Below, one piece after another: positions 1 through 64,000 of a stretch of 64,000 nt of DNA. The notes under the pieces were generated by a model. The model saw nothing but the letters and a program-made list of their open reading frames with translations. It did no database searches and was not told where the DNA came from. Positions within the stretch are counted from its first letter, which is position 1; the number at the start of each line of letters is the position of its first letter. A program made the translations under genes and the position numbers. Where the stretch lies: positions 15,006 through 79,005 of the forward strand of contig JBBING010000003.1 in assembly GCA_037444005.1 (NCBI GenBank). Direction: 5' to 3'. The stretch comes from Chloroflexota bacterium. GTDB taxonomy: Bacteria; Chloroflexota; Dehalococcoidia; DSTF01; JACRBR01.

Positions 1-1
1 G

Positions 2-607
2 GCGCAGATCCTCGCGCGGATCCACCGCATCCCGTACGAACGATGGGGGCTCGAAGGCCTCCCCTCTTCTCCTCTGGACCGCTCGCCGGCCGAGGGCGAA
101 CTGGACCGCTATGAGCAGGTCTACCGGGCGATCGCCCTCGAGCCGCATCCGGCGTTCGAGCTGGCGTTTCGTTGGCTGCGGCATCGCCTGCCGAGAGGGG
201 GCGAGCGCGCGCTCGTGCACGGTGACTATCGCATCGGCAACGTCATCTTCGGACCCGAGGGCGTGCGCGCCGTGCTCGACTGGGAGCTGGCGCACATCGG
301 CGACCCTATGGAAGACCTCGGATGGATCTGCGTGCGGTCGTGGCGGTTCGGCGGTCCGTTGCCGGTCGGCGGCATTGGCGAGCGTGAGGCATTCTGGCGC
401 GCGTACGAGGCGGCGGGCGGTTACCCCGTCGACCCCGAGCGCGTCCGCTTCTGGGAGCTCTTCGGCAACCTGCGGTGGGGCATCATTTGCATCTCGCAGG
501 CGCGGACGCATCTCGACGGACGCAGTCCGAGCGTGGAGCTGGCGAGCATCGGGCGTCGCATCTCCGAGACGGAGTGGGAGCTGTTGAATCTGATGGAGGC
601 GGGCTGA
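2..607 (+). CDS. Phosphotransferase (aminoglycoside/choline-kinase APH family), 5'-truncated at window edge
   Basis: Frame-2 ORF runs from the window edge to the TGA at 605-607. It has the HGDYRIGNVIF (Brenner HGD) and DWE motifs typical of the APH/ChoK kinase fold. Confidence 0.8.
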   Translation, partial: AQILARIHRIPYERWGLEGLPSSPLDRSPAEGELDRYEQVYRAIALEPHPAFELAFRWLRHRLPRGGERALVHGDYRIGNVIFGPEGVRAVLDWELAHIGDPMEDLGWICVRSWRFGGPLPVGGIGEREAFWRAYEAAGGYPVDPERVRFWELFGNLRWGIICISQARTHLDGRSPSVELASIGRRISETEWELLNLMEAG

Positions 608-999
608 TGCAGGACCGTCCAACCGCCGTCGAACTACTGAAGGCGGTCGAACGCTTCCTGGACGACGAGATCGTGCCGAACACGCAGGGGACCCGTCAGT
701 TCCACGCGCGCGTCGCGGCCAACGTGATGCGTATCCTCGCGCGGGAGTGGGAGCAGGAGGAGGAGCAGCTCGACGCCGAATGGGCCGGCCTCGATGAGCT
801 GCTGGGAGCGGAGCCGCGTCCACCCTCGCGCCGGTCGCTGCGCGACGCCATCGCGCGGCGCACCGCCATCCTGTGCGAGCGCATCCGCGCGGGCGAAGCG
901 GACGAAGGCCCCTTTCGCGAACAGGTGCTCGCCCATGTGCGCAGGACGGTGCGGGACAAGCTCCTGGTGAACAACCCCGGCTGGCTCGAACAGCCCTGA
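607..999 (+). CDS. Hypothetical protein, translationally coupled to upstream kinase
   Basis: The ATG at 607 overlaps the upstream TGA (ATGA). 130-aa ORF MQDRPTAVELLKAVERFLDDEIVP... with no recognisable catalytic motif. Confidence 0.5.
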   Translation: MQDRPTAVELLKAVERFLDDEIVPNTQGTRQFHARVAANVMRILAREWEQEEEQLDAEWAGLDELLGAEPRPPSRRSLRDAIARRTAILCERIRAGEADEGPFREQVLAHVRRTVRDKLLVNNPGWLEQP

Positions 1000-1005
1000 T
1001 CGGAC

Positions 1006-2301
1006 TCAGAGCGAGCGGATCCGCCGCGAACCGAGGCCGGCGAACCATGCGGCGACGATGGCGGCGCCCGCCATCGTCGCGATGGCGTGCGGCGTGCCGA
1101 TGACCTCGGCGAGCGAGCCCATCGCCAGGCTCCCGAACGGATTGAGCCCTTGCACCATCGTGAAGAGCGAGAGGACGCGGCTGCGGTACTCGTCGTCGAC
1201 GTAGAGCTGGAGCAGCGTCTGGTTGAACGTATTGAAGACGATGAGGTTCATGCCGCCCAGCACCAGCAGTCCGAACGACAGCGGCACGGTGCGAGAGAAC
1301 GAGAAGGCGAGGATCATGCTCATGTAGAGCATGAGGGCGGCGCCCATGATGCGGCCCTTGCGGCGCACATCCGAAAAGCGCGCCACGACGAGCGTCATGG
1401 CAATGGAGCCGACGCCGACGCCCGTCTGGAGGAACCCGAAGCCCCGAGGCCCGAGGCCGAGGTAGTCGGCTGCCATCGAGGGCATGAGCTGGAGGTACGG
1501 GTACACCATCAGCGTCGGCACCGCCTGGAGCAGCACGATGCGCGAAAGCACGGGGTGGCGGCGCAAGTACGACACGCCGAGGCGCACGCTGCGAAACACC
1601 GGTTCGCCCGCCGGACGCTCCGTCGACAGCAGGCGGAGCTGCAGGAGCGTCAGAGTCGCGCTGGCGAAGAACAGCGACTCGGCGAAGAACGACGACTGCA
1701 CGCCGAAGTATCCGATGACCGCGCCGCTCACATTGGGTGCGACCACGCGGGACATGTTGTTCGCGCCCGCGTTGAGGGCAATGGCGTTGGTCAGGTGCTC
1801 AGGCCCCACGGCGCTGTAAACGAGATGCTGACGCACAGGGTTGTACACGCTGCTGGCGAGCCCGCCGACGAACGCCGTGACGTAGAGCTGCCAGACTTCG
1901 ATGACGCCCGCGCTGACCAGCAGCCCCACTGCGAGCGCATTCAGGCCGTTCACGGCCGTCGCCAGCGCGGCGAGCTTCTTGCGGTCCACGCGCTCGGCGA
2001 CGGCACCGATGAAGGGCGACGTGAACAGGATGCAGAATCCCCGAATGAACTGGACTAGGCCGAGCTGAAACGGCGAGCCGGTCACTTCGTGCACGAGCCA
2101 GCCCTGTCCGATCTGCTCCATCCACATTGCGAAGCTGCTGGCGACGGTACCGGAGAACAGGAGGCGGAAATTGGGATTGGCGAGAGAACTGAACGCGCCA
2201 CCTCGCGGGCGAAGCGCAGGGGGCAGCGTCAGCTCGTCCGTCGACGCCTGCGGGGAGGATGTGTGAGCGGAAGACCGGGCCATGGGCGATGCGAAGCCCA
2301 T
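1006..2301 (-). CDS. MFS transporter (EntS/macrolide-efflux-like family)
   Basis: 431-aa ORF with about 12 hydrophobic helices, an N-terminal NPNFRLLFSG motif and a GAVAERVDRKKL loop 2-3 motif. Confidence 0.85.
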   Translation of the reverse strand: MGFASPMARSSAHTSSPQASTDELTLPPALRPRGGAFSSLANPNFRLLFSGTVASSFAMWMEQIGQGWLVHEVTGSPFQLGLVQFIRGFCILFTSPFIGAVAERVDRKKLAALATAVNGLNALAVGLLVSAGVIEVWQLYVTAFVGGLASSVYNPVRQHLVYSAVGPEHLTNAIALNAGANNMSRVVAPNVSGAVIGYFGVQSSFFAESLFFASATLTLLQLRLLSTERPAGEPVFRSVRLGVSYLRRHPVLSRIVLLQAVPTLMVYPYLQLMPSMAADYLGLGPRGFGFLQTGVGVGSIAMTLVVARFSDVRRKGRIMGAALMLYMSMILAFSFSRTVPLSFGLLVLGGMNLIVFNTFNQTLLQLYVDDEYRSRVLSLFTMVQGLNPFGSLAMGSLAEVIGTPHAIATMAGAAIVAAWFAGLGSRRIRSL

Positions 2302-2339
2302 GGTACTCGTTCCCTTAACGTAAACGGAAGGTCAGGACG

Positions 2340-3116
2340 TCACACCCGGGTGGCGTACACGAGCACGCGATAGCTGTAGTCGCGGCCCGACCATACGCCG
2401 CCGCACGTGATCAGCGTCACCGAGTCGACGCCCGTGGCCCGAAGGTACGGCGATGCGTCCTCGTACGGGGAGATGCGATAGATCTGCTGCACGGCGTACA
2501 CCAGCGGGCCGGTCGGCGTGTTCACGATGATCTGGTCGCCGGGGACCAGCGTCTCGATGTAGCCGAAGACGACCTTGCCTATCCGGACGTAGTCGACGTG
2601 GCCGGCGAAGACGGCGTTCCCGCCCTCACCCGGAAAGCCGCCGAGGCCGGGGTGGTTCGGGAAGTCGTACCACACCACATCCCATGGCCCGGAGGGGTTG
2701 GGCATCACGCCGCTGCGGGGCACGGCCCGGGACGACAGCGCGGCGTGTACACCTAGCTTCGGGATGGAGAGGCTGTACCCGGCGATGGAGCGGGCGGTGG
2801 TGACTCCCGGATCGTACGAACCGGAGCTGGAGTATGAGCCCCCGCCTGACGACGTGGTGGCCCCTTGTGGCGGAGGCGGAGGCGCTGGCGTCGGCGTGGG
2901 AGGAACCGGCGTCGGGGTCGGCGACGGGTACGCGAGGTCGCTCGCTGGATAGCCCGAGGCGAACCTGCTCGACGACGCGAACGGGCGCTCCGGCTCGGCG
3001 CCGCCCCGGTTCAGCGTGAACAGCGCGGCGCCCGCGGCGACGGCGACGAGCAGCCCGAGCACAGCGAGGGCCAGCCGGCCCCGGCCCGCGCTGTCGATGA
3101 TGCGTCGAATGGACAT
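2340..3116 (-). CDS. Sortase family protein (class E/F-like) with Pro/Thr-rich linker
   Basis: The C-terminal TLITCGG motif is the sortase active-site Cys, preceded by a His-containing beta-barrel region (AGHVDY). N-terminal TM anchor (LALAVLGLLVAVAAGAALF) followed by a PTPTPVPPTPTPAPPPPP linker. Start taken at MSIRRII. Confidence 0.7.
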   Translation of the reverse strand: MSIRRIIDSAGRGRLALAVLGLLVAVAAGAALFTLNRGGAEPERPFASSSRFASGYPASDLAYPSPTPTPVPPTPTPAPPPPPQGATTSSGGGSYSSSGSYDPGVTTARSIAGYSLSIPKLGVHAALSSRAVPRSGVMPNPSGPWDVVWYDFPNHPGLGGFPGEGGNAVFAGHVDYVRIGKVVFGYIETLVPGDQIIVNTPTGPLVYAVQQIYRISPYEDASPYLRATGVDSVTLITCGGVWSGRDYSYRVLVYATRV

Positions 3117-3225
3117 CGCCTCCTCCCCCGCTGAACTATCGGCTCCCGCGACTGCGATGTTCAGATGTTCAGGAGTATGCCACAAACGGGGACGCTCGTC
3201 GCCTCGTCCCGTGAACGAATCGCCC

Positions 3226-3648
3226 TTACGTCTGGAGGCGGGCGCCGCGAAGTCGGCCCATCAGGGAAACGGCGAGCCCAGCGGCGAGGCCAGTCGGCGC
3301 GCCGAGGAAGACCGCATGCGCGAAGACGAGCGCCGCCGCCCGCGCCGCGGGAGAGTCGAACGACTCGAAGAAGTCGAAGCGTTCGCCGCGCACGGCGTGC
3401 AGCACGACGCTCGCCGCCGCTGAGGTCGCCCACATGAGCGTGCCGAATGCGAGCGCGGCGATAACGGGAACCGCGGGCCGCCGAGCGACCGGAGCGCCGC
3501 GAAGCCACAGGAGGGTCGCCACGGCTGTGGCCACGCCCGCGACCGGCGGCTGGACGAACGGCCAGCGGCCGACGAATTCGGCGGAGAGGGCGAGGCCGAG
3601 AGCGGACGCGAGGGTCAGGGCGAGGGCGAACGCCTGGGTGCGGCCCAT
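3226..3648 (-). CDS. Hypothetical polytopic membrane protein (about 4 TM)
   Basis: 141-aa ORF starting 5 nt after the radical-SAM stop. Hydrophobic helices MGRTQAFALALTLASALGLAL..., no known motif. Confidence 0.5.
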   Translation of the reverse strand: MGRTQAFALALTLASALGLALSAEFVGRWPFVQPPVAGVATAVATLLWLRGAPVARRPAVPVIAALAFGTLMWATSAAASVVLHAVRGERFDFFESFDSPAARAAALVFAHAVFLGAPTGLAAGLAVSLMGRLRGARLQT

Positions 3649-3652
3649 CGCC

Positions 3653-4948
3653 TCAGCGGGCGGGGGCCTGCGCTTCGAAGAGCGCGATGGCTTCGTCGCT
3701 GGTGCGGTACGGGTCGGGCGCGCCGACGCCCGCTTCGCGGGCCGCCGGAGAGACGTAGACGCAGTAGGGTTCGCTCTCGAGGTAGTCGCCGGTGACGCCG
3801 AAGGCGCGCGCGCGCGAGCCGCCGCAGACGTCACGGAAGTCACAGAGGCCGCACTTGCCCTTCAGCTTCGTGTAGTCGCGGAGCTCGCGGAAGAGCGGAG
3901 AGTTGCGATAGATGTCGACGAAGCTCTGGGTGCGGACGTTTCCGGCCGGGATCTGGAGGAAGCCCGAAGGGCAGACGTCGCCGATGTGGCTGATGAACGC
4001 GAAGCCGTTGCCGTCGTTGACGCCCTTCATGGTCGACTGGCCCAGGCCGTCCGCGAAGCTGTAGCCGGCGCCGGTCAGGAACATTGAGCCGCCGGGGCCT
4101 GTCGGCGGTCCGCTCGCCTCGCCGCGGCGGGCGGCCTCCGCCGCCTCCTGGCGCCGTCGCTGGATGACCACCCGACGGTAATGCTGCGCCGCCGTGGAGC
4201 GCACGTCGAACGGCGCCACCTTCGAGAGGTCGTACATCCAATTGAAGACCTGCTCGTGCTCCTCGGGCGAGATCATGTCCTCGTGCGATCCGCGGCCCGT
4301 CGGCACCAGGAAGAAGAAATTGAGCATCACCGCCTTCCGCTCGGCGGCGATTTCGGCGATGCGGTCGAGCTCGTGCAGGTTGTGGCGGCTGACCGTCGTG
4401 CCGATCTGCAGCGACATGCCCAGGTCGGCCAGCATATCCATGATTTCGAGCGTCCGCTTGAAGGACCCAGGCGTCTTGCGGAAGGCGTCATGGCTCTCCG
4501 CCGTGGCGCCGTCGAGCGAAATATGCGTCCGGGTCACACCGGCGTCACGCGCCTTCTTCAGCCGCTCGCGCGTCACCAGCGCCGTCGCGGAGGGCGACAT
4601 CGCGACGCGGAGGCCCGACTGCGTCGCGTACGAGATCAGGTCGAAGAGGTCCGGCCGCATCATCGGGTCGCCGCCGGTGATGATGAGAATCGGGCCGCCG
4701 ATCTCGACGAGCTGGTCGATGAGGCGGAAGCCTTCCTCGGTGGTCAGCTCGCGGGGGTCGCGGCGCGGGATCGCTTCGGCCCTGCAGTGGACGCAGCGGA
4801 GCGCGCAGGCGCGAGTGGTCTCCCACGCGACGGTGAAGGGCGTCTTGTCGAAGTCGACGTCGGCGACCGGCGGTTTCGGGCGCGTCCCTCTGTCCGCGAT
4901 CTCCGAATGTCGCATCGTGGAGTCGACGATGGCGGGCCGGTCAGCCAT
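3653..4948 (-). CDS. Radical SAM / SPASM-domain protein (PqqE/AhbD-like maturase family)
   Basis: CxxxCxxC cluster (TTRACALRCVHC), GGDP glycine-rich SAM motif, and a C-terminal SPASM Cys cluster (GDVCPSGF...CGLCDFRDVCGGSRARAF). Start chosen at MADRPAIV (ATG 4948); an alternative ATG lies at 4915. Confidence 0.85.
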   Translation of the reverse strand: MADRPAIVDSTMRHSEIADRGTRPKPPVADVDFDKTPFTVAWETTRACALRCVHCRAEAIPRRDPRELTTEEGFRLIDQLVEIGGPILIITGGDPMMRPDLFDLISYATQSGLRVAMSPSATALVTRERLKKARDAGVTRTHISLDGATAESHDAFRKTPGSFKRTLEIMDMLADLGMSLQIGTTVSRHNLHELDRIAEIAAERKAVMLNFFFLVPTGRGSHEDMISPEEHEQVFNWMYDLSKVAPFDVRSTAAQHYRRVVIQRRRQEAAEAARRGEASGPPTGPGGSMFLTGAGYSFADGLGQSTMKGVNDGNGFAFISHIGDVCPSGFLQIPAGNVRTQSFVDIYRNSPLFRELRDYTKLKGKCGLCDFRDVCGGSRARAFGVTGDYLESEPYCVYVSPAAREAGVGAPDPYRTSDEAIALFEAQAPAR

Positions 4949-5038
4949 GACACGATCATTATCCGGGAGCCCCGATCCCCGGACAAGGGACGGTGGATAC
5001 AGCCGTCGCCGAGCTTTTCCGTGACTTCGGGTGAGGCT

Positions 5039-5602
5039 ATGCTGGCGACGATGGTGTCGCCACCCGTGAGCCGGGCGCCCGCGTCCCGTACGCCCGAGGC
5101 GGAATCGGATCCCGAATACGAGGCGTTGCTCGCGCTGGCGCGGGTCTGCGCGCGGCGCGGCCCCGACGCGCATCCGCTCGACAAGCTGCAGGATGTCGTC
5201 GACCTGGCGAGAGAGCTGACCGGGGCCCGCTACGCCGCGCTGGCCGTCACGGACGAACGAAACCGCACCGAGGGCTTCGTGGTGTCCGGCCTGGACTCCG
5301 CGACGCTCCGCCGCTTGAAGACGCCTCCACAGGGGCATGGCCCCCTCGGTGTCTTGCGGGCGGACGGCCGTCCGGTGCGATACGACAACCTGGATGCGGT
5401 GCGGAACGCGTTCGGCTTCCCGCCGAAGCACCCCGTGATGCGGACGCTCATGGGAACGCCCATCTGGGTACGCGGGACGGTCCGCGGGAGCCTGTACGTC
5501 ACCGATCGCGACGGCGGGAAGCCGTTCCGAGATCGGGACGAGGCGACGCTACTGACGCTCGCGCGACACGCCGCGAACATCATCGAGCGGGACTGGTACT
5601 GA
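5039..5602 (+). CDS. GAF domain-containing protein (stand-alone)
   Basis: 187-aa ORF with an RBS GGTGAGG before the ATG. GAF-like core (LDKLQDVVDLARELTGARYAALAV ... GSLYVTDR). Divergent from the radical SAM gene. Confidence 0.7.
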   Translation: MLATMVSPPVSRAPASRTPEAESDPEYEALLALARVCARRGPDAHPLDKLQDVVDLARELTGARYAALAVTDERNRTEGFVVSGLDSATLRRLKTPPQGHGPLGVLRADGRPVRYDNLDAVRNAFGFPPKHPVMRTLMGTPIWVRGTVRGSLYVTDRDGGKPFRDRDEATLLTLARHAANIIERDWY

Positions 5603-5605
5603 GCG

Positions 5606-6538
5606 GTGCGCCTGCTGACGTACGCTTCGCCGCGAGGTCCCCGTCTGGGGGCGGTGCTCGATGGCGTTGTGTTCGACCTCGCGGACGAGGCGAACGCGCT
5701 CGGCCTGCCCCCGCTTCCCTCTGACATGCTCGCGTTCATCGAGGCAGGGCTTGGTGCCCTCAGCGCCGCGCGAGCAACCCTCGACGCCGTGCGTGAGGCC
5801 GGCAGGACCGGCGTGCCACTCGAACGCGTACGTCTGCTCGCGCCCATCCCGCGCCCGCGCAAGAACGTGATGTGCGTCGGGTTAAACTACGCTGAGCACG
5901 CGCGGGAGTCGCAAAGCGTGAGCGGACCCGGCCTACCCGAGGTTCCGGTGTTCTTCACGAAGGCGCCGACCTGCGTCATCGGGCCCGACGAACCGATCCC
6001 GTATCCCGAGGGCGTGAGCGAGGCCGTGGACTGGGAGGCGGAGCTAGTCGCGGTCATCGGCCGACGGGTCCGCGACGTGGCGGCGTCGGCTGCGCTCGAG
6101 TGCGTGTTCGGGTACATGGCCGGGAACGACGTGACGGCCCGCGATTTGCAGAGAGCGCACCAGCAGTGGTTCAAGGGCAAGAGCCTCGACGGCTTCTATC
6201 CCCTCGGGCCGTGGATCGTGACCGCAGACGAAATCCCGGACCCGCAATCGCTCCAAATCCGCCTGCGGGTGGACGGCGTGACGAAGCAGGATGCAAGCAC
6301 AGCGGACATGATCACGCCCGTCGCAGGGCTCATCGCGTCGCTGTCGAGAGGGATGACGCTGGAGCCGGGCGACCTTTTGATGACGGGCACGCCGGCGGGT
6401 GTAGGCGTCGGAAGGACGCCGCCGGAGTTCCTGCGGCTGGGAAATGTCGTCGAGGTCGAGATCGAACGCATCGGCGTGTTGCGGAACCGGGTGGAGCTGA
6501 GGCGGGGTCCGGCGCTTTCGAGCGCGTCGGGCGCTTGA
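5606..6538 (+). CDS. Fumarylacetoacetate hydrolase (FAH) family protein
   Basis: GTG start 4 nt after the GAF stop. FAH-fold signatures: KNVMCVGLNYAEHA, DWEAELVAVIG, GDLLMTGTPAGVG. Confidence 0.88.
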   Translation: MRLLTYASPRGPRLGAVLDGVVFDLADEANALGLPPLPSDMLAFIEAGLGALSAARATLDAVREAGRTGVPLERVRLLAPIPRPRKNVMCVGLNYAEHARESQSVSGPGLPEVPVFFTKAPTCVIGPDEPIPYPEGVSEAVDWEAELVAVIGRRVRDVAASAALECVFGYMAGNDVTARDLQRAHQQWFKGKSLDGFYPLGPWIVTADEIPDPQSLQIRLRVDGVTKQDASTADMITPVAGLIASLSRGMTLEPGDLLMTGTPAGVGVGRTPPEFLRLGNVVEVEIERIGVLRNRVELRRGPALSSASGA

Positions 6539-6539
6539 G

Positions 6540-6545
6540 TACAAT
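6540..6545 (+). promoter_or_regulatory. Putative -10 element (TACAAT within GTACAATGGCCGC) upstream of galU
   Basis: TACAAT sits 33 nt upstream of the galU GTG. The same 13-mer recurs at the nfi start. Confidence 0.35.
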
Positions 6546-6578
6546 GGCCGCGCATCGGCCCCTCGGCAGGAGGCGCGC

Positions 6579-7445
6579 GTGAAGGTCCGAAAGGCTGTGG
6601 TGCTCGCCGCCGGGTACGGCACCCGTCTGCTGCCGGCGACCAAGGCGCAACCCAAGGAAGCGCTCCCCCTCGTCGACAAGCCCATCATCCAGTACACGGT
6701 CGAGGAAGCGGTCGAATCGGGCATCACGCACGTCATCATCGTGACCGCGATGGGTAAGCGGGCGATCGAGGATCATTTCGACCGCTCGCTCGAGCTGGAG
6801 ATGGCGCTCCGCGAGAAGGGGGATCTCGAGCGTCTCGCCGAGGTCCAGCGTATCTCCGAGCTGGCCAACATCGTGTACGTGCGCCAGAAGCAGCAGCTTG
6901 GCATCGGCCACGCCGTGCTGCAGACGCGAGACCTCGTGGGCAGCGAGCCCTTCGTCCTCTTCTTCCCCGATGACGTCATCGTGGCCGAGAGGCCGGTGGC
7001 GCTCCAGATGATCGGCGTGTTCAAGGAGTTCGACGGGCCAGTGCTGGGCGTGCAACGGGTGCCCAAAGAGGAGATCTCGCAGTACGGCGTCGTCGAAGGC
7101 GAGCCGGTACGTGAAGGAGTGTGGCGCGTCCGGTCGCTCGTCGAAAAGCCCGACCCCGATGAAGCGCCCTCCGACCTCGGTATCGTCGGCCGCTACGTCC
7201 TGACGCCCGACGTCTTCGACATCATCGAGCGCACCCCTCCCGGAAAAAACGGCGAAATCCAGATCACCGACGCGTTGAACACGCTAGCCGGCCGCCGGCC
7301 GATGTTCGCGTACCAGTTCGAGGGCAAGCGGTACGACACCGGGCGCCCGCTCGGCTTCCTTCAGGCGTCGGTGGAGCTCGCCCTCCGGCGCCCCGACATC
7401 GGGCCGAAGTTTCGCGAATACCTCCGGAACCTGGAGCTCGACTGA
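6579..7445 (+). CDS. galU: UTP--glucose-1-phosphate uridylyltransferase
   Basis: N-terminal KAVVLAAGYGTRLLPATKAQPKE (G-x-G-T-R nucleotidyltransferase motif) with VDKPIIQY and an AGGAGG RBS. The rest of the sequence reads as GalU throughout. Confidence 0.93.
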   Translation: MKVRKAVVLAAGYGTRLLPATKAQPKEALPLVDKPIIQYTVEEAVESGITHVIIVTAMGKRAIEDHFDRSLELEMALREKGDLERLAEVQRISELANIVYVRQKQQLGIGHAVLQTRDLVGSEPFVLFFPDDVIVAERPVALQMIGVFKEFDGPVLGVQRVPKEEISQYGVVEGEPVREGVWRVRSLVEKPDPDEAPSDLGIVGRYVLTPDVFDIIERTPPGKNGEIQITDALNTLAGRRPMFAYQFEGKRYDTGRPLGFLQASVELALRRPDIGPKFREYLRNLELD

Positions 7446-7447
7446 CC

Positions 7448-8752
7448 ATGCGCATCCTGTCCCTGGGGTTCCCGATGCCGGGACCGCGCGTGGACAACTA
7501 CAACTTCCTCAGCGCGCCCACGCTCTCCGACTACGAAGCCGTCGTCGTCGAGCCGGGCAGCTTCTCGCGCGTGGTCGAGGAAGTCGTCGCGGGCGAGGGC
7601 GAGCATCGCACGTTCTTCGATGAGCCCGTCGTGAACGGGACCACGGGACCGGGAGTGGTCGGCCTGGCCGACCTGCTACGGGATCGTCAGCGGCAGACGG
7701 CTCGATTGCTCGCCGGCGGCGGGACCGCGGTCGTGTTCGCGTACCCCGACGTCGTCCACACGAACGTGGCCGGCTTCACCGGATGCGACCGCTACTTCTG
7801 GCTCCCGGCGCCTGCGGGCCTCGCGTGGCGGGAACCCCACCTCGTACGGGCTGCGGGGGATCGCCTGGGCGACGTCGACCGCGACCACCCGTTCGCCGAA
7901 GCGGTCGACGCTATGGCGAAATACGTCGGCTTCCGGGCGGAGTTCACGGGTGAGGCGGTCAAGGCCGGCTCGGGAAAGGTCTTCTCCCGGAGTCCAGGCG
8001 GGAGCGCCATTGGTGTGGAGTTCCCCGTAGCGGGCGGCGTCGTGGTGTTCCTTCCGGCGCTGCGGAAGGCGCCCTCGGCCGACGACCGGTATCGCATTTC
8101 GAACGCGTTGCAGGACGCCATCGCGCGGACGGCCGGCCGGTTGGACGAGGCCGCGCCCGCATGGCTCGGCGACTACCCGCTTCCCGGACTCGCCGACGCG
8201 GAGGCCGAGCTGGCGGAGGCGCGCGTGCGCCTGGAAGAGGCGGCCGCCGAGGTCCGCGAGGCGCAAGCCCGCAAGACCGCGCTCGACCGACGCCGGCGCA
8301 TCCTGTGGCTGGGATCCGGCCCCGCTCTCGTGGACGCGCTCAAGGATGCCCTGAGCGTGCTCGGCTTCACCGTCGCCGGAGGCTTCGGTGAGCCGTTGAC
8401 CGCGACCATCGACGATCAGCGCGTCGCGGTCGAAGCGGCGGCCAGCGATGGCGAGGTCGGGCTGGACCCGCATTACCGGCTGCGCGCCCGGATCGAAGCT
8501 GCTATCGCAGAAGGGAAAGCAGTCCCGCGAGGGGTCGTCTTCGTGAACGGCTACCGGCAGCGGCCGCCCGCCGACCGGCCGACGCAGTACGCGCAGGCGC
8601 TTCGCGTGGCGGCCGAATCCATGCGATACTGCGTCGCGACGACGGACCAGCTCTATCAGGCGGTGCGGAGCGCGATGGAAGGCGAGCAGGGAACCGTCGC
8701 GCGGTTCCGGGAGTTGCTCCTCTCGACGGACGGAGCGCTGCGTCTCGATTGA
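7448..8752 (+). CDS. Conserved hypothetical protein (434 aa; N-domain, coiled-coil, C-domain)
   Basis: The ATG lies 3 nt after the galU stop. It has a central Ala/Glu/Arg-rich predicted coiled coil (EAELAEARVRLEEAAAEVREAQARKTALDRRRR) and no catalytic motif I recognise. Confidence 0.55.
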   Translation: MRILSLGFPMPGPRVDNYNFLSAPTLSDYEAVVVEPGSFSRVVEEVVAGEGEHRTFFDEPVVNGTTGPGVVGLADLLRDRQRQTARLLAGGGTAVVFAYPDVVHTNVAGFTGCDRYFWLPAPAGLAWREPHLVRAAGDRLGDVDRDHPFAEAVDAMAKYVGFRAEFTGEAVKAGSGKVFSRSPGGSAIGVEFPVAGGVVVFLPALRKAPSADDRYRISNALQDAIARTAGRLDEAAPAWLGDYPLPGLADAEAELAEARVRLEEAAAEVREAQARKTALDRRRRILWLGSGPALVDALKDALSVLGFTVAGGFGEPLTATIDDQRVAVEAAASDGEVGLDPHYRLRARIEAAIAEGKAVPRGVVFVNGYRQRPPADRPTQYAQALRVAAESMRYCVATTDQLYQAVRSAMEGEQGTVARFRELLLSTDGALRLD

Positions 8753-8765
8753 CAGGGAGGTGTGC

Positions 8766-9569
8766 ATGACGGCGGCTTCGGGTCCTGACTGGGCGCTGAT
8801 TCTGGGCGCATCCAGCGGGTTCGGCGGCGCGACGAGCCTCGAACTCGCGCGCGCCGGCCTGAACATTTTCGGCGTGCATCTCGACATGCGGGCCACGCTT
8901 CCGAACGCGGAACGGATCCGCGACGAGATTCTGGGCATGGGCCGGCAGGCCGTGTTCTTCAACGTGAACGCCGCTGACGCCGAGAAGCGACGGATGGTCG
9001 TCGACGCTATCCGCGAGCGATTCCAGCAGGACGGCGGGGGGCGCGTGCGCGTGCTCCTGCACTCGTTGGCGTTCGGTACGCTGAACCCGTTCATCGCTGA
9101 GTCGCCCAAGGATGCCATCACCCAGAAGCAAATGGAGATGACGCTGGACGTGATGGCGCACAGCCTCGTGTACTGGACGCAGGACCTGGTGGCGGCGGGC
9201 CTCCTGACGCGCGGCAGCCGCATCTTCGCGATGACGAGTTCGGGGTCGACCCGCGTCATCAAGTCCTACGGCGCTGTGTCCGCCGCCAAGGCGGCGCTCG
9301 AGTCGCACATCCGGCAGCTCGCGTTCGAGCTCGCGCCCATGGGCATCACGGCGAACGCGATTCGCGCGGGGGTGACGGACACGCCGGCGTTGCGCCGCAT
9401 TCCGGGAGGGGTCGAACTGCTCGAGCGCGCGCAGCGGCTCAACCCGAGCGGGCGCGCCACGCGGCCCGAAGACGTCGCCAAGGCGATCGCGGCGCTCATC
9501 GACGAGCGTTTGTACTGGATGACCGGGAACGTCATCGGTGTCGACGGCGGCGAGGACATCACCGGCTGA
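8766..9569 (+). CDS. Enoyl-ACP reductase-like SDR (FabI/FabL family)
   Basis: Rossmann GASSGFGGA motif and the Y-x6-K catalytic dyad (SYGAVSAAK) typical of FabI-type enoyl reductases. RBS AGGGAGG sits 6 nt before the ATG. Confidence 0.8.
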   Translation: MTAASGPDWALILGASSGFGGATSLELARAGLNIFGVHLDMRATLPNAERIRDEILGMGRQAVFFNVNAADAEKRRMVVDAIRERFQQDGGGRVRVLLHSLAFGTLNPFIAESPKDAITQKQMEMTLDVMAHSLVYWTQDLVAAGLLTRGSRIFAMTSSGSTRVIKSYGAVSAAKAALESHIRQLAFELAPMGITANAIRAGVTDTPALRRIPGGVELLERAQRLNPSGRATRPEDVAKAIAALIDERLYWMTGNVIGVDGGEDITG

Positions 9570-9590
9570 TCGCCGGCGCTCTCCCCGCAC

Positions 9591-10415
9591 ATGACCGCGA
9601 CGGTGCCCCCCGAGACGACCCCCGCGACGCGCGTGTTCGTCGCCCACGGCGCGCAGGTCTTCGCGCGTCTCTGGGACGGCGCCGAGCCAACCGTGCTGAT
9701 CCTCCACGGGTGGGGTAGCAAGGGCGAACGCTGGCTTCGCGTTGCCCAGGGGCTCGCCGAGGCAGGCTGGGCCGTCTGTCTCCCTGACCTGCCCGGCTTC
9801 GGCGAGAGCCCGCCACCGCCCGCGCCGTGGGCTGTGGAGGACTACGCGCACGCCGTCGACGAGATGACGCGCGAGCTCGGAGCCCCAACGACCTTCGTGG
9901 TCGCGCATTCGTTCGGCTCGAGGATCGCCATTCGCCTCGCTGCGACCGGACGGGCGGGCATCCGCGCTATGCTGCTCACCGGCGCGGCAGGGCTCCGGCC
10001 GCGGATCACGTGGCGACGGCGGCTACTGAGCCGGGCCGCGCGGGCCGGCGCCGCCGTCTTCGCGCTGCCCCCTCTGCGGCCAGCCGCCGACCTCGCGCGG
10101 CGGGCGCTGTATCGCGCGATCGGCTCCATGGACTACTACCTGGCCCGCGGGGTGATGCGGGACACGTTCCGGCTCGTGGTCGAAGAGGACCTGGCGAACG
10201 ACATGCGGGCGGTCAATGTGCCGGTGAAGCTGCTCTGGGGCGCCGACGACCGCGCGACGCCCCTCAGCGACGGCCGCCGTATGGCCGGCCTCATCCCCGG
10301 AGCGGAGCTCGAGGTCGTGGAGGGTGTGGGCCACGCCCTGCCCCACGAGCGCCCCGAGCTTCTCGTGTCTCGTGCGCGGGCGTTCTTCGAGACGGCGCGG
10401 GGAGCGGCCCGATGA
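9591..10415 (+). CDS. Alpha/beta hydrolase fold protein
   Basis: HGWGS oxyanion region, nucleophile elbow AHSFGS, and a C-terminal GVGHALPHE His motif. The stop overlaps the next start (ATGA). Confidence 0.85.
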   Translation: MTATVPPETTPATRVFVAHGAQVFARLWDGAEPTVLILHGWGSKGERWLRVAQGLAEAGWAVCLPDLPGFGESPPPPAPWAVEDYAHAVDEMTRELGAPTTFVVAHSFGSRIAIRLAATGRAGIRAMLLTGAAGLRPRITWRRRLLSRAARAGAAVFALPPLRPAADLARRALYRAIGSMDYYLARGVMRDTFRLVVEEDLANDMRAVNVPVKLLWGADDRATPLSDGRRMAGLIPGAELEVVEGVGHALPHERPELLVSRARAFFETARGAAR

Positions 10416-12049
10416 TTGCGCTCGCTCTCGCGGCGGCCGCGCTCGCCGCTCTGCGAACGGTGCGCGCGGCGCTGCTGTACATCAGCCTGTGGCAGGTTCG
10501 CGAGTACCGATGGGATCGCTTCCGCGCGTTCCTCGGCACGCGGGCGGCCCGGACGTTGGCGCTTCATCCGTTCCCGCTCGCGCGACTCGCGCTTCTCGCG
10601 GCGCTCGTCGCCATCGCTCGCTGGACGCAACCGGGGGAGGCGGCGCTGGGCGCGATCGTGGCGCTCTACGCGCTCGAGGTGGGGCTCGGCGCGAGGGAAG
10701 CAGTGGCACGGACGATCCGGCGTCCCGCGCGGACCTTCAGGGCGCTCGCCCTGACGGCGGCGGTCGTCTTCGCGGGTTGGGCCGCCATCGCGGCCGCGGT
10801 CGTGGTGGCGATGACCGCCGATCTCGATGACCACGTTCGCTGGTTTACCCTCGCCCTGGCGTTGCTCGCCATCGACCGCCTGCTGCCGTTTGCGGCGGGC
10901 GCGCTCGTGCTGGCTGCGCGGCTGCCCAATCAGGCGCTGGTGGCCCTGGATGTGCAGCGGGCGCGACGCGCGATGCGCGGCAGCCACGCGGTCGTCGTCG
11001 GCATCACCGGGAGCTACGGGAAGACGAGCACGAAGACGTTTCTCGCCACCATCCTCTCGCAGCGCCGCCGGGTCTGGGCGACCCCGGGCAGCGTCAATAC
11101 GCTCGTCGGCGTGGCCCGCCTCATCGCCCGGTCGGGCGCCGACTACGACGTCATGATCGTGGAGATGGGCGCCTATCGTGAGGGCGAAATCCGGGCCATC
11201 TGCGAGCTCGTGCGGCCTAGAATTGGCGTGCTCACCGCGGTCGCGGAGCAGCACCTTGCGCTCTTCGGGAGCATCGAGCGGACGCTCGAAGCGAAGTTCG
11301 AGCTCATCGAGGCGCTGCCGCGAGACGGGCTCGCGGTGCTGAACGGCAACGACGCGCGCATCAGGGCGCGGAGCGAGGGCGTGGCCGTACCCCGCCGGTT
11401 CTATTCTGCGACCGGCCCCTCGGACGTGTGGGCGAAGGATGTGACGGTCGGCCGGGATGCCCTCGAATTCACGGTCGTGTATGGTCAGGAAGAGGCGCGA
11501 TTCCGCTGCGGGGTGCTGGGCAGGCAGAACGTCGAGCCGCTGCTCGCCGCCACGGCGGTCGCGCTCGAGCTCGGCATGACGCTTGCGGAGGTTCGCGACG
11601 CCGCGTCGGCGGTGAAGCCGGTCCGCCGCACGCTGGAGCCAGGCCAGCTTCCCGGCGGCGCGACGTGTATCGACGACACGTTCAGCGCGAGCCGCGCGGC
11701 GATCCTGGCGGCGCTGGACTTCCTGGCGGAGGCGCCCGCGGAGCGCCGATTTATCGTCATCTCGGGGATCCCCGAGCTCGCCGAGCTGACCCGGCCCGTT
11801 CACGAGGAGATCGGCGTCAGGATGAGCCAGGTTTGCGACCGCATGATCTGCGTCAACGGCGACTACGCTCCCTTCTACGAGCGCGCGATGGACGAAGCGG
11901 CCCGAAACGGACGGTTCTTCTTCGAGCCGGACCCGGCGAAGGCGGCCGCGCTTCTCGCCGACCTCCGCGCGGGGGACATCGTGCTGTTCGAGGGACGGGG
12001 AGCCGAACGGGTGCTGGACCGGCTGCGCGTGCGCGCGGAGGCGACGTGA
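10412..12049 (+). CDS. Mur ligase family protein (MurF-like) with N-terminal multi-TM domain
   Basis: About 190 N-terminal hydrophobic residues (some 5-6 TM) followed by the Mur ligase P-loop VVGITGSYGKTSTK and central/C-terminal Mur ligase domains (NGNDARI, ISGIPELAEL). Confidence 0.85.
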   Translation: MIALALAAAALAALRTVRAALLYISLWQVREYRWDRFRAFLGTRAARTLALHPFPLARLALLAALVAIARWTQPGEAALGAIVALYALEVGLGAREAVARTIRRPARTFRALALTAAVVFAGWAAIAAAVVVAMTADLDDHVRWFTLALALLAIDRLLPFAAGALVLAARLPNQALVALDVQRARRAMRGSHAVVVGITGSYGKTSTKTFLATILSQRRRVWATPGSVNTLVGVARLIARSGADYDVMIVEMGAYREGEIRAICELVRPRIGVLTAVAEQHLALFGSIERTLEAKFELIEALPRDGLAVLNGNDARIRARSEGVAVPRRFYSATGPSDVWAKDVTVGRDALEFTVVYGQEEARFRCGVLGRQNVEPLLAATAVALELGMTLAEVRDAASAVKPVRRTLEPGQLPGGATCIDDTFSASRAAILAALDFLAEAPAERRFIVISGIPELAELTRPVHEEIGVRMSQVCDRMICVNGDYAPFYERAMDEAARNGRFFFEPDPAKAAALLADLRAGDIVLFEGRGAERVLDRLRVRAEAT

Positions 12050-13296
12050 CCCGCCCCATCGCTATCTCGATCTCTCCGAACACCGACGCCTCCGATGTGC
12101 GGGCCGCAGCGCGCGAGCTCGCGCGGCCGTGGACGTGGACGGACGAACGGGATGTGCGGGCGTTGGAGGCGCGGTTCGCGGCGCGGTTCGGGGGACGGGC
12201 GTTCGCGTTCGAGAGCGCCCGGTCGGGGCTGTACACGCTCCTGGCGGCGATGGGCCTGTCGTCCGAGGATGAAACGCTGCTGCAGGCTTTCACCTGTGTG
12301 GCCGTGCCGAACGCGGTGCTGTGGGCCGGCGGACGCCCTGTCTACGTGGACATGGACCCGCGGACGTACAACATCGACCCCGCGGACCTCGAACGAAAGC
12401 TGACGCCCCGCAGCCGGGCCGTGATCGTGCAGCACACGTTCGGCATTCCGTGCGACCTGGACGCGGTGATGGAGATCACCGGTCGCCGGCGACTGCTCCT
12501 CATCGAGGACTGCGCGCACGCGCTCGGGGGCTCGCACGACGGGCGCGAGCTGGGCACATTCGGAGACGCGGCGGTGTTCAGCTTTGGCCGGGACAAGGTC
12601 ATCTCGTCGGTGTTCGGCGGCATGCTGGTGGTTAGGGAGCCCGACATCGCGGCGAGGGTCGCGGCGCTATACGAGAGCATCCCGTTGCCCTCGCGGCGAT
12701 GGACCGCCCAGCAACTGCTGCATCCCGTTGCGACCAACATCGCCGTACTGCCGCTGTACTTCCGGGCGAGGATCGGCGTCGTGCTGCTGGTAGGCTTCCA
12801 GCGTGCGGGGCTGTTGTCCCGGGCCGTCGCCCCGGAGGAGTTGCGCGGGGGCCGGCCTCGTGGCTGGGTTCGACGCCTTCCGGTGCCGCTGGCGCGCCTC
12901 GCGGCCAGACAGCTCGACCGGCTCGAGGCTCTCAATGCGCATCGGCGAGCCATGGCCGACGTCTACCGCGCCGAGCTGGACGGGATGGTGCTTCCCGCGC
13001 TTCACGACCCGGGCGACGTGCCCGTGTACCTCCGCTTCCCTGTCGCGACGTGGGAGCGGGACGCCATCATCGCGCGGGCGCGCCAGAAGCGCATCCTTCT
13101 GGACAAATGGTACGACGCGCCGGTAGCGCCCGCGGGCGTCGACCTCGCGGCCGTGCGGTATGTTCCGGGGTCGTGTCCCAACGTCGAGGCCGCGTGCGCG
13201 ACCACCCTCAATCTGCCCACGCACCCGCGGATCGACGCCGGCGACGCCCGCGCCATCGCGCGTCTCGTCCGCGAACGGGTCGAGGTGGCGGCATGA
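12046..13296 (+). CDS. DegT/DnrJ/EryC1/StrS family PLP-dependent aminotransferase
   Basis: GTG overlapping the upstream TGA. PLP-lysine context SFGRDKVISSVFGG and the IEDCAHALG motif. Confidence 0.85.
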   Translation: MTRPIAISISPNTDASDVRAAARELARPWTWTDERDVRALEARFAARFGGRAFAFESARSGLYTLLAAMGLSSEDETLLQAFTCVAVPNAVLWAGGRPVYVDMDPRTYNIDPADLERKLTPRSRAVIVQHTFGIPCDLDAVMEITGRRRLLLIEDCAHALGGSHDGRELGTFGDAAVFSFGRDKVISSVFGGMLVVREPDIAARVAALYESIPLPSRRWTAQQLLHPVATNIAVLPLYFRARIGVVLLVGFQRAGLLSRAVAPEELRGGRPRGWVRRLPVPLARLAARQLDRLEALNAHRRAMADVYRAELDGMVLPALHDPGDVPVYLRFPVATWERDAIIARARQKRILLDKWYDAPVAPAGVDLAAVRYVPGSCPNVEAACATTLNLPTHPRIDAGDARAIARLVRERVEVAA

Positions 13297-14306
13297 TCGA
13301 CGTGCGGACGGTCGACGACCGGGAACGCTGGGACGCTTTTGTGACGGCGCAGCCCGGCCACACCTTCCTGCAATCGTCCAACTGGGGTGAGCTGAACGCC
13401 TCCCTGGGGCATCCGGCGCACTTTCTCGGGCTGTGGGAGGGGGGCGACCTCATCGGCGCCGCGCTCACGTTGGAGATGCGGTCGCGCCGGGGACGCTTTC
13501 TCTTTGTGCCGCACGGCCCTCTCATGCCGTGGTCCGAGCGCACGTTCGGCGCGCTCCTCGAGGCGCTGCGAGCGCTGGCGAGAGAGCGGCGGTGCGCATG
13601 GATTCGCATCAGTCCGGTGATCTCGCGCGACTCGGCGTTCGGGGCGCTGTTCCGGCAGCACGGCTTCCGTGGCGCGCCCATTCACGTGCACGCCGAGAGC
13701 ACATGGACGCTGGACGTGCGGCGCTCGGACGAGGAGCTGCTCGCTGGCATGCGGCAGACGATGCGGAACTCGATTCGCCGGGCGATCAAGGACGGGGTCG
13801 AAGTGCTGCGAGGGTGCGACCCGGGCCTGCGGGCGGCGTTCTCGAAGCTGTACTACGACACTGTCGAGCGGCAGCAGTTCACCCCGTACTCCGCGGCGTT
13901 TCTCGAGCGTGAGGTCGACTGCTTCGCCCGGGACAACCGTATCCAGGTCTACGTCGCGATGTACCAGGGGGAGGCGCTGGCGGGGGCGATCGTGGTCTTC
14001 TACGGGAATTCGGGCTTCTACCATCACGGGGCCACGGCGAACATCCATCGCAAAGTGCCCGCCTCGTACCTGGTGCAGTGGGAGGCCATCCGCGAGGCGC
14101 GGGAGCGCGGGTGCGCGTACTACAACTTCTGGGGCATCGCGCCGGACGACCGGCCCGACCACCCGTGGGTCGGGCTCACGCGGTTCAAGCAGGGATTCGG
14201 GGGCTTTCGGACGGACTACCTCCACGCGCAGGACCTTCCGCTCAGCCCCGCGTACTGGCTGAACTGGGTGGTGGAGACGGCGCGGCGCATCCGGCGGCGG
14301 TACTGA
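13293..14306 (+). CDS. FemAB-family peptidoglycan interpeptide-bridge peptidyltransferase (GNAT fold)
   Basis: The ATG overlaps the upstream TGA. Sequence reads as FemX/FemAB family (FLQSSNWGEL..., ...YHHGATANIHRKVPASYLVQWEAIREARERGCAYYNFWGI). Confidence 0.85.
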   Translation: MIDVRTVDDRERWDAFVTAQPGHTFLQSSNWGELNASLGHPAHFLGLWEGGDLIGAALTLEMRSRRGRFLFVPHGPLMPWSERTFGALLEALRALARERRCAWIRISPVISRDSAFGALFRQHGFRGAPIHVHAESTWTLDVRRSDEELLAGMRQTMRNSIRRAIKDGVEVLRGCDPGLRAAFSKLYYDTVERQQFTPYSAAFLEREVDCFARDNRIQVYVAMYQGEALAGAIVVFYGNSGFYHHGATANIHRKVPASYLVQWEAIREARERGCAYYNFWGIAPDDRPDHPWVGLTRFKQGFGGFRTDYLHAQDLPLSPAYWLNWVVETARRIRRRY

Positions 14307-14335
14307 ACGGCCGCATCGGGGGCTGTGGGCACGGC

Positions 14336-14366
14336 TTTGCCGGGGCGTTCGGGGCGCGTATACAAT
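14336..14366 (+). promoter_or_regulatory. Putative sigma70-type promoter for yebC (TTGCCG-17-TATACAAT)
   Basis: -35 TTGCCG at 14336-14341, a 17-nt spacer, then TATACAAT at 14359-14366. The GTG at 14399 follows after a GGGGAGG RBS. Confidence 0.4.
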
Positions 14367-14398
14367 GGCGCCGAAGCTAGGGGAGGACACGACGTCTC

Positions 14399-15145
14399 GT
14401 GGCCGGCCATTCCAAATGGGCGCAGATCAAGCGCCAGAAGGGCGTCGCGGACGCGCGACGCGGACAACTGTTCACCAAGCTCGGCCGCGAAATCGCGGTC
14501 GCTGTGCGTCAGGGAGGCCCCGACCCTGAGGCGAACTTCCGCCTGCGCCTCGCCATCCAGCGCGCTCGCGACAACAACATGCCCAACGAGACCATCGAGC
14601 GGGCGATCAAGCGGGCGGCCGGAGCGACCGACGGCGCGCGACTCGAGGAGGTCGTGTACGAAGGCTACGGGCCCGGAGGGGCGGCCATCCTCATCGAAGC
14701 GCTGACCGACAACAGGAACCGCACGGTCGCGGAGCTGCGGAACGCCTTCAGCAAGCTCGGCGGGAATCTCGGCGAATCGGGTAGCGTCGCTTGGATGTTC
14801 GAGACGCGAGGCGTGATCGACCTGACGGTGGAGCCCGAGCGCGCCGAAGAGCTCGCGCTCGTCGCCATCGACGCCGGGGCGCAGGACTTCAAGATCGAAG
14901 GCACGGCGATGGAGATCCACACGCGGCCCGAGGACCTCGAGCGGGTGCGGAAGGCGCTCGAAGACGCCGGAGCGACCGTAGCCGAGGCGCAGATCTCGCG
15001 CGTGCCCACCACGACCGTGCAGCTCGACGCCAAGCGCGCGGAGCAAACGCTGCGGCTCATCGACCGGCTCGAGGAGCTGGATGACGTGCAGCGCGTCTAC
15101 TTCAACGCCGAGTTCCCGGACGAGGTGCTCGCCGCATACGCCTGA
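14399..15145 (+). CDS. yebC: YebC/PmpR family DNA-binding transcriptional regulator
   Basis: Highly conserved N-terminus MAGHSKWAQIKRQKGVADARRG...LRLAIQRARDNNMPNETIERAIKRA. Confidence 0.95.
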   Translation: MAGHSKWAQIKRQKGVADARRGQLFTKLGREIAVAVRQGGPDPEANFRLRLAIQRARDNNMPNETIERAIKRAAGATDGARLEEVVYEGYGPGGAAILIEALTDNRNRTVAELRNAFSKLGGNLGESGSVAWMFETRGVIDLTVEPERAEELALVAIDAGAQDFKIEGTAMEIHTRPEDLERVRKALEDAGATVAEAQISRVPTTTVQLDAKRAEQTLRLIDRLEELDDVQRVYFNAEFPDEVLAAYA

Positions 15146-15161
15146 ACGGCAGGAGGCCGCC

Positions 15162-15683
15162 ATCGCCTCGCGGCTGACCGTTATCGGCATCGATCCAGGG
15201 CTCCGGGTGACCGGCTGGGGCGTCGTCTCGCGAGACGGCCCCGATGTCCGCGCGGTCGCGTACGGCGCGATCCGTCCCTCTGCCCGCGCCCCAGTTCCCG
15301 AGCGGCTCGTCACCATCTTCACGGACCTCGTGGCCATCATCCAGCGGTACGGCGTCTCAGCGGCGGCTGTGGAGACGCCTTATGTGCCACGCGTGAACGG
15401 CGGCAGCCATCGCAGCGCGTTGACCCTCGGGCAGGCGCTGGCGGCGGCCATGATCGCGGTCGCGCACAGTGGCCTCGAGGTTGCTGAGTACGCGCCGGGC
15501 GAGGTCAAGCTCGCGGTCGCGGGATACGGCCGGGGCGACAAGGCGCAGGTGCAGCGGATGGTGCGCCTGCAGCTCGGCCTGCCGGCGCCGCCGGAACCGA
15601 AGGACGCCGCCGATGCGCTCGCCGTCGCGCTCTGCCACGCGCTGCGTACACGTGAGCTCGCCGTGAAGGAGGCGGCGCCGTGA
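15162..15683 (+). CDS. ruvC: Crossover junction endodeoxyribonuclease RuvC
   Basis: VIGIDPGLRVTGWGVV (catalytic Asp) and DAADALAVALCHA motifs. No canonical ATG/GTG/TTG lies in frame just upstream of LTVIGIDPG, so the start near 15162-15174 is uncertain. An AGGAGG RBS lies at 15151-15156. Confidence 0.85.
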   Translation: MASRLTVIGIDPGLRVTGWGVVSRDGPDVRAVAYGAIRPSARAPVPERLVTIFTDLVAIIQRYGVSAAAVETPYVPRVNGGSHRSALTLGQALAAAMIAVAHSGLEVAEYAPGEVKLAVAGYGRGDKAQVQRMVRLQLGLPAPPEPKDAADALAVALCHALRTRELAVKEAAP

Positions 15684-16279
15684 GCCCCATCGCGCGGCTT
15701 CGGGGTGTAGTCGCGGCCGTCGGTCCCGACTGGGTGGTTGTGGACGTGGCCGGCGTAGGATTCAAAGCGTCGGTCCCCTCGGGCCTCTGCGCGTCACTCA
15801 CGGAAGGACGCGACGTCACGCTGTACACCCACCTGCTGGTGCGCGAGGACGGCATGGCGCTGTACGGCTTCGAGACGCCCACCGACCTCGAGGTGTTCGA
15901 GCAGCTCATCTCGGTGTCGGGCGTCGGGCCGCGGGCGGCGCTCGCGCTGCTCTCCGCGATGAGCGCGAGAGAGCTCGCGACGGCGGTGGTCCAGGGCGAC
16001 GTCGCGCGCCTGCGAGCCGTGCCGGGCATCGGGGAGAAGACGGCGGGGCGGCTGGTCCTCGACCTCCAGGCGCGCCTGGCGCCCCTCGCCGTGTCGGGCG
16101 ACGGAGCCGCGATGCGGCCGGTCGCGCCCCGGCCCGACGAGGACGTCGTGGCGGCGCTCGTCAGCCTCGGATATTCCCAGGCGGAGGCCACCGCCGCGGC
16201 GGCGGAAGCTGGCGACGCCGACCGGCCTCTCGAGGAGCGTATCCGCCGGGCGCTCGCCTGGTTCGCCCGAAAGCCGTAG
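15680..16279 (+). CDS. ruvA: Holliday junction DNA helicase subunit RuvA
   Basis: GTG overlapping the ruvC stop. HhH motifs VSGVGPRAALALL and VPGIGEKTAGRLVLDL. Confidence 0.93.
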   Translation: MSPIARLRGVVAAVGPDWVVVDVAGVGFKASVPSGLCASLTEGRDVTLYTHLLVREDGMALYGFETPTDLEVFEQLISVSGVGPRAALALLSAMSARELATAVVQGDVARLRAVPGIGEKTAGRLVLDLQARLAPLAVSGDGAAMRPVAPRPDEDVVAALVSLGYSQAEATAAAAEAGDADRPLEERIRRALAWFARKP

Positions 16280-16296
16280 ACGGGCGCCGGGCTGGC

Positions 16297-16302
16297 TATA
16301 CT
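16297..16302 (+). promoter_or_regulatory. Putative -10 element (TATACT) giving a near-leaderless uvrB transcript
   Basis: TATACT lies 11 nt upstream of the uvrB ATG. There is no SD sequence between them. Confidence 0.3.
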
Positions 16303-16313
16303 GAGACTGCGCG

Positions 16314-18428
16314 ATGCCCGGCTTCAAGCTCGTCTCCGATTTCCGTCCCACAGGGGATCAGCCGCAGGCCATCGACGCCCTGGTCGAGGGCGTCCTGAAG
16401 GGCTACCGGCGGCAGACGCTGCTCGGCGTCACCGGGTCGGGGAAGACGTTCACGATGGCGAACGTCATCGCGCGGGTGAATCGTCCGACGCTCGTCCTCG
16501 CCCCCAACCGGACCCTGGCCGCGCAACTCTGCTCCGAGTTCAAGGAGTTCTTCCCCGAGAACGCGGTCGAATACTTCGTCTCGTACTACGACTACTACCA
16601 GCCAGAGGCGTACATCCCGCGGACGGACACGTACATCGCGAAGGACGCCGACATCAACGACGAGATCGACAAGCTGCGCCACGCTGCGACGCGGGCGCTG
16701 TTCGAGCGCCGCGACGTGCTGATCGTGGCGTCGGTGTCGTGCGTCTACGGCCTCGGCGAGCCGGAGGAGTATCAGTCGTTCGTGCTGCGGTTCGAGCGGG
16801 GCAAGCCGTTCAACCGGGCGCGGGCCATGCGAAGGCTCGTGGACATGCAGTACGAACGGAACGACATGACGCTCACGCGCGGCCGCTTCCGCCTCCGTGG
16901 CGACAGCATCACGATCCAGCCCTCGTACGAAGAGGTAGCCGTCCGTATCGACTTCTTCGGCGACGAAGTCGAGCGCATCATCGAGATCGACCCGCTGACC
17001 GGCGAGGTGCTCGGTGAGCGCGACTGGGTCGACATCTATCCCGCGAAGCACTTCGTGACGTCGCGGGAGAAGCTCGAGCAAGCCATCGCGGACATCGAGA
17101 TCGAGCTACGGGAGCGCGTCGAGGAGCTTCGGGCGCAAGGGAAGCTGCTGGAGGCGGCCCGCCTGGAGGAACGCACGCAGTACGACATCGAGGCGCTCCG
17201 AGAAGCCGGGTACTGCTCGGGGATCGAGAACTACTCCTGCCACCTGGCGCGGCGCCATCGCCCGGCCGACGGAAAGATGGCCGTCACGTGCGGGTCGACC
17301 CCGTGGACGCTGCTGGACTACTTCCCGGACGACTTCCTCATGTTCATCGACGAGTCTCACATCGCCGTGCCCCAGGTGCGCGGTATGTACCACGGCGACG
17401 TCTCGCGGAAGCAGACGCTCGTCGACTACGGGTTCAGGTTGCCGTCGGCCATCGACAACCGGCCCCTGAGCTTCGAGGAGTTCGAGCGCCGCCTCAACCA
17501 GGTCATCTTCGTCTCGGCGACGCCGGGACCCTACGAGCTCGAGGTCAGCGAGCAGGTCGTCGAGCAGGTCATCCGTCCTACCGGCCTCCTGGACCCGACC
17601 ATCGAGGTGAAGCCGACCAAGAATCAGATCGACGACCTCCTGCACGAGATTCGCGTTCGGGTCGACCGCGGGGAACGCGCGCTGGTGACGACGCTGACCA
17701 AGAAGATGGCGGAAGACCTCGCGGACTACCTGCAGGAGATGGGGATCCGGACGCACTACCTGCACAGCGAGATCGACACGCTGGAGCGGGTCGAAATCCT
17801 GCGCGACCTGCGGCAGGGCGTGTACGACGTCGTGGTGGGGATCAACCTGCTCCGCGAGGGTCTGGACCTTCCCGAAGTGTCGCTGGTGGCCATCCTCGAC
17901 GCGGACAAAGAGGGGTATCTCCGGTCGGGCGGCTCGCTCATCCAGACCATCGGGCGTGCGGCGCGGCACGTGAACGGCCACGTCATCATGTACGCCGACA
18001 CCATCACGGACTCCATGCGCCACGCCATCGACGAGACGAACCGCCGCCGGGCGATTCAGGAGGCGTACAACCGCGAGCACGGCATCACGCCCGAGGGCAT
18101 CCACAAGGCGATCCGCGACATCACGGACCACGTCAAGAAGGCCGCCGAGCAGCCGGTGGAGTACATGGGTCCGGTCGACCTCCCGAAGGACCAGATGTTC
18201 CGGCTGATCAAGGACCTCGAGGCGGAGATGAAGGCGGCGGCGAAGGCGATGGAGTTCGAACGCGCGGCGTTGCTCCGCGACCAGATCTTCGAGCTACGCC
18301 GGCAGCTCGCCGCCACGGCCGAGGGCGACCTGCTCCACGAGTTCGCGCGGACGGCGTACGGGTCACTTCGCGGCCGCCGCGAGGGACGACGTTCCGGTCG
18401 CATCAGCACGAGCCGCCGGTACCGGTAA
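16314..18428 (+). CDS. uvrB: Excinuclease ABC subunit B
   Basis: 704 aa. Walker A GVTGSGKT, a beta-hairpin region ([10 protein letters not shown]), helicase motifs, and the UvrB/UvrC interaction domain ([14 protein letters not shown]). Confidence 0.97.
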
Positions 18429-18435
18429 CGCGCGG

Positions 18436-19451
18436 TCAGGCCTCGGGGAGGCGGCCGGCGTCCCTGACCTCGCGGCGGGTCGCGGCGATGAGGAGCACCA
18501 GCGCCAGGCTGGTCCACCCCAGGAGCGGCATCGTCAGCTCGAAGGTCGCCCACTGGGCGAGCGCCCCGATGGGCAGCGTCAGCGCCTGAGAGATGCCTTG
18601 GCTCATCATGAACAGGCTCATCACGCGCCCCTGAACGTCGTTGGGCACCGTCCGTTGCACGAGCGACGTCGCCGACACCGACTGGACGGTGAGCAGCCCG
18701 CCAAGTCCGAGGTTCAGCGTCGCTGACAGCGGGATGAGCCTCGAGTAGCCGAAGCCGACGACGCAGGCGGAAAAGCCCGCTGCCGCGGCGATGAGGAGCC
18801 AGCCCTTCCGCGGGAAGTGGCCCACGTTCGTCATGGCGAGCGAGGCGACCATCGACCCTATGCCCCACGTCATCGCGAGGAGCCCCACGCCTGTCGCCGA
18901 CAGGCCGAGGACCCGGCTCGTCCACACGGGTCCGAGGTTCGCCACGACGGGAAACCCGAGGCCGCTCACGGAAAACGTGAGCAGGATGATCCACAGGACC
19001 GCGGGGTGCGACCGCGCGTACTGGGCGCGTCGACGGCGCCGAGGCCGGACGCGACGAAGATCAGGACCAGGAACAGCGCGACCGTGACTGCGTCTCCCCC
19101 GGGCGAGGTCAGCATCACCACGGCCACGGCGGCGCTGGTGAGCATCCCCAGCGTCTGGGTGACCATGAGCAGCTTCCGCCGGTCGAAGCGGTCGGCCAAG
19201 GCGCCCCCGAAGAGGCTGAACCCGAGCATGGCGCCGCCGCGGGTGGCGCCGAGCAGGCCGGCGAGCACCAGCCTCGAGCCTTCGCCCGTGCGGTCGGCGA
19301 GGAACAGCACCTGCGTCACGAACTGCATAGGCATCAGCGCGCTGCCCATGAACATGCCGAGCCAGAGCAGCGTGTAATCGCGGTGGCGAAACGAACGGAA
19401 GGGCGACGGCCGACGGCTGCGGGACGACGTGGATTCAGTCGCCGTCGTCAT
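18436..19451 (-). pseudogene. MFS transporter disrupted by a 1-nt frameshift (two ORFs 18966-19451 and 18436-18969)
   Basis: The upstream ORF carries TM1-4 and the MFS loop motif GGALADRFDRRKLL. Its frame ends in non-protein-like text (APSTRGRTPRSCGSSCSRFP*), while the -1 frame continues as TM sequence (RRRAQYARSHPAVLWIILLTFSVSGLGF...). The frames switch near 19024-19040. Confidence 0.6.
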
Positions 19452-19546
19452 GTTCCGGAGTATGACGGTCCGGACGCGATGGCGCCATCGCGCATCTGTC
19501 TCTGAACGGCCCAGGTCGTCCTACGATAGGTCTATCCGCCGACGAT

Positions 19547-20791
19547 TTAGCGCTCGGGCGGCACAGTCAGAAGGGCGACGGCCCCGGCGGTGCGGCGCTG
19601 CCGCCGGGTGATCTGGAGATGCCAGAGGGTCAGGATGAGGGCGACGATGAGGAGCAGGGCGCCGAACTTGAACGGCGCGAGCGGTCCGTACATCTCTCCG
19701 ACGCGTCCGCCGAGGGCCTGGCCCAGCGCCCCACCGAGACCCTGGATCGCCGTCATCGCCCCGAGAAGCAGTCCGCGGCTCCCGATGTCAGTGGCGTCGA
19801 GCGCGGCGGCGCTCCACGCCGGCAGGCTGACGGCGTACGCCAGCCCCGCCAGCACCGCCAGGTTGACCGCGAGCAAGGGGTTCCGCGTGAGTGTGAGCAG
19901 GAACAGCGACAGCGCGGCCAGGAACAACCCTGCGATGAGCGGCACATGGCGCCCGAGCCTGTCGGCGACGTGACCGAACTTGACCACGACGATGGCGGCG
20001 ACCGTCGCCGACGGGATGAGGAAGAGGGCCATGATGTAGAGCTTGGTGTCCAGCACCTCAGTGACGTACCGGCCCACGACGGGCGTGTGGATCGTCGTGC
20101 CGAGGCTCAGGAACAGGACGATGGCGGCCAGCGAAACCACCGCCGGCGTCAGCGTTCGGCCTCCGTCAGGCGTGGCGCATTTCGGCGCGCAGACGACGGG
20201 CGTGACCCGGAACGAACACTTGCGGGCCGCGAGGGCGAGCGCGAGGCCGTTGAACCCGAGGCACGCGGCGAACGCAGCCTGGTACGAGATGAAGTCCATG
20301 AGCACGACGCCGACCACCGTGCCGAGGCCGAGCCCCACCATGCCCGCCGCATTCATGGCGCTCATCACGGAGCCCCGGCGGTTCTGCGGAAGCGTCTCGC
20401 CCAGGTGTGCCATGAAGGCGGGCCACATGGTGGCGGCGCTCAGACCCAGGAGCGCGCTCAGGCCCAGGAACGCGTGAGGTTCGGGGACCTGAAGCATCAG
20501 GAACAGCGTCGGGATGCCGATGGCCATCCCGATCACCATCGTGAGGCGGCGGCCGATGCGGTCGGCGATCCACCCGGCGGGTGTCTGCCAGAGGAACCGG
20601 ACGCCTCCGTAGATGGCCATCGCATAGCCGGGAAACGCGGGGCTCGCGTCGAGCTGGACGGGAAGGTACTGCTGGACGATCGATAGAAAGAACACCCCGA
20701 CGGAGGCTTGCCAGAGGAAGACGACCGCGATGAATTCGGCGATGTGCGCCGGGGCGCTACGCGGTAACACCATCCGTGCGATGCGGTTCAT
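19547..20791 (-). CDS. MFS transporter
   Basis: 414-aa ORF with 12 predicted TM helices and an ADRIGRR loop motif. Confidence 0.85.
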   Translation of the reverse strand: MNRIARMVLPRSAPAHIAEFIAVVFLWQASVGVFFLSIVQQYLPVQLDASPAFPGYAMAIYGGVRFLWQTPAGWIADRIGRRLTMVIGMAIGIPTLFLMLQVPEPHAFLGLSALLGLSAATMWPAFMAHLGETLPQNRRGSVMSAMNAAGMVGLGLGTVVGVVLMDFISYQAAFAACLGFNGLALALAARKCSFRVTPVVCAPKCATPDGGRTLTPAVVSLAAIVLFLSLGTTIHTPVVGRYVTEVLDTKLYIMALFLIPSATVAAIVVVKFGHVADRLGRHVPLIAGLFLAALSLFLLTLTRNPLLAVNLAVLAGLAYAVSLPAWSAAALDATDIGSRGLLLGAMTAIQGLGGALGQALGGRVGEMYGPLAPFKFGALLLIVALILTLWHLQITRRQRRTAGAVALLTVPPER

Positions 20792-20905
20792 AGCTCGGTC
20801 CGTTCCCTGTCTCTCCGTTGTTCTCGGCCGGGGGAGCTCCTAAGCTCTCTCCCTGATTGTCGGCACGCGTCCCAGCGGCCTGCACGTCTCGAAGTTACGT
20901 CTCCG

Positions 20906-21799
20906 TCACGATTCGGCGCTCTGCTCCGCGATCAGCGCTACCGCCCCGAGCGCTCCCGCTCGCTCCCCCAGGGAACCGACCGCTACACGGAGGTCGGCGA
21001 ACGCCTGCGGGAAGGCCCTCCGCTGGAGCTCTTCCCGCGCCGGCGTGAGGTACGCATCCCCGAGATTGGTCAGTCCGCCCCCGAGCACCAGGGTGTCCGG
21101 GTTGAGGACGTTGACCAGGCCGGCCAGGCCCATTCCCAGCCAACGGCCGGCACGCTGAATAATAGCGGCTGCGTCGGCGTCTCCGAGCGACGCGGCCTCT
21201 GCGACGGTCTCGGCCGTCACCTCGCGCCCTTCCGCGGCGAGCCGCCGGAGGACGGAGCATTGGCCCCGGCGCAGCGCCGCTTCCGCCTCGCGGGCGATGG
21301 CGAGCCCCGACGCCATGGCCTCGAGGTCGCCCGGATGACCCGCGCCGCACGGCGGGCCGTCGGGGTCGAGGGGGACGTGCCCGACCTCTCCTGCGGCCCC
21401 CGACGCGCCGTGGTACACCCGGCCGTCCAACACGATACCGCCCCCGATGCCCGTCGAGACAGTGACGAACAGCAGGTTCCGCGCGCCTCTTCCGGCCCCG
21501 AACCGGTATTCACCGTACCCTTGCGCGTTGGCGTCGTTCTCGAGCAGCACCGGAACGCCGAACGCGGCCGAAAGCAAGTCCCTGAGCGGCACGTCGCGCC
21601 ACCCGGGAAGATTCGGAGGCGTGGTGATCACGCCCCGAGCGAGGTCGAGAGGGCCAGCGGCCATCGCGCCGACCCCGGCGATGCGGTCCATCGTCACGCC
21701 CGCATCGTCGAGGGCTTCCCGGGCGCATTCGACGATGCGCTGGACGACCGCCGCGGGCCCCTCACGGGCGTCCGTCGGGCGGCGACACGAAGCCAGCAC
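20906..21799 (-). CDS. ROK family sugar kinase (probable glucokinase); N-terminus likely extends to about 21877
   Basis: ROK signatures VSTGIGGGIVLDG, GHVPLDPDGPPCGAGHPGDLEA (Zn-binding Cys/His) and LVLGGGL. The conserved N-terminal FIGVDLGATKV lies upstream of the first canonical start (GTG 21799) and has no in-frame ATG/GTG/TTG before it. Confidence 0.8.
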   Translation of the reverse strand: MLASCRRPTDAREGPAAVVQRIVECAREALDDAGVTMDRIAGVGAMAAGPLDLARGVITTPPNLPGWRDVPLRDLLSAAFGVPVLLENDANAQGYGEYRFGAGRGARNLLFVTVSTGIGGGIVLDGRVYHGASGAAGEVGHVPLDPDGPPCGAGHPGDLEAMASGLAIAREAEAALRRGQCSVLRRLAAEGREVTAETVAEAASLGDADAAAIIQRAGRWLGMGLAGLVNVLNPDTLVLGGGLTNLGDAYLTPAREELQRRAFPQAFADLRVAVGSLGERAGALGAVALIAEQSAES

Positions 21800-21878
21800 T
21801 TCGCCCGTCGCCCGGGCGACGAGCGCGAGGACCTTGGTGGCTCCGAGGTCGACGCCGATGAACAGCCTGTCGTCGATG

Positions 21879-23360
21879 TCACGCCTCCGTCGGGGCGCGG
21901 GCGGCTGCGCGGGCCTCCATGGCCTGCCGGTACAGGTCCACGTACTGTCCGGCCGCCTGTCCCCAGGAGAAGTCGCGCGCCATGCAGCGGCGCTGGAGCG
22001 CGCGCCAGGCCTCGCGGTCGGCGAAGGCCGCGAACGCCTTCATGAGGGCGTCCGCGAGCGCCTGCGGCGTGGGTTCGTCGAACAAGAAGCCCGTCCCGGT
22101 CTGGGCAACCGGGTCGAACGCCTCCACCGTGTCCGCAAGCCCCCCGGTCCGTCGCACCACCGGGACCGCCCCGTACCGCTGCGCGATCATCTGGCCCAGC
22201 CCGCAGGGTTCGTAGCGGGATGGCATGAGAAAGAGGTCGCAGCCACCGTAAATGCGTTGCCCCAACGGGACGTCGAAGGCGATGTGAGCCCTGACCTGCT
22301 CGGGGAAGCGGGATTCGACAGCTCGCAGCCGCTCGTGCAAGGACTCGTCGCCCGTCCCGAGGACGACGAGCTGCAGGTCGTCGCCCGCCTCCAGTCGCTG
22401 GGACACCGCGTCCAGCATGATGTCGGCGCCCTTCTGGTGAAACAGCCTCCCGACGAATCCGAGCAGCGGCGTCTCGTCGCGAACGGCGAAGCCCGACCGG
22501 CGCTGCAGCTCTCGCTTGTTCTCGATTCGGCGGTCGAGGGTCGCGGCGTCGAAGTTGACGATATGCGGGTCTGTCGCCGGATTCCACTCGTCGTAGTCGA
22601 TGCCATTGACGATGCCGGTGACGCGGTCCGCTCGCGCCCGGAGCAGCGGGTCGAAGCCGAAGCCGTATTGCGGGGTCAAGATCTCGCAGGCGTAGGTCTT
22701 GCTCACCGTGCTCACGTAATCGGCGTGCAGAATTCCCTGCGCCATGCCCGAGTACGCGAGCCCCGGATCGGCGCCTTCGGGCACGACGAGCGCCCGTTCC
22801 GGAAATCCCAGCGCCCGCGCAAGCCCGGCGTCGAAGGGGCCGGGTAGGCCGAGGTTGTGGATCGTGAACAGCGTGCCGCATGCCTGCCAGGGATGGTCTG
22901 CGTCGAGCAGCCGGGTGAGCACGAATGCCGTGTGCCAGTCGTGAAGGTGCAGGACCTCGGGCGCGAAGTCGAGCGCCTCCGCGCTCGCGAGAAGGGCGTC
23001 GCAGAAGAACACCCACCGCTCGACGTCGTCGTCGTATCCGTACACGCGCTCGCGTCCGAAGAAGCGCTGGTTCTCGACGAGGTACAGAGGCACGCCCTTG
23101 ACGGACGCACGCCACAGCGTCGCGCGATCGGTGCCGTCGCGAGTGCGAACGGTGAGCTCCGCTGCGGGCGAAGCGTCCAAAGAGGCTCGGTCGATCACCG
23201 CGTGGAACGGCATCGCGAGACGGACGTCGGCGCCCAACCTGCGAAGCGCGACGGGAAGCGAGCCGGCGACGTCCGCGAGGCCGCCGACCTTAGCCAGCGG
23301 GCTCATCTCGACGGAGACGAAGAGGACGCGGGGCGACCCTGCGCGAGGCGAATCAGCCAT
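21879..23360 (-). CDS. glgA: Glycogen synthase (ADP-glucose type, GT5)
   Basis: N-terminal RVLFVSVEMSPLAKVGGLADV (K-x-G-G-L motif) and a typical GT-B C-terminal domain. Start at MADSP (ATG 23360); an alternative upstream ATG is at 23399. Confidence 0.93.
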   Translation of the reverse strand: MADSPRAGSPRVLFVSVEMSPLAKVGGLADVAGSLPVALRRLGADVRLAMPFHAVIDRASLDASPAAELTVRTRDGTDRATLWRASVKGVPLYLVENQRFFGRERVYGYDDDVERWVFFCDALLASAEALDFAPEVLHLHDWHTAFVLTRLLDADHPWQACGTLFTIHNLGLPGPFDAGLARALGFPERALVVPEGADPGLAYSGMAQGILHADYVSTVSKTYACEILTPQYGFGFDPLLRARADRVTGIVNGIDYDEWNPATDPHIVNFDAATLDRRIENKRELQRRSGFAVRDETPLLGFVGRLFHQKGADIMLDAVSQRLEAGDDLQLVVLGTGDESLHERLRAVESRFPEQVRAHIAFDVPLGQRIYGGCDLFLMPSRYEPCGLGQMIAQRYGAVPVVRRTGGLADTVEAFDPVAQTGTGFLFDEPTPQALADALMKAFAAFADREAWRALQRRCMARDFSWGQAAGQYVDLYRQAMEARAAARAPTEA

Positions 23361-23411
23361 GTCCCGCCATGTGTACCGGACGCGAGGCCGCGCGGGCAAG
23401 CGGCAGCCGCA

Positions 23412-23834
23412 TCAGTTCGAGGCCGCGTTGCGCAGGACGGTGATTCTGCGGGCCACGAAGTTGTTGTCGTCGGCTGGCGTCTCGCACACCAGCCAGAACG
23501 AGCCCACCGCGCGCGGCACGAACGAGAGGTCGAACGAGCCCGCTTCGGGCGTCTGGCGCGGGTCGGTCGGGTCAGCGCCGGGCATGGCGGGAATGGTCTC
23601 GCGGCCGAGGACCTGCACGGTCCGCTTGCCCTTCTTCAGAACGCACTCGACGTCGATATCGACGGGATACGGCTGTTCGTAGGTGACGGTAAGCCGCGCG
23701 GGTTCCCCGGCCCGAACCTCCCTCGGCGCCTGGAGGCGAACGAAGACTTCCGTACCTTCCGAACCGCCGCCGAATCCGATACCGCAGGCCGCGAGGATGA
23801 CGCCGACCGCGCCGAGCGCCCAGATGCGAATCAT
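23412..23834 (-). CDS. Putative lipoprotein (hypothetical)
   Basis: Signal peptide plus lipobox MIRIWALGAVGVILAACG, followed by a soluble domain with no known motif. Confidence 0.5.
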   Translation of the reverse strand: MIRIWALGAVGVILAACGIGFGGGSEGTEVFVRLQAPREVRAGEPARLTVTYEQPYPVDIDVECVLKKGKRTVQVLGRETIPAMPGADPTDPRQTPEAGSFDLSFVPRAVGSFWLVCETPADDNNFVARRITVLRNAASN

Positions 23835-23888
23835 GCGGACCCATGCTAGAAGGCGGAAAGGCCGCGAACAAGCCGAGCCAGGCGTACA

Positions 23889-24605
23889 ATGGCCGCAGTG
23901 GACGTTCGCAACCTGCATTCATGGGACCTGTCGTACCGCGAGGCGATCGAGACCCAACGCCGGCTCGCCCCGCTGGTGGTGCGCGACGGAGACTTGCCCG
24001 AGTCCGCCGTGCGGCTGATCGGGGGCGCGGACATCGCGGCGGGGCGCAGAGGCGGCGTCGCCGTCGCAGCCGTGGTAGTCGTGTCGTACCCCGACCTGGA
24101 GCCGGTCGAGACCGTGGTCGTCGAAGCCCCCGTCACGACGGCATATATCCCCGGGCTTCTGTCGTTTCGTGAAGCGCCGATTCTGTGCGAGGCGTTCCGG
24201 AGGCTCCGTTCGGTACCCGATCTCCTCATCGTCGACGGGCAGGGCTACGCCCACCCGCGACGGTTCGGGCTCGCCTGCCATCTCGGCCTGCTGTTGGACC
24301 TGCCGGCCGTCGGCTGCGCGAAATCGCGCCTGTGCGGGGTCGAGACGCCCCCGGGGCCGGAGCGCGGAAGCGTAACGCCCCTGGTCGACGATGGAGAGGT
24401 CATCGGCAGCGTCGTGCGTACCCAGACGGGCGTCCGCCCCGTGTACGTCTCCGTGGGACACAGGCTCAGCCTTTCTGCGTGCGAGGCCTGGACGCTGCGG
24501 TGCGCACCCAGGTTCAGGTTGCCCGAGCCGACTCGTTTGGCCGACCATGCCGCCCGCGAGCGGAAGCGCGCGCTCCTTGCGCAGTCGGTTTCCGCTTCGG
24601 CATGA
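23889..24605 (+). CDS. nfi: Endonuclease V (deoxyinosine 3' endonuclease)
   Basis: YIPGLLSFRE, a DGQGYAHPRRFGLA region and HRLS motifs. The ATG is embedded in a TACAATGGCCGC element; the GTG at 23898 is an alternative leaderless start. Confidence 0.9.
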   Translation: MAAVDVRNLHSWDLSYREAIETQRRLAPLVVRDGDLPESAVRLIGGADIAAGRRGGVAVAAVVVVSYPDLEPVETVVVEAPVTTAYIPGLLSFREAPILCEAFRRLRSVPDLLIVDGQGYAHPRRFGLACHLGLLLDLPAVGCAKSRLCGVETPPGPERGSVTPLVDDGEVIGSVVRTQTGVRPVYVSVGHRLSLSACEAWTLRCAPRFRLPEPTRLADHAARERKRALLAQSVSASA

Positions 24606-24648
24606 TGCAGACGGGACACCACAGAGCGAATCGAGGCAGGACATATCG

Positions 24649-25762
24649 ATGGAAGAACTCCGGAAGCGGTTGCAGCGCCTTCTCGACCAGATCACGCACG
24701 TCATGGTGCGTCTTTGACATCGACGCCCTCGAACAAGAAGCCTCCGATCTCGAACGCGAATCCTCTCGTCCTGACTTCTGGAGCGACCCGCAGGCCGCAC
24801 AGACCACCATGCGCCGTCTCGCGCAGCTACGGCGTACCATCGACACCTGGAGGGGGCTCGCAGCGCGCGTACGCGATCTCCTAGGCCTCGTCGACCTCGC
24901 CATCGAAGAGGGCGACGAGTCGCTGGCGGCCGAACTCGAACGCGAGGCCGGTGAGGTCGAACAGCGGTTCGCCGATCTCGAATTCGAGCTGTCGTTCTCG
25001 GGGCCGTACGACGACCGCAACGCCATTCTCGCTGTGCACGCGGGCGCGGGGGGCACGGACTCGCAGGACTGGGCGCAGATGCTGCTGCGCATGTACGTGC
25101 GCTGGGCCGAGCGCCACGGCTTCGAGGTCGAATTGCTGGACGAAACGCCGGGCGAGGAAGCGGGCATCAAGAGCGCGACGGTGGAAATCCGGGGCCCGTA
25201 CGCCTACGGCTGGCTTCGCGGCGAGCGCGGCGTTCACCGGCTCGTGCGCCTGTCGCCGTTCGACGCCGCCCACGCCCGGCACACGTCGTTCGCGAAGGTC
25301 GAAGTGATGCCGGAGGCCGAGGGACCCTCGGAGGTTCACATCGACGAAGACGACATCCGGATCGACGTGTTCCGTGCGAGCGGACACGGCGGGCAGAACG
25401 TCCAGAAGAACTCGACGGCGGTGCGGATCACGCACATCCCGACGGGCATTGTGGTGACCTGTCAGAACGAACGCTCCCAGCATCGAAACCGTGAGGCCGC
25501 GATGAAGGTGCTCGAAGCGCGGCTCCTCGAACTCGAGATGCGGCGTCACGCCGAGGAGCAGGCGAAGCTCAAGGGCGAGCATGTGCCTGCCGAGTGGGGC
25601 AACCAGATCCGCAGCTATGTCTTGCACCCGTACAAGCTGGTGAGGGACTATCGCTCGGGGGCCGAGATCAGGGACTCGAAACAGGTCGAAGCCGTCCTCG
25701 ACGGGGAGATCGACGAGCTGGTGAAGGCCTACCTCAAGGCCACGGTAGGAGCCGCGTCGTGA
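24649..25762 (+). CDS. prfB: Peptide chain release factor 2, with programmed +1 ribosomal frameshift
   Basis: Frame 0 gives MEELRKRLQRLLDQITHVMVRL, then an in-frame TGA at 24715-24717 inside the conserved CTT TGA C slippery site. The +1 frame continues DIDALEQEASDLE..., with the SPF motif and GGQ motif (RASGHGGQNVQK). Confidence 0.95.
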
Positions 25763-27054
25763 CCGCGCGCGGCCCGTTCCGCTGGGGAGCGGCGCTCGTC
25801 GCGGCGGTCCTCGCGCTCGGCGCGATCGCCGGGCTTTCGCGCAGCGTCGGCGCGCAGACGCTGCACGTCGACAGCGTCGAGGCGACGAACGCGTTTCCCG
25901 CGGGCGCGGTGTTCTCCATCTTCGCCCGGATCCCTGAGCCTCCGAAAGAGGTGCGCCTGCGGTACAGCATCGCCCCCGACGGCACCGAGGCGATGCGCGT
26001 GGCGGAGTGCTCGGGGATGAACCCCATCGGCTGTCGCGCCACCGTGGGCGACACGTTGGACACGTTTATGATCCCGGGCGCCGAAGTGACGTTCTCATGG
26101 GAGTTCACGCTTCCTGACGGCACGCGGCTCACTACCGACCCGCAGCGCTTCGTCTACGAGGACACGCGGTTCGAGTGGAACACGGAGTCGGCCGGCAACG
26201 TCACGGTCTACTACTACGGCTCCAATCGCGACCTGGCGCGCCGCGCGCTGGCGGCTGCGGAGGAAACGCTGGACCGTCTCGGAGGCATGCTCGGCGTCCG
26301 CGTGGCCTTCCCTGTCAAGGTCTTTCTGTACGAAGACGCCTCTACGATGAGGCCCGCCATTCTGTCCAACCCGCGCGCGGGCGTGGTGACGCTGGGCGAG
26401 GTCTACTTCTCGGATACGGCGATGGTGGCGGCAGACGTCGCGCCCGAGGACGTGACCCGGCACGAAGTCGCGCACATCGTGATCCGCGAGGCCACGCGCG
26501 GGCCATTTGGTGTGCCCGCCTGGCTCAACGAGGGCACGGCGGTCTGGGCGCAGGAGGAACCGCTGGGCGGCGAACTGGATGCGCTCGACGCCGCCATCGC
26601 GCGGGACCGCGTGCTCCCGCTTCAGGTGTTGAGCTCTTCGAGCGCGGCGGGCAATCCCGACACCGTGAGTCTGTTCTACGGGCAGTCGTACTCCGTCGTG
26701 AACTATCTCATCACGACGTACGGCGAGGAGAAGTTCCGTCAGCTCTTCGCGGTGTTCAAGGAAGGCGCCACCACAGACAAGGCCCTGCGCACCGTCTATG
26801 GGCTGGGCGTGCGGGAGCTCGAGAACGCCTGGCGGGCGTCCCTGGGCCTGCCGCCGAGGGCGATTCCTTCGCCTACCGTGGAAGCGACTCCTGCCGGCAC
26901 GCGGACGCCTGTCGGCGCGACCTCGGGCCAACAGCCTGCGGGCGACGACGGTGGGTTCCCTGTGGCGGTCGTGGTGGCGATCGCCGCCGGCGCGCTCGCG
27001 TTGGCGGGCGCCATCGTGGGGCTGGGCGTCATCGCTGCGAGGAAGGCGAGCTAG
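25759..27054 (+). CDS. Secreted zinc metallopeptidase (gluzincin-like HEXXH...NEG), C-terminal TM anchor
   Basis: GTG overlapping the prfB stop. Signal peptide, then HEVAHIV plus a downstream WLNEGTA motif, and a C-terminal hydrophobic helix VAVVVAIAAGALALAGAIVGLGVIAA. Confidence 0.7.
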   Translation: MTARGPFRWGAALVAAVLALGAIAGLSRSVGAQTLHVDSVEATNAFPAGAVFSIFARIPEPPKEVRLRYSIAPDGTEAMRVAECSGMNPIGCRATVGDTLDTFMIPGAEVTFSWEFTLPDGTRLTTDPQRFVYEDTRFEWNTESAGNVTVYYYGSNRDLARRALAAAEETLDRLGGMLGVRVAFPVKVFLYEDASTMRPAILSNPRAGVVTLGEVYFSDTAMVAADVAPEDVTRHEVAHIVIREATRGPFGVPAWLNEGTAVWAQEEPLGGELDALDAAIARDRVLPLQVLSSSSAAGNPDTVSLFYGQSYSVVNYLITTYGEEKFRQLFAVFKEGATTDKALRTVYGLGVRELENAWRASLGLPPRAIPSPTVEATPAGTRTPVGATSGQQPAGDDGGFPVAVVVAIAAGALALAGAIVGLGVIAARKAS

Positions 27055-28574
27055 CGGTCGGTGCGGGCCGCGCCCGCGCTCTCCGATGGGCTCTCGCGGC
27101 TCGTGGGCAGCTCCTCGGCGCCGTAGTACCCCGGGCGATATTTGAAGACGTTCACCGTGCTGCGGGCCACGTCGGGGACGTAGAAGAACCGGTAGCCCTG
27201 CCCCTTGAGGCGCAAGAAGGTCTCGTACTCGAGAAGCCAGACGTAGAGGATGTCCCGCTTGTGGTCGATGGTCACGCCTCGATCCGAGAGCATGCTGATG
27301 GCGCGGTAGTCCTTCTCGAGAATGGCGTTCTCGAACCGGTCGTGGTTCAGCACCGCGAAGTGGGGGTACGTGAAGCCCATCATCACGACTGAGTGCTCGG
27401 GGATCGGGATGTCGTCGCGGACCTCGTTCGCGAACTCGATCTGGTTGTCCATGGTTTCCAGGGACGACAAGAGCATCCCTTTTCCGACGCGGGCGTTGGT
27501 GAAGGCCTCGAGGTTGATTTCGTCGCCCGGAGACGTGAGGTCGACGAACCCCGCGAGCAGGATCACGGCGAGGGTCGAGACGAGAAGCCATCGTGGGAAG
27601 TAGCGCGCCATCAAGAAGAAGCCGAAGGGGAAGAGGGGGATGAGGTACGCGATCTCGTGCGGCAGCCGCGTGAAGGAAGCGAAATACAGCACGATGACGC
27701 TGAGCCACATCCACAGATGCGGCTCGCGCCGCAGGTCCGACGGCAGGCGCGCGAACTTCGGCAGAGCGATCCCCAGGGCCACCAGCGTCCATATGGCGCC
27801 GACGAGTCCCAGGCCGTCCTTCCCCAGCAGCCTCAGGAAGTTCAGCCACGGCACCTTCTGGTCGTAGAAGTTCCAGAAGTCGAGCTTGTAGACCCACAGC
27901 ACGGGAGCGAACGCCACGGCCGTGACGACCGTGGCCGCGGCGGCGAGAGGGGCGGCGTCGCGGGTTCGGCCGGAGCGCCACAGGTACAACGCGAGGGGCA
28001 GCGCCATCCCGAGGTACGTCAGGCGGAAGCCCGCGGCGACCCCCACCAGGGCGCCGGCCAACAACGGGCGCCTCCTCAGGGCCGCGAGGTACGCCGCGAG
28101 CCCGAATGTCAGCGCCCACATGTAGTCCATCGTGGTGACGCTGTTGATCCAGAGCAGCGGCGCGAAGGCGAAGGCCACGGTCAGCGCTCCCTGCGCGGGC
28201 AGACGGAGCTCTCGCACGAGCTGCGCGAAGACCCAGACCCCCGCCAGCGACGCGAGAACCGTCGAGAGGTTCGTGGCGGGCGCGCCGCCCTTGATGAACG
28301 CGGCGGTCACGAATTCGTGCAGGGGATACCCGGGCAGCCGCGAGGGCCAGTATTCGCCGTGGTCCCACAGGTAGTTCGCCGTGAGCGCGACACGCCAGGC
28401 GTCGGGGTCGGTGCCGTACCCGTGCCAGAGCCACGGCACGCGCGAGAGGACAAAAGCGACCGCGAGCGCCGCAAAGGCGAGGGGCCGTGTAAAGTCGAAC
28501 TCGAGGGCTCGTTCGAGGAGCCCCGAGACGGCGAGCGCGGGACTGCGTTCGACGGAAGGCGCCTCCGCGGTCAT
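27051..28574 (-). CDS. GT-C superfamily membrane glycosyltransferase (PMT/ArnT/PimE-like)
   Basis: 507-aa polytopic membrane protein with an N-terminal periplasmic loop carrying Asp motifs (GTDPDAWR) and many TM helices. It is the last gene of the PI/PIM-like operon. Confidence 0.65.
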   Translation of the reverse strand: MTAEAPSVERSPALAVSGLLERALEFDFTRPLAFAALAVAFVLSRVPWLWHGYGTDPDAWRVALTANYLWDHGEYWPSRLPGYPLHEFVTAAFIKGGAPATNLSTVLASLAGVWVFAQLVRELRLPAQGALTVAFAFAPLLWINSVTTMDYMWALTFGLAAYLAALRRRPLLAGALVGVAAGFRLTYLGMALPLALYLWRSGRTRDAAPLAAAATVVTAVAFAPVLWVYKLDFWNFYDQKVPWLNFLRLLGKDGLGLVGAIWTLVALGIALPKFARLPSDLRREPHLWMWLSVIVLYFASFTRLPHEIAYLIPLFPFGFFLMARYFPRWLLVSTLAVILLAGFVDLTSPGDEINLEAFTNARVGKGMLLSSLETMDNQIEFANEVRDDIPIPEHSVVMMGFTYPHFAVLNHDRFENAILEKDYRAISMLSDRGVTIDHKRDILYVWLLEYETFLRLKGQGYRFFYVPDVARSTVNVFKYRPGYYGAEELPTSRESPSESAGAARTDR

Positions 28575-28578
28575 CGGT

Positions 28579-29385
28579 TCATCGTCCCGGCAGGATGAGG
28601 CCGCTCTGCGTCCTGCGAAACGAGGGGGCTTCTTCCGAAGACGGGCGGGGCGGCGGCCCGACCGGCGTCGCCGGGCCGACGTGACGCCGCGACGTCGTGG
28701 CGAGGGGCGACGGCTCCTCCGCAGACGCTTCGACGAGCGCGTCCGCCAGGTCCTCTTCGAACTCGACCTCGCCGACCAGCGCGATCCTTCCGTCCATGAT
28801 GGTGGTCGGGACCTCGCGCACTTCGTGACGCTCCATGAGGTCGGGGAACTCGGTGACCTCGACGACGGACGCATGCACTCGCGGGCTGGCGAGCGCGAGC
28901 CGCGCCGCGATGAGCGCCATCGCGGCGGAATGCGGGCACGGGGGCGCCACCAGGACAGTAAGGTCGACGTCGCGGCGCATCTTTTTGAGGATTCGCGCCG
29001 TCTCTCTCGAGACCATGGGCTCGCCATGGGACGCCGCGATGATCGCGTCGACGAAGGCCGGGAACAGGTCGGCCGCGGGGATGCCGAAGAATCGCAGCGG
29101 ACGGTTCAAGATGCCCCGGACGACGATGCCGGGAATGCGGTCGACGCCGAGCCGCGCCGCGGCGGCGCGCTCTTCGGAGAACTCATGCACGGTGAGGACG
29201 ATGCGCTCGGACAGGCTCGCCAACTCGCGGAGCATCTTCCGCACGTCTTCGCAGAAGGCGCACTCCTCGCGACCGGGCAGGACCAGCTTCGAGGGCCGCT
29301 GGGTGAAGAAATCGATGCGAACTCTGCCGCCGAGCTCTCTCTCGAAGAGCGATCGAATCGCTTCCTGCTCGCGCAGCGGGATCAC
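28579..29385 (-). CDS. PDO/glutaredoxin-like thioredoxin-fold protein (two Trx units: CAFC and CPHS)
   Basis: Two thioredoxin-fold repeats with CAFC and CPHS active-site motifs. The ATG overlaps the upstream stop (ATGA). Confidence 0.75.
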   Translation of the reverse strand: MIPLREQEAIRSLFERELGGRVRIDFFTQRPSKLVLPGREECAFCEDVRKMLRELASLSERIVLTVHEFSEERAAAARLGVDRIPGIVVRGILNRPLRFFGIPAADLFPAFVDAIIAASHGEPMVSRETARILKKMRRDVDLTVLVAPPCPHSAAMALIAARLALASPRVHASVVEVTEFPDLMERHEVREVPTTIMDGRIALVGEVEFEEDLADALVEASAEEPSPLATTSRRHVGPATPVGPPPRPSSEEAPSFRRTQSGLILPGR

Positions 29386-30017
29386 TTCGGGCCTCCCTCG
29401 GAATCTATGGAATCGGCCTCACGCAGGGCCTGCCGCACGGCGAGCAGCCGCTGGACCGCGGTGAGGTTCGCCAGGACGGCGAGCGCCCAGAGGGCGATGC
29501 GCACGGCGGGCGGCCAGGCCTGTCCTATGATAAGGGCCGCGCCCGTCAGGAGCACACGTTCTGCCCGCGTGAACAGCCCTTCGCGCAGGTCGACGCCGAC
29601 ACCCTGGGCCCTGGCTCGCACGTAGCTCACGAGCACCGAGCCGACGACGGCGGCGAAGATGACGCCCGCCATCGTGGCGTCGCTGTCGCCGGCGGTGTAG
29701 TGGTACAGCAGCCCGCCGAGGACCGCGGCTTCCGAAAGCCGGTCGAGCACCGAATCGTACACGGCCCCGAAGCGCGTCACGCGGCCCGTCGCCCGGGCCA
29801 GCGCGCCGTCGAGCAGATCCAGCGCGCTCGCCGCGAGCGTCGTCAGGCCGGCCGCGAGAAACCATCCCGATCCGGCGAAGGCGCCGGCGCCGACGTTGCC
29901 CAGAAAGCCCAGCGTCGACAGCGCGTTGGGCGTGATCCCCATTCGCGCCAGGACAGCTACGACCGGATCGAGGACCTGCGCGGGCGCCCGGCGCGGAAGC
30001 AGTTGCAGCGACGGCAT
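29382..30017 (-). CDS. CDP-alcohol phosphatidyltransferase (phosphatidylinositol-phosphate synthase-like)
   Basis: CDP-OH_P_transf motif DLLDGALARATGRVTRFGAVYDSVLDRLSE (D-G-x2-A-R...G...D-x3-D). Its position beside a PimA-like GT4 and ino1 mirrors pgsA1 in actinobacterial PI/PIM loci. Confidence 0.85.
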   Translation of the reverse strand: MPSLQLLPRRAPAQVLDPVVAVLARMGITPNALSTLGFLGNVGAGAFAGSGWFLAAGLTTLAASALDLLDGALARATGRVTRFGAVYDSVLDRLSEAAVLGGLLYHYTAGDSDATMAGVIFAAVVGSVLVSYVRARAQGVGVDLREGLFTRAERVLLTGAALIIGQAWPPAVRIALWALAVLANLTAVQRLLAVRQALREADSIDSEGGPK

Positions 30018-30018
30018 C

Positions 30019-31176
30019 CTATCGCCCCGCTTCCTGCGCCGCGTCGAGCGTCGGGTGTCGCCGAATGACCGCGCGCTCGTAGAGGAGACGCTCGTAGTAC
30101 GAGAGGACTTGCTGCGCGATCCGCCGCCAGTCGTACTGTTGCACGTGCTGCCGTCCTTCCTGGCTCATGCGGCGGCGCCGCTCCTCGTCCAGCAACAGGT
30201 CCGTGAGGGCGAAAGCGAGCGCCTCTGCGTCGCGAGGCGGCACGAGCACCCCCTGGACGCCATGGGTGATGACGAGCGCGAACCCCTCGATGTTGGACGC
30301 GACGATGGGCAGCCCCGCCGCCATCGCTTCGAGCAGCACGATGCCCTGACTCTCGTAGCCCGTGTTGGGCGCGCAAAAGACGTGACAGGACTGGTAGTAC
30401 CGGGGCAGTTCGTCGAACGGGACGTGACTCCGGAAGATCACGTCGCGCACGCCGGCGCGCCGCATGCTGCGCTCGTAGCGCTCGAACGAACCGGCGCCCA
30501 CCACCACGAGCCGGGCCGTCGGGATGCGCTGCTTCACGCCTACGAACGCGCGCAGCAGATAGCTCAGCCCCTTCCGCCGCTCGGGACGCCCCACGAAGAG
30601 GATGTTGGGGCCGCCGGCGAGCTCCGGCAGTGGTTCGCGCGGCCTGGCGAAATGTTCCACATCGATGCCGTTCGGGATGATGTTGTAGTAGCCGGGAAAA
30701 TACCGTGAGACGTGACGGGCGGCCGCCGCCGAGACCGCGATCTTGCCGTCGAGGCGCCGAAACCAGCGCCGGATGAGTCGCCTCCCGTACACGTAGTAGA
30801 CGTTCGACTCCGCGGCCGCGTGGAAGGTGCCGACGTTGACGGCTTCCGAATAGCGCAGGAACTGAATCGGGAGCTGGGGCACGAACGGCTCGTGGACGTG
30901 GACCACGTCGAACTGATGCTCGGCGAGCAGGCGGCGGACCGGTTTCGCCATGCGCAACGACAGGGAGATGCGGGCGATGGACCCGCCGACCCGCCAGGGA
31001 ATCGGCCGTCCCAGCGCCACCACCGGGCAGTCCGCCGCCATCGGCTGGCCGGACGACGGGCCCACGATGAGGCACTCGTGGCCCCGGCGCACGAACTCGC
31101 GGGCGAGGTGCCGGATGTGGTTGTTCACACCGCCGGGTACCGCGAGGTCGTAGGGCGAGACGAGAGCGACCTTCAC
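30019..31176 (-). CDS. GT4 family glycosyltransferase (PimA-like phosphatidylinositol mannosyltransferase)
   Basis: GT-B fold with an N-terminal MKVALVSPYDLAVPGGVNNHI and a C-terminal E-x7-E region (ESQGIVLLEAMAAGLPIVAS). Confidence 0.85.
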   Translation of the reverse strand: MKVALVSPYDLAVPGGVNNHIRHLAREFVRRGHECLIVGPSSGQPMAADCPVVALGRPIPWRVGGSIARISLSLRMAKPVRRLLAEHQFDVVHVHEPFVPQLPIQFLRYSEAVNVGTFHAAAESNVYYVYGRRLIRRWFRRLDGKIAVSAAAARHVSRYFPGYYNIIPNGIDVEHFARPREPLPELAGGPNILFVGRPERRKGLSYLLRAFVGVKQRIPTARLVVVGAGSFERYERSMRRAGVRDVIFRSHVPFDELPRYYQSCHVFCAPNTGYESQGIVLLEAMAAGLPIVASNIEGFALVITHGVQGVLVPPRDAEALAFALTDLLLDEERRRRMSQEGRQHVQQYDWRRIAQQVLSYYERLLYERAVIRRHPTLDAAQEAGR

Positions 31177-31925
31177 GGCAGCACCCGCTTGATGAAGCTA
31201 CGGACCGTCGGAATCCAGCCCTGGGCGCGCGGCGTGGCCATCAGGCCTCGCCATTGTTGGACCGCGATGTTCCTCCATCCGAGGTCCGAGAGCCGGGGGT
31301 ATCGCCCCGCGACCGCGCGGGTGGCGCGAGCCTCGATGGCGCGCCTGAGGTCCTGCGCCGTGGCCCCTTCGAATTCCGTGTACGCGCTCCCGATGGCCTG
31401 CAGGAAGTGAGCGTCGCTGCCGGCGATATCGGCGAGATGGTAGCGGGCGCCGTTCAGCGATGACGCCTTCCGCATGCCGATGCGGCCCGCGGGGCCGAGA
31501 TTCACGGTCTCGATGCCGTCGAACGCGACCCCCGGAACGCCTTCGGCGAGGATGCGCTCGATAACGCGCTGCCCGACGCTGCGCGTCAGCCAGCTCATCG
31601 GATGGGGAATGATGCAGAGGCCCCCCAGGCGATGCACGGCGGCGAGCGTCTCGCGGAGGGGCCGCAGGCTCGGGACCGGCTCCTCGATGAACAGCGCGAT
31701 GAGATGGCCTTCGATCGTGGTGATCTCCTCGCCCACCACCAGGTCGAAGCGATAGCGTCCGGCGGCCCATCGCTCGCGGGCGTCCAGAGCGGCGTCGAGC
31801 CGATCGTGCTCGGTGATCGCGATGACCGAAAGGTCCGTGCGCTCCTCGACATACTCGAGGATTTCTTCGACGCCGGCCATGCCGTCGCCGTAGGTGGTGT
31901 GAATGTGGAGGTCCGCCTTGCCCAC
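31173..31925 (-). CDS. PHP (polymerase/histidinol-phosphatase) domain phosphoesterase
   Basis: Metal-binding motifs ADLHIHTTYGDG, ITEHD, IIPHP and SDAH. The GTG at 31925 avoids overlap with the upstream acyltransferase; a longer ATG 32027 form would overlap it by 94 nt. Confidence 0.8.
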   Translation of the reverse strand: MGKADLHIHTTYGDGMAGVEEILEYVEERTDLSVIAITEHDRLDAALDARERWAAGRYRFDLVVGEEITTIEGHLIALFIEEPVPSLRPLRETLAAVHRLGGLCIIPHPMSWLTRSVGQRVIERILAEGVPGVAFDGIETVNLGPAGRIGMRKASSLNGARYHLADIAGSDAHFLQAIGSAYTEFEGATAQDLRRAIEARATRAVAGRYPRLSDLGWRNIAVQQWRGLMATPRAQGWIPTVRSFIKRVLP

Positions 31926-31933
31926 GTCGCGCG

Positions 31934-32896
31934 CTATTGTACCGCAGGGGTCGCCGGCGACCGGCCTTCGGCGGCCGAGCCTTCCGTCGAGGGTTCTTCC
32001 CAGCAGATGCGCTCGACCACGGTCCACTGACCTGGGTCGGCGGCCATGTGCTCCTCGAAGACCGCCATGAGCCGCGCGAGGTTTTCCCTGAGGTCTCGTT
32101 CGCGGTCGCCGGTGACTGTGAGGGGCATGGCCGGGCCGAGCTTCGCGTGCAGCGTGTAGCGTCCGGTGCGGCGAACCATCGCCGGGAACACGATCGCGCC
32201 CGTGCGCAGGGCGAGGTCGATGACGCCAGTGGGCGCGCGCATCATCCTGCCGCGGAATGGGACCATGACGCCCGTCCCCTGAATGTCGCGGTCGAACAGG
32301 ACGGCGACGATCTCTCCGCTGCGGAGCCGGCGGATAGCCTCCTTGATGCCGTCGAAGCTGGCCGTGCGGTAGATGTGGCCGTGCGCCTCGCGGAGCCGGT
32401 GCGTGAGATCCGAGAGCTGTCGCGGCTGGAGGGGTTCGGTCAGCGCGAACACGCGGATGCCGAGCGGGGCCAGCCCCTGAACAGCGATCTCGGGGTTCCC
32501 GTAGTGGGCGCTGGCCAGCACCACGCCCTTCCCGGTGGCGGCAGCCGCTCGCAGATCGTCGATGCCGTCGATGACGAGCCGCTTCCTCAGGAATTCGTCG
32601 AGGTCCATCCGCGGGAAGGCGATGAGGTCGGCGTAGTAGTACGCGGTATGACGGGCGGCTCTCCGGGCAGCGCGATCGATAGCGTCCTCGCTCGCGCCCG
32701 GGCCGAGCGCCAGACGCATGTTATGTTGCAGCGAGGCCCTGATGCCCGGGGCGAAGCGGTAGACGCGGTCGGCCACGAAGTCGGCGATGGCGTATCGCGC
32801 GCGCAGCGGCAGCCGCCCGATCGTCTGATAGACGATCCAGAGCAGCCAGAACTTCCAGATGCCGCCGGCGCTGCGACGGCTTCCCGGGAGGCTCAC
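31934..32896 (-). CDS. LpxL/HtrB-family lysophospholipid acyltransferase (PIM acyltransferase-like)
   Basis: N-terminal TM (WKFWLLWIVYQTIG) and an acyltransferase region containing HYGNPE and AVLFDRD. Confidence 0.8.
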   Translation of the reverse strand: MSLPGSRRSAGGIWKFWLLWIVYQTIGRLPLRARYAIADFVADRVYRFAPGIRASLQHNMRLALGPGASEDAIDRAARRAARHTAYYYADLIAFPRMDLDEFLRKRLVIDGIDDLRAAAATGKGVVLASAHYGNPEIAVQGLAPLGIRVFALTEPLQPRQLSDLTHRLREAHGHIYRTASFDGIKEAIRRLRSGEIVAVLFDRDIQGTGVMVPFRGRMMRAPTGVIDLALRTGAIVFPAMVRRTGRYTLHAKLGPAMPLTVTGDRERDLRENLARLMAVFEEHMAADPGQWTVVERICWEEPSTEGSAAEGRSPATPAVQ

Positions 32897-33765
32897 TCGG
32901 CAGGCTCCTCGGCCGGAGGCGCCGCTTCATCGAACCACGACGACGCCCACATCCGCCGGAAGATGTACCACTGTTCGGGGTGTTTGCGCACCTGCCGTTC
33001 GAGGGAACGCATGATGGCCTGCGTCAGCGCTCGCACATCCGCCTCCTCGTCGCCCGTCGGCTTGAAGCGGAGGCTGGCGTCGATCACGGGGATGACGTGC
33101 GTCGGGTCGTCGTCACCTCTGAGGACGACGGCCGGCATCACGGCCGCGCCCATGCGCAGCGCCAGGCGCGCGGGCCCGGCGGACACGGTTGTCGGCGCGC
33201 CGAAGAACTCGACCGTCACGCTTTGGCCGGGCGCATCGACATCGATGAGCAGCGCGACCATCTCGCCGCGGCGCAGCGCCCGGACCAGGCCGGGGCCCAC
33301 ACCGGTGACAGGAACCACCTTCATGCCCAGGCGCTCGCGCGACTGAAAGACCAGCTCGGTGAGCTTCGGGTACGGAAAGACGTCGCCGACGGCGTTGACC
33401 GGGTAGTCGTAGGCGGCGAGAGAGGCGGCGCCCAGATCCCACACGCCGAAGTGCAGAGTAACGATGACGACGCCCTTGCCCTGACGATACAGGGCGTTGA
33501 GATTGTCCCAATCGTCGAAGCGCAGCCGGCGGCGGATTTCGTCGCGGGTCATCGTGGGGAAATGGACGAAATCGACGACGAAGCGGCCGAAGTTGCGGAA
33601 CGCGCGGCGGGCGACGCGGTCGACCTCGCGGCGGTCCCGGGTCGCGAGCACGCGGGCGAGGTTCTCGTTGAGGCTGCGCCGCTGGCGCCGGAACAGCGGA
33701 TAGCAGATGTCCGCCACCCGGGCCGCCACGAAATAGGCGGTCCGAAGGGGCAGCGGGCGCATCAC
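32893..33765 (-). CDS. LpxL/HtrB-family lysophospholipid acyltransferase (second paralogue)
   Basis: Paralogous to the downstream gene (HFGVWD, ALLIDVDAPG). Its stop overlaps the next start. Confidence 0.8.
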   Translation of the reverse strand: MMRPLPLRTAYFVAARVADICYPLFRRQRRSLNENLARVLATRDRREVDRVARRAFRNFGRFVVDFVHFPTMTRDEIRRRLRFDDWDNLNALYRQGKGVVIVTLHFGVWDLGAASLAAYDYPVNAVGDVFPYPKLTELVFQSRERLGMKVVPVTGVGPGLVRALRRGEMVALLIDVDAPGQSVTVEFFGAPTTVSAGPARLALRMGAAVMPAVVLRGDDDPTHVIPVIDASLRFKPTGDEEADVRALTQAIMRSLERQVRKHPEQWYIFRRMWASSWFDEAAPPAEEPAE

Positions 33766-33823
33766 GAGAATCGTGAGGCGAAACAGCCAGTAGATGACGC
33801 GCCAGAGGTTGTAGCGCCAGAAA

Positions 33824-35185
33824 TCAGGCGGTGGCTGCGACCCCTGCGATGAACTCCTCCGTGAGCCGACGCGCTTCCTCGTCGCTGTATTGCCGGGGCG
33901 GCGACTTCATGAAGTACGCCGAGGGGCCCTCCAGCGGCCCGCTCAGGCCCCAATCGAGGGCAAGCTTACAGCACCGGATCGCGTCGATCACCACGCCGGC
34001 CGAGTTGGGGCTGTCCCACACCTCCAGCTTCAATTCGAGGTTGAGCGGCACGTTACCGAAGGTCGTGCCCTCCATCCGGATGTAGCACCACTTCCGGTCG
34101 AGCAACCACGGCACGTGGTCGCTCGGCCCGACATGGACGTCGTCCGAGGGCAGTTCGTAATCGAGCTGAGAGGTGACGGCCCCCGTCTTCGAGATCTTCT
34201 TCGATTCGAGACGCTCGCGCTCGAGCATGTTCAAGAAGTCGGTGTTGCCCCCGAAGTTGAGCTGGTACGTCCGGTCGAGGCGCACACCACGGTCTCGGAA
34301 CAGCTTCGTGAGCACCCGGTGGACGATGGTGGCGCCGACCTGGGACTTGATGTCGTCGCCGATGATCGGCAGGCCCGCGTCCTGGAACCGGCGGGGCCAG
34401 TAGCCGTTGGGGTCGCGGGCGATGAAGACAGGGATGCAGTTCACGAAGCCGCAGCCCGCCGCCAGCACCTGCTCGACGTACCACTTGGTGGCCTCCTCCG
34501 AGCCCACCGGCAGGTAGTTCACGACCACGTGCGTCTGGGTCTCCTTGAGGATGCGCACGATATCGGCGGTGCCGCCGGGCGCTTTGTAGATGACCTGCGA
34601 GAGGTACTTCCCCAGGCCGTCGTGGGTCATGCCGCGGGCGACGGTCACGCCCGTGAGAGGGACGTCGCAGAACTTGTAGGTGTTGTTCGGCGGGGTAAAG
34701 ATGGCCTCGGCGAGATCCTTGCCGACTTTGTTGGCGTCGATGTCGATGGCGGCGACGAAGCGGATATCGCGCACGTGGTAGCCGCCCAGGTTGACGTGCA
34801 TCAAGCCCGGCACGAACTCGTCCTCGCGGGCGTCCTGGTAGAAGTAGACGCCCTGGACCAGCGACGACGCGCAGTTGCCGATTCCGATGATGGCGACGTT
34901 GATGGGGCCCTTGTCTCCTGGCATGAGTGCCTCCTGCGAAGGGCGCCGCCCCCGCGTAGGCCGGGCCGACTCCGGCTCGAAGAGCTCGCGCTCCGGCAGC
35001 CCGAGGATGTCGGCGACCGCCTCACGAAAGCTGCGGCTGGGCCGCTTGGCGCCCGACTTTACCAGCGAGAGGTAGCTCTCGCTGAATCGCTGTCCGCGCC
35101 GGGCCAACTCGGCCAACAGCCATCGCTGCGTCCGGCCCTGCGCTTCCAGCACGTCGAACAATCGCGGCTTTACTCGATCCGGCAT
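33824..35185 (-). CDS. ino1: myo-Inositol-1-phosphate synthase with in-frame N-terminal HTH-XRE domain (internal RBS+ATG at 34924 gives stand-alone MIPS)
   Basis: The MIPS core runs from [25 protein letters not shown] to the end (366 aa). The 87 in-frame codons upstream encode a canonical HTH_XRE ([44 protein letters not shown]). A perfect AGGAGG RBS lies 5 nt before the internal ATG at 34924. Confidence 0.85.
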
Positions 35186-35199
35186 GAGAATCGGACGAT

Positions 35200-35217
35200 G
35201 GTAAAGATAGCCTTACC
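35200..35217 (-). promoter_or_regulatory. Imperfect palindrome GGTAAGGCTATCTTTACC 15 nt upstream of the HTH-ino1 start (candidate operator)
   Basis: Inverted repeat GGTAA-N8-TTACC read on the minus strand, immediately 5' of the ATG at 35185. Confidence 0.3.
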
Positions 35218-35278
35218 ACGGTCGAGCATACGTCACCGCAGCGGCGCCGTCAATGGTGAAGTCGGGGTAAAGTTCGGG

Positions 35279-36187
35279 TCAGGACGGGCGAAGGTGCGAG
35301 GCGAGCCCTTCGCGGAGCGGCGTTAGGCGCAGCTCCAGCGCCGCCAGCAGAGGGCCGTTGTCCGCCACCGCGCTGTGCGTGATGAAGTCCACCGCGTCCG
35401 CAGAGAGTGGGGGATTTGGCAAGAGCGAGGCCACGCGACCGATGAGCTTCCCGAGGACGACGGGCTGATGCAGGATGAACCGGCGCTTCCCGGCGACCTC
35501 GAGGGCGGTGCGGATGACCTCGTCCATCGTCATGACGTCCGGCCCGCCGATCTCGAACGTCTGGTTGACGCACGCGGGCGTCTGCAGGGAGAGCACGACC
35601 GCTTTCGCCACGTCTTCCACGAACACCGGCTGCATGAGCTGCTTGCCATCGCCGAAGGTCGGCACGAACGGGAGGAACTTCGCGAAGCCCAGGAAGCGGT
35701 TCAGTGCCACGTCTTCAGGGCCGTACACCCAGGTCGGCCGGAAGATGGTAAACGGGATGCCGCTGGCGCGGATCGCCTCCTCGGCCTGCCACTTGAACCG
35801 GAACCAGTGCTTGTCGGCGTCGGGCGCGGCGCCAACGCCGCTCAGGTATACGATGCGCTTGACCCCCGCCGCCTTCGACGCCTCCACGAGGTTGACGGTT
35901 CCCCGGTAGTCGACGTTCTCGAACGTCCAGCCTTTCCGCGGGATTTCGATGGGGGACGTCGGAAACTGAACGCAGTTGATCACCGTGTCGACGCCGCGGA
36001 GGGCGGTGGTGAGGGATGCGGGATCCGTGACGTCGCCGCCGCGCGCCTCCAGGGTGTACTCGGGAAAGCGCTGCGCTACCTTCGAGGGGATGCGCGAGAG
36101 CACCGCCACCGGCGCGGGCCGCTGGCGCATCAACTCGCGCACGATGGCCGATCCGATGAATCCGGTGCCTCCCGCGACGAGGATCAT
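35279..36187 (-). CDS. NAD(P)H-binding atypical SDR / NAD-dependent epimerase-dehydratase family protein
   Basis: MILVAGGTGFIGSAIV Rossmann motif preceded by an AAGGAG RBS. NmrA/complex-I NDUFA9-like length and motifs. Confidence 0.8.
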   Translation of the reverse strand: MILVAGGTGFIGSAIVRELMRQRPAPVAVLSRIPSKVAQRFPEYTLEARGGDVTDPASLTTALRGVDTVINCVQFPTSPIEIPRKGWTFENVDYRGTVNLVEASKAAGVKRIVYLSGVGAAPDADKHWFRFKWQAEEAIRASGIPFTIFRPTWVYGPEDVALNRFLGFAKFLPFVPTFGDGKQLMQPVFVEDVAKAVVLSLQTPACVNQTFEIGGPDVMTMDEVIRTALEVAGKRRFILHQPVVLGKLIGRVASLLPNPPLSADAVDFITHSAVADNGPLLAALELRLTPLREGLASHLRPS

Positions 36188-36267
36188 GGTGTAGGCTCCT
36201 TCCAGCGTGCGCGCCAACGAGCGGCGGGCTTCATGCTTCCACGGCGTCGCGTGCGAGTCAAGCAGTG

Positions 36268-36477
36268 TCAGAAGGCGAGCCGTAGCAACGGCACGAGCAG
36301 AGCCAGGACGAACAACGCCGCGACGAGCGCGATCATCCACGGGCGCAGCGGCGAAGGGCGCGGCTCCCAGTCGCTGTAACCGTGCGCCTCGGTCAGATCC
36401 CAGTCGGGGTCGTCCGGGTCTGGGTCCCAGTACGTCTCGTCGTCTTGCGTTCGGCCGTTCGGGTCGTCGGGCCACAT
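36268..36477 (-). CDS. Small hypothetical membrane-anchored protein (acidic, Trp/Asp/Pro-rich N-terminus)
   Basis: 69 aa: MWPDDPNGRTQDDETYWDPDPDDPDWDLTEAHGYSDWEPRPSPLRPW followed by one TM helix. A GGAGG RBS sits 8 nt upstream. Confidence 0.4.
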   Translation of the reverse strand: MWPDDPNGRTQDDETYWDPDPDDPDWDLTEAHGYSDWEPRPSPLRPWMIALVAALFVLALLVPLLRLAF

Positions 36478-36619
36478 CGCTGTCGCCTCCGCGGTGGGTC
36501 CCATTGTACCGCTGCGCCAGGAACGTGAGCGGACGGGTTCAGCCAAACCGACGAGGGGTGTATCATCCGCTTCGCTCGCCCGGACTGGAAGGCGGCGAGA
36601 GAAAGCGAGGATGTGCGAC

Positions 36620-37651
36620 ATGAAAGTCGAGACGGGCGTTCGACAGGACGACCTCACGAAGGTGGCGGAGAGCGCGCGGGAAGCGGAAGCGCTGGGCTAC
36701 GACGGCATCATCACCGCTCACACCGCGCACGATCCGCTGCTGCCGCTGGCCATCGCGGCGGTGAACACCGAGCGGATCACCCTCGGGACGGCGGTGCTGA
36801 TCGCCTTCCCGCGGACTCCGATGGTGACAGCCATGGAGGCGTGGGACCTGCAGAAGGCGTCGAAAGGGCGCCTACTGCTGGGCCTCGGCACGCAAGTCAA
36901 AGGGCACAACATCCGTCGATTCAGCGTCGAGTGGCTGCCGCCAGGCCCGCGCCTGCGAGAGTACATTCAGTGCCTGCGGTCCATCTGGGATTGCTGGCAG
37001 AACGGGACGAAGCCGGAGTTCGTGGGGAAGTACTACCAGTTCACGCTAATGACGCCCTTCTTCAACCCGGGGCCCATCGAGCATCCTCACATCCCCATCT
37101 ACGTCTCCGCCGTCAACCCGTACAACTGCCAGACCATCGGGATGCTGTGCGATGGCGCCCGCATCCACGGGTTCAACACGCCGAAGTATCTGCGCGAGGT
37201 CATCCTGCCGAACATCGAGGCGGGCGCGATGAAGGTCGGCCGCTCCCTGAAAGACATCGACATCGCCGGCGGCGGCTTCGTTGCCACCGGAAAGACGTGG
37301 GACGACGTCGAGCGTGCGCGGGAGCAGGTGCGCAGCCAGGTCGCGTTCTACGCGTCTACCCGGACGTACAAGGCCGTGCTCGACCTCCATGGATGGGGAG
37401 AGACGTGCGACAAGCTCAACCGGATGGTCGCGGAGGGCAAGTGGAACGAGCTGAGCAAGGAGATCACCGACGAGATGCTGGACCAGTTCTGTGTGTCCGG
37501 CACGTACGACGACATCGTTCCGCGCATCCAGAAGCATTTCGACGGCATGGTGAACCGGCTGATGATCGGGCTGCCGTCGCGGACCGAGGAAGAGCGGGAG
37601 ATCGCGCGGCACCTCATCGACCAGCTCCACCGGCTCGAGCCGTCGAGCTAG
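36620..37651 (+). CDS. LLM-class (luciferase-like) flavin/F420-dependent oxidoreductase
   Basis: TIM-barrel LLM signatures ([27 protein letters not shown]). GAGG RBS 9 nt before the ATG. Confidence 0.8.
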
Positions 37652-37658
37652 TCGCGCC

Positions 37659-38648
37659 ATGGCCAGCGGCGAGCGGCCCCGCGTCTTCGTGACCCGCCGG
37701 CTGCCCGGGGACGCCCTCGAGCGTCTGAGCGCGGCCGCTCACGTGGACGTGTGGGAGGGCGAGCTACCGCCGTCACGGGACGAGTTGATCGCGGGCGTCC
37801 GTGAAGCCGACGGCCTCATCTGCCTGCTCACGGACCGGATCGACGCCGGGGTGCTCGACGCGGCGCCGCGACTGCGAGTCGTCAGCACCATGGCCGTCGG
37901 GTACGACCACATCGATGTGGCGGTGGCGACGGCCCGCGGCATCCCTGTCGGTCACACGCCCGGCGTGCTCACGGAGACCACCGCCGACCTCGCGTGGGCG
38001 CTGCTCCTGGCGACGGCGCGGCGCGTCGTCGAAGGGGACCGCTTCGTCCGCGAAGGCCGCTGGAAGACGTGGGACCCGAACCTGCTGTTGGGCTACGACG
38101 TACACGGCGCGACACTGGGCATCGTGGGCATGGGGGCCATCGGACAGGCGGTGGCGCGACGCGCCCTCGGATTCGGGATGCGGGTCCTGTACACGCGGCG
38201 ATCGGCAGGCGAGGCGGAGATCGGCCGGCGAGTCTCGCTCGATGAGCTGCTCAGGGAGAGCGACTTCGTGTCGCTCCACGTGCCCCTCACGCCAGAAACG
38301 CGGCACCTCATCGGGGAGCGAGAGTTGCGGCTCATGAAGCGCACCGCGATCCTGATCAACACGGCGCGGGGCCCCGTCGTCGACCAGGCGGCGCTGGCGG
38401 CGGCCCTCCGCGAGGGCGTCATCGCGGGGGCGGGCGTCGACGTGACCGAGGTCGAACCGATCCCGCCCGACGATCCGCTGCTGGCGGCGCCGAACGTGGT
38501 GATCCTGCCGCATATCGGCAGCGCGAGCCACGCGACGCGCACGCGGATGGCCGAGATGGCGGTGGAGAACTGCATCGCTGGTCTCGAGGGACGGCCGCTG
38601 CCTCACTGCGTGAACCCCGAGGTCGAACGGGAACGGAAGTCGACATAA
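37659..38648 (+). CDS. D-isomer-specific 2-hydroxyacid dehydrogenase (glyoxylate/hydroxypyruvate reductase-like)
   Basis: NAD-binding [16 protein letters not shown] motif. Catalytic residues sit in the typical context (NTARG...D, HIGSAS). Confidence 0.9.
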
Positions 38649-38668
38649 CGAAGCAAGGAGCGAGACAG

Positions 38669-39649
38669 TTGCGCGCGATTCGATTCCACGAGCTCGGTGG
38701 CCCGGAGGTCCTGCGGTACGAGGACGCGCCCGACCCGTCCCCCGGCGCCGGCGAAGTGCTGGTTCGGGTGCGGGCTGCGGGCGTGAACTACGCGGACACG
38801 ATGTTCACCCGCGGCCGATATTTTCTCCAGCCGCGGTTCCCGCAGATCCCGGGCCTGGAGATCGCGGGTGAAGTTGTGGCGCTGGGGGAAGGCGTGAAGG
38901 GCTTCGCGCCCGGCGATCGAGTGATGGCGGCGCTGGCCAACGCCGGCGGCTACGCAGAGCTCGCGGCCGTGCCGGCGCATCACCTGACACGCATCCCCGA
39001 CGGGCTCGGCTGGACGGAAGCCGCCGCCATCCCGGTGCAGGCGGTGACGGCAGACCAGGTGCTGCATCTCGCGGGGCGCCTTCAGGCCGGGGAGACGGTG
39101 CTCGTACACGCGGCGGCCGGCGGCGTCGGCGTGATGCTCGTGCAGATGGCGAAGCTGGCCGGGGCCCGGGTGGTCGCGACGGCGTCGACCGAGCAGAAGC
39201 GGGAGCTCGCCCGCACGCTCGGGGCCGACGTCGCGATCGACTACACGAAGCCCGGTTGGGCCGACGCGGTGCTCGAGGCCACGGACGGCAGAGGCGCCGA
39301 CGTCATCTGCGAGATGGTGGGAGGCGATGTCTTCGCTCAGAGCCTGCGGTGCCTCGCGCCGTGGGGCCGTCTCGTGGTGTTCGGCGTCGCGGGTCCGGAG
39401 ATGCCGTCACTGAATCCAGCGGTCCTGATGCGCCTCAACCAGACCGTGGTCGGATACTACTTGACGACGGCGATGGAGCGCGCCGATCTCATGGCGCCGA
39501 CCCATGAGCGCATCTTCCGGGCTCTCGAGGGCGGATGGCTGCGGATCGTCGTCGGCGAGACGGCGCCACTGTCGGCCGCCGCTGACGTGCACCGGCGGAT
39601 GGTGGCGCGGGAGACCACGGGAAAGCTCGTGCTCATCCCGGACGCGTAA
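38669..39649 (+). CDS. NADPH:quinone oxidoreductase / zinc-type MDR family dehydrogenase
   Basis: TTG start with an AAGGAG RBS. MDR fold with cofactor motif AAGGVGVMLVQMAKLAGA. Confidence 0.85.
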   Translation: MRAIRFHELGGPEVLRYEDAPDPSPGAGEVLVRVRAAGVNYADTMFTRGRYFLQPRFPQIPGLEIAGEVVALGEGVKGFAPGDRVMAALANAGGYAELAAVPAHHLTRIPDGLGWTEAAAIPVQAVTADQVLHLAGRLQAGETVLVHAAAGGVGVMLVQMAKLAGARVVATASTEQKRELARTLGADVAIDYTKPGWADAVLEATDGRGADVICEMVGGDVFAQSLRCLAPWGRLVVFGVAGPEMPSLNPAVLMRLNQTVVGYYLTTAMERADLMAPTHERIFRALEGGWLRIVVGETAPLSAAADVHRRMVARETTGKLVLIPDA

Positions 39650-40549
39650 CTATCGCGCCGGGTTCGCCCGGACGAAGTCCACGATCACCTGCGCGAGCTC
39701 CTCGCCTTTGTCCTCCTGGAGGAAGTGCCCGGCGCCCTCGATGGTGGCGTGAGGCTGCCCGCGCGCCCCGGGGACTCGCGCCCGAAAGATGGCGTCGGCG
39801 CCGCGCGTGATGGGATCGCTATCGCTGAACGCCGTCAGAAACGGCTTCTCCCACCGCTCGAGCACGGCCCACGCGCGCCGGTTGGCTTCTGACGCCGGGT
39901 CATCCGGCCGCGTGGGCACAAGCATCGGAAAGGCGCGCGCGCCGGCCTTGTACCGCTCGTCGGGGAAGGGCGCGTCGTAGGCGGCGACGACCTCGGGCGG
40001 GAGCTCCGAGACACAGCCGCGGCTCACGATGAAGCCAATGGGCAGCTCGGGCGCTTCCTGCGAGAACCGCTGCCATCGCAGAAACGCCTCTCCCGGCGGG
40101 CGGTCCCCCGTGGGAAGAAAGGTGTTCGCCGCCACGATCCGGGCGAAGCGTTCGGGATGCTCGGCGGCGACGCGCAGTCCGATGAGCCCGCCCCAGTCCT
40201 GCCCCACGAGCGTGATCCCGCGCAGGTCGAGCGCCTGGATGAACTCCCACAGGCTGTCGACGTGGAAGTGGTACGAGTAGTCGTCTCGGCTCGCGGGTTT
40301 GTCGGAGCGACCGAAGCCGAAGAAGTCGGGCGCGACGGCTCGCAGGCCGGCGTCGACCAGCGCGGGAATCATCTTGCGGTAGAGGTAGGACCACGACGGC
40401 TCGCCGTGGAGCAAAAGGACCGGCTCCCGATCCGGTGGGCCCTCGTCCACGTAGTGCATCCGCAGGCCGCGGATCTCGACGTAGCGGGGGGCGAAGGGAT
40501 AGCCCGGCAGGTTGGAGAGGCGCTCGTCCGGAGTGCGCAACACGTCCAT
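39650..40549 (-). CDS. Haloalkane dehalogenase-like alpha/beta hydrolase
   Basis: HGEPSWSYLYR oxyanion/N-terminal signature, nucleophile elbow GQDWGG, and a C-terminal GHFLQED His motif. Confidence 0.85.
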   Translation of the reverse strand: MDVLRTPDERLSNLPGYPFAPRYVEIRGLRMHYVDEGPPDREPVLLLHGEPSWSYLYRKMIPALVDAGLRAVAPDFFGFGRSDKPASRDDYSYHFHVDSLWEFIQALDLRGITLVGQDWGGLIGLRVAAEHPERFARIVAANTFLPTGDRPPGEAFLRWQRFSQEAPELPIGFIVSRGCVSELPPEVVAAYDAPFPDERYKAGARAFPMLVPTRPDDPASEANRRAWAVLERWEKPFLTAFSDSDPITRGADAIFRARVPGARGQPHATIEGAGHFLQEDKGEELAQVIVDFVRANPAR

Positions 40550-40563
40550 ACAGTCGTCCTCGG

Positions 40564-41064
40564 TCAGGAGGCCGCCCGCTGGGCGAGCTGGCGGTCCACC
40601 ATCAGGAGGGCGGCCCCGCTGTCGCCCGCGAGCCGCAGCATCGCCAGGATCTCCGCGGCCGACTTCTCCTCCTCTACCTGCTCGTCCACATACCACTGGA
40701 GCAACGCCTGGGCGGCGTAGTCCTTCTCGGTGACCGCGAGGTCGTACAGGCGGTAGATGGCAGCCGTGACCTCCTGTTCGTGCGACAGCACCTGCTCGAA
40801 GATCGCCGTGAGCGAGCCGAACTGGGCCGGAGGCGCCTCGATACCGCCGAGGGTGACCTCGCCGCCGCGCTCGGTCACGTAGTCGATGAGCTTGGTGGCG
40901 TGCCCCAACTCCTCCTGCCACTGGAGGCGGAGCCAGTGGGCGGCGCCCGTGAGGTTTCGCTGGTCGCAGAACGCGGACATGCTCAGGTAGAGGTAGGCGG
41001 AAGCGAGCTCGGCGTTGATCTGTTCGTTGAGGGCCTTGCGCATGGCGTCCGAGAGTGCGGGCAT
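40564..41064 (-). CDS. ftn: Ferritin (non-haem ferritin-like diiron protein)
   Basis: 166 aa. Ferroxidase-centre glutamates/His in NEQINAELASAYLYLSMSAF and QEELGHATKL. GAGGAGG RBS. Confidence 0.88.
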   Translation of the reverse strand: MPALSDAMRKALNEQINAELASAYLYLSMSAFCDQRNLTGAAHWLRLQWQEELGHATKLIDYVTERGGEVTLGGIEAPPAQFGSLTAIFEQVLSHEQEVTAAIYRLYDLAVTEKDYAAQALLQWYVDEQVEEEKSAAEILAMLRLAGDSGAALLMVDRQLAQRAAS

Positions 41065-41213
41065 GGGAGAACCTCCTCGTTCTTTGGCGGTATGGTACGG
41101 CCTTCCGCCGCCGAGCGCATCCTCTGCAGCGACTGGCCGCGGAAACGCCGACAGGAAATGTCGCTGACGTCCGATAGTATCCTGGAACGTTCGCGTATTT
41201 TGAAAGGAGAGGC

Positions 41214-41480
41214 ATGCTGCGCTTCTTTGCAGGGTTTCTGGCGGGCGTCGCCATCGTCGCGGGCGTGCTGACCGGGAAGATGGCGTTCGCAAGCCCGGAA
41301 CGTCAGACGCTGTGGTCGGACTTCTGCATCTACCGGGTTGAGGACGTCTCGTACTGGCTCGATCTGCCATACGGAAGCGCGAAGATGATCACGGGGGTCG
41401 CGGGCAATTGGGACGGCTGGATCAGCGACTATCAGGTGGTGAACGCCGTCGGCGCCTTCGGTTGCCAGCGCGTGTACTGA
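41214..41480 (+). CDS. Small hypothetical protein with N-terminal TM helix
   Basis: 88 aa with an AGGAG RBS 6 nt upstream of the ATG. No known motif. Confidence 0.45.
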   Translation: MLRFFAGFLAGVAIVAGVLTGKMAFASPERQTLWSDFCIYRVEDVSYWLDLPYGSAKMITGVAGNWDGWISDYQVVNAVGAFGCQRVY

Positions 41481-41544
41481 GAGGTCTATCGATCGCGTCC
41501 CCTCGATGTGACCGAATGCCCGTCTAAGCGTGACAGGATCGTGG

Positions 41545-41621
41545 TGGCGCCCTCGGCAGGACTCGAACCTGCGACCTACTGATTCGAAGTCAGGCGCTCT
41601 ATCCGACTGAGCTACGAGGGC
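41545..41621 (-). tRNA. tRNA-Arg (anticodon TCG)
   Basis: Reverse complement folds as a cloverleaf: acceptor GCCCTCG/CGAGGGC, D-arm GCTC..GAGC, anticodon loop CTTCGAA, T-arm GCAGG-TTCGAGT-CCTGC, and an encoded CCA. Confidence 0.85.
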
Positions 41622-41828
41622 GCGGCGTCGAAGGGCGCCACCCCGTGGTTGCGTCCCTCGCCCAAAGCCTTTACAGTGCCAGAGGAGGCGCCGGAACGCC
41701 ATTCGTGGTGGCTCTGGCGCAGTCTACCATGGGTTCGAATTCGCTCTCAATGCAACTCGAGGCGTCTTCCAATCCGGAGGGCCCGGGCGATCGTCGCTCG
41801 TGGGCCCTGACATGGGACATTCACGGTT

Positions 41829-43181
41829 ATGGCGGTGGAAGCTCGCCAGCAGCAGCTTCTCGACGAGGTGCGCGCGCTCGTCGAGTCGGGCGAGGTGCGC
41901 AAGGCGCTCTCGCTGCTGGCTGCGCTTCACCCGGCCGACCAGGCTGACGTCATAGAGGAGCTGGGCCCCGCCCTCCGCGAGCCCCTGCTCCGCACCTTCT
42001 CCCCCGACGAAACCGCCGAAATCCTCGAACATCTCGCCGAAGAGCCCCGCGAACGGCTGGTCCGCACCCTGGCCCCCGAGTTCCTCGGGCCGGTGCTCGA
42101 CCACGTCCACGAGGACGTAGCCGCGGACATCCTCCAGGCCCTCGACCGCGAACAGGCGGAAGCGGTCCTCGCCCGCATGGAGGAGCCCGACCGCGTGCGC
42201 AGCCTCCTGGCGCACGAGGAGGAGACGGCCGGCGGGCGCATGACGCCCGCGGTCGTGGCTCTGCACAAGGGGTGGACCGTCGACGAGGCCATCGCCTACC
42301 TCCGCTCGCAGAAGCCGGACGTCGACTACCCGTACTACCTCTACGTGGTCGACGCCGACCACCGGCTCGAAGGCATCGTGAGTATGCGCCAGCTCATCGT
42401 GTCCGACCCGGGCACGAAGCTGGGCGACATCATGGACCGCGACGTCATCAGCGTCGCCGCTGGCGCGGACCAGGAGGTGGCCGCGGAGAAGATGCGGCAC
42501 TACGACCTGATGGCGCTGCCCGTGGTCGACGACGACGGGCGCCTGGTGGGCGTCATCACCGCCGATGACGTGCTCGATGTGCAGGTGGAGGAGGCGACGG
42601 AGGACATCTACCGGCAGGCCGGCCTCGACGTGCAGGAGTCGGTGCTCAGCCCCGTCGGGACGGCGCTGCGCCGCCGGGTGCCGTGGCTGCTCGTCAACCT
42701 CACGACGGCGTTCGTGGCCGCGCTCACGGTGAGCGCGTTCGAGGGGACGATCTCGCGGGTCGCGATGCTGGCGGCCTTCATGCCCATCATCGCGGGACAT
42801 GGCGGGAACACGGGTACACAGGCGACGACGCTCGTGGTGCGCGGGCTCGCCCTGGGCGAGGTCAGCGTGCGGGACGCCGCGCGCGTCGCCGCTAAGGAGA
42901 TTGCGTTCGGATTCATCCACGGGCTCATCGCCGGGCTCCTGACCGCGGGGCTGGCGCTTGCCCTGTCGCAGAACGTGTGGCTCTCGCTCGTGGTGCTGGT
43001 CGCGATGGTGGGGAATCTCGTGGTCGCGGGGCTCGCCGGCGCGCTCATTCCTCTCGGACTCAAGGCTATCCGGATCGACCCCGCCCTGGCGTCGGCGATC
43101 TGGCTCACCACCTTCACGGACGTGATGGGCTTCCTGTTCCTGCTCGGGCTAGGGAGCCTGCTGGTGGACCGGCTGGCGTAA
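41829..43181 (+). CDS. mgtE: Magnesium transporter MgtE
   Basis: N-terminal domain, tandem CBS domains, and a C-terminal TM domain with IIAGHGGNTGTQATT and the MgtE-family TM signature. Confidence 0.93.
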   Translation: MAVEARQQQLLDEVRALVESGEVRKALSLLAALHPADQADVIEELGPALREPLLRTFSPDETAEILEHLAEEPRERLVRTLAPEFLGPVLDHVHEDVAADILQALDREQAEAVLARMEEPDRVRSLLAHEEETAGGRMTPAVVALHKGWTVDEAIAYLRSQKPDVDYPYYLYVVDADHRLEGIVSMRQLIVSDPGTKLGDIMDRDVISVAAGADQEVAAEKMRHYDLMALPVVDDDGRLVGVITADDVLDVQVEEATEDIYRQAGLDVQESVLSPVGTALRRRVPWLLVNLTTAFVAALTVSAFEGTISRVAMLAAFMPIIAGHGGNTGTQATTLVVRGLALGEVSVRDAARVAAKEIAFGFIHGLIAGLLTAGLALALSQNVWLSLVVLVAMVGNLVVAGLAGALIPLGLKAIRIDPALASAIWLTTFTDVMGFLFLLGLGSLLVDRLA

Positions 43182-43203
43182 GGCCGGCGCGCGCCTCCGG
43201 ACG

Positions 43204-44187
43204 CTAGTTCTCTTCGCGGGTCGAGCGGTCGACTACGAGGTCGATGCGGGTGTAGCCCTCGTGCGCGTCGTCCTCCGAGGCGGTGACGGCGCCGGTGAAC
43301 CGCTCATCGGGGTCGTTGAAGGACATGGTGTCCTCGCCGCCGGCCGACGCGTCGTCGACATTCCAGCCCTGTTCCTCGAAGGCGCCGCGGTAGAAGTCCA
43401 TCACCGCGGCGATGTTGTCGCGCGTGAGGGCGGAGAGGAAGAATCGCGTCGAGCCCGGCTGCTTCAGGAACGCCGCGTCGGTGACGACCGCCTCCGGGTA
43501 CACGGGGACCTCGGCGGGAAAATCGGGCGGCAGCGCGCGGCTTTCCTCGACAGGAGGCTCGCCCGTGTCCTCGTGGGGCGCCTGCACCACGGTGAGGATG
43601 GTCGTCGTGCCCTGCTTCTGGCTCCGGATGTTCACCGCGCCCTGCACGTCGGGGTCCTCGACGTTCGAGAACTGCACGGCGACGATGTCAGGGCTGGACG
43701 AGCCGCCGGTCACCTGCCACGGGTCCTCATCGAGCGCCTCGAGGAAGTACGCGACGACCGCGTCTTCCGCCTCGTCGACCCGGCTTACGAGCAGGTAGGT
43801 GTCCGTGCCGTCGCCCAGGCTCAGGCGGTAGGAGACGACGAGGCGGGCGTCGGGATGCGCGGGGAGATCGTCCGGCAGCGAGTCGGGTGTGGCCGCGATG
43901 AATTCGTCGAACCGGGAATCGCTGTCGCCCGAGAGCGCGAGGATCGCAGCGATGGACGCCGCGGTCTGGCGGTCGGCGTCGACCTCGCTTCCGCCGCGGT
44001 CGACCAGAAGGAACGCCGCGGCTACGGCGCCTCCCGCTACGATCGCGCCCACGAGCGCCGCAAGCGCGAGCGCGAACCGGCCCGAACGGCGCGGGCGGTC
44101 GAAGCCGTACTCGAAGGTGCGGAGGGGTGCGCTCTCGTCGGGCGGGGGCGGCGCCGGTGGTTCAGCGGGAGGGACGGATTCGGGCAC
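43204..44187 (-). CDS. Hypothetical membrane-anchored acidic protein (Pro-rich N-terminus, single TM)
   Basis: The longer in-frame ORF would overlap tRNA-His. A GTG start downstream of the tRNA gives PESVPPAEPPAPPPPDE..., then a TM helix (FALALAALVGAIVAGGAVAAAFLLV) and an Asp/Glu-rich extracytoplasmic domain. Confidence 0.5.
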   Translation of the reverse strand: MPESVPPAEPPAPPPPDESAPLRTFEYGFDRPRRSGRFALALAALVGAIVAGGAVAAAFLLVDRGGSEVDADRQTAASIAAILALSGDSDSRFDEFIAATPDSLPDDLPAHPDARLVVSYRLSLGDGTDTYLLVSRVDEAEDAVVAYFLEALDEDPWQVTGGSSSPDIVAVQFSNVEDPDVQGAVNIRSQKQGTTTILTVVQAPHEDTGEPPVEESRALPPDFPAEVPVYPEAVVTDAAFLKQPGSTRFFLSALTRDNIAAVMDFYRGAFEEQGWNVDDASAGGEDTMSFNDPDERFTGAVTASEDDAHEGYTRIDLVVDRSTREEN

Positions 44188-44220
44188 GTGACCCCCGGGC
44201 GTGATCGCGAAGGTGGATGA

Positions 44221-44297
44221 TGGGGTGGACGGAGGGATTCGAACCCTCGATCTCCTGGGCCACAACCAGGCGCATTAACCGCTATGCAACGCCCACC
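44221..44297 (-). tRNA. tRNA-His (anticodon GTG) with genomically encoded G-1
   Basis: Acceptor GTGGGCG/CGTCCAC with one G-U pair, an extra 5' G opposite discriminator C73, anticodon loop TTGTGGC, T-loop TTCGAAT, and an encoded CCA. Confidence 0.88.
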
Positions 44298-44300
44298 GCG

Positions 44301-44326
44301 AAAAAAGTGTGCCCTTTCGGGGGCAC
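44301..44326 (-). terminator. Rho-independent terminator (GUGCCC-CCGAAA-GGGCAC + U-tract) downstream of the metallophosphoesterase gene
   Basis: On the minus strand: a 6-bp GC-rich stem GTGCCC/GGGCAC, loop CCGAAA, then ACTTTTTT. Confidence 0.7.
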
Positions 44327-44429
44327 GTCGGCGCTGGCGAACCCTGACGTCAGCCTCACGATAGCGGACGCCCGAAGGGCGGGTCAAGGCGAACTCGCCG
44401 CGCCCTGGAGACGGGCGCCTCCGCACTGA

Positions 44430-44993
44430 TTACGCGCGTCTTGGGATGGGCTCGGCGCCCGGCAACCACTCCACCCAGGCGCGCGCAGTCCCGCCGTCGA
44501 TCTCGAGGAAGCCGATGGTACCTTTGCGCGTGGTGTAGTTCCGCGGAAACGTGGGCGAGCCGGGATTCACGAGGAGCACGCCCTTGAGTTCGGACACCTC
44601 CTCGACGTGCGTATCGCCGTAGACGATGACGTCGACGGGCCCGCCGAAATGATGGTCCATCATGGACTCGAGCGTCCGATGGGGTGGCCACTCTGGCAAG
44701 GCGAGGTCGTGGACCAGACCGACGCGCAGACCGCCGAAGGTGAGGACGTGGGCGCGTTTGAGGCGCGGGTCGTCCGGGGTCACCGGCCTGCCGCCCCCTC
44801 CGTCGTCTCCGTTGCCGCGCGCGGCGAACACCGGGACGCCGCAGCGCTGTTCGAGCCAGTCCAGCACCTCGATCGCGTGCAGATCGCCCGCATGCAGGAT
44901 GGCGTCGACATCGCGAAAGGCGTCGTACACCTCGGGCCAGAGGGCGTCTCGCGCCTCCGGGATGTGGGTGTCCGAGATGAGCCCGATGCGCAT
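44430..44993 (-). CDS. Metallophosphoesterase (YfcE/MJ0936-like phosphodiesterase)
   Basis: Motifs IGLISDTHIP, LHAGDL, GNGD and GDTH. The longer upstream ORF extension reads as low-complexity, non-protein-like sequence. Confidence 0.85.
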   Translation of the reverse strand: MRIGLISDTHIPEARDALWPEVYDAFRDVDAILHAGDLHAIEVLDWLEQRCGVPVFAARGNGDDGGGGRPVTPDDPRLKRAHVLTFGGLRVGLVHDLALPEWPPHRTLESMMDHHFGGPVDVIVYGDTHVEEVSELKGVLLVNPGSPTFPRNYTTRKGTIGFLEIDGGTARAWVEWLPGAEPIPRRA

Positions 44994-45108
44994 ACGCGAA
45001 GGATAACAGAGCTTCGGCTGGGGCGGGCCGGCCCCCACTCGGACGTGCCGACGAGGAGCGCGTTCCGATAGAATTGGGGCGCGGGACCACGCAGCAGGAG
45101 TTCTAGCG

Positions 45109-46029
45109 ATGGCCATGGAGAGCGAACGGTCGAAGAACGGCGACGGCGCCGCCACGGGGACGTGGACGGTCAAGAAGGGCCTCGCCCAGATGCTCAAGGG
45201 CGGCGTCATCATGGACGTGGTGACGCCAGAGCAGGCGAAGATCGCGGAGGAGGCCGGCGCGTGCGCCGTCATGGCGCTCGAACGGGTGCCGGCGGACATT
45301 CGGGCGGCGGGGGGCGTCGCCCGCATGGCTGACCCCGAGGTCATCATTCGCATCATGGAGGCCGTGACGATTCCCGTGATGGCGAAGTGCCGCATTGGTC
45401 ACTTCGTCGAGGCGCAGGTGCTCGAGGCCATCGGCGTCGACTACATCGACGAGTCTGAAGTGCTGACCCCGGCGGACGAGGCGCACCACGTCAACAAGCA
45501 TCTGTTCAAGGTGCCGTTCGTGTGCGGGGCCCGGGACCTGGGTGAGGCCCTGCGGCGTATCGGCGAGGGCGCGGCGATGATCCGCACGAAGGGCGAGGCG
45601 GGCACCGGCAATATCGTGGAAGCGGTGCGGCACATGCGGGCCGTATGGGACGGGATCCGCCGCATTCAGAACATGCCGGACGAAGAGCTCATGGCGGAAG
45701 CGAAGAACCTGGGCGCCCCGTACGAGCTCGTCAAGATGGTGAAGGAAGAGGGCCGGCTCCCCGTGGTCAACTTCGCTGCCGGCGGCGTGGCCACGCCGGC
45801 CGACGCGGCGCTCATGATGCAGCTCGGCGCCGACGGCGTCTTCGTGGGGTCGGGCATCTTCAAGTCGGAGAACCCCGAGAAGCGGGCGCGGGCCATCGTC
45901 CGGGCCGTGACGCACTACAACGACCCGAAGATCATCGCAGAGGTCTCCCGCGGGCTGGGCGAGCCGATGCGCGGGCTCGACATCGCCTCTATTCCCAGGG
46001 AAGAGCTGCTGGCGGGTCGCGGCTGGTAA
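45109..46029 (+). CDS. pdxS: Pyridoxal 5'-phosphate synthase lyase subunit PdxS
   Basis: Near-identical conserved blocks [20 protein letters not shown] and [16 protein letters not shown]. Confidence 0.97.
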
Positions 46030-46059
46030 CCCCGCGACGTTGGCAGGAAGGAGCCGTTC

Positions 46060-46752
46060 ATGCCCCTGCTTACGGAGGATCAGCGCACCCAGATCAAGGA
46101 ACATCTCGAGCAGCGCCTGGTCGACCCCGTCGAGATCGTCCATTTCACGCAAGCGGAGTCCCCGCTCATCGTGCCGGGGCGCCACGAGTGCCAGTACTGC
46201 AAAGAGACGCGCGAGCTGCTCGCCGAGGTGAGCGAGCTCTCCGACAAGATCCGGCTCACCGTCTACGACCTGGTGCGCGATCGCGAACAGGCCGAGCGGT
46301 ACGGCGTCGACAGCGTTCCCGCCACGATCTTTTCCAGTCAGCACACGAAGGGTGTCGTCCGCTACTTCGGCGTGCCCTCGGGGTACGAGTTCGCGGCTGT
46401 GCTCGAGGACCTGGTCGACCTGTCGACCTCGGCGTCAGGGCTCAGCGCCGACACGCTCGCCAAGCTGGGGGCGCTAACGCAGGATGTGCACATCCGTGTC
46501 TTCGTCACCCCCACCTGACCGTACTGCCCCCAGGCGGCCAGGTTGGCCCACGAGATGGCGAAGGCGAGCGAACGGGTGACCGCGGACGTGATCGAAGCGA
46601 TCGAGTTTCCGCATCTGGCGCAGAAGTACCGCGTGATGGGCGTCCCCAAGACGGTCATCAACGACCGCGTCGAGATCGTGGGGGCCGTGCCGGAATCGCA
46701 TCTCATCACGAAGGTCATGGAAGCGGTGGAGGGACCCGCCGCCTCCGGCTAG
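46060..46752 (+). CDS. PDO/glutaredoxin-like thioredoxin-fold protein with in-frame TGA at 46516-46518 (candidate selenocysteine; alternatively a nonsense-disrupted gene)
   Basis: AAGGAG RBS. Unit 1 carries CQYC. The frame-1 TGA falls exactly where the first Cys of the second active site is expected (VFVTPT-[TGA]-PYCPQAARLAHEMAKAS), and the same frame continues 234 nt to a stop at 46752. Confidence 0.55.
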
Positions 46753-46781
46753 CGCCGGCGTCCCTGCGTTACAATGTCAAC

Positions 46782-47390
46782 GTGAGAGCCGGCGTACTCG
46801 CCCTGCAAGGCGACTTCGAGGAACACGTGTCGATGCTCCGGCGCCTCGGCGTGGAGGCCGTCGAGGTGCGATTGCCGCAGCATCTCGAAGGGCTCGACGG
46901 CATCATTCTTCCCGGGGGCGAGAGCACGACCATCGTTCGCCTTATCGACGAGTACGGCCTGCGTGAGCCGCTGCGCAAGTTCGCGGAAGCGGGCGGCGCC
47001 CTCTGGGGCACCTGCGCCGGCATGATCGTGCTCGGGCGCCGCGTGCCTGACCTCGACCGGCCGCCACTGGGATTGATGGACCTGACGGTTCGCCGCAACG
47101 CGTTCGGCAGGCAGATCGATAGCTTCGAGGCGTGGGTCGAGGTGCGCGGGATGGACGGCGGGCCGTTCCCGGCCGTCTTCATCCGCGCGCCGCGCATCGA
47201 GGAGGTGGGACCCGAGGTCGACGTGCTGGCGACGCTAGACGACGGCACGATGGTCGCGGCGCGCCAGGGGAGCATGCTCGCGACCGCGTTTCATCCGGAG
47301 CTGACGGACGATACGAGATTCCACCGCCTGTTTCTCGAGCTCGCGAGCGGCGCCCGGGGCGGGGCTCGCCTCGCGGCGGGGACGAGTTGA
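46782..47390 (+). CDS. pdxT: Pyridoxal 5'-phosphate synthase glutaminase subunit PdxT
   Basis: GTG start 6 nt after a TACAAT (leaderless-like). VRAGVLALQGDFEEH..., catalytic GTCAGMI, C-terminal FHPEL. Confidence 0.9.
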   Translation: MRAGVLALQGDFEEHVSMLRRLGVEAVEVRLPQHLEGLDGIILPGGESTTIVRLIDEYGLREPLRKFAEAGGALWGTCAGMIVLGRRVPDLDRPPLGLMDLTVRRNAFGRQIDSFEAWVEVRGMDGGPFPAVFIRAPRIEEVGPEVDVLATLDDGTMVAARQGSMLATAFHPELTDDTRFHRLFLELASGARGGARLAAGTS

Positions 47391-47434
47391 GCGCCGGCGC
47401 CAGATCGACCCGACAGGAGGTCGAACCGAGGGGA

Positions 47435-48376
47435 ATGCCTAGCGCGCGCGCGCCGCTGCCCACGGACCTCGTGGCGCTGGTCCTACACGACGGCCGGCGT
47501 TGTCCCAACGAAGCCGTCACCTGGGATCGCATCGGAAAGGGGGACGCCCCAGGGCCGCTGGAGACGGCGGTCGAGCAGTGGCTGTCGTTCGCCACGGGCC
47601 GGCACACGTGGATCAGCGTGAAAGGGCGCACGCTCCGAGGGCTGGCCTCGGCGCGCGTCCGCGGGTCGCGGCAGGCCTGGGAGATCGACTGCCTGATCGA
47701 CGCGGCCGAAGACGACGAGGGCGTGCTCATCAACCTGCTCGACCGAGTGGTCGCCGACGCTGGACGCTCCCGGGCCGAGAAGGTCTTCGTCCGACTGGAT
47801 GCGGCGAGCGCCGCGCTGGACACGGCGCTGCGCTGCGGCTTCTCGATCGTCTCGACCGAGGGGCTGTACTACCGCCCGAACCCTGCGCCGGTGGACCCGG
47901 CCCACGCCGACCCCGGGTGGCGGCGCCGCCTCAAGACCGACGCCTACGCTCTGTACCGGCTGTACAACGCCGCAGTGCCGGAGTCGGTGCGCCGTGTCGA
48001 AGCGGCGACGCTGCCCGAGTGGGTGGCGGCGCAGGAGCGGCTGTCGGCGCCCCGGCGCACGCACCAGTTCGTGGTCGAGCGCGACGGCCGCGTGCTGGCG
48101 TGGGCGCGAACGGCGGTGGACGGCGACGTCGGACGCTTCCAGGTGGTGGCCGCGCCCGGCGAGCCCGAACTTTTGGACCGGGTGTTGCACGCCGCCATTC
48201 TGCGCCTGGCTCAAGCGTCTGCCCTCTACACGCTCGCGCCGCTCTACGACGGGGCGCTGATCCGGCGCCTGGAGGACCTGGGATTCGGACGGATCACCGA
48301 GTTCGCGGTGCTGGCGCGGAGGACCGCCGAGACGGTGAAGGCCCCGCGGTTCGCGCCGGCAAACCTTGTGGGATAA
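47435..48376 (+). CDS. Hypothetical protein, tandem GNAT-like fold (acetyltransferase-like)
   Basis: 313 aa. Two repeats resembling GNAT C-terminal halves ([13 protein letters not shown]; [19 protein letters not shown]). No firm family assignment. Confidence 0.5.
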
Positions 48377-48386
48377 GAGGAACGGT

Positions 48387-49976
48387 ATGCCTGTACAGCG
48401 TGAAATCACCGATGACCTCGACGCGCTGCTGGACGCGCTGCCGCCGCATATCAGCAGGCCGCTGCGCGAACGGAAGGATAATTTCGAGCTGCTCGAGGTC
48501 GTGATGGACCTGGGACGCCTCCCCGAAGCGCGCTACCCGGGGCGCGACGTCGTGCTCTCCGACGGCGAGGTCACGGAGGCCGACATCGAATACGTGGTCT
48601 CGCGCATCGGCGAGTTCGGTGACGACAACCGGGCCGGCATCGAGCGGACGCTGCACCGCATCTCGTGCATCCGGAACCGCCGGGGCAGGATCGTGGGCCT
48701 GACGTGCCGCGTCGGACGCGCGGTCTTCGGCACCATCCGCATCATCGAGGACCTCGTCCGGACGGGGAAGAGCATCCTGCTGCTCGGAAGGCCGGGTGTC
48801 GGCAAGACCACGATGTTGCGGGAGGTCGCCCGGGTGCTCGCCGACGACATGAACAAGCGGGTGGTCATCGTCGACACGTCGAACGAAATCGCCGGCGACG
48901 GCGACATCCCGCACCCGGGGATCGGGGCGGCGCGACGCATGCAGGTGGCTCACCCGTCGCTCCAGCACGCCGTGATGATCGAGGCCGTTGAGAACCATAT
49001 GCCCGAGGTCATCGTCATCGACGAGATCGGCACGGAGCTCGAAGCGCTGGCGGCGCGCACCATTGCCGAGCGTGGGGTGCAACTCGTCGCCACGGCGCAC
49101 GGGAACGAGCTCGAGAACCTGATGATGAACCCGACGCTCTCCGACCTCATCGGCGGCATTCAGTCGGTGACGCTGAGCGACGAAGAGGCCCGCCGCCGGG
49201 GCACGCAGAAGTCGATCCTCGAACGCAAGGCGCCGCCGACCTTCGACGTCGTCATCGAGATCCAGTCGTGGGACCGCGTGGCGGTGCACCGCGACGTCGC
49301 TGAAACGGTCGACTCGATCCTGCGCGGGTACCCCATCGCGCCCGAGGTGCGCGAGATCGGCGAAGACGGCGAGGTGCGCATCGTGTCCGGCCCCGGCGTC
49401 CCGCGGGAGCGGCGCGGCGCACGCGAGGCGCCCCTGCCCGGAGGGAACGGCGAGCGCCGGACCCCCGTTCGGTTGATCTATCCCTTCGGTGTGTCGCGGA
49501 AGCGCCTGGAGCAGGCCATCCGCCAGACGGGGTCTCCCGTGGGCATCGCGGAACACCTGTATGAGGCGGACACCGTCCTGACGCTGAAGAACTACTACCG
49601 GCGGAAGCCGCAGGCGCTGCGGGAGGCCGAGGCGAGAGGCATTCCGGTCTATGTGCTGAAGAGCAACACGCTGCTGCAGATCGAGCAGTCGCTCCTGTCG
49701 ATGCAGGAGACGGTGCGGCGCGGTGGCGATCCCGTGGCGCGGGCGATGCGTGAGGCCGAAGACGCCATCGGCGAGCTGATGAGCGAGGGCACGAGCGGGG
49801 TGGTCGAGCTCTCACCGCAGAACGCGTACATCCGCCGCCTGCAGCATCAGATGGCGCAGCGCTACAACGTCGCGTCGCGGTCCGTGGGCCGGGAGCCGTT
49901 CCGGCGCGTGCAGATCTACCGCTTGCCCGCCAACGAGCAACCGCTGTTCAGCACGGACGAGGGCGAAGAGGAATAA
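48387..49976 (+). CDS. R3H-domain AAA-type ATPase (Ycf45/SpoIIIAA-like)
   Basis: AAGAGGAA RBS. Walker [10 protein letters not shown], Walker B VIVIDEIG and a C-terminal R3H-like region. Confidence 0.8.
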
Positions 49977-49987
49977 CACGGCGCGCG

Positions 49988-51139
49988 TCAGTGCGCGGCC
50001 TCCGACCGCAAGGGGCGCCGTACGGCCCGCTCCCAGACATCCCACGCAGGCTTCGGCGAGCCGTCTTCCCGGCGGAGACCCACGTAGCGAAACGTGTCTA
50101 ACGGTGGGTCGGTCGCGTACGGAAGGTCCCACGCGGCCAGCCAGACGACGAACCGCATCTTCAGAGCCTCGGCCTCGAGCAGGATACGGACGAGGAACTC
50201 CTCCTGCAGGGGCTCCGTGCCCAGATTCAGCCCCCGTCGTCCGGGACCGGAGGAATATCCCATCTCCGCGATGGCGAGGGGCAGGCCCGTCCGACGCTGC
50301 GCGCGTGTGTAGTAGTCGGCGGGGATCGCCTTCACGCGCTGATAGGCCAGACTCGGAAACGTGGAGATGGCGAACAGGTCGAGCCGACCGCCGAAGCGCG
50401 CGACCAGGTCCCAGTCGGGCGGGTGCTCCTCCACTGTCGGCAACACGCCGTTGAGGTCTTCGTACTGGAAGGTCACGAAGACTGCGGTCTCCGGCGAGGT
50501 CTCCTTTACGGCGTCGTAGATCCTGCGGTACACCTCCACGAACGCTTCGAAGTCGTCCGGGTGGATGCGGGCGTACAGGTTGATGTCGGTGGCCACGGCC
50601 AGGTACCGGGGGCGATAGTTCTTGACGACGTATTCAGCGTAGGTGAACAGCGCGTGCTGGATGTCGGGGTGGGCGAATCCCGCCCCTCGCAGTCGCTCGG
50701 GCAGCCCGGCCAGCCGGCCCCGGTCGAGAGGGTCGGTCGGGTCGATGGCGAAGAAGAGGCCGAGGCCTCGTTCTCGGATGAGCGACCGCTCGCGCTCCGT
50801 GATGGAGGCCGTTTCGTCGGAGATGCGGCCGCCAGGCAAGACCTCTTCCCACGGGGGCGTGCGCTTGACGAGCACGATCTCGCCCGCCTGGGCGGCGAGA
50901 TCCATGACGCGGATGTATCCGTCGTCCGTGAGCTCCAGGGGCAGCGAGCTGATCCCCATTTCGAAGGGGCGCGGAGGGCCCTCCGCGACGCGTGTCGGGG
51001 TGGAAGCCGGGGAGGGGGCGACGTCGCGGCACGCGGCGAGGGAGAGGGATGCGAGGGTCGCGATGACGAACGCGAAAGCCTTCGGAAAACCCGTCCACGC
51101 GGCGCGCCCGGTCGTACAGGGGATGCGCGCGACCATCAT
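49988..51139 (-). CDS. Putative glycoside hydrolase lipoprotein (clan GH-A-like TIM barrel)
   Basis: Signal peptide plus lipobox (LASLSLAAC) and an IAEMGY nucleophile-like motif. Confidence 0.5.
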   Translation of the reverse strand: MMVARIPCTTGRAAWTGFPKAFAFVIATLASLSLAACRDVAPSPASTPTRVAEGPPRPFEMGISSLPLELTDDGYIRVMDLAAQAGEIVLVKRTPPWEEVLPGGRISDETASITERERSLIRERGLGLFFAIDPTDPLDRGRLAGLPERLRGAGFAHPDIQHALFTYAEYVVKNYRPRYLAVATDINLYARIHPDDFEAFVEVYRRIYDAVKETSPETAVFVTFQYEDLNGVLPTVEEHPPDWDLVARFGGRLDLFAISTFPSLAYQRVKAIPADYYTRAQRRTGLPLAIAEMGYSSGPGRRGLNLGTEPLQEEFLVRILLEAEALKMRFVVWLAAWDLPYATDPPLDTFRYVGLRREDGSPKPAWDVWERAVRRPLRSEAAH

Positions 51140-51621
51140 CGTGCCGATGCGGGAAGCGTGCGCGGCGCCGGGGTCACGCCGTCCCGGTGGGTGGTGTCGG
51201 GCACGGTGCGCTCGAAGCGAATCCGTGGCGCGCGCTCGCGATAGGCGTCGCAGCCGGCCTGGTCGAGGCGGGCGATCTCCTCGACGCACCGCCGCAGGTC
51301 CGCGACGAGCCGCGCCACGTCGACGCCGAGGTACGCGGGAGCGAACGGCTCCAGCTTCGCGATGGCGAGCGGCAGGAGCTTGAGGGCGCCTGCAGGTTCG
51401 CGGCGGGCGAGATGAACGAACGCCGCCGCCGCCTGAATGACGCCCTGGAAGAACTGCCTCACGGGCCAAGGGGAGACGAACCACAGGTCTTCCAGCGTCT
51501 CGTGCGCCTCGAACCAGAACCCCAAGTTGAACTCATCGAGCGCCTTCCAAAGTTCGGGGAGGCGCTCGATCACCTCGGCGTCGGTGAGCAGGACGGCGTT
51601 ACGTCGGCGCGCGGTGGCCAT
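51136..51621 (-). CDS. DUF309-like protein (AHExLExLW motif)
   Basis: FWFEAHETLEDLW motif. The ATG at 51621 has a GGGGAG RBS; an upstream ATG at 51675 lacks one. Confidence 0.6.
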   Translation of the reverse strand: MATARRRNAVLLTDAEVIERLPELWKALDEFNLGFWFEAHETLEDLWFVSPWPVRQFFQGVIQAAAAFVHLARREPAGALKLLPLAIAKLEPFAPAYLGVDVARLVADLRRCVEEIARLDQAGCDAYRERAPRIRFERTVPDTTHRDGVTPAPRTLPASAR

Positions 51622-51755
51622 GTTCCGGCTCCCCGTGTCCATCCGGCCGTTGTCCGTAGCGTTTACCTCGGTCATTCTAGGCCCGCGATAGGTCCGGCGC
51701 GAAGGGCGCCGGGCGCAGATGAGTCGTGTGAACGCAGCGTCGAGCGGAGGAGACG

Positions 51756-52787
51756 ATGAAGGCAGCGCGAATTCATGAGTCCGGCGGTGTCGAAAGCTAC
51801 GTGTACGAGGACGCCCCCGACCCCGTTGCGGGGCCCGGTGAAGTCCGCGTACGCGTCCGGGCCGTGGCCCTGAACCACCTCGAGGCGTGGGCCGCCAAGG
51901 CGCCGCCGGGCGCGAAGTACGACCCCCCGCGCATTCTCGGGGCCGACGTCGCGGGCGAGATCGACACCGTCGGGCCCGGCGTGACCCACGTGAAGCCGGG
52001 CGACGCCGTGATGGTGCACCCGGGCGTGAGCTGCGGCCACTGCCTCGCGTGCCTTCGCGGAGAAGACAACCGCTGTCGGGAGTACCGGCTCCTGGGCCAG
52101 GGTCGCGACGGAGGGCTCGCTGAATACGTGGTCGTGCCGGCGGTCAACGTGTTCCCGAAGCCTGATCGGCTCTCCTTCGAGGAGGCGGCGTCCATCCCCC
52201 TCGTCTTCGTGACGGCGTGGCACATGCTGATGGACCGGGCCAAGCTGCGGCGAGGCGACGTCGTGCTGGTGAACGGCGCCGGCTCGGGCGTGGGGTCGGC
52301 GGCGATCCAGATCGCGCGCCTGCACGGCGCCGGGCGGATCATCGCGACGGCGGGCTCGGCGGCGAAGCTCGAGAAGGCGCGGGAGCTCGGGGCCGACGAC
52401 GTCATCGATTACACGAAGGCCAGGGTCGACGAGGAGGCGCGGCGGCTCACAGGGGGCCGGGGCGTCGACGTCGTCGTGGAGCACGTCGGGGGAGAGATCT
52501 TCGAGGCTTCGGTGCGGGCGCTGGCGCCCGATGGCCGCCTCGTGACGTGCGGCGCCACCGCCGGCCCGAACGCCACGCTGAACGTGACGCGGTTCTTTTT
52601 AGCGCACCAGACGATCCTCGGTTCTTTTATGGGGCGCAAGGAAGAGCTCTTGCAGGCGATGCCGTACTTCGAGCGGGGCGAACTCCGTCCGGTGGTCGAC
52701 CGCGTCTATCCGCTCTCGGAAATCAGATCCGCGGTCGCGCGGATGCTCAACCGGGAGCAGTTCGGCAAGATCGTCCTCGTGCCGTGA
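51756..52787 (+). CDS. Zinc-dependent alcohol dehydrogenase (MDR family)
   Basis: GGAGG RBS. Structural and catalytic Zn motif GHCLACLRGEDNRC and an NAD(P) motif GAGSGVGSAAIQ. Confidence 0.9.
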   Translation: MKAARIHESGGVESYVYEDAPDPVAGPGEVRVRVRAVALNHLEAWAAKAPPGAKYDPPRILGADVAGEIDTVGPGVTHVKPGDAVMVHPGVSCGHCLACLRGEDNRCREYRLLGQGRDGGLAEYVVVPAVNVFPKPDRLSFEEAASIPLVFVTAWHMLMDRAKLRRGDVVLVNGAGSGVGSAAIQIARLHGAGRIIATAGSAAKLEKARELGADDVIDYTKARVDEEARRLTGGRGVDVVVEHVGGEIFEASVRALAPDGRLVTCGATAGPNATLNVTRFFLAHQTILGSFMGRKEELLQAMPYFERGELRPVVDRVYPLSEIRSAVARMLNREQFGKIVLVP

Positions 52788-52793
52788 CGTGCG

Positions 52794-53000
52794 TCAGTCG
52801 TCCGCGGGAGGCTCGATGGGAGTGGTGACCAGCGCGCGGCCGATCCAGAACGCCACGTAGAGCGCGCCCAGGAACCCGGCGGTGACGGGGATGGCCAGCG
52901 CCATGTAGCTCCGCCGGAGCACCCCACCGAGGAAGACGATGCCCGTGAGCACGCTGAGGACGCAGATGATCATGCCGTACGTGCGGGACCGCTGGGCCAT
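52794..53000 (-). CDS. Small hypothetical membrane protein (2 TM)
   Basis: 68 aa with an AGGAG RBS 9 nt upstream of the ATG. Two hydrophobic helices. Confidence 0.4.
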   Translation of the reverse strand: MAQRSRTYGMIICVLSVLTGIVFLGGVLRRSYMALAIPVTAGFLGALYVAFWIGRALVTTPIEPPADD

Positions 53001-53082
53001 GACGGGGGCTCCTGTCGCCATCGCATTCCGTCCTGCGGAAGTGGGGTCGACGAGCGCGGCTCGCCGGCAGGCAGCGTTATAG

Positions 53083-55004
<1,922 letters not shown>

Positions 55005-55136
55005 CGGGCAGTCTCCTCGCGGCGAAGCTGTCCGCTATGGTAGCGCCCGCCCGGCGAAGGCGATAGCGGCGCTGGCGCCGTGGCTCGCCTTTCGCGCACA
55101 ATAGCGCCACATCGAACACAGGAGGAGACGGGCGCG

Positions 55137-56375
55137 ATGGAGAAGCGGAGGCTCGGCATCGGGTTCGTGGGAGCGGGTTTCATGAACCGCTTCCACGTGC
55201 AGAGTCTGGTCGGCGTGCGCGACGCCGACGTCGCCGGCGTCTTCAGCCCCACCCGTCAGCGAGCCGAGGCGCTGGCGGCGCTCTCGAAGGAGCTGGCAGT
55301 AGGTGAGCCCAAGGTCCACCGTTCGGTGACGGACCTGGTGGCGGACCCGGCCGTCGACGCTATCTGGATCGCGGCGACCAACGACACGCGCGTCGAAATC
55401 GTCGAAGAGATCGTGGACGCTGTCCGCTCGGGGAAGGGCGAGCTCGTGGGCGTCGCCTGCGAGAAGCCGCTCGCGCGGAATGTGGCCGAAGCCCGACGCA
55501 TGGTCGAGCTCGTCGAACAGACCCCGTTGCTCCACGGCTATTTGGAGAACCAGGTCTTCGCGCCGAGCGTTACCCGCGGGAAAGAGATTATCTGGCGACG
55601 AGCCGTGCCCATCGCCGGGCGTCCGTATCTCGCGCGAGCGGCGGAGGAGCACAGCGGGCCGCACATGCCGTGGTTCTGGGACGGCCGGCGTCAGGGCGGG
55701 GGCGTCCTCAACGACATGCTGTGCCACAGCTACGAGGTCGCGCGCTTCCTGCTCACGGCGCCGGGCGAGCCGCGCGAGGCCCTGACGGTCGAAGAGGTGA
55801 GCGCGCAGATCGCGTCCCTCAAATGGACACGGCGGGAATACGCCGAGGCGCTCCGGGAGATGACCGGCGGCCTCGTCGACTACGCCACCGCTCCGGCGGA
55901 GGACTTCGCGCGGGCGGCCGTGCGTCTTCGCGGTCCGAACGGCGAACGGCTGCTGGTCGAAGCCACGACATCGTGGAACTTCGTGGGCGCCGGGCTGCGT
56001 CTGCGCACAGAGCTCCTCGGCCCGGAATACGCCATGCAGATCGATAGCCTCAACACCGATCTCACGGTGTTCATGAGCCGGCGGGTTCAGGGTGAAGCGG
56101 GGGAGGACCTGGTCGAAAAGCAGAACGCCGAGCAGGGCCTCATGCCTGTCGTCGCCGACGAGCCTGCGACCTACGGGTACACGGCGGAGAACCGGCACAT
56201 GGTCCGATCGTTCCTGGAGGGACGCATGCCCGACGAGACCTGGCGAGACGGGCTCGCCGTCGTCGAGGTCCTCATGGCCTGTTACAAGTCGGCTGAGGAG
56301 GGGCGCTCGGTGCCGTTCCCGGTGGATTTGGGCGACTTCGTGCCGGCCGTGGCGCAGGGACGGTGGAAGGCGTAG
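55137..56375 (+). CDS. Gfo/Idh/MocA family oxidoreductase
   Basis: AGGAGGAG RBS. N-terminal Rossmann motif LGIGFVGAGFMNRFHV and a conserved EKP motif (VACEKPLA). Confidence 0.88.
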   Translation: MEKRRLGIGFVGAGFMNRFHVQSLVGVRDADVAGVFSPTRQRAEALAALSKELAVGEPKVHRSVTDLVADPAVDAIWIAATNDTRVEIVEEIVDAVRSGKGELVGVACEKPLARNVAEARRMVELVEQTPLLHGYLENQVFAPSVTRGKEIIWRRAVPIAGRPYLARAAEEHSGPHMPWFWDGRRQGGGVLNDMLCHSYEVARFLLTAPGEPREALTVEEVSAQIASLKWTRREYAEALREMTGGLVDYATAPAEDFARAAVRLRGPNGERLLVEATTSWNFVGAGLRLRTELLGPEYAMQIDSLNTDLTVFMSRRVQGEAGEDLVEKQNAEQGLMPVVADEPATYGYTAENRHMVRSFLEGRMPDETWRDGLAVVEVLMACYKSAEEGRSVPFPVDLGDFVPAVAQGRWKA

Positions 56376-56944
56376 CTGTCCCCGCGGGCAGTTCCCCGCC
56401 AGACCCTGGGGCGCGCGAGGTTGGCCCCATTGGTCATCTCGCCGCGGCGGCTGTCGCGGTCGCCGGGGCGCTGGTCGCGGCTCCTGTGGCGGTCATCGAA
56501 GAGCTCTCGTCCGGACTCGGGTTGCTGCTCCTGCCCTTCGTCGCAGCGCCGACGATCGAGGAGATTCTGAAGCCCGCCGGCGTGTATTTGCTTCTCGTCC
56601 GCTGGCCGCGTCTCGTGCGAGGGCAGCTCCACGCGGCGCTCCTGGCCGCGCTGGCGGGCTTCTCGTTCGGGCTGCTGGAGAGCGCCGCGTTCGTCACGGT
56701 TTCCGTCGATGAGCCGGCGCGAGCGTTCGTCGCGTACCGGTTCACCGCTCCGATCGCGATGCACGCGACGGCGAGCTTCATCGCTGGTTCGGGCATCGGA
56801 CCCGACCTCATCGCGTGGGCGAGGAGCGGTTCGGCGCTGCCGCGGAGGACGGTCTGGCGCTTCGGCGCGGCCATCGCGCTCCACGCGGCGTACAACGTGA
56901 CCGCGGTGGCGCTGGCGCTGAGCGGAGCGCTCGACTTCGGTTAG
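56363..56944 (+). CDS. PrsW-family intramembrane protease-like protein
   Basis: A multi-TM protein carrying EExxK (IEEILKPAG), FxxxE (FGLLESAAF) and HxxxN (ALHAAYN) motifs. Confidence 0.6.
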   Translation: MEGVAVPAGSSPPDPGAREVGPIGHLAAAAVAVAGALVAAPVAVIEELSSGLGLLLLPFVAAPTIEEILKPAGVYLLLVRWPRLVRGQLHAALLAALAGFSFGLLESAAFVTVSVDEPARAFVAYRFTAPIAMHATASFIAGSGIGPDLIAWARSGSALPRRTVWRFGAAIALHAAYNVTAVALALSGALDFG

Positions 56945-57996
56945 GGGCCTTCGCCGGCGGGTTCCACCGGGACTTCGCATCCCTCAGCGGCGGAACGGTA
57001 CGCGGCTTCCAGGATGCGTTGGACGTTGATGGTCTCGGCGGGCCTCACGGCGGGCTCGGCTTCGCCGCGAAGGACCTGCACCCAGTGCGCCATCTCGCGC
57101 TCGTACATCCGGGTCTCCGCGACCTGGAGCCGCTCATCGGCGGGGATGCCCTCGCGGTTACGGTAGATCACGGGCGGATGGGTCGTGGCGCCCGCTTCGT
57201 CGCCGCACAGCGTCACGTTGAAGACCTGCTTCTCGATGTGAGCGGCCCAGGTCGCCCGGACGAGCAGCGTGGCGCCGTTGGCGAAGCGCACCAGCGCGAC
57301 GGCAAAGTCCTCGACGTCGAACCGCTCGGGGTCCCAGGCGTTCCGGAACATGCGGGCGATGTCGGGCCGATGCCCGAACCGGCGTTGCATCGACGCTGAC
57401 ACGCGCGCTGGCTCGGGGTTCCCCATGAGCCAGATCGCCAGGTCGAGCATGTGCACGCCGATGTCGAGGAGCGCCCCGCCGGCCGCGTGGGAGGACTGGT
57501 GAAACGTGCCCCACGTGGGAATACCCATCCGGCGCATCGCTGTTGCTTCGGCGTAGTAGATGTCGCCGAGGTGCCCCGCCTGCGCCACTCGGTGGATGGC
57601 GCGCGGTCCGGCGTCGAAGCGGAAGCTTTGCGCAGCCATGAGGATGCGGCCGTGGCGGGCGGCCGCGGTGAACATCTCGCGGGCCTCGGCGGCGGTGACC
57701 GCGAGGGGCTTTTCGCACAGGACATGGGCGCCCGCCTCGAGCGCCGCGAGCACCGGCTCTCGGTGGAACCGGTTGGGCACGCAGACGCTCACGGCGTCGA
57801 GCCGCTCGTTCGCCAGCATCTCGCGCCAGTCGGTGTGCACGCGGGGGATGTCGTACTGCTCGGCGAGCGCCCGCGCAGGCTCGGGGTTGATGTCGCAGAT
57901 GGCCGTGACCCGCTGCCCGGCCGCGCGGAAGCCGGGCAGGTGCACCACCCGGGCGGCCCAGCCTGCGCCGACGATCCCGATCCTCAGTTCGCTCAT
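56941..57996 (-). CDS. Gfo/Idh/MocA family oxidoreductase
   Basis: Rossmann motif RIGIVGAGWAARVVHLPG and the EKP motif (LCEKPLA). GGAGG RBS. Confidence 0.88.
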   Translation of the reverse strand: MSELRIGIVGAGWAARVVHLPGFRAAGQRVTAICDINPEPARALAEQYDIPRVHTDWREMLANERLDAVSVCVPNRFHREPVLAALEAGAHVLCEKPLAVTAAEAREMFTAAARHGRILMAAQSFRFDAGPRAIHRVAQAGHLGDIYYAEATAMRRMGIPTWGTFHQSSHAAGGALLDIGVHMLDLAIWLMGNPEPARVSASMQRRFGHRPDIARMFRNAWDPERFDVEDFAVALVRFANGATLLVRATWAAHIEKQVFNVTLCGDEAGATTHPPVIYRNREGIPADERLQVAETRMYEREMAHWVQVLRGEAEPAVRPAETINVQRILEAAYRSAAEGCEVPVEPAGEGP

Positions 57997-58811
57997 GCGC
58001 CTCCGCCTTCCGGGGTTCCCTGCAGCCGTTCGAGCAGGCGTTTCGCTGCGAGGATGCCCTGACGTTCGGGGAGTCGTTCGCCCTCGTACTCGATGCCGAC
58101 GTACCCGTGATAGCCCGCGCCTACGACGATGTCGAGCATGCGGGCGAAATCGATGGTCGTCTCGTTGCCGTCGGGGCCGAAATCGTAACACTTAGCGCTG
58201 ACGGCCTTGGCGTACGGCATCAGCTTCGCGATGGCCTCGTACCGGTCGACTTCCGGCGGGAAGTTCCCGAAATCAGGCAGCGTTCCGAACCAGGGGGAAT
58301 CGACGGCCTCCACGAGCGCGGCAAGCCAGTCGGGATCGGACGAGAGGCCGCCGTGATTCTCCACGAGCACGCTGACTCCCGACGCGCGGGCGTAGTCCAC
58401 CAGCGCGGAGAAGCTCTCGACGCAACGCTCCAGGGCGCTATCATCCCCCGGGCGCGCGCCGGTGTTGCACCGGATCGAGTCGCACCCGAGCACCGCCGCA
58501 ACGTCGACCCACTTATGGTGGTTCCTGGCGGCGAGGAGCCGTCGCTCTCGCTCCGGCGCCGCCATGCTTCCCTCGCCGTCGCACATGATGAGCAGCAACC
58601 TGACGCCCCGGTCCTCGGCCCGGCGCCGCAGCTCCTTCAGATAGGCGTACTGCGGCGACGGGAAGAAGGTGTTGACCAGCTCCAGCGCTTCGATGCCGAA
58701 ATCGGCGCACAGATCGACCATGCCGAGCTGATCGATCTCGCGGGCGAAGAACATGCGATGCATGGACCAGGCGGCGAGCGAGATACGGAACCGAGGGACG
58801 GACGCGCTCAC
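57993..58811 (-). CDS. Sugar phosphate isomerase/epimerase (xylose-isomerase-like TIM barrel)
   Basis: AP-endonuclease-2/XI TIM-barrel signatures (LVENHGG, GYHGYVGIEYEGE). GTG start with an AGGAG RBS. Its stop overlaps the downstream start (ATGA). Confidence 0.8.
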   Translation of the reverse strand: MSASVPRFRISLAAWSMHRMFFAREIDQLGMVDLCADFGIEALELVNTFFPSPQYAYLKELRRRAEDRGVRLLLIMCDGEGSMAAPERERRLLAARNHHKWVDVAAVLGCDSIRCNTGARPGDDSALERCVESFSALVDYARASGVSVLVENHGGLSSDPDWLAALVEAVDSPWFGTLPDFGNFPPEVDRYEAIAKLMPYAKAVSAKCYDFGPDGNETTIDFARMLDIVVGAGYHGYVGIEYEGERLPERQGILAAKRLLERLQGTPEGGGA

Positions 58812-59014
58812 AGCGGAAGCTCTCCTGAGCGAGGCCCTGATTCGTGGGCCTAGCATACGGCGTGTCGCGGCGTGAGTCATCTGCCGGAAATTGCGGCGCC
58901 TGTACCGCGAAATAATGCATTTTCCCCACGACTGACATCGTGAAAATCGAAACAATGTAGCCGCCGGTCGGCAGCCGGGGCCGATGCGCGTCCCGGAGCG
59001 AAGACGAGGAGAGC

Positions 59015-60079
59015 ATGAAGCGCGACATTCTCATCGCCGGCGTGTTGTGGCTTGCGCTGACCGTCGTCGGTCTCTTCTTTGTCGGGCGCATTGACTACTT
59101 CCCGTCGACGATGTCCGACAAGGGCGAAGAGGTCGAGCACGCGTTCCGGGTCCTGGCGCTCCTCGCCGTCCCCGTGGCCGCTCTGGTCGTCACGGTCCTG
59201 TTCTACAGCGTCATCGTCCATCGCTCGAAGGGCGACCCCGTCGAAGACGGCCCGCCCATCATGGGACGAGGCGCGTTCCCTATGGCCTGGTTCGGGATCA
59301 CCTCCGGACTGACGCTGCTGGTGATGATCTATCCGGGCCTGACGAGCCTCGCGAAGATGATCGACAACCCGACACCAGACCTCGTCGTGAACGTCGAGGG
59401 CGTCCAGTGGACGTGGCTCGTCAGCTATCCGCAGCAAGACGTGCGGAACGTCCGCGAACTCGTTCTGCCGGTCGACCGAACGGTGCGGTTCGACATCACG
59501 AGCCGGGACGTACTCCACTCGTTCTGGGTCCCCGCGTTCCTGATGAAGATCGACGCGGTCCCGGGAAGGACGACGACGGTAACCTTCAAGCCCACCGAGA
59601 CGGGCTCGTATCAAGAAGACTCGTCCCTCAGGCTGCAGTGCGCTGAACTCTGCGGCCTCAGTCACTCCCGGATGATGCTGCCCGTGCGGGTGGTGACGGA
59701 GGAGGAGTTCCAGGCGTGGGTCGAGAAGAATCGCCGGCCGCCGGCCACGCCCGCGCCCACAGCCGGGCCTGGTGCAGAGGTGGAAGAAGTCACCATCGTG
59801 GCGAAGAACGTGCTCTTCGACCTGAAGGAGATTCGGGTGAAGGCCGGCTCGCAGGTGAAGCTCACGGTCGACAACCAGGACGCCGGCGTTCCCCACAACT
59901 GGTCGCTGTACGAGAGCGAGGACGCGGCGAAAGCCGGCGAGACGCCGCTCGCCGCCACCGAGGTCGAGACGGGCCCGGTGACGCAGGAGCTGACCTTCCC
60001 CGCTCCGGACCCGGGCGTCTACTTCTTCCGCTGCGATGTGCACCCGACCACGATGGTCGGTACCTTCATCGTCGAATGA
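59015..60079 (+). CDS. ctaC: Cytochrome c oxidase subunit II with fused C-terminal cupredoxin (blue-copper) domain
   Basis: Two N-terminal TM helices. CuA ligands HSFWVP ... CAELCGLSHSRM. An extra approximately 100-aa C-terminal domain carries type-1 copper ligands (VPHNW ... FRCDVHPTTM). Confidence 0.9.
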   Translation: MKRDILIAGVLWLALTVVGLFFVGRIDYFPSTMSDKGEEVEHAFRVLALLAVPVAALVVTVLFYSVIVHRSKGDPVEDGPPIMGRGAFPMAWFGITSGLTLLVMIYPGLTSLAKMIDNPTPDLVVNVEGVQWTWLVSYPQQDVRNVRELVLPVDRTVRFDITSRDVLHSFWVPAFLMKIDAVPGRTTTVTFKPTETGSYQEDSSLRLQCAELCGLSHSRMMLPVRVVTEEEFQAWVEKNRRPPATPAPTAGPGAEVEEVTIVAKNVLFDLKEIRVKAGSQVKLTVDNQDAGVPHNWSLYESEDAAKAGETPLAATEVETGPVTQELTFPAPDPGVYFFRCDVHPTTMVGTFIVE

Positions 60080-60107
60080 GAGCGCGGGAGCTCGAGGAGC
60101 GAGTGCG

Positions 60108-61991
60108 ATGACCGGAGCGGTTGTGCAGCCCAACGAAGAGCGGCCGAGCCTCGCGAGCGCGTTCGTTCCCATGCTGCGCGGGCTGCTGTGGGGCGCCGTC
60201 GGGTTCGCGGTGGGTGCGGGCCTGACCGCGCTGGCGCGCGTGGCGTCAGGGGAGAGCGCCTGGTGGCTCGAACTGAACTTCACGGTCGGTTACGCCTTCG
60301 GGCTCGTGGGCTGGCTCCTCGGGGTCGGCATGTGGGAGCGGTGGGGCCGCGAGTGGTTCGGACTTCAGACCCGGCGCGATCTCACCGACTGGCGGAGGTT
60401 TTTCGCCTTCACCACCGACCACAAGGTCATCGGAGTGCAATACCTGGTGACCTTCCTGCTCCTGTTTCTGGCGGCGGGTCTGCTCGCCATGCTCATCCGG
60501 ATGCAGCTCCTGCAGCCGGACGGCGCGGTGATGAGCGACGGCACGTACAACCGCGTGATGAGCCTGCACGGGATCATCATGATCGCCGTGGCCGTCGCGG
60601 CTGTGATCGGCGGGTTCGGGAACTACTTTGTGCCCCTGCTCATCGGCGCCCGCGACATGGCGTTTCCGCGGCTCAACGCCCTCAGCTTCTGGCTCGTGCC
60701 GCCCGTGGCGGTCCTCCTGCTCGCCGCGCAGGCCGCGGGAGGATGGGACTCCGGCTGGACCGCGTACCCGCCCCTCAGTGTCCGGAACGCGGCCGGGCAG
60801 GTCTTCTTCAACCTCGCGATCATCACGTTCGGACTGTCCTCCATCCTCGGCGGCCTCAACTTCATCGTGACCGTCTTCCACATGCGGGCGAAGGGCATGA
60901 CCTGGGGACGGCTGCCCATCTTCGTCTGGTCCATGTTCGCCGCAGCATGGCTCGCGCTGACGTTCACGCAGTTCTTCGCGGCGGCGATGCTGATGATCAC
61001 GCTGGACCGCCTGGCGGGCACGTCGTTCTTCGTGGCGGACCAGGGTGGGAAGCCGCTGCTGTACCAGCACATCTTCTGGTTCTACTCGCACCCGGCGGTG
61101 TACATCTTCGTCCTGCCCGGGTTCGGCATCACCCTCGAAGTCCTGGCGCACTTCTCGCGCAAGCCGCTGTTCGCGTACAAGTGGGCGGTCGGTGGCTTTC
61201 TCGGCATCGTCGCGGTGAGCGGCATCGTCTGGGCCCACCACATGTTCGTGAGCGGTATGGACAACAAGCTGCTCGCGCCGTTTCTCGTAACGACCGAGAT
61301 CATCTCGATCCCGACGGGCCTGGTCTTCCTGTCGGCGCTGGGCACCATCTGGCAGGGGCGCCTGTGGCTGAAGACGCCGATGCTGTTTGCCCTGGGGATG
61401 GTGTTCAACTTCCTAATCGGCGGCGTCACGGGCATCTTCCTGGCGGACGTGCCGACGGACATCAACCTGTCGGACACGTACTTCGTGGTGGCGCACTTCC
61501 ACTACACCATCATCGGCGGCGAGATCTTCGCGTTGTTCGCCGGGCTCTACTACTGGTTCCCGAAGATGACGGGACGGATGTACAACGAGCGGCTCGGCCA
61601 GCTCCACTTCTGGCTGATGATCATCGCGTTCAACCTGACGTTCCTCCCGATGTTCTGGGCCGGCCTGCACGGCATGAACCGGCGCATCGCCACGTACCCG
61701 GAGGACCTGCAGGCGCTGAACGTGTTCATCAGCGTCATGGGCTTCCTGCTGGCGAGCAGCTTCCTGTTCTTCGTGGCGAACATAGTGTGGTCGCTGGTCA
61801 AGGGGCCGAAGGCTGCGGCCGACCCCTGGCGCGCCCGGACGCTCGAGTGGCGGGTGTCGTCGCCGCCGCCCATCGAGAACTTCCCGGCGCCGCCCGTGGT
61901 CAGCGGCCATCCCTATGACTACGGCGTGCGGGGAGCGCCGGCTCACGCCCTGCTCGGCGTCGCCGGCGCGAGTGGAGAGGCGAAGGTATGA
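60108..61991 (+). CDS. ctaD: Cytochrome c oxidase subunit I (haem-copper oxidase, A-type)
   Basis: GAGGAG RBS. Conserved His ligands in WFYSHPAVYIFVLPGFG, GIVWAHHMF and VVAHFHY. About 12 or more TM helices, with an approximately 60-aa N-terminal extension. Confidence 0.96.
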   Translation: MTGAVVQPNEERPSLASAFVPMLRGLLWGAVGFAVGAGLTALARVASGESAWWLELNFTVGYAFGLVGWLLGVGMWERWGREWFGLQTRRDLTDWRRFFAFTTDHKVIGVQYLVTFLLLFLAAGLLAMLIRMQLLQPDGAVMSDGTYNRVMSLHGIIMIAVAVAAVIGGFGNYFVPLLIGARDMAFPRLNALSFWLVPPVAVLLLAAQAAGGWDSGWTAYPPLSVRNAAGQVFFNLAIITFGLSSILGGLNFIVTVFHMRAKGMTWGRLPIFVWSMFAAAWLALTFTQFFAAAMLMITLDRLAGTSFFVADQGGKPLLYQHIFWFYSHPAVYIFVLPGFGITLEVLAHFSRKPLFAYKWAVGGFLGIVAVSGIVWAHHMFVSGMDNKLLAPFLVTTEIISIPTGLVFLSALGTIWQGRLWLKTPMLFALGMVFNFLIGGVTGIFLADVPTDINLSDTYFVVAHFHYTIIGGEIFALFAGLYYWFPKMTGRMYNERLGQLHFWLMIIAFNLTFLPMFWAGLHGMNRRIATYPEDLQALNVFISVMGFLLASSFLFFVANIVWSLVKGPKAAADPWRARTLEWRVSSPPPIENFPAPPVVSGHPYDYGVRGAPAHALLGVAGASGEAKV

Positions 61992-62230
61992 CGGGAAACG
62001 GTCACAGCGGAGACGGCCACGGGCCGGGAGAGGGCGTGTCGGCCGCGGTTCGAACCGGATGGATGGTCTTTGTGGCCCTCGCGGCGCTGACCATCGTCGA
62101 GTACATCGTCGCGGTGAGCGTTGACGCGAACCTCCCGGTCATCGCGATCATCGCCGTCGCGAAGGCCGCGTTCATCGTCTACTACTTCATGCATGTCGTG
62201 CGCGCCTGGCGCAGAGAGGCAGGGCACTGA
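61988..62230 (+). CDS. ctaF: Cytochrome c oxidase subunit IV (small CtaF-like subunit)
   Basis: 80 aa, two TM helices. The ATG overlaps the ctaD stop (ATGA). Confidence 0.7.
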   Translation: MTGNGHSGDGHGPGEGVSAAVRTGWMVFVALAALTIVEYIVAVSVDANLPVIAIIAVAKAAFIVYYFMHVVRAWRREAGH

Positions 62231-62814
62231 TGGCGATCGCGAGCACGTACGCCGAGGCCCGCGCGGCCGTCGAACATCACGAAGAGCACCGCCCGGCGAT
62301 GAATCAGCTCGGGCTGTGGCTGTTCTTCGTCTCGGAGTCCTTTCTGTTCGCGGCGCTGCTGGCCGCGCGGTTCTACCTGGCGGGCACGGACAAGCCGGAG
62401 CACCTGAACCAGTTCCTCGGGCTCATCATTACGTCGGTGCTCCTGTTGAGCAGCTTCACGGCCTACCGGGCGGAGACAGCCATCGCTCATGGCGACCGCT
62501 CGGCGTTCCTGCGCAATCTGCTGGCGACTATCATCATGGGCGCCGTGTTCGTCGTGGGCGTCGGGTTCGAGTGGAGCACCGCCGAATTCTCCCGCCACGA
62601 GCCGTACGGCACGGCGTTCTTCTCCATGACCGGGCTGCATGCGTCCCACGTCATCAGCGGCGTCGCGATGCTCGCGCTCGTCTTCGTTCTCGGGCTGCGC
62701 GGGCACTTCTCTCCGGAGGGCTACTGGGGCGTCGAGGCGACCATCAAGTACTGGCACTTCGTCGACGTCGTGTGGGTCTTCTTCTACCCCGCCCTGTATC
62801 TGATGGGGTGGTGA
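62230..62814 (+). CDS. ctaE: Cytochrome c oxidase subunit III
   Basis: FFVSESFLFAALLAARFYL, TGLHASHVISG and YWHFVDVVWVFFY signatures. Confidence 0.93.
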   Translation: MAIASTYAEARAAVEHHEEHRPAMNQLGLWLFFVSESFLFAALLAARFYLAGTDKPEHLNQFLGLIITSVLLLSSFTAYRAETAIAHGDRSAFLRNLLATIIMGAVFVVGVGFEWSTAEFSRHEPYGTAFFSMTGLHASHVISGVAMLALVFVLGLRGHFSPEGYWGVEATIKYWHFVDVVWVFFYPALYLMGW

Positions 62815-62817
62815 CGG

Positions 62818-63357
62818 GTGATCGCCGGGGCGACCCGGACCGACGCCGAAGCGACTGAGCGCCGAAGCAGCGCCCTGCCATGGGGGACCATCGCATGGTG
62901 GGCGCTCTCGCTTTTCGCCGGCCTTGCGCTGGCCGGAGGCGTCAGCGTGGCGTCGTGGTTCGCGCTGTCGGACGGGCCGACGCGCGCGCCGAAACCCGTC
63001 GAGATCGCCATCCCCGCAGGCACGTACGATCGCATCCGGTCGGGCGCGGCGCTATCGCCCATGCCGAGCACGCTCGAGTTCGTGCAAGGCGACACGCTCA
63101 TCGTGCGGAACGAGGACCGGGTCCAACACCAGATCGGCTCGTTTTCCATTCCGCCCGGTGGCGTCACCAGTATCCCGCTGACGCAGGCGAGCTCGCAGTC
63201 GTTTCTGTGCAGCTTTCACCCGGCGGGCGTGATCGGCCTGAACGTGAAGGCGCGGTCCAATCCGTGGGGCATCCTGTGGCCGACGTTCTTGCTCGGGGTC
63301 CCGTTCGGGATGGCGATCGGCGGCGTAGGCGCGATCCTGCGCAGGATCGAGTGGTGA
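62818..63357 (+). CDS. Hypothetical membrane protein downstream of cox operon (periplasmic beta-rich domain with His/Cys)
   Basis: GTG 4 nt after the ctaE stop. N- and C-terminal TM helices flank an approximately 110-aa domain containing HQIGSF...FLCSFHPAG. Confidence 0.5.
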   Translation: MIAGATRTDAEATERRSSALPWGTIAWWALSLFAGLALAGGVSVASWFALSDGPTRAPKPVEIAIPAGTYDRIRSGAALSPMPSTLEFVQGDTLIVRNEDRVQHQIGSFSIPPGGVTSIPLTQASSQSFLCSFHPAGVIGLNVKARSNPWGILWPTFLLGVPFGMAIGGVGAILRRIEW

Positions 63358-63361
63358 ACGG

Positions 63362-64000
63362 CTACCCGAAGCTGTGAGCGCGGTCGGGCAGGACGTCGGC
63401 GGGCGCCAGGGGCTCGAAGCGCTCTGCGATGACGTTGACCGCCGCCTGCTCGCGTTCGACCCGGCCGTGCACGATGAGGGCCGGGGCGAACTGGATGAGG
63501 TACGGATACCGCGACACCAGCGCCGGGCGGGTGATGATGTTGATCATCCCGAAGTCGTCCTCAAGAGTGTGGAACACGAAGCCCTTGGCGGTGCCCGGCG
63601 CCTGACGCACCGCCACGATGCCCGCCACCGTCACTGGCGTGCCGCTCTCGAGCTGCTCCAGCCGCCGGCTCGAGGTGATGCCCTCGTGCAGGTAGGGCCG
63701 CACCAGATCCATGGAGCGCCCGCGGATGGCGATCCCGGACCATGCGAGGTCCGCCATGACGCGCTCTTCGTGCGTCATGGCGGGCGGAGCGAAGGCGTCG
63801 CCCTCGAACGACAGCGGTAGTGGAAGCTGGTCTCCCAGCGGCCGGTAGAAGAGTCCGAGCTGCCAGAGCAGCTCGCGTTCGTGCAGGCCGGTCCAGGCGA
63901 AGGCGCCGACCTCGATGAGGCGCTCGATGGGCTCGCGGGGGAGCCGGGTACGGCGCCAGAAGTCCCAGAGGGAACGGTACGGGCCATTGGCCCGCTCCGC
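63362..64000 (-). CDS. dnaE2: DNA polymerase III alpha subunit, C-terminal part (error-prone DnaE2-like); 5' end beyond window
   Basis: C-terminal OB-fold TVAGIVAVRQAPGTAKGFVFHTLEDDFGMINIIT with a short tail after it (DnaE2-like). The in-frame sequence continues without stops to the window edge. Confidence 0.6.
   Translation of the reverse strand, partial: AERANGPYRSLWDFWRRTRLPREPIERLIEVGAFAWTGLHERELLWQLGLFYRPLGDQLPLPLSFEGDAFAPPAMTHEERVMADLAWSGIAIRGRSMDLVRPYLHEGITSSRRLEQLESGTPVTVAGIVAVRQAPGTAKGFVFHTLEDDFGMINIITRPALVSRYPYLIQFAPALIVHGRVEREQAAVNVIAERFEPLAPADVLPDRAHSFG

Follow-up and report, generated by a model that had tools for sequence, protein, structure and literature searches.

The operon described here lies in a 64-kb window, by which we mean the whole stretch of DNA that was analysed. 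In our reading, to which we give a probability of about 65%, it encodes an A2-type haem-copper oxygen reductase of an aerobic member of the Dehalococcoidia (Chloroflexota), in which a type-1 (T1) copper domain tethered to subunit II (CoxII) would replace the cytochrome c of the caa3 oxidases and take its electrons from a Rieske/cytochrome b complex. Oxidases with a fused electron carrier have been described where that carrier is cytochrome c, as in the caa3 enzymes, and the blue copper proteins known to act as donors, such as auracyanin, sulfocyanin, and halocyanin, are either free or anchored on their own. The CoxII protein presented here unites these two ideas in bacteria. In the full-text literature we found no description of a bacterial fusion of CoxII to a type-1 cupredoxin, nor of a cytochrome c::cupredoxin subunit in a Rieske/cytochrome b complex, but only the analogues cited below. 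This absence is weak evidence, as most subscription-journal papers were beyond reach.

Subunit II and its two copper domains

The gene coxII (ctaC) occupies positions 59015..60079 of the window, on the + strand like all the features described below, and encodes a CuA subunit II followed by a type-1 copper cupredoxin, 354 amino acids in all, as judged from the listing of open reading frames, Pfam, and NCBIfam. Its ORF starts with an ATG preceded, 5 nt upstream, by a GGAGA Shine-Dalgarno sequence, and the exact protein is also found on the NCBI MAG contig CAZOUD010000001.1. Pfam places the COX2 domain at residues 148-225 (E 3.8e-18; PF00116, 66 bits against a gathering score of 22), the protein passes the TIGR02866 CoxB model (163.5 bits, cut-off 147.7, with the match running from residue 39 on), and its best match in the PDB is 2yev_B, subunit II of the Thermus thermophilus caa3 oxidase (E 1.9e-41). 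The N-terminal membrane region (residues 1-105; 59015..59329) contains hydrophobic helices predicted by a Kyte-Doolittle scan at residues 5-23, 46-64, and 87-105.

The CuA cupredoxin domain follows at residues ~120-238 (59372..59728), delimited by ligand conservation, a codon check, and the match to 2yev_B. Its ligands, all checked at the codon level, are H168 (59516), C209 (59639), E211, C213 (59651), H217 (59663), and M220 (59672), so that the set H...C-x-E-x-C-x3-H-x2-M is complete, as the initial annotation had stated, and it is invariant in an alignment of 121 homologues except for position 211, which is either E or Q. The tryptophan through which electrons would enter, W132 (59408-59410), is conserved as well. 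A linker of ~19 residues rich in Pro, Ala, and Thr (residues 239-257; 59729..59785), recognized by column composition and gaps in the same alignment and variable in length, connects this domain to the last one.

This last domain, the 97 residues at positions 258-354 (59786..60076), is an auracyanin-like type-1 copper domain according to its AlphaFold2 (AF2) model, Foldseek, phmmer, and the conservation of its ligands. These are H294 (59894), within VPHNW, and C340 (60032), H343 (60041), and M347 (60053), within FRCDVHPTTM, again with codons checked. All four are kept in 121 of 121 homologues, and N295, the residue next after the first histidine, in 118. The homologues reach down to 50% identity, with a mean column identity of only 52%, so the invariance of the CuA and T1 ligands reflects a pattern under selection rather than chance. 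The domain has a single cysteine and therefore does not hold a second CuA site. Both Cupredoxin_1 (PF13473; residues 254-353, E 1.4e-14, 54.5 bits against a gathering score of 27) and Copper-bind (PF00127; residues 262-354, E 6.8e-9, 36.5 bits against 21.2) recognize it. Modelled in isolation by AF2, it forms an all-beta, eight-stranded Greek-key beta-sandwich with a mean pLDDT of 98.5. Foldseek returned 429 matches in the PDB at E<=1e-3, those listed being cupredoxin-fold copper proteins or domains and the top three being auracyanins (TM 0.84-0.85, identity 25-26%), and AcoP (7z3f) is found among the matches. At the sequence level, phmmer relates the domain to auracyanin A with an E value of 1.5e-6, and a profile search with 8.4e-14. 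The initial annotation had read these C-terminal ~100 residues as a cupredoxin with a His-Cys-His-Met ligand set and had suggested a structure prediction, and Pfam, the AF2 model, which is that of a cupredoxin and not of a non-copper fold, the auracyanin matches, and the invariance of the ligands in orthologues all agree with that reading. We thus identify the C-terminal domain, with high confidence, as a cupredoxin with a predicted T1 copper site, whose copper binding and redox potential we infer.

The other subunits of the oxidase

Pfam assigns the four cox genes as CoxII, COX1, COX4_pro, and COX3, which gives the order II-I-IV-III and confirms the earlier proposal of a ctaC-ctaD-ctaF-ctaE operon with subunit IV ahead of subunit III. 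The gene coxI (ctaD; 60108..61991, 627 amino acids) starts 29 nt downstream of coxII. Its ORF spans 60036-61991, and the true start is most likely the ATG at 60108, which is also the start in the public record. CoxI was assigned to the A2 type by Pfam (COX1, E 5e-144, with a clear score of 480.7 bits), by alignment to 2yev_A and 7jro_a, by a motif survey, and by conservation. It shares ~45-50% identity over 500 amino acids with bona fide A-type oxidases (E 2e-133), its best solved match being 2yev_A. The A2 motif is present as FWFYSHPAVY at residues 323-332 (YSHPAVY at 61083-61103) and is kept in 120 of 120 relatives. CoxI itself retains the six histidines that bind the metals, HPAVY as the motif of the His-Tyr cross-link together with the cross-link tyrosine, and, of the D channel, D104, N148, and the asparagine of GFGNY.

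Other features of CoxI are less usual. An N-terminal extension of ~100 amino acids contains two extra predicted transmembrane (TM) helices. The K-channel lysine is replaced by valine (TTEIISIPTGLVF, 61290-61328) and is missing in all 116 relatives compared, which have V, I, L, or M instead, and helix VIII carries an invariant glutamate in this clade. Against the TIGR02891 CtaD_CoxA model the protein scores 635.4 bits, below the cut-off of 670.75, so it falls outside that equivalog and lacks the canonical combination of D and K channels.

The two smaller subunits complete the oxidase. The gene coxIV (ctaF-like; 61988..62230, 80 amino acids) matches COX4_pro above its cut-off (E 1.4e-10) and holds a position common to all related loci, and coxIII (ctaE; 62230..62814) encodes a short, 194-amino-acid form of subunit III (COX3, E 4.6e-27) that is likewise conserved in related loci.

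A cupredoxin in the position of the caa3 cytochrome c

The initial annotation had further claimed that the cupredoxin sits where caa3 oxidases carry a fused cytochrome c. Among the 150 nearest CoxII cluster representatives at 50% identity, 29 combine CuA with the T1 domain, 20 combine CuA with haem c, and 70 have CuA only. In the 20 haem-c-type representatives the CxxCH motif falls ~50 amino acids after the CuA motif, the same position as the cupredoxin, so the latter occupies the slot of the caa3 cytochrome c. Together with the T. thermophilus caa3 oxidase being the nearest solved relative of both CoxI and CoxII, this bears the claim out. The CxxCH motif is absent from the whole CoxII protein encoded in the window.

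The CoxII::cupredoxin architecture is common in metagenomes, and the domain is not restricted to it. Genes of the same cupredoxin family also stand alone, within or adjacent to cox operons whose CoxII is unfused (loci L012, L048, L050-52, L055, L064, L066, and L073), which provides Rosetta-stone support for our reading. A fusion of the domain to NirK in one further locus (L065) points to its use as a module for relaying electrons. The proteins concerned are publicly named 'cytochrome c oxidase subunit II', 'cupredoxin domain-containing protein', or even 'cbb3-type oxidase subunit I', and current annotation conceals the copper-domain architecture behind such generic names.

The electron donor and alternative functions

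The best indication of the donor comes from the relatives of the window. An operon with the order cytochrome b(N) - cytochrome b(C) - Rieske - cytochrome c::cupredoxin is present in loci L002, L003, L060, L070, and L079, and in the independent assemblies L083-L085. A further locus (L023) combines a cytochrome b/Rieske/cytochrome c::cupredoxin operon with a separate cupredoxin gene. L002 and L001 come from one MAG, and the cox proteins of L001 share 92-98% identity with their counterparts in the window, with the reservation that L002 is a short contig (4.1 kb) that MAG binning could have mis-assigned. L003 shares a MAG with L004. The T1 domain of the window's CoxII is 82% identical to the cytochrome c-fused domain of L002, 76% identical to that of L003, and 62% identical to the lipoprotein L008. 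The cytochrome c::cupredoxin was not located in assembly GCA_964582925.1, taken here as the window's own, and the proteins that cluster at 90% with that of L002 map to other assemblies, namely GCA_900174565.1, GCA_900175155.1, and GCA_034432175.1. Because the cytochrome c of a cytochrome b-Rieske operon in sister MAGs ends in a cupredoxin so close to that of the window, the donor is likely a Rieske/cytochrome b complex and not Alternative Complex III (ACIII), judging from an operon that is seen in sister MAGs and metagenome contigs, outside the 64-kb window.

The initial annotation implies a scheme in which, as in Chloroflexus and Roseiflexus, an ACIII feeds the fused domain, with or without a free auracyanin in between, and we regard this scheme as unlikely. 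It is suggested by the nearest solved relatives of the domain, which are auracyanins, and by the role of ACIII as the menaquinol:auracyanin oxidoreductase of filamentous anoxygenic phototrophs (PMC10873879). Against it, the sister MAGs link the domain to a different quinol oxidase, and no ACIII-like genes (molybdopterin-type ActB, NrfD-type ActC/F, or multihaem ActA) are found among 40 proteins examined from elsewhere in the window. These 40 were scanned with Pfam, and the 64-kb window was searched by tblastn with cytochrome b, Rieske, and cytochrome c queries. In this survey, which covers the window, genes for ACIII, a Rieske protein, cytochrome b, or the biogenesis of cytochrome c were absent, as were ctaA/ctaB and Sco. 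What we retain of the earlier proposal is a putative electron entry through a copper protein, with which architecture and gene context are consistent, whereas the partnership with auracyanin and ACIII is not what the relatives show.

Three other readings, each of which we consider very improbable, concern the function of the domain or of the enzyme as a whole. The domain might be no electron carrier but a copper chaperone or copper store, built into the oxidase, that supplies the metal to CuA or CuB, as PCuAC or Sco do in other systems. The fold of PCuAC is cupredoxin-like and its target is subunit II (PMC9145763), and neither a Sco nor a PCuAC gene is found in the operon or in those window proteins that were scanned. 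However, the domain carries the canonical T1 His-Cys-His-Met set and the His-Asn motif instead of the PCuAC motif H(M)x10Mx21HxM, its best fold matches are electron-transfer cupredoxins, and it recurs on the complex III cytochrome c and on NirK, where a T1 electron relay is expected. The fused cupredoxin could instead be the point at which an external donor, or an inorganic one such as Fe(II), delivers its electrons, in the manner of rusticyanin or sulfocyanin among iron-oxidising organisms, with the oxidase belonging to a lithotrophic pathway and not to the usual chain from quinol to oxygen. Cupredoxins encoded in or beside the cox operons of Acidithiobacillus, namely rusticyanin and the product of the cup/AcoP gene before coxB, serve iron oxidation (bioRxiv 10.1101/2020.03.01.968255), and the sulfocyanin of Ferroplasma has been proposed as an Fe(II) acceptor (PMC10654088). 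Even with these precedents, no Cyc2-type or other iron-oxidation gene is found near the operon, and the Rieske/cytochrome b link in the relatives points to a normal chain from complex III to complex IV. Lastly, the enzyme would not be an oxygen reductase at all if it were a divergent member of the haem-copper family, such as a nitric oxide reductase (NOR) with a cupredoxin in subunit II, an arrangement typical of alternative NORs (PMC8756737). The missing K-channel lysine, the invariant glutamate of helix VIII, and the TIGR02891 score below cut-off are compatible with such a divergence, but CoxI retains the six histidines, the HPAVY cross-link motif, the D-channel residues, and the A2 YS motif, its identity to bona fide A-type oxidases is extensive, and the operon encodes subunits III and IV.

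Comparison with known systems

The closest architecture is that of the caa3 (A2) oxidases of T. thermophilus (2yev), Rhodothermus marinus, and Bacillus, which share with the window's enzyme the A-family membership, the YSHPxV motif, and a carrier at the C-terminus of the CuA subunit II. Contrary to them, the fused carrier is here a type-1 copper cupredoxin and not a haem c domain, subunits I and III have separate genes within the II-I-IV-III order, and CoxI is extended by two helices at its N-terminus and lacks the K-channel lysine.

Auracyanins A and B from Chloroflexus aurantiacus (2aan and 1qhq/1ov8, respectively) and the auracyanin of Roseiflexus castenholzii (6kol) share phylum and fold with the window's domain and are its best matches in both sequence and structure. 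In menaquinone-based chains, these proteins carry electrons on T1 copper while tethered to the membrane (PMC10873879). However, auracyanins are free-standing and have ACIII and the reaction centre as partners, whereas the domain described here is covalently part of CoxII, and the quinol oxidase tied to it in the window's relatives is the Rieske/cytochrome b complex. In addition, its ligand loop is C-x2-H-x3-M, as compared to the long, azurin-like loop of auracyanins, C-x4-H-x3-M in auracyanin A (C-T-V-P-G-H-Y-P-L-M) in our alignment, and because of this shorter loop the redox properties of auracyanins are not simply transferable to it.

Other analogues differ in the way the copper protein is attached. 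In the SoxM supercomplex of Sulfolobus acidocaldarius, the membrane-bound blue copper sulfocyanin (SoxE) takes the place of cytochrome c between a bc1-analogous Rieske/cytochrome b module and a CuA oxidase (PMC3062577), which is the same kind of blue copper link to a CuA-containing terminal oxidase. Nevertheless, SoxM is archaeal, and sulfocyanin is a separate polypeptide and a member of another cupredoxin family, whereas the copper domain described here is part of a fusion protein, apparently in each of the two partner complexes. In the haloarchaeal ba3 (B-type) oxidase, halocyanin, the blue copper redox partner, is fused to subunit IIa (PMC3128077), so that a blue copper partner is genetically joined to a subunit of a haem-copper oxidase in both cases, although that copper domain is N-terminal on the single-helix IIa of an archaeal B-type enzyme, and here it comes after CuA, at the C-terminal end, in an A2-type enzyme of bacterial origin. 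Acidithiobacillus ferrooxidans, finally, has AcoP ('cup') and rusticyanin in its rus operon, an aa3 oxidase operon in which the cupredoxin gene of AcoP directly adjoins coxB. AcoP, however, is a protein of its own, its copper site is green, and it belongs to the iron-oxidation pathway of an acidophilic proteobacterium.

Proposed route of electrons

In the architecture observed, the T1 domain follows CuA on the ~19-residue linker, and the predicted topology would place it at the outer side of the membrane. There it would accept one electron at a time and pass it to CuA, probably via Trp132, with haem a and haem a3-CuB next in line, by analogy with the caa3 enzymes. The donor upstream would most likely be a b6c-like Rieske/cytochrome b complex, with a split cytochrome b and a membrane-anchored monohaem cytochrome c ending in the cupredoxin. 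A lipoprotein cupredoxin of ~60% identity, whose gene is found in the closest sister MAGs and not in the window, may serve as an extra shuttle. Complex III and complex IV would thus be connected through tethered copper (haem c -> T1Cu -> T1Cu -> CuA) with no soluble cytochrome c, which would make sense in a cell lacking a retaining outer compartment. The caveat to this mechanism is that two near-identical T1 sites give almost no driving force for electron transfer. More tentatively, and with considerable doubt, the near-identical (76-82%) T1 domains on complexes III and IV might exchange electrons by pseudo-self-exchange without any soluble carrier, possibly in a supercomplex, in an enzyme whose route of proton uptake would also differ, given the missing K-channel lysine, the glutamate of helix VIII, and the two extra helices.

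Should the proposed function hold, it would account for the link between quinol oxidation and oxygen reduction in abundant uncultured aerobic Dehalococcoidia, other Chloroflexota, and some Actinomycetota. It would also provide a natural system in which to study intramolecular electron transfer from T1Cu to CuA, and the aerobic respiration of these soil and sediment bacteria would be more closely tied to copper supply.

The last gene of the operon and its surroundings

The operon ends with orf179 (62818..63357), identified by TM prediction and an alignment of homologues, of which only 9 were found. Two predicted TM helices flank an extracytoplasmic, beta-rich domain with the invariant residues H104, C131, and H134 (VQHQIG...FLCSFHPAG), in accordance with the membrane protein with a His/Cys-containing domain noted earlier after the cox genes. 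The gene directly follows coxIII only in L001, L004, L011, and L013. The protein has no match in Pfam or NCBIfam, its AF2 model has a pLDDT of 62 and no significant fold match in the PDB by Foldseek (best E 0.29), and hhalign relates it to a cupredoxin profile with a probability of 7.5%, aligning the C-x2-H-P loop with valine in place of the axial methionine. An assignment as 'pre-SURF', an idea taken from a preprint by Degli Esposti, was rejected, as the second TM helix has no conserved histidine, and orf179 is possibly a cupredoxin-like uncharacterised protein.

The neighbours of the cox operon encode sugar and housekeeping enzymes. Genes for a sortase, a FemAB protein, and a Mur ligase are also present in the window, which fits a cell wall of the Gram-positive type.

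A fused copper domain in oxidase subunit II

The protein encoded at window 59015-60079 (+), here called CoxII (354 aa), is a CuA-type oxidase subunit II that ends in a cupredoxin domain with a type-1 (T1) copper site, and both copper sites are conserved. The ORF is a real gene, with gene-like codon statistics and a GC3 of 0.88 (window GC, ~68%). Pfam places COX2 at aa 148-225 (E 3.8e-18), Cupredoxin_1 at aa 254-353 (E 1.4e-14) and Copper-bind at aa 262-354 (E 6.8e-9), and the NCBIfam CoxB equivalog TIGR02866 matches at 163.5 bits against a cut-off of 147.7. An identical sequence is present on the NCBI MAG contig CAZOUD010000001.1 (GCA_964582925.1), and the nearest named relatives are from Dehalococcoidia MAGs. 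Downstream, Pfam detects COX1 in the subunit I gene (CoxI, 60108-61991, +; 627 aa; most likely start ATG 60108, as in the public record), COX4_pro (61988-62230) and COX3 (62230-62814), which is the order II-I-IV-III proposed by the initial annotation.

Across 121 aligned full-length homologues, reaching down to 50% identity (mean column identity, 52%), the CuA ligands H168, C209, C213, H217 and M220 are invariant, with E211 being E or Q, and the T1 ligands H294, C340, H343 and M347 are invariant too (121/121). Both ligand sets, initially read from one sequence, hold in these homologues. Asn295, next to the first T1 His, is found in 118 of the 121 proteins, and the electron-entry residue Trp132 is nearly invariant. 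Residues 239-257 are rich in Pro, Ala and Thr and vary in length between homologues, as expected for a flexible linker. With only one Cys, the C-terminal domain has a T1 site rather than a second CuA, and no CxxCH motif is present in the whole CoxII protein.

The AlphaFold2 model of aa 256-354, built from an alignment of 31 sequences, is an all-beta sandwich with a mean pLDDT of 98.5, that is, a cupredoxin and not a fold foreign to copper. Three auracyanins lead the Foldseek ranking against the PDB (TM 0.84-0.85, identity 25-26%), followed by amicyanin, the N2OR CuA domain, rusticyanin, AcoP, plastocyanin and azurin. By sequence, the nearest solved relative is auracyanin A (2aan; E 1.5e-6, or E 8.4e-14 with a family profile), with Roseiflexus auracyanin (6kol) and auracyanin B also among the nearest. 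The ligand loop reads C-x2-H-x3-M in the window protein (C-x2-H-x2-M in some relatives), and in the alignment with auracyanin A it is the shorter of the two, so that the domain is auracyanin-like but no auracyanin.

Cytochrome c and cupredoxin in the same slot

The nearest solved structures of CoxII and CoxI are both Thermus thermophilus caa3 subunits (2yev_B, E 1.9e-41, and 2yev_A, E 2.4e-133, respectively), and CoxI carries the A2-type motif FWFYSHPAVY. Among the best 150 matches in a search of 1.84 billion 50%-cluster representatives, 29 combine CuA with a T1 motif (one of them with two T1 domains), 20 show the caa3 architecture, with CxxCH ~50 residues past the CuA motif, and 70 have CuA only. 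The C-terminal slot of these near sequences is therefore filled by either a cytochrome c or a cupredoxin, bearing out the initial proposal that the copper domain sits where caa3 enzymes carry their fused cytochrome. The fusion is widespread, being found in 120/120 of the best matches among 90%-identity clusters.

Scanning 185,579 species-representative genomes with the motif Y[FY][FY][RV]CD[VA]HP gave 570 relatives, and gene context (the ORF and its neighbours) was classified for the best 80 of these loci. The operon coxII::cupredoxin-coxI-coxIV-coxIII occurs at nine Chloroflexota/Dehalococcoidia loci (L001, L004-L007, L009-L011, L013) and at one of Ilumatobacteraceae (Actinomycetota; L044). 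At L012, L048, L050-L052, L055, L064, L066 and L073, CoxII is unfused and a separate cupredoxin gene of the same family, its product often membrane-anchored, lies inside or beside the cox operon. This Rosetta-stone pattern argues that the cupredoxin is a dedicated partner of the oxidase.

Linkage to a Rieske/cytochrome b complex

The same cupredoxin family is genetically linked to a second respiratory complex. Pfam and tblastn reveal the operon cyt b(N)-cyt b(C)/subunit IV-like-Rieske-cyt c::cupredoxin at L002, L003, L060, L070 and L079, and precomputed Pfam calls place it on the independent assemblies L083-L085. At L023, it is followed by a separate cupredoxin gene. The last gene of this split-cyt b operon (L002:2830-3756; L003:1847-2764; L070:5014-6294; L083:6001-6927) encodes a monohaem cytochrome c that is anchored in the membrane, has CxxCH and a GTAMP Met region, and ends in the cupredoxin domain; public annotation names it just 'cupredoxin domain-containing protein'. 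The proteins of L060, L070 and L079 are longer (426-455 aa), with a large insert between the haem-binding and Met-ligand regions.

Both operons coexist in single MAGs: L002 with L001 (identity of its cox proteins to the window's, 92-98%), and L003 with L004. The window CoxII domain is 82% and 76% identical to the cytochrome c-fused domains of L002 and L003, which are as close to it as the CoxII-fused orthologous domains (67% for L004, 55-61% for L005-L011), or closer; a lipoprotein paralogue, L008, shares 62%. The initial annotation implied an auracyanin-type partnership with Alternative Complex III (ACIII). Its fused T1 copper subunit II stands, but the relatives connect the cupredoxin to a Rieske/cytochrome b complex, which is the likely upstream partner rather than ACIII.

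Proposed electron path

The T1 domain would lie outside the membrane on its linker, passing electrons singly to CuA and on to haem a and haem a3-CuB, the role played in caa3 by the cytochrome c domain. Its donor would be the cupredoxin-tailed cytochrome c of the Rieske/cytochrome b complex, with the lipoprotein cupredoxin as a possible additional shuttle. The same contig encodes a sortase (window 2340-3185, -), a Mur-ligase-domain protein (9827-12049, +) and a FemAB-family protein (12699-14306, +). These genes suggest that the Dehalococcoidia host has a peptidoglycan of Gram-positive type, with interpeptide bridges and proteins anchored by sortase, consistent with a wall not retaining soluble carriers, and such a wall would favour tethered ones.

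Subunit I and the last gene of the operon

Window CoxI has Val in place of the K-channel lysine (PTG[VI]K) (TTEIISIPTGLVF, aa 395-407, window 61290-61328), as HMMER alignments without gaps to 2yev_A and 7jro_a show. The change to a hydrophobic residue is shared by 10/10 Chloroflexota-clade loci with fused CoxII, where the ninth residue upstream is an invariant Glu. Of the database homologues with 66% identity or more, 116/116 have V/I/L/M at this position and the Glu; the lysine is kept in the Ilumatobacteraceae enzyme and in oxidases with unfused CoxII. The enzyme retains every metal ligand, the D-channel residues and the HPAVY cross-link motif, and for this reason we continue to regard it as an oxygen reductase, the K-channel loss notwithstanding. 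Loss or variation of this channel is on record for archaeal A-family enzymes (PMC8239418). CoxI also has an N-terminal extension of ~100 aa (aa 1-101, window 60108-60410), with conserved Gly/Trp positions and two predicted extra TM helices before canonical helix I, which is clade-wide (homologues of 600-670 aa), and it narrowly misses TIGR02891 (635 bits vs 670.75). The public label 'cbb3-type' of some relatives (P0283, P0330, P0362, P0382, P0396 and others) looks like misannotation, given their YSHPAVY motif, CuA subunit II and subunits III/IV.

The extra membrane protein that the initial annotation noticed after subunit III is the unannotated orf179 (62818-63357, +; 179 aa), with two TM helices flanking a beta-rich domain of ~100 aa. 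It follows coxIII in one sub-clade only (window, L001, L004, L011, L013). Its outer domain has invariant H104, C131 and H134, and there is a weak alignment of its C-x2-H-P loop with that of the T1 site, Val replacing the axial Met. No match was found in Pfam or NCBIfam, and fold comparison, on a model of moderate-to-low confidence, and profile comparison gave nothing significant. The protein may be an assembly factor, or else a copper protein of cupredoxin-like type that lacks the Met.

Known systems and other members of the family

The CoxII::T1 fusion is genuine, conserved and widespread, a variation on a known design principle. The caa3 oxidases use the same slot with a different cofactor, and the auracyanins, to which the domain is most closely related, are free-standing and ACIII-linked (PMC10873879). 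Among the closest systems are also sulfocyanin, the blue copper protein that connects a Rieske/cytochrome b module with a CuA oxidase within the SoxM supercomplex (PMC3062577), the haloarchaeal ba3 oxidases, in which halocyanin is fused to subunit IIa (PMC3128077), and the cup/AcoP gene adjoining coxB in Acidithiobacillus (bioRxiv 10.1101/2020.03.01.968255). A full-text literature search retrieved no description of a bacterial CoxII::T1 fusion, which is apparently undescribed so far, or of a cupredoxin-tailed complex III cytochrome c, and public annotations flag neither.

Elsewhere in the window, several long ORFs whose GC3 looks coding, but which Pfam did not match at E<=1e-5 or 1e-3, lie at 27051-29027 (-), 47132-48376 (+), 49988-51484 (-) and, as candidates on both strands of the 7.4-9.3 kb region, 7448-8752 (+) and 7676-9262 (-).

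In the MAG of an uncultured Actinomycetes member, the domain is found at the C-terminus of a NirK-like protein of 476 aa (L065:4852-6282), which resembles copper nitrite reductases. The same family (45-53% identity) is common in methanogen MAGs and genomes (Methanoregulaceae, Methanotrichaceae, Methanoculleus and Methanospirillum; L015, L017, L018, L024, L027-L030, L035, L043, L045, L049, L062, L063, L068, L069 and others), as small anchored proteins or as large ones that combine several domains, with up to five T1 motifs in tandem, an unexpected occurrence for strict anaerobes.
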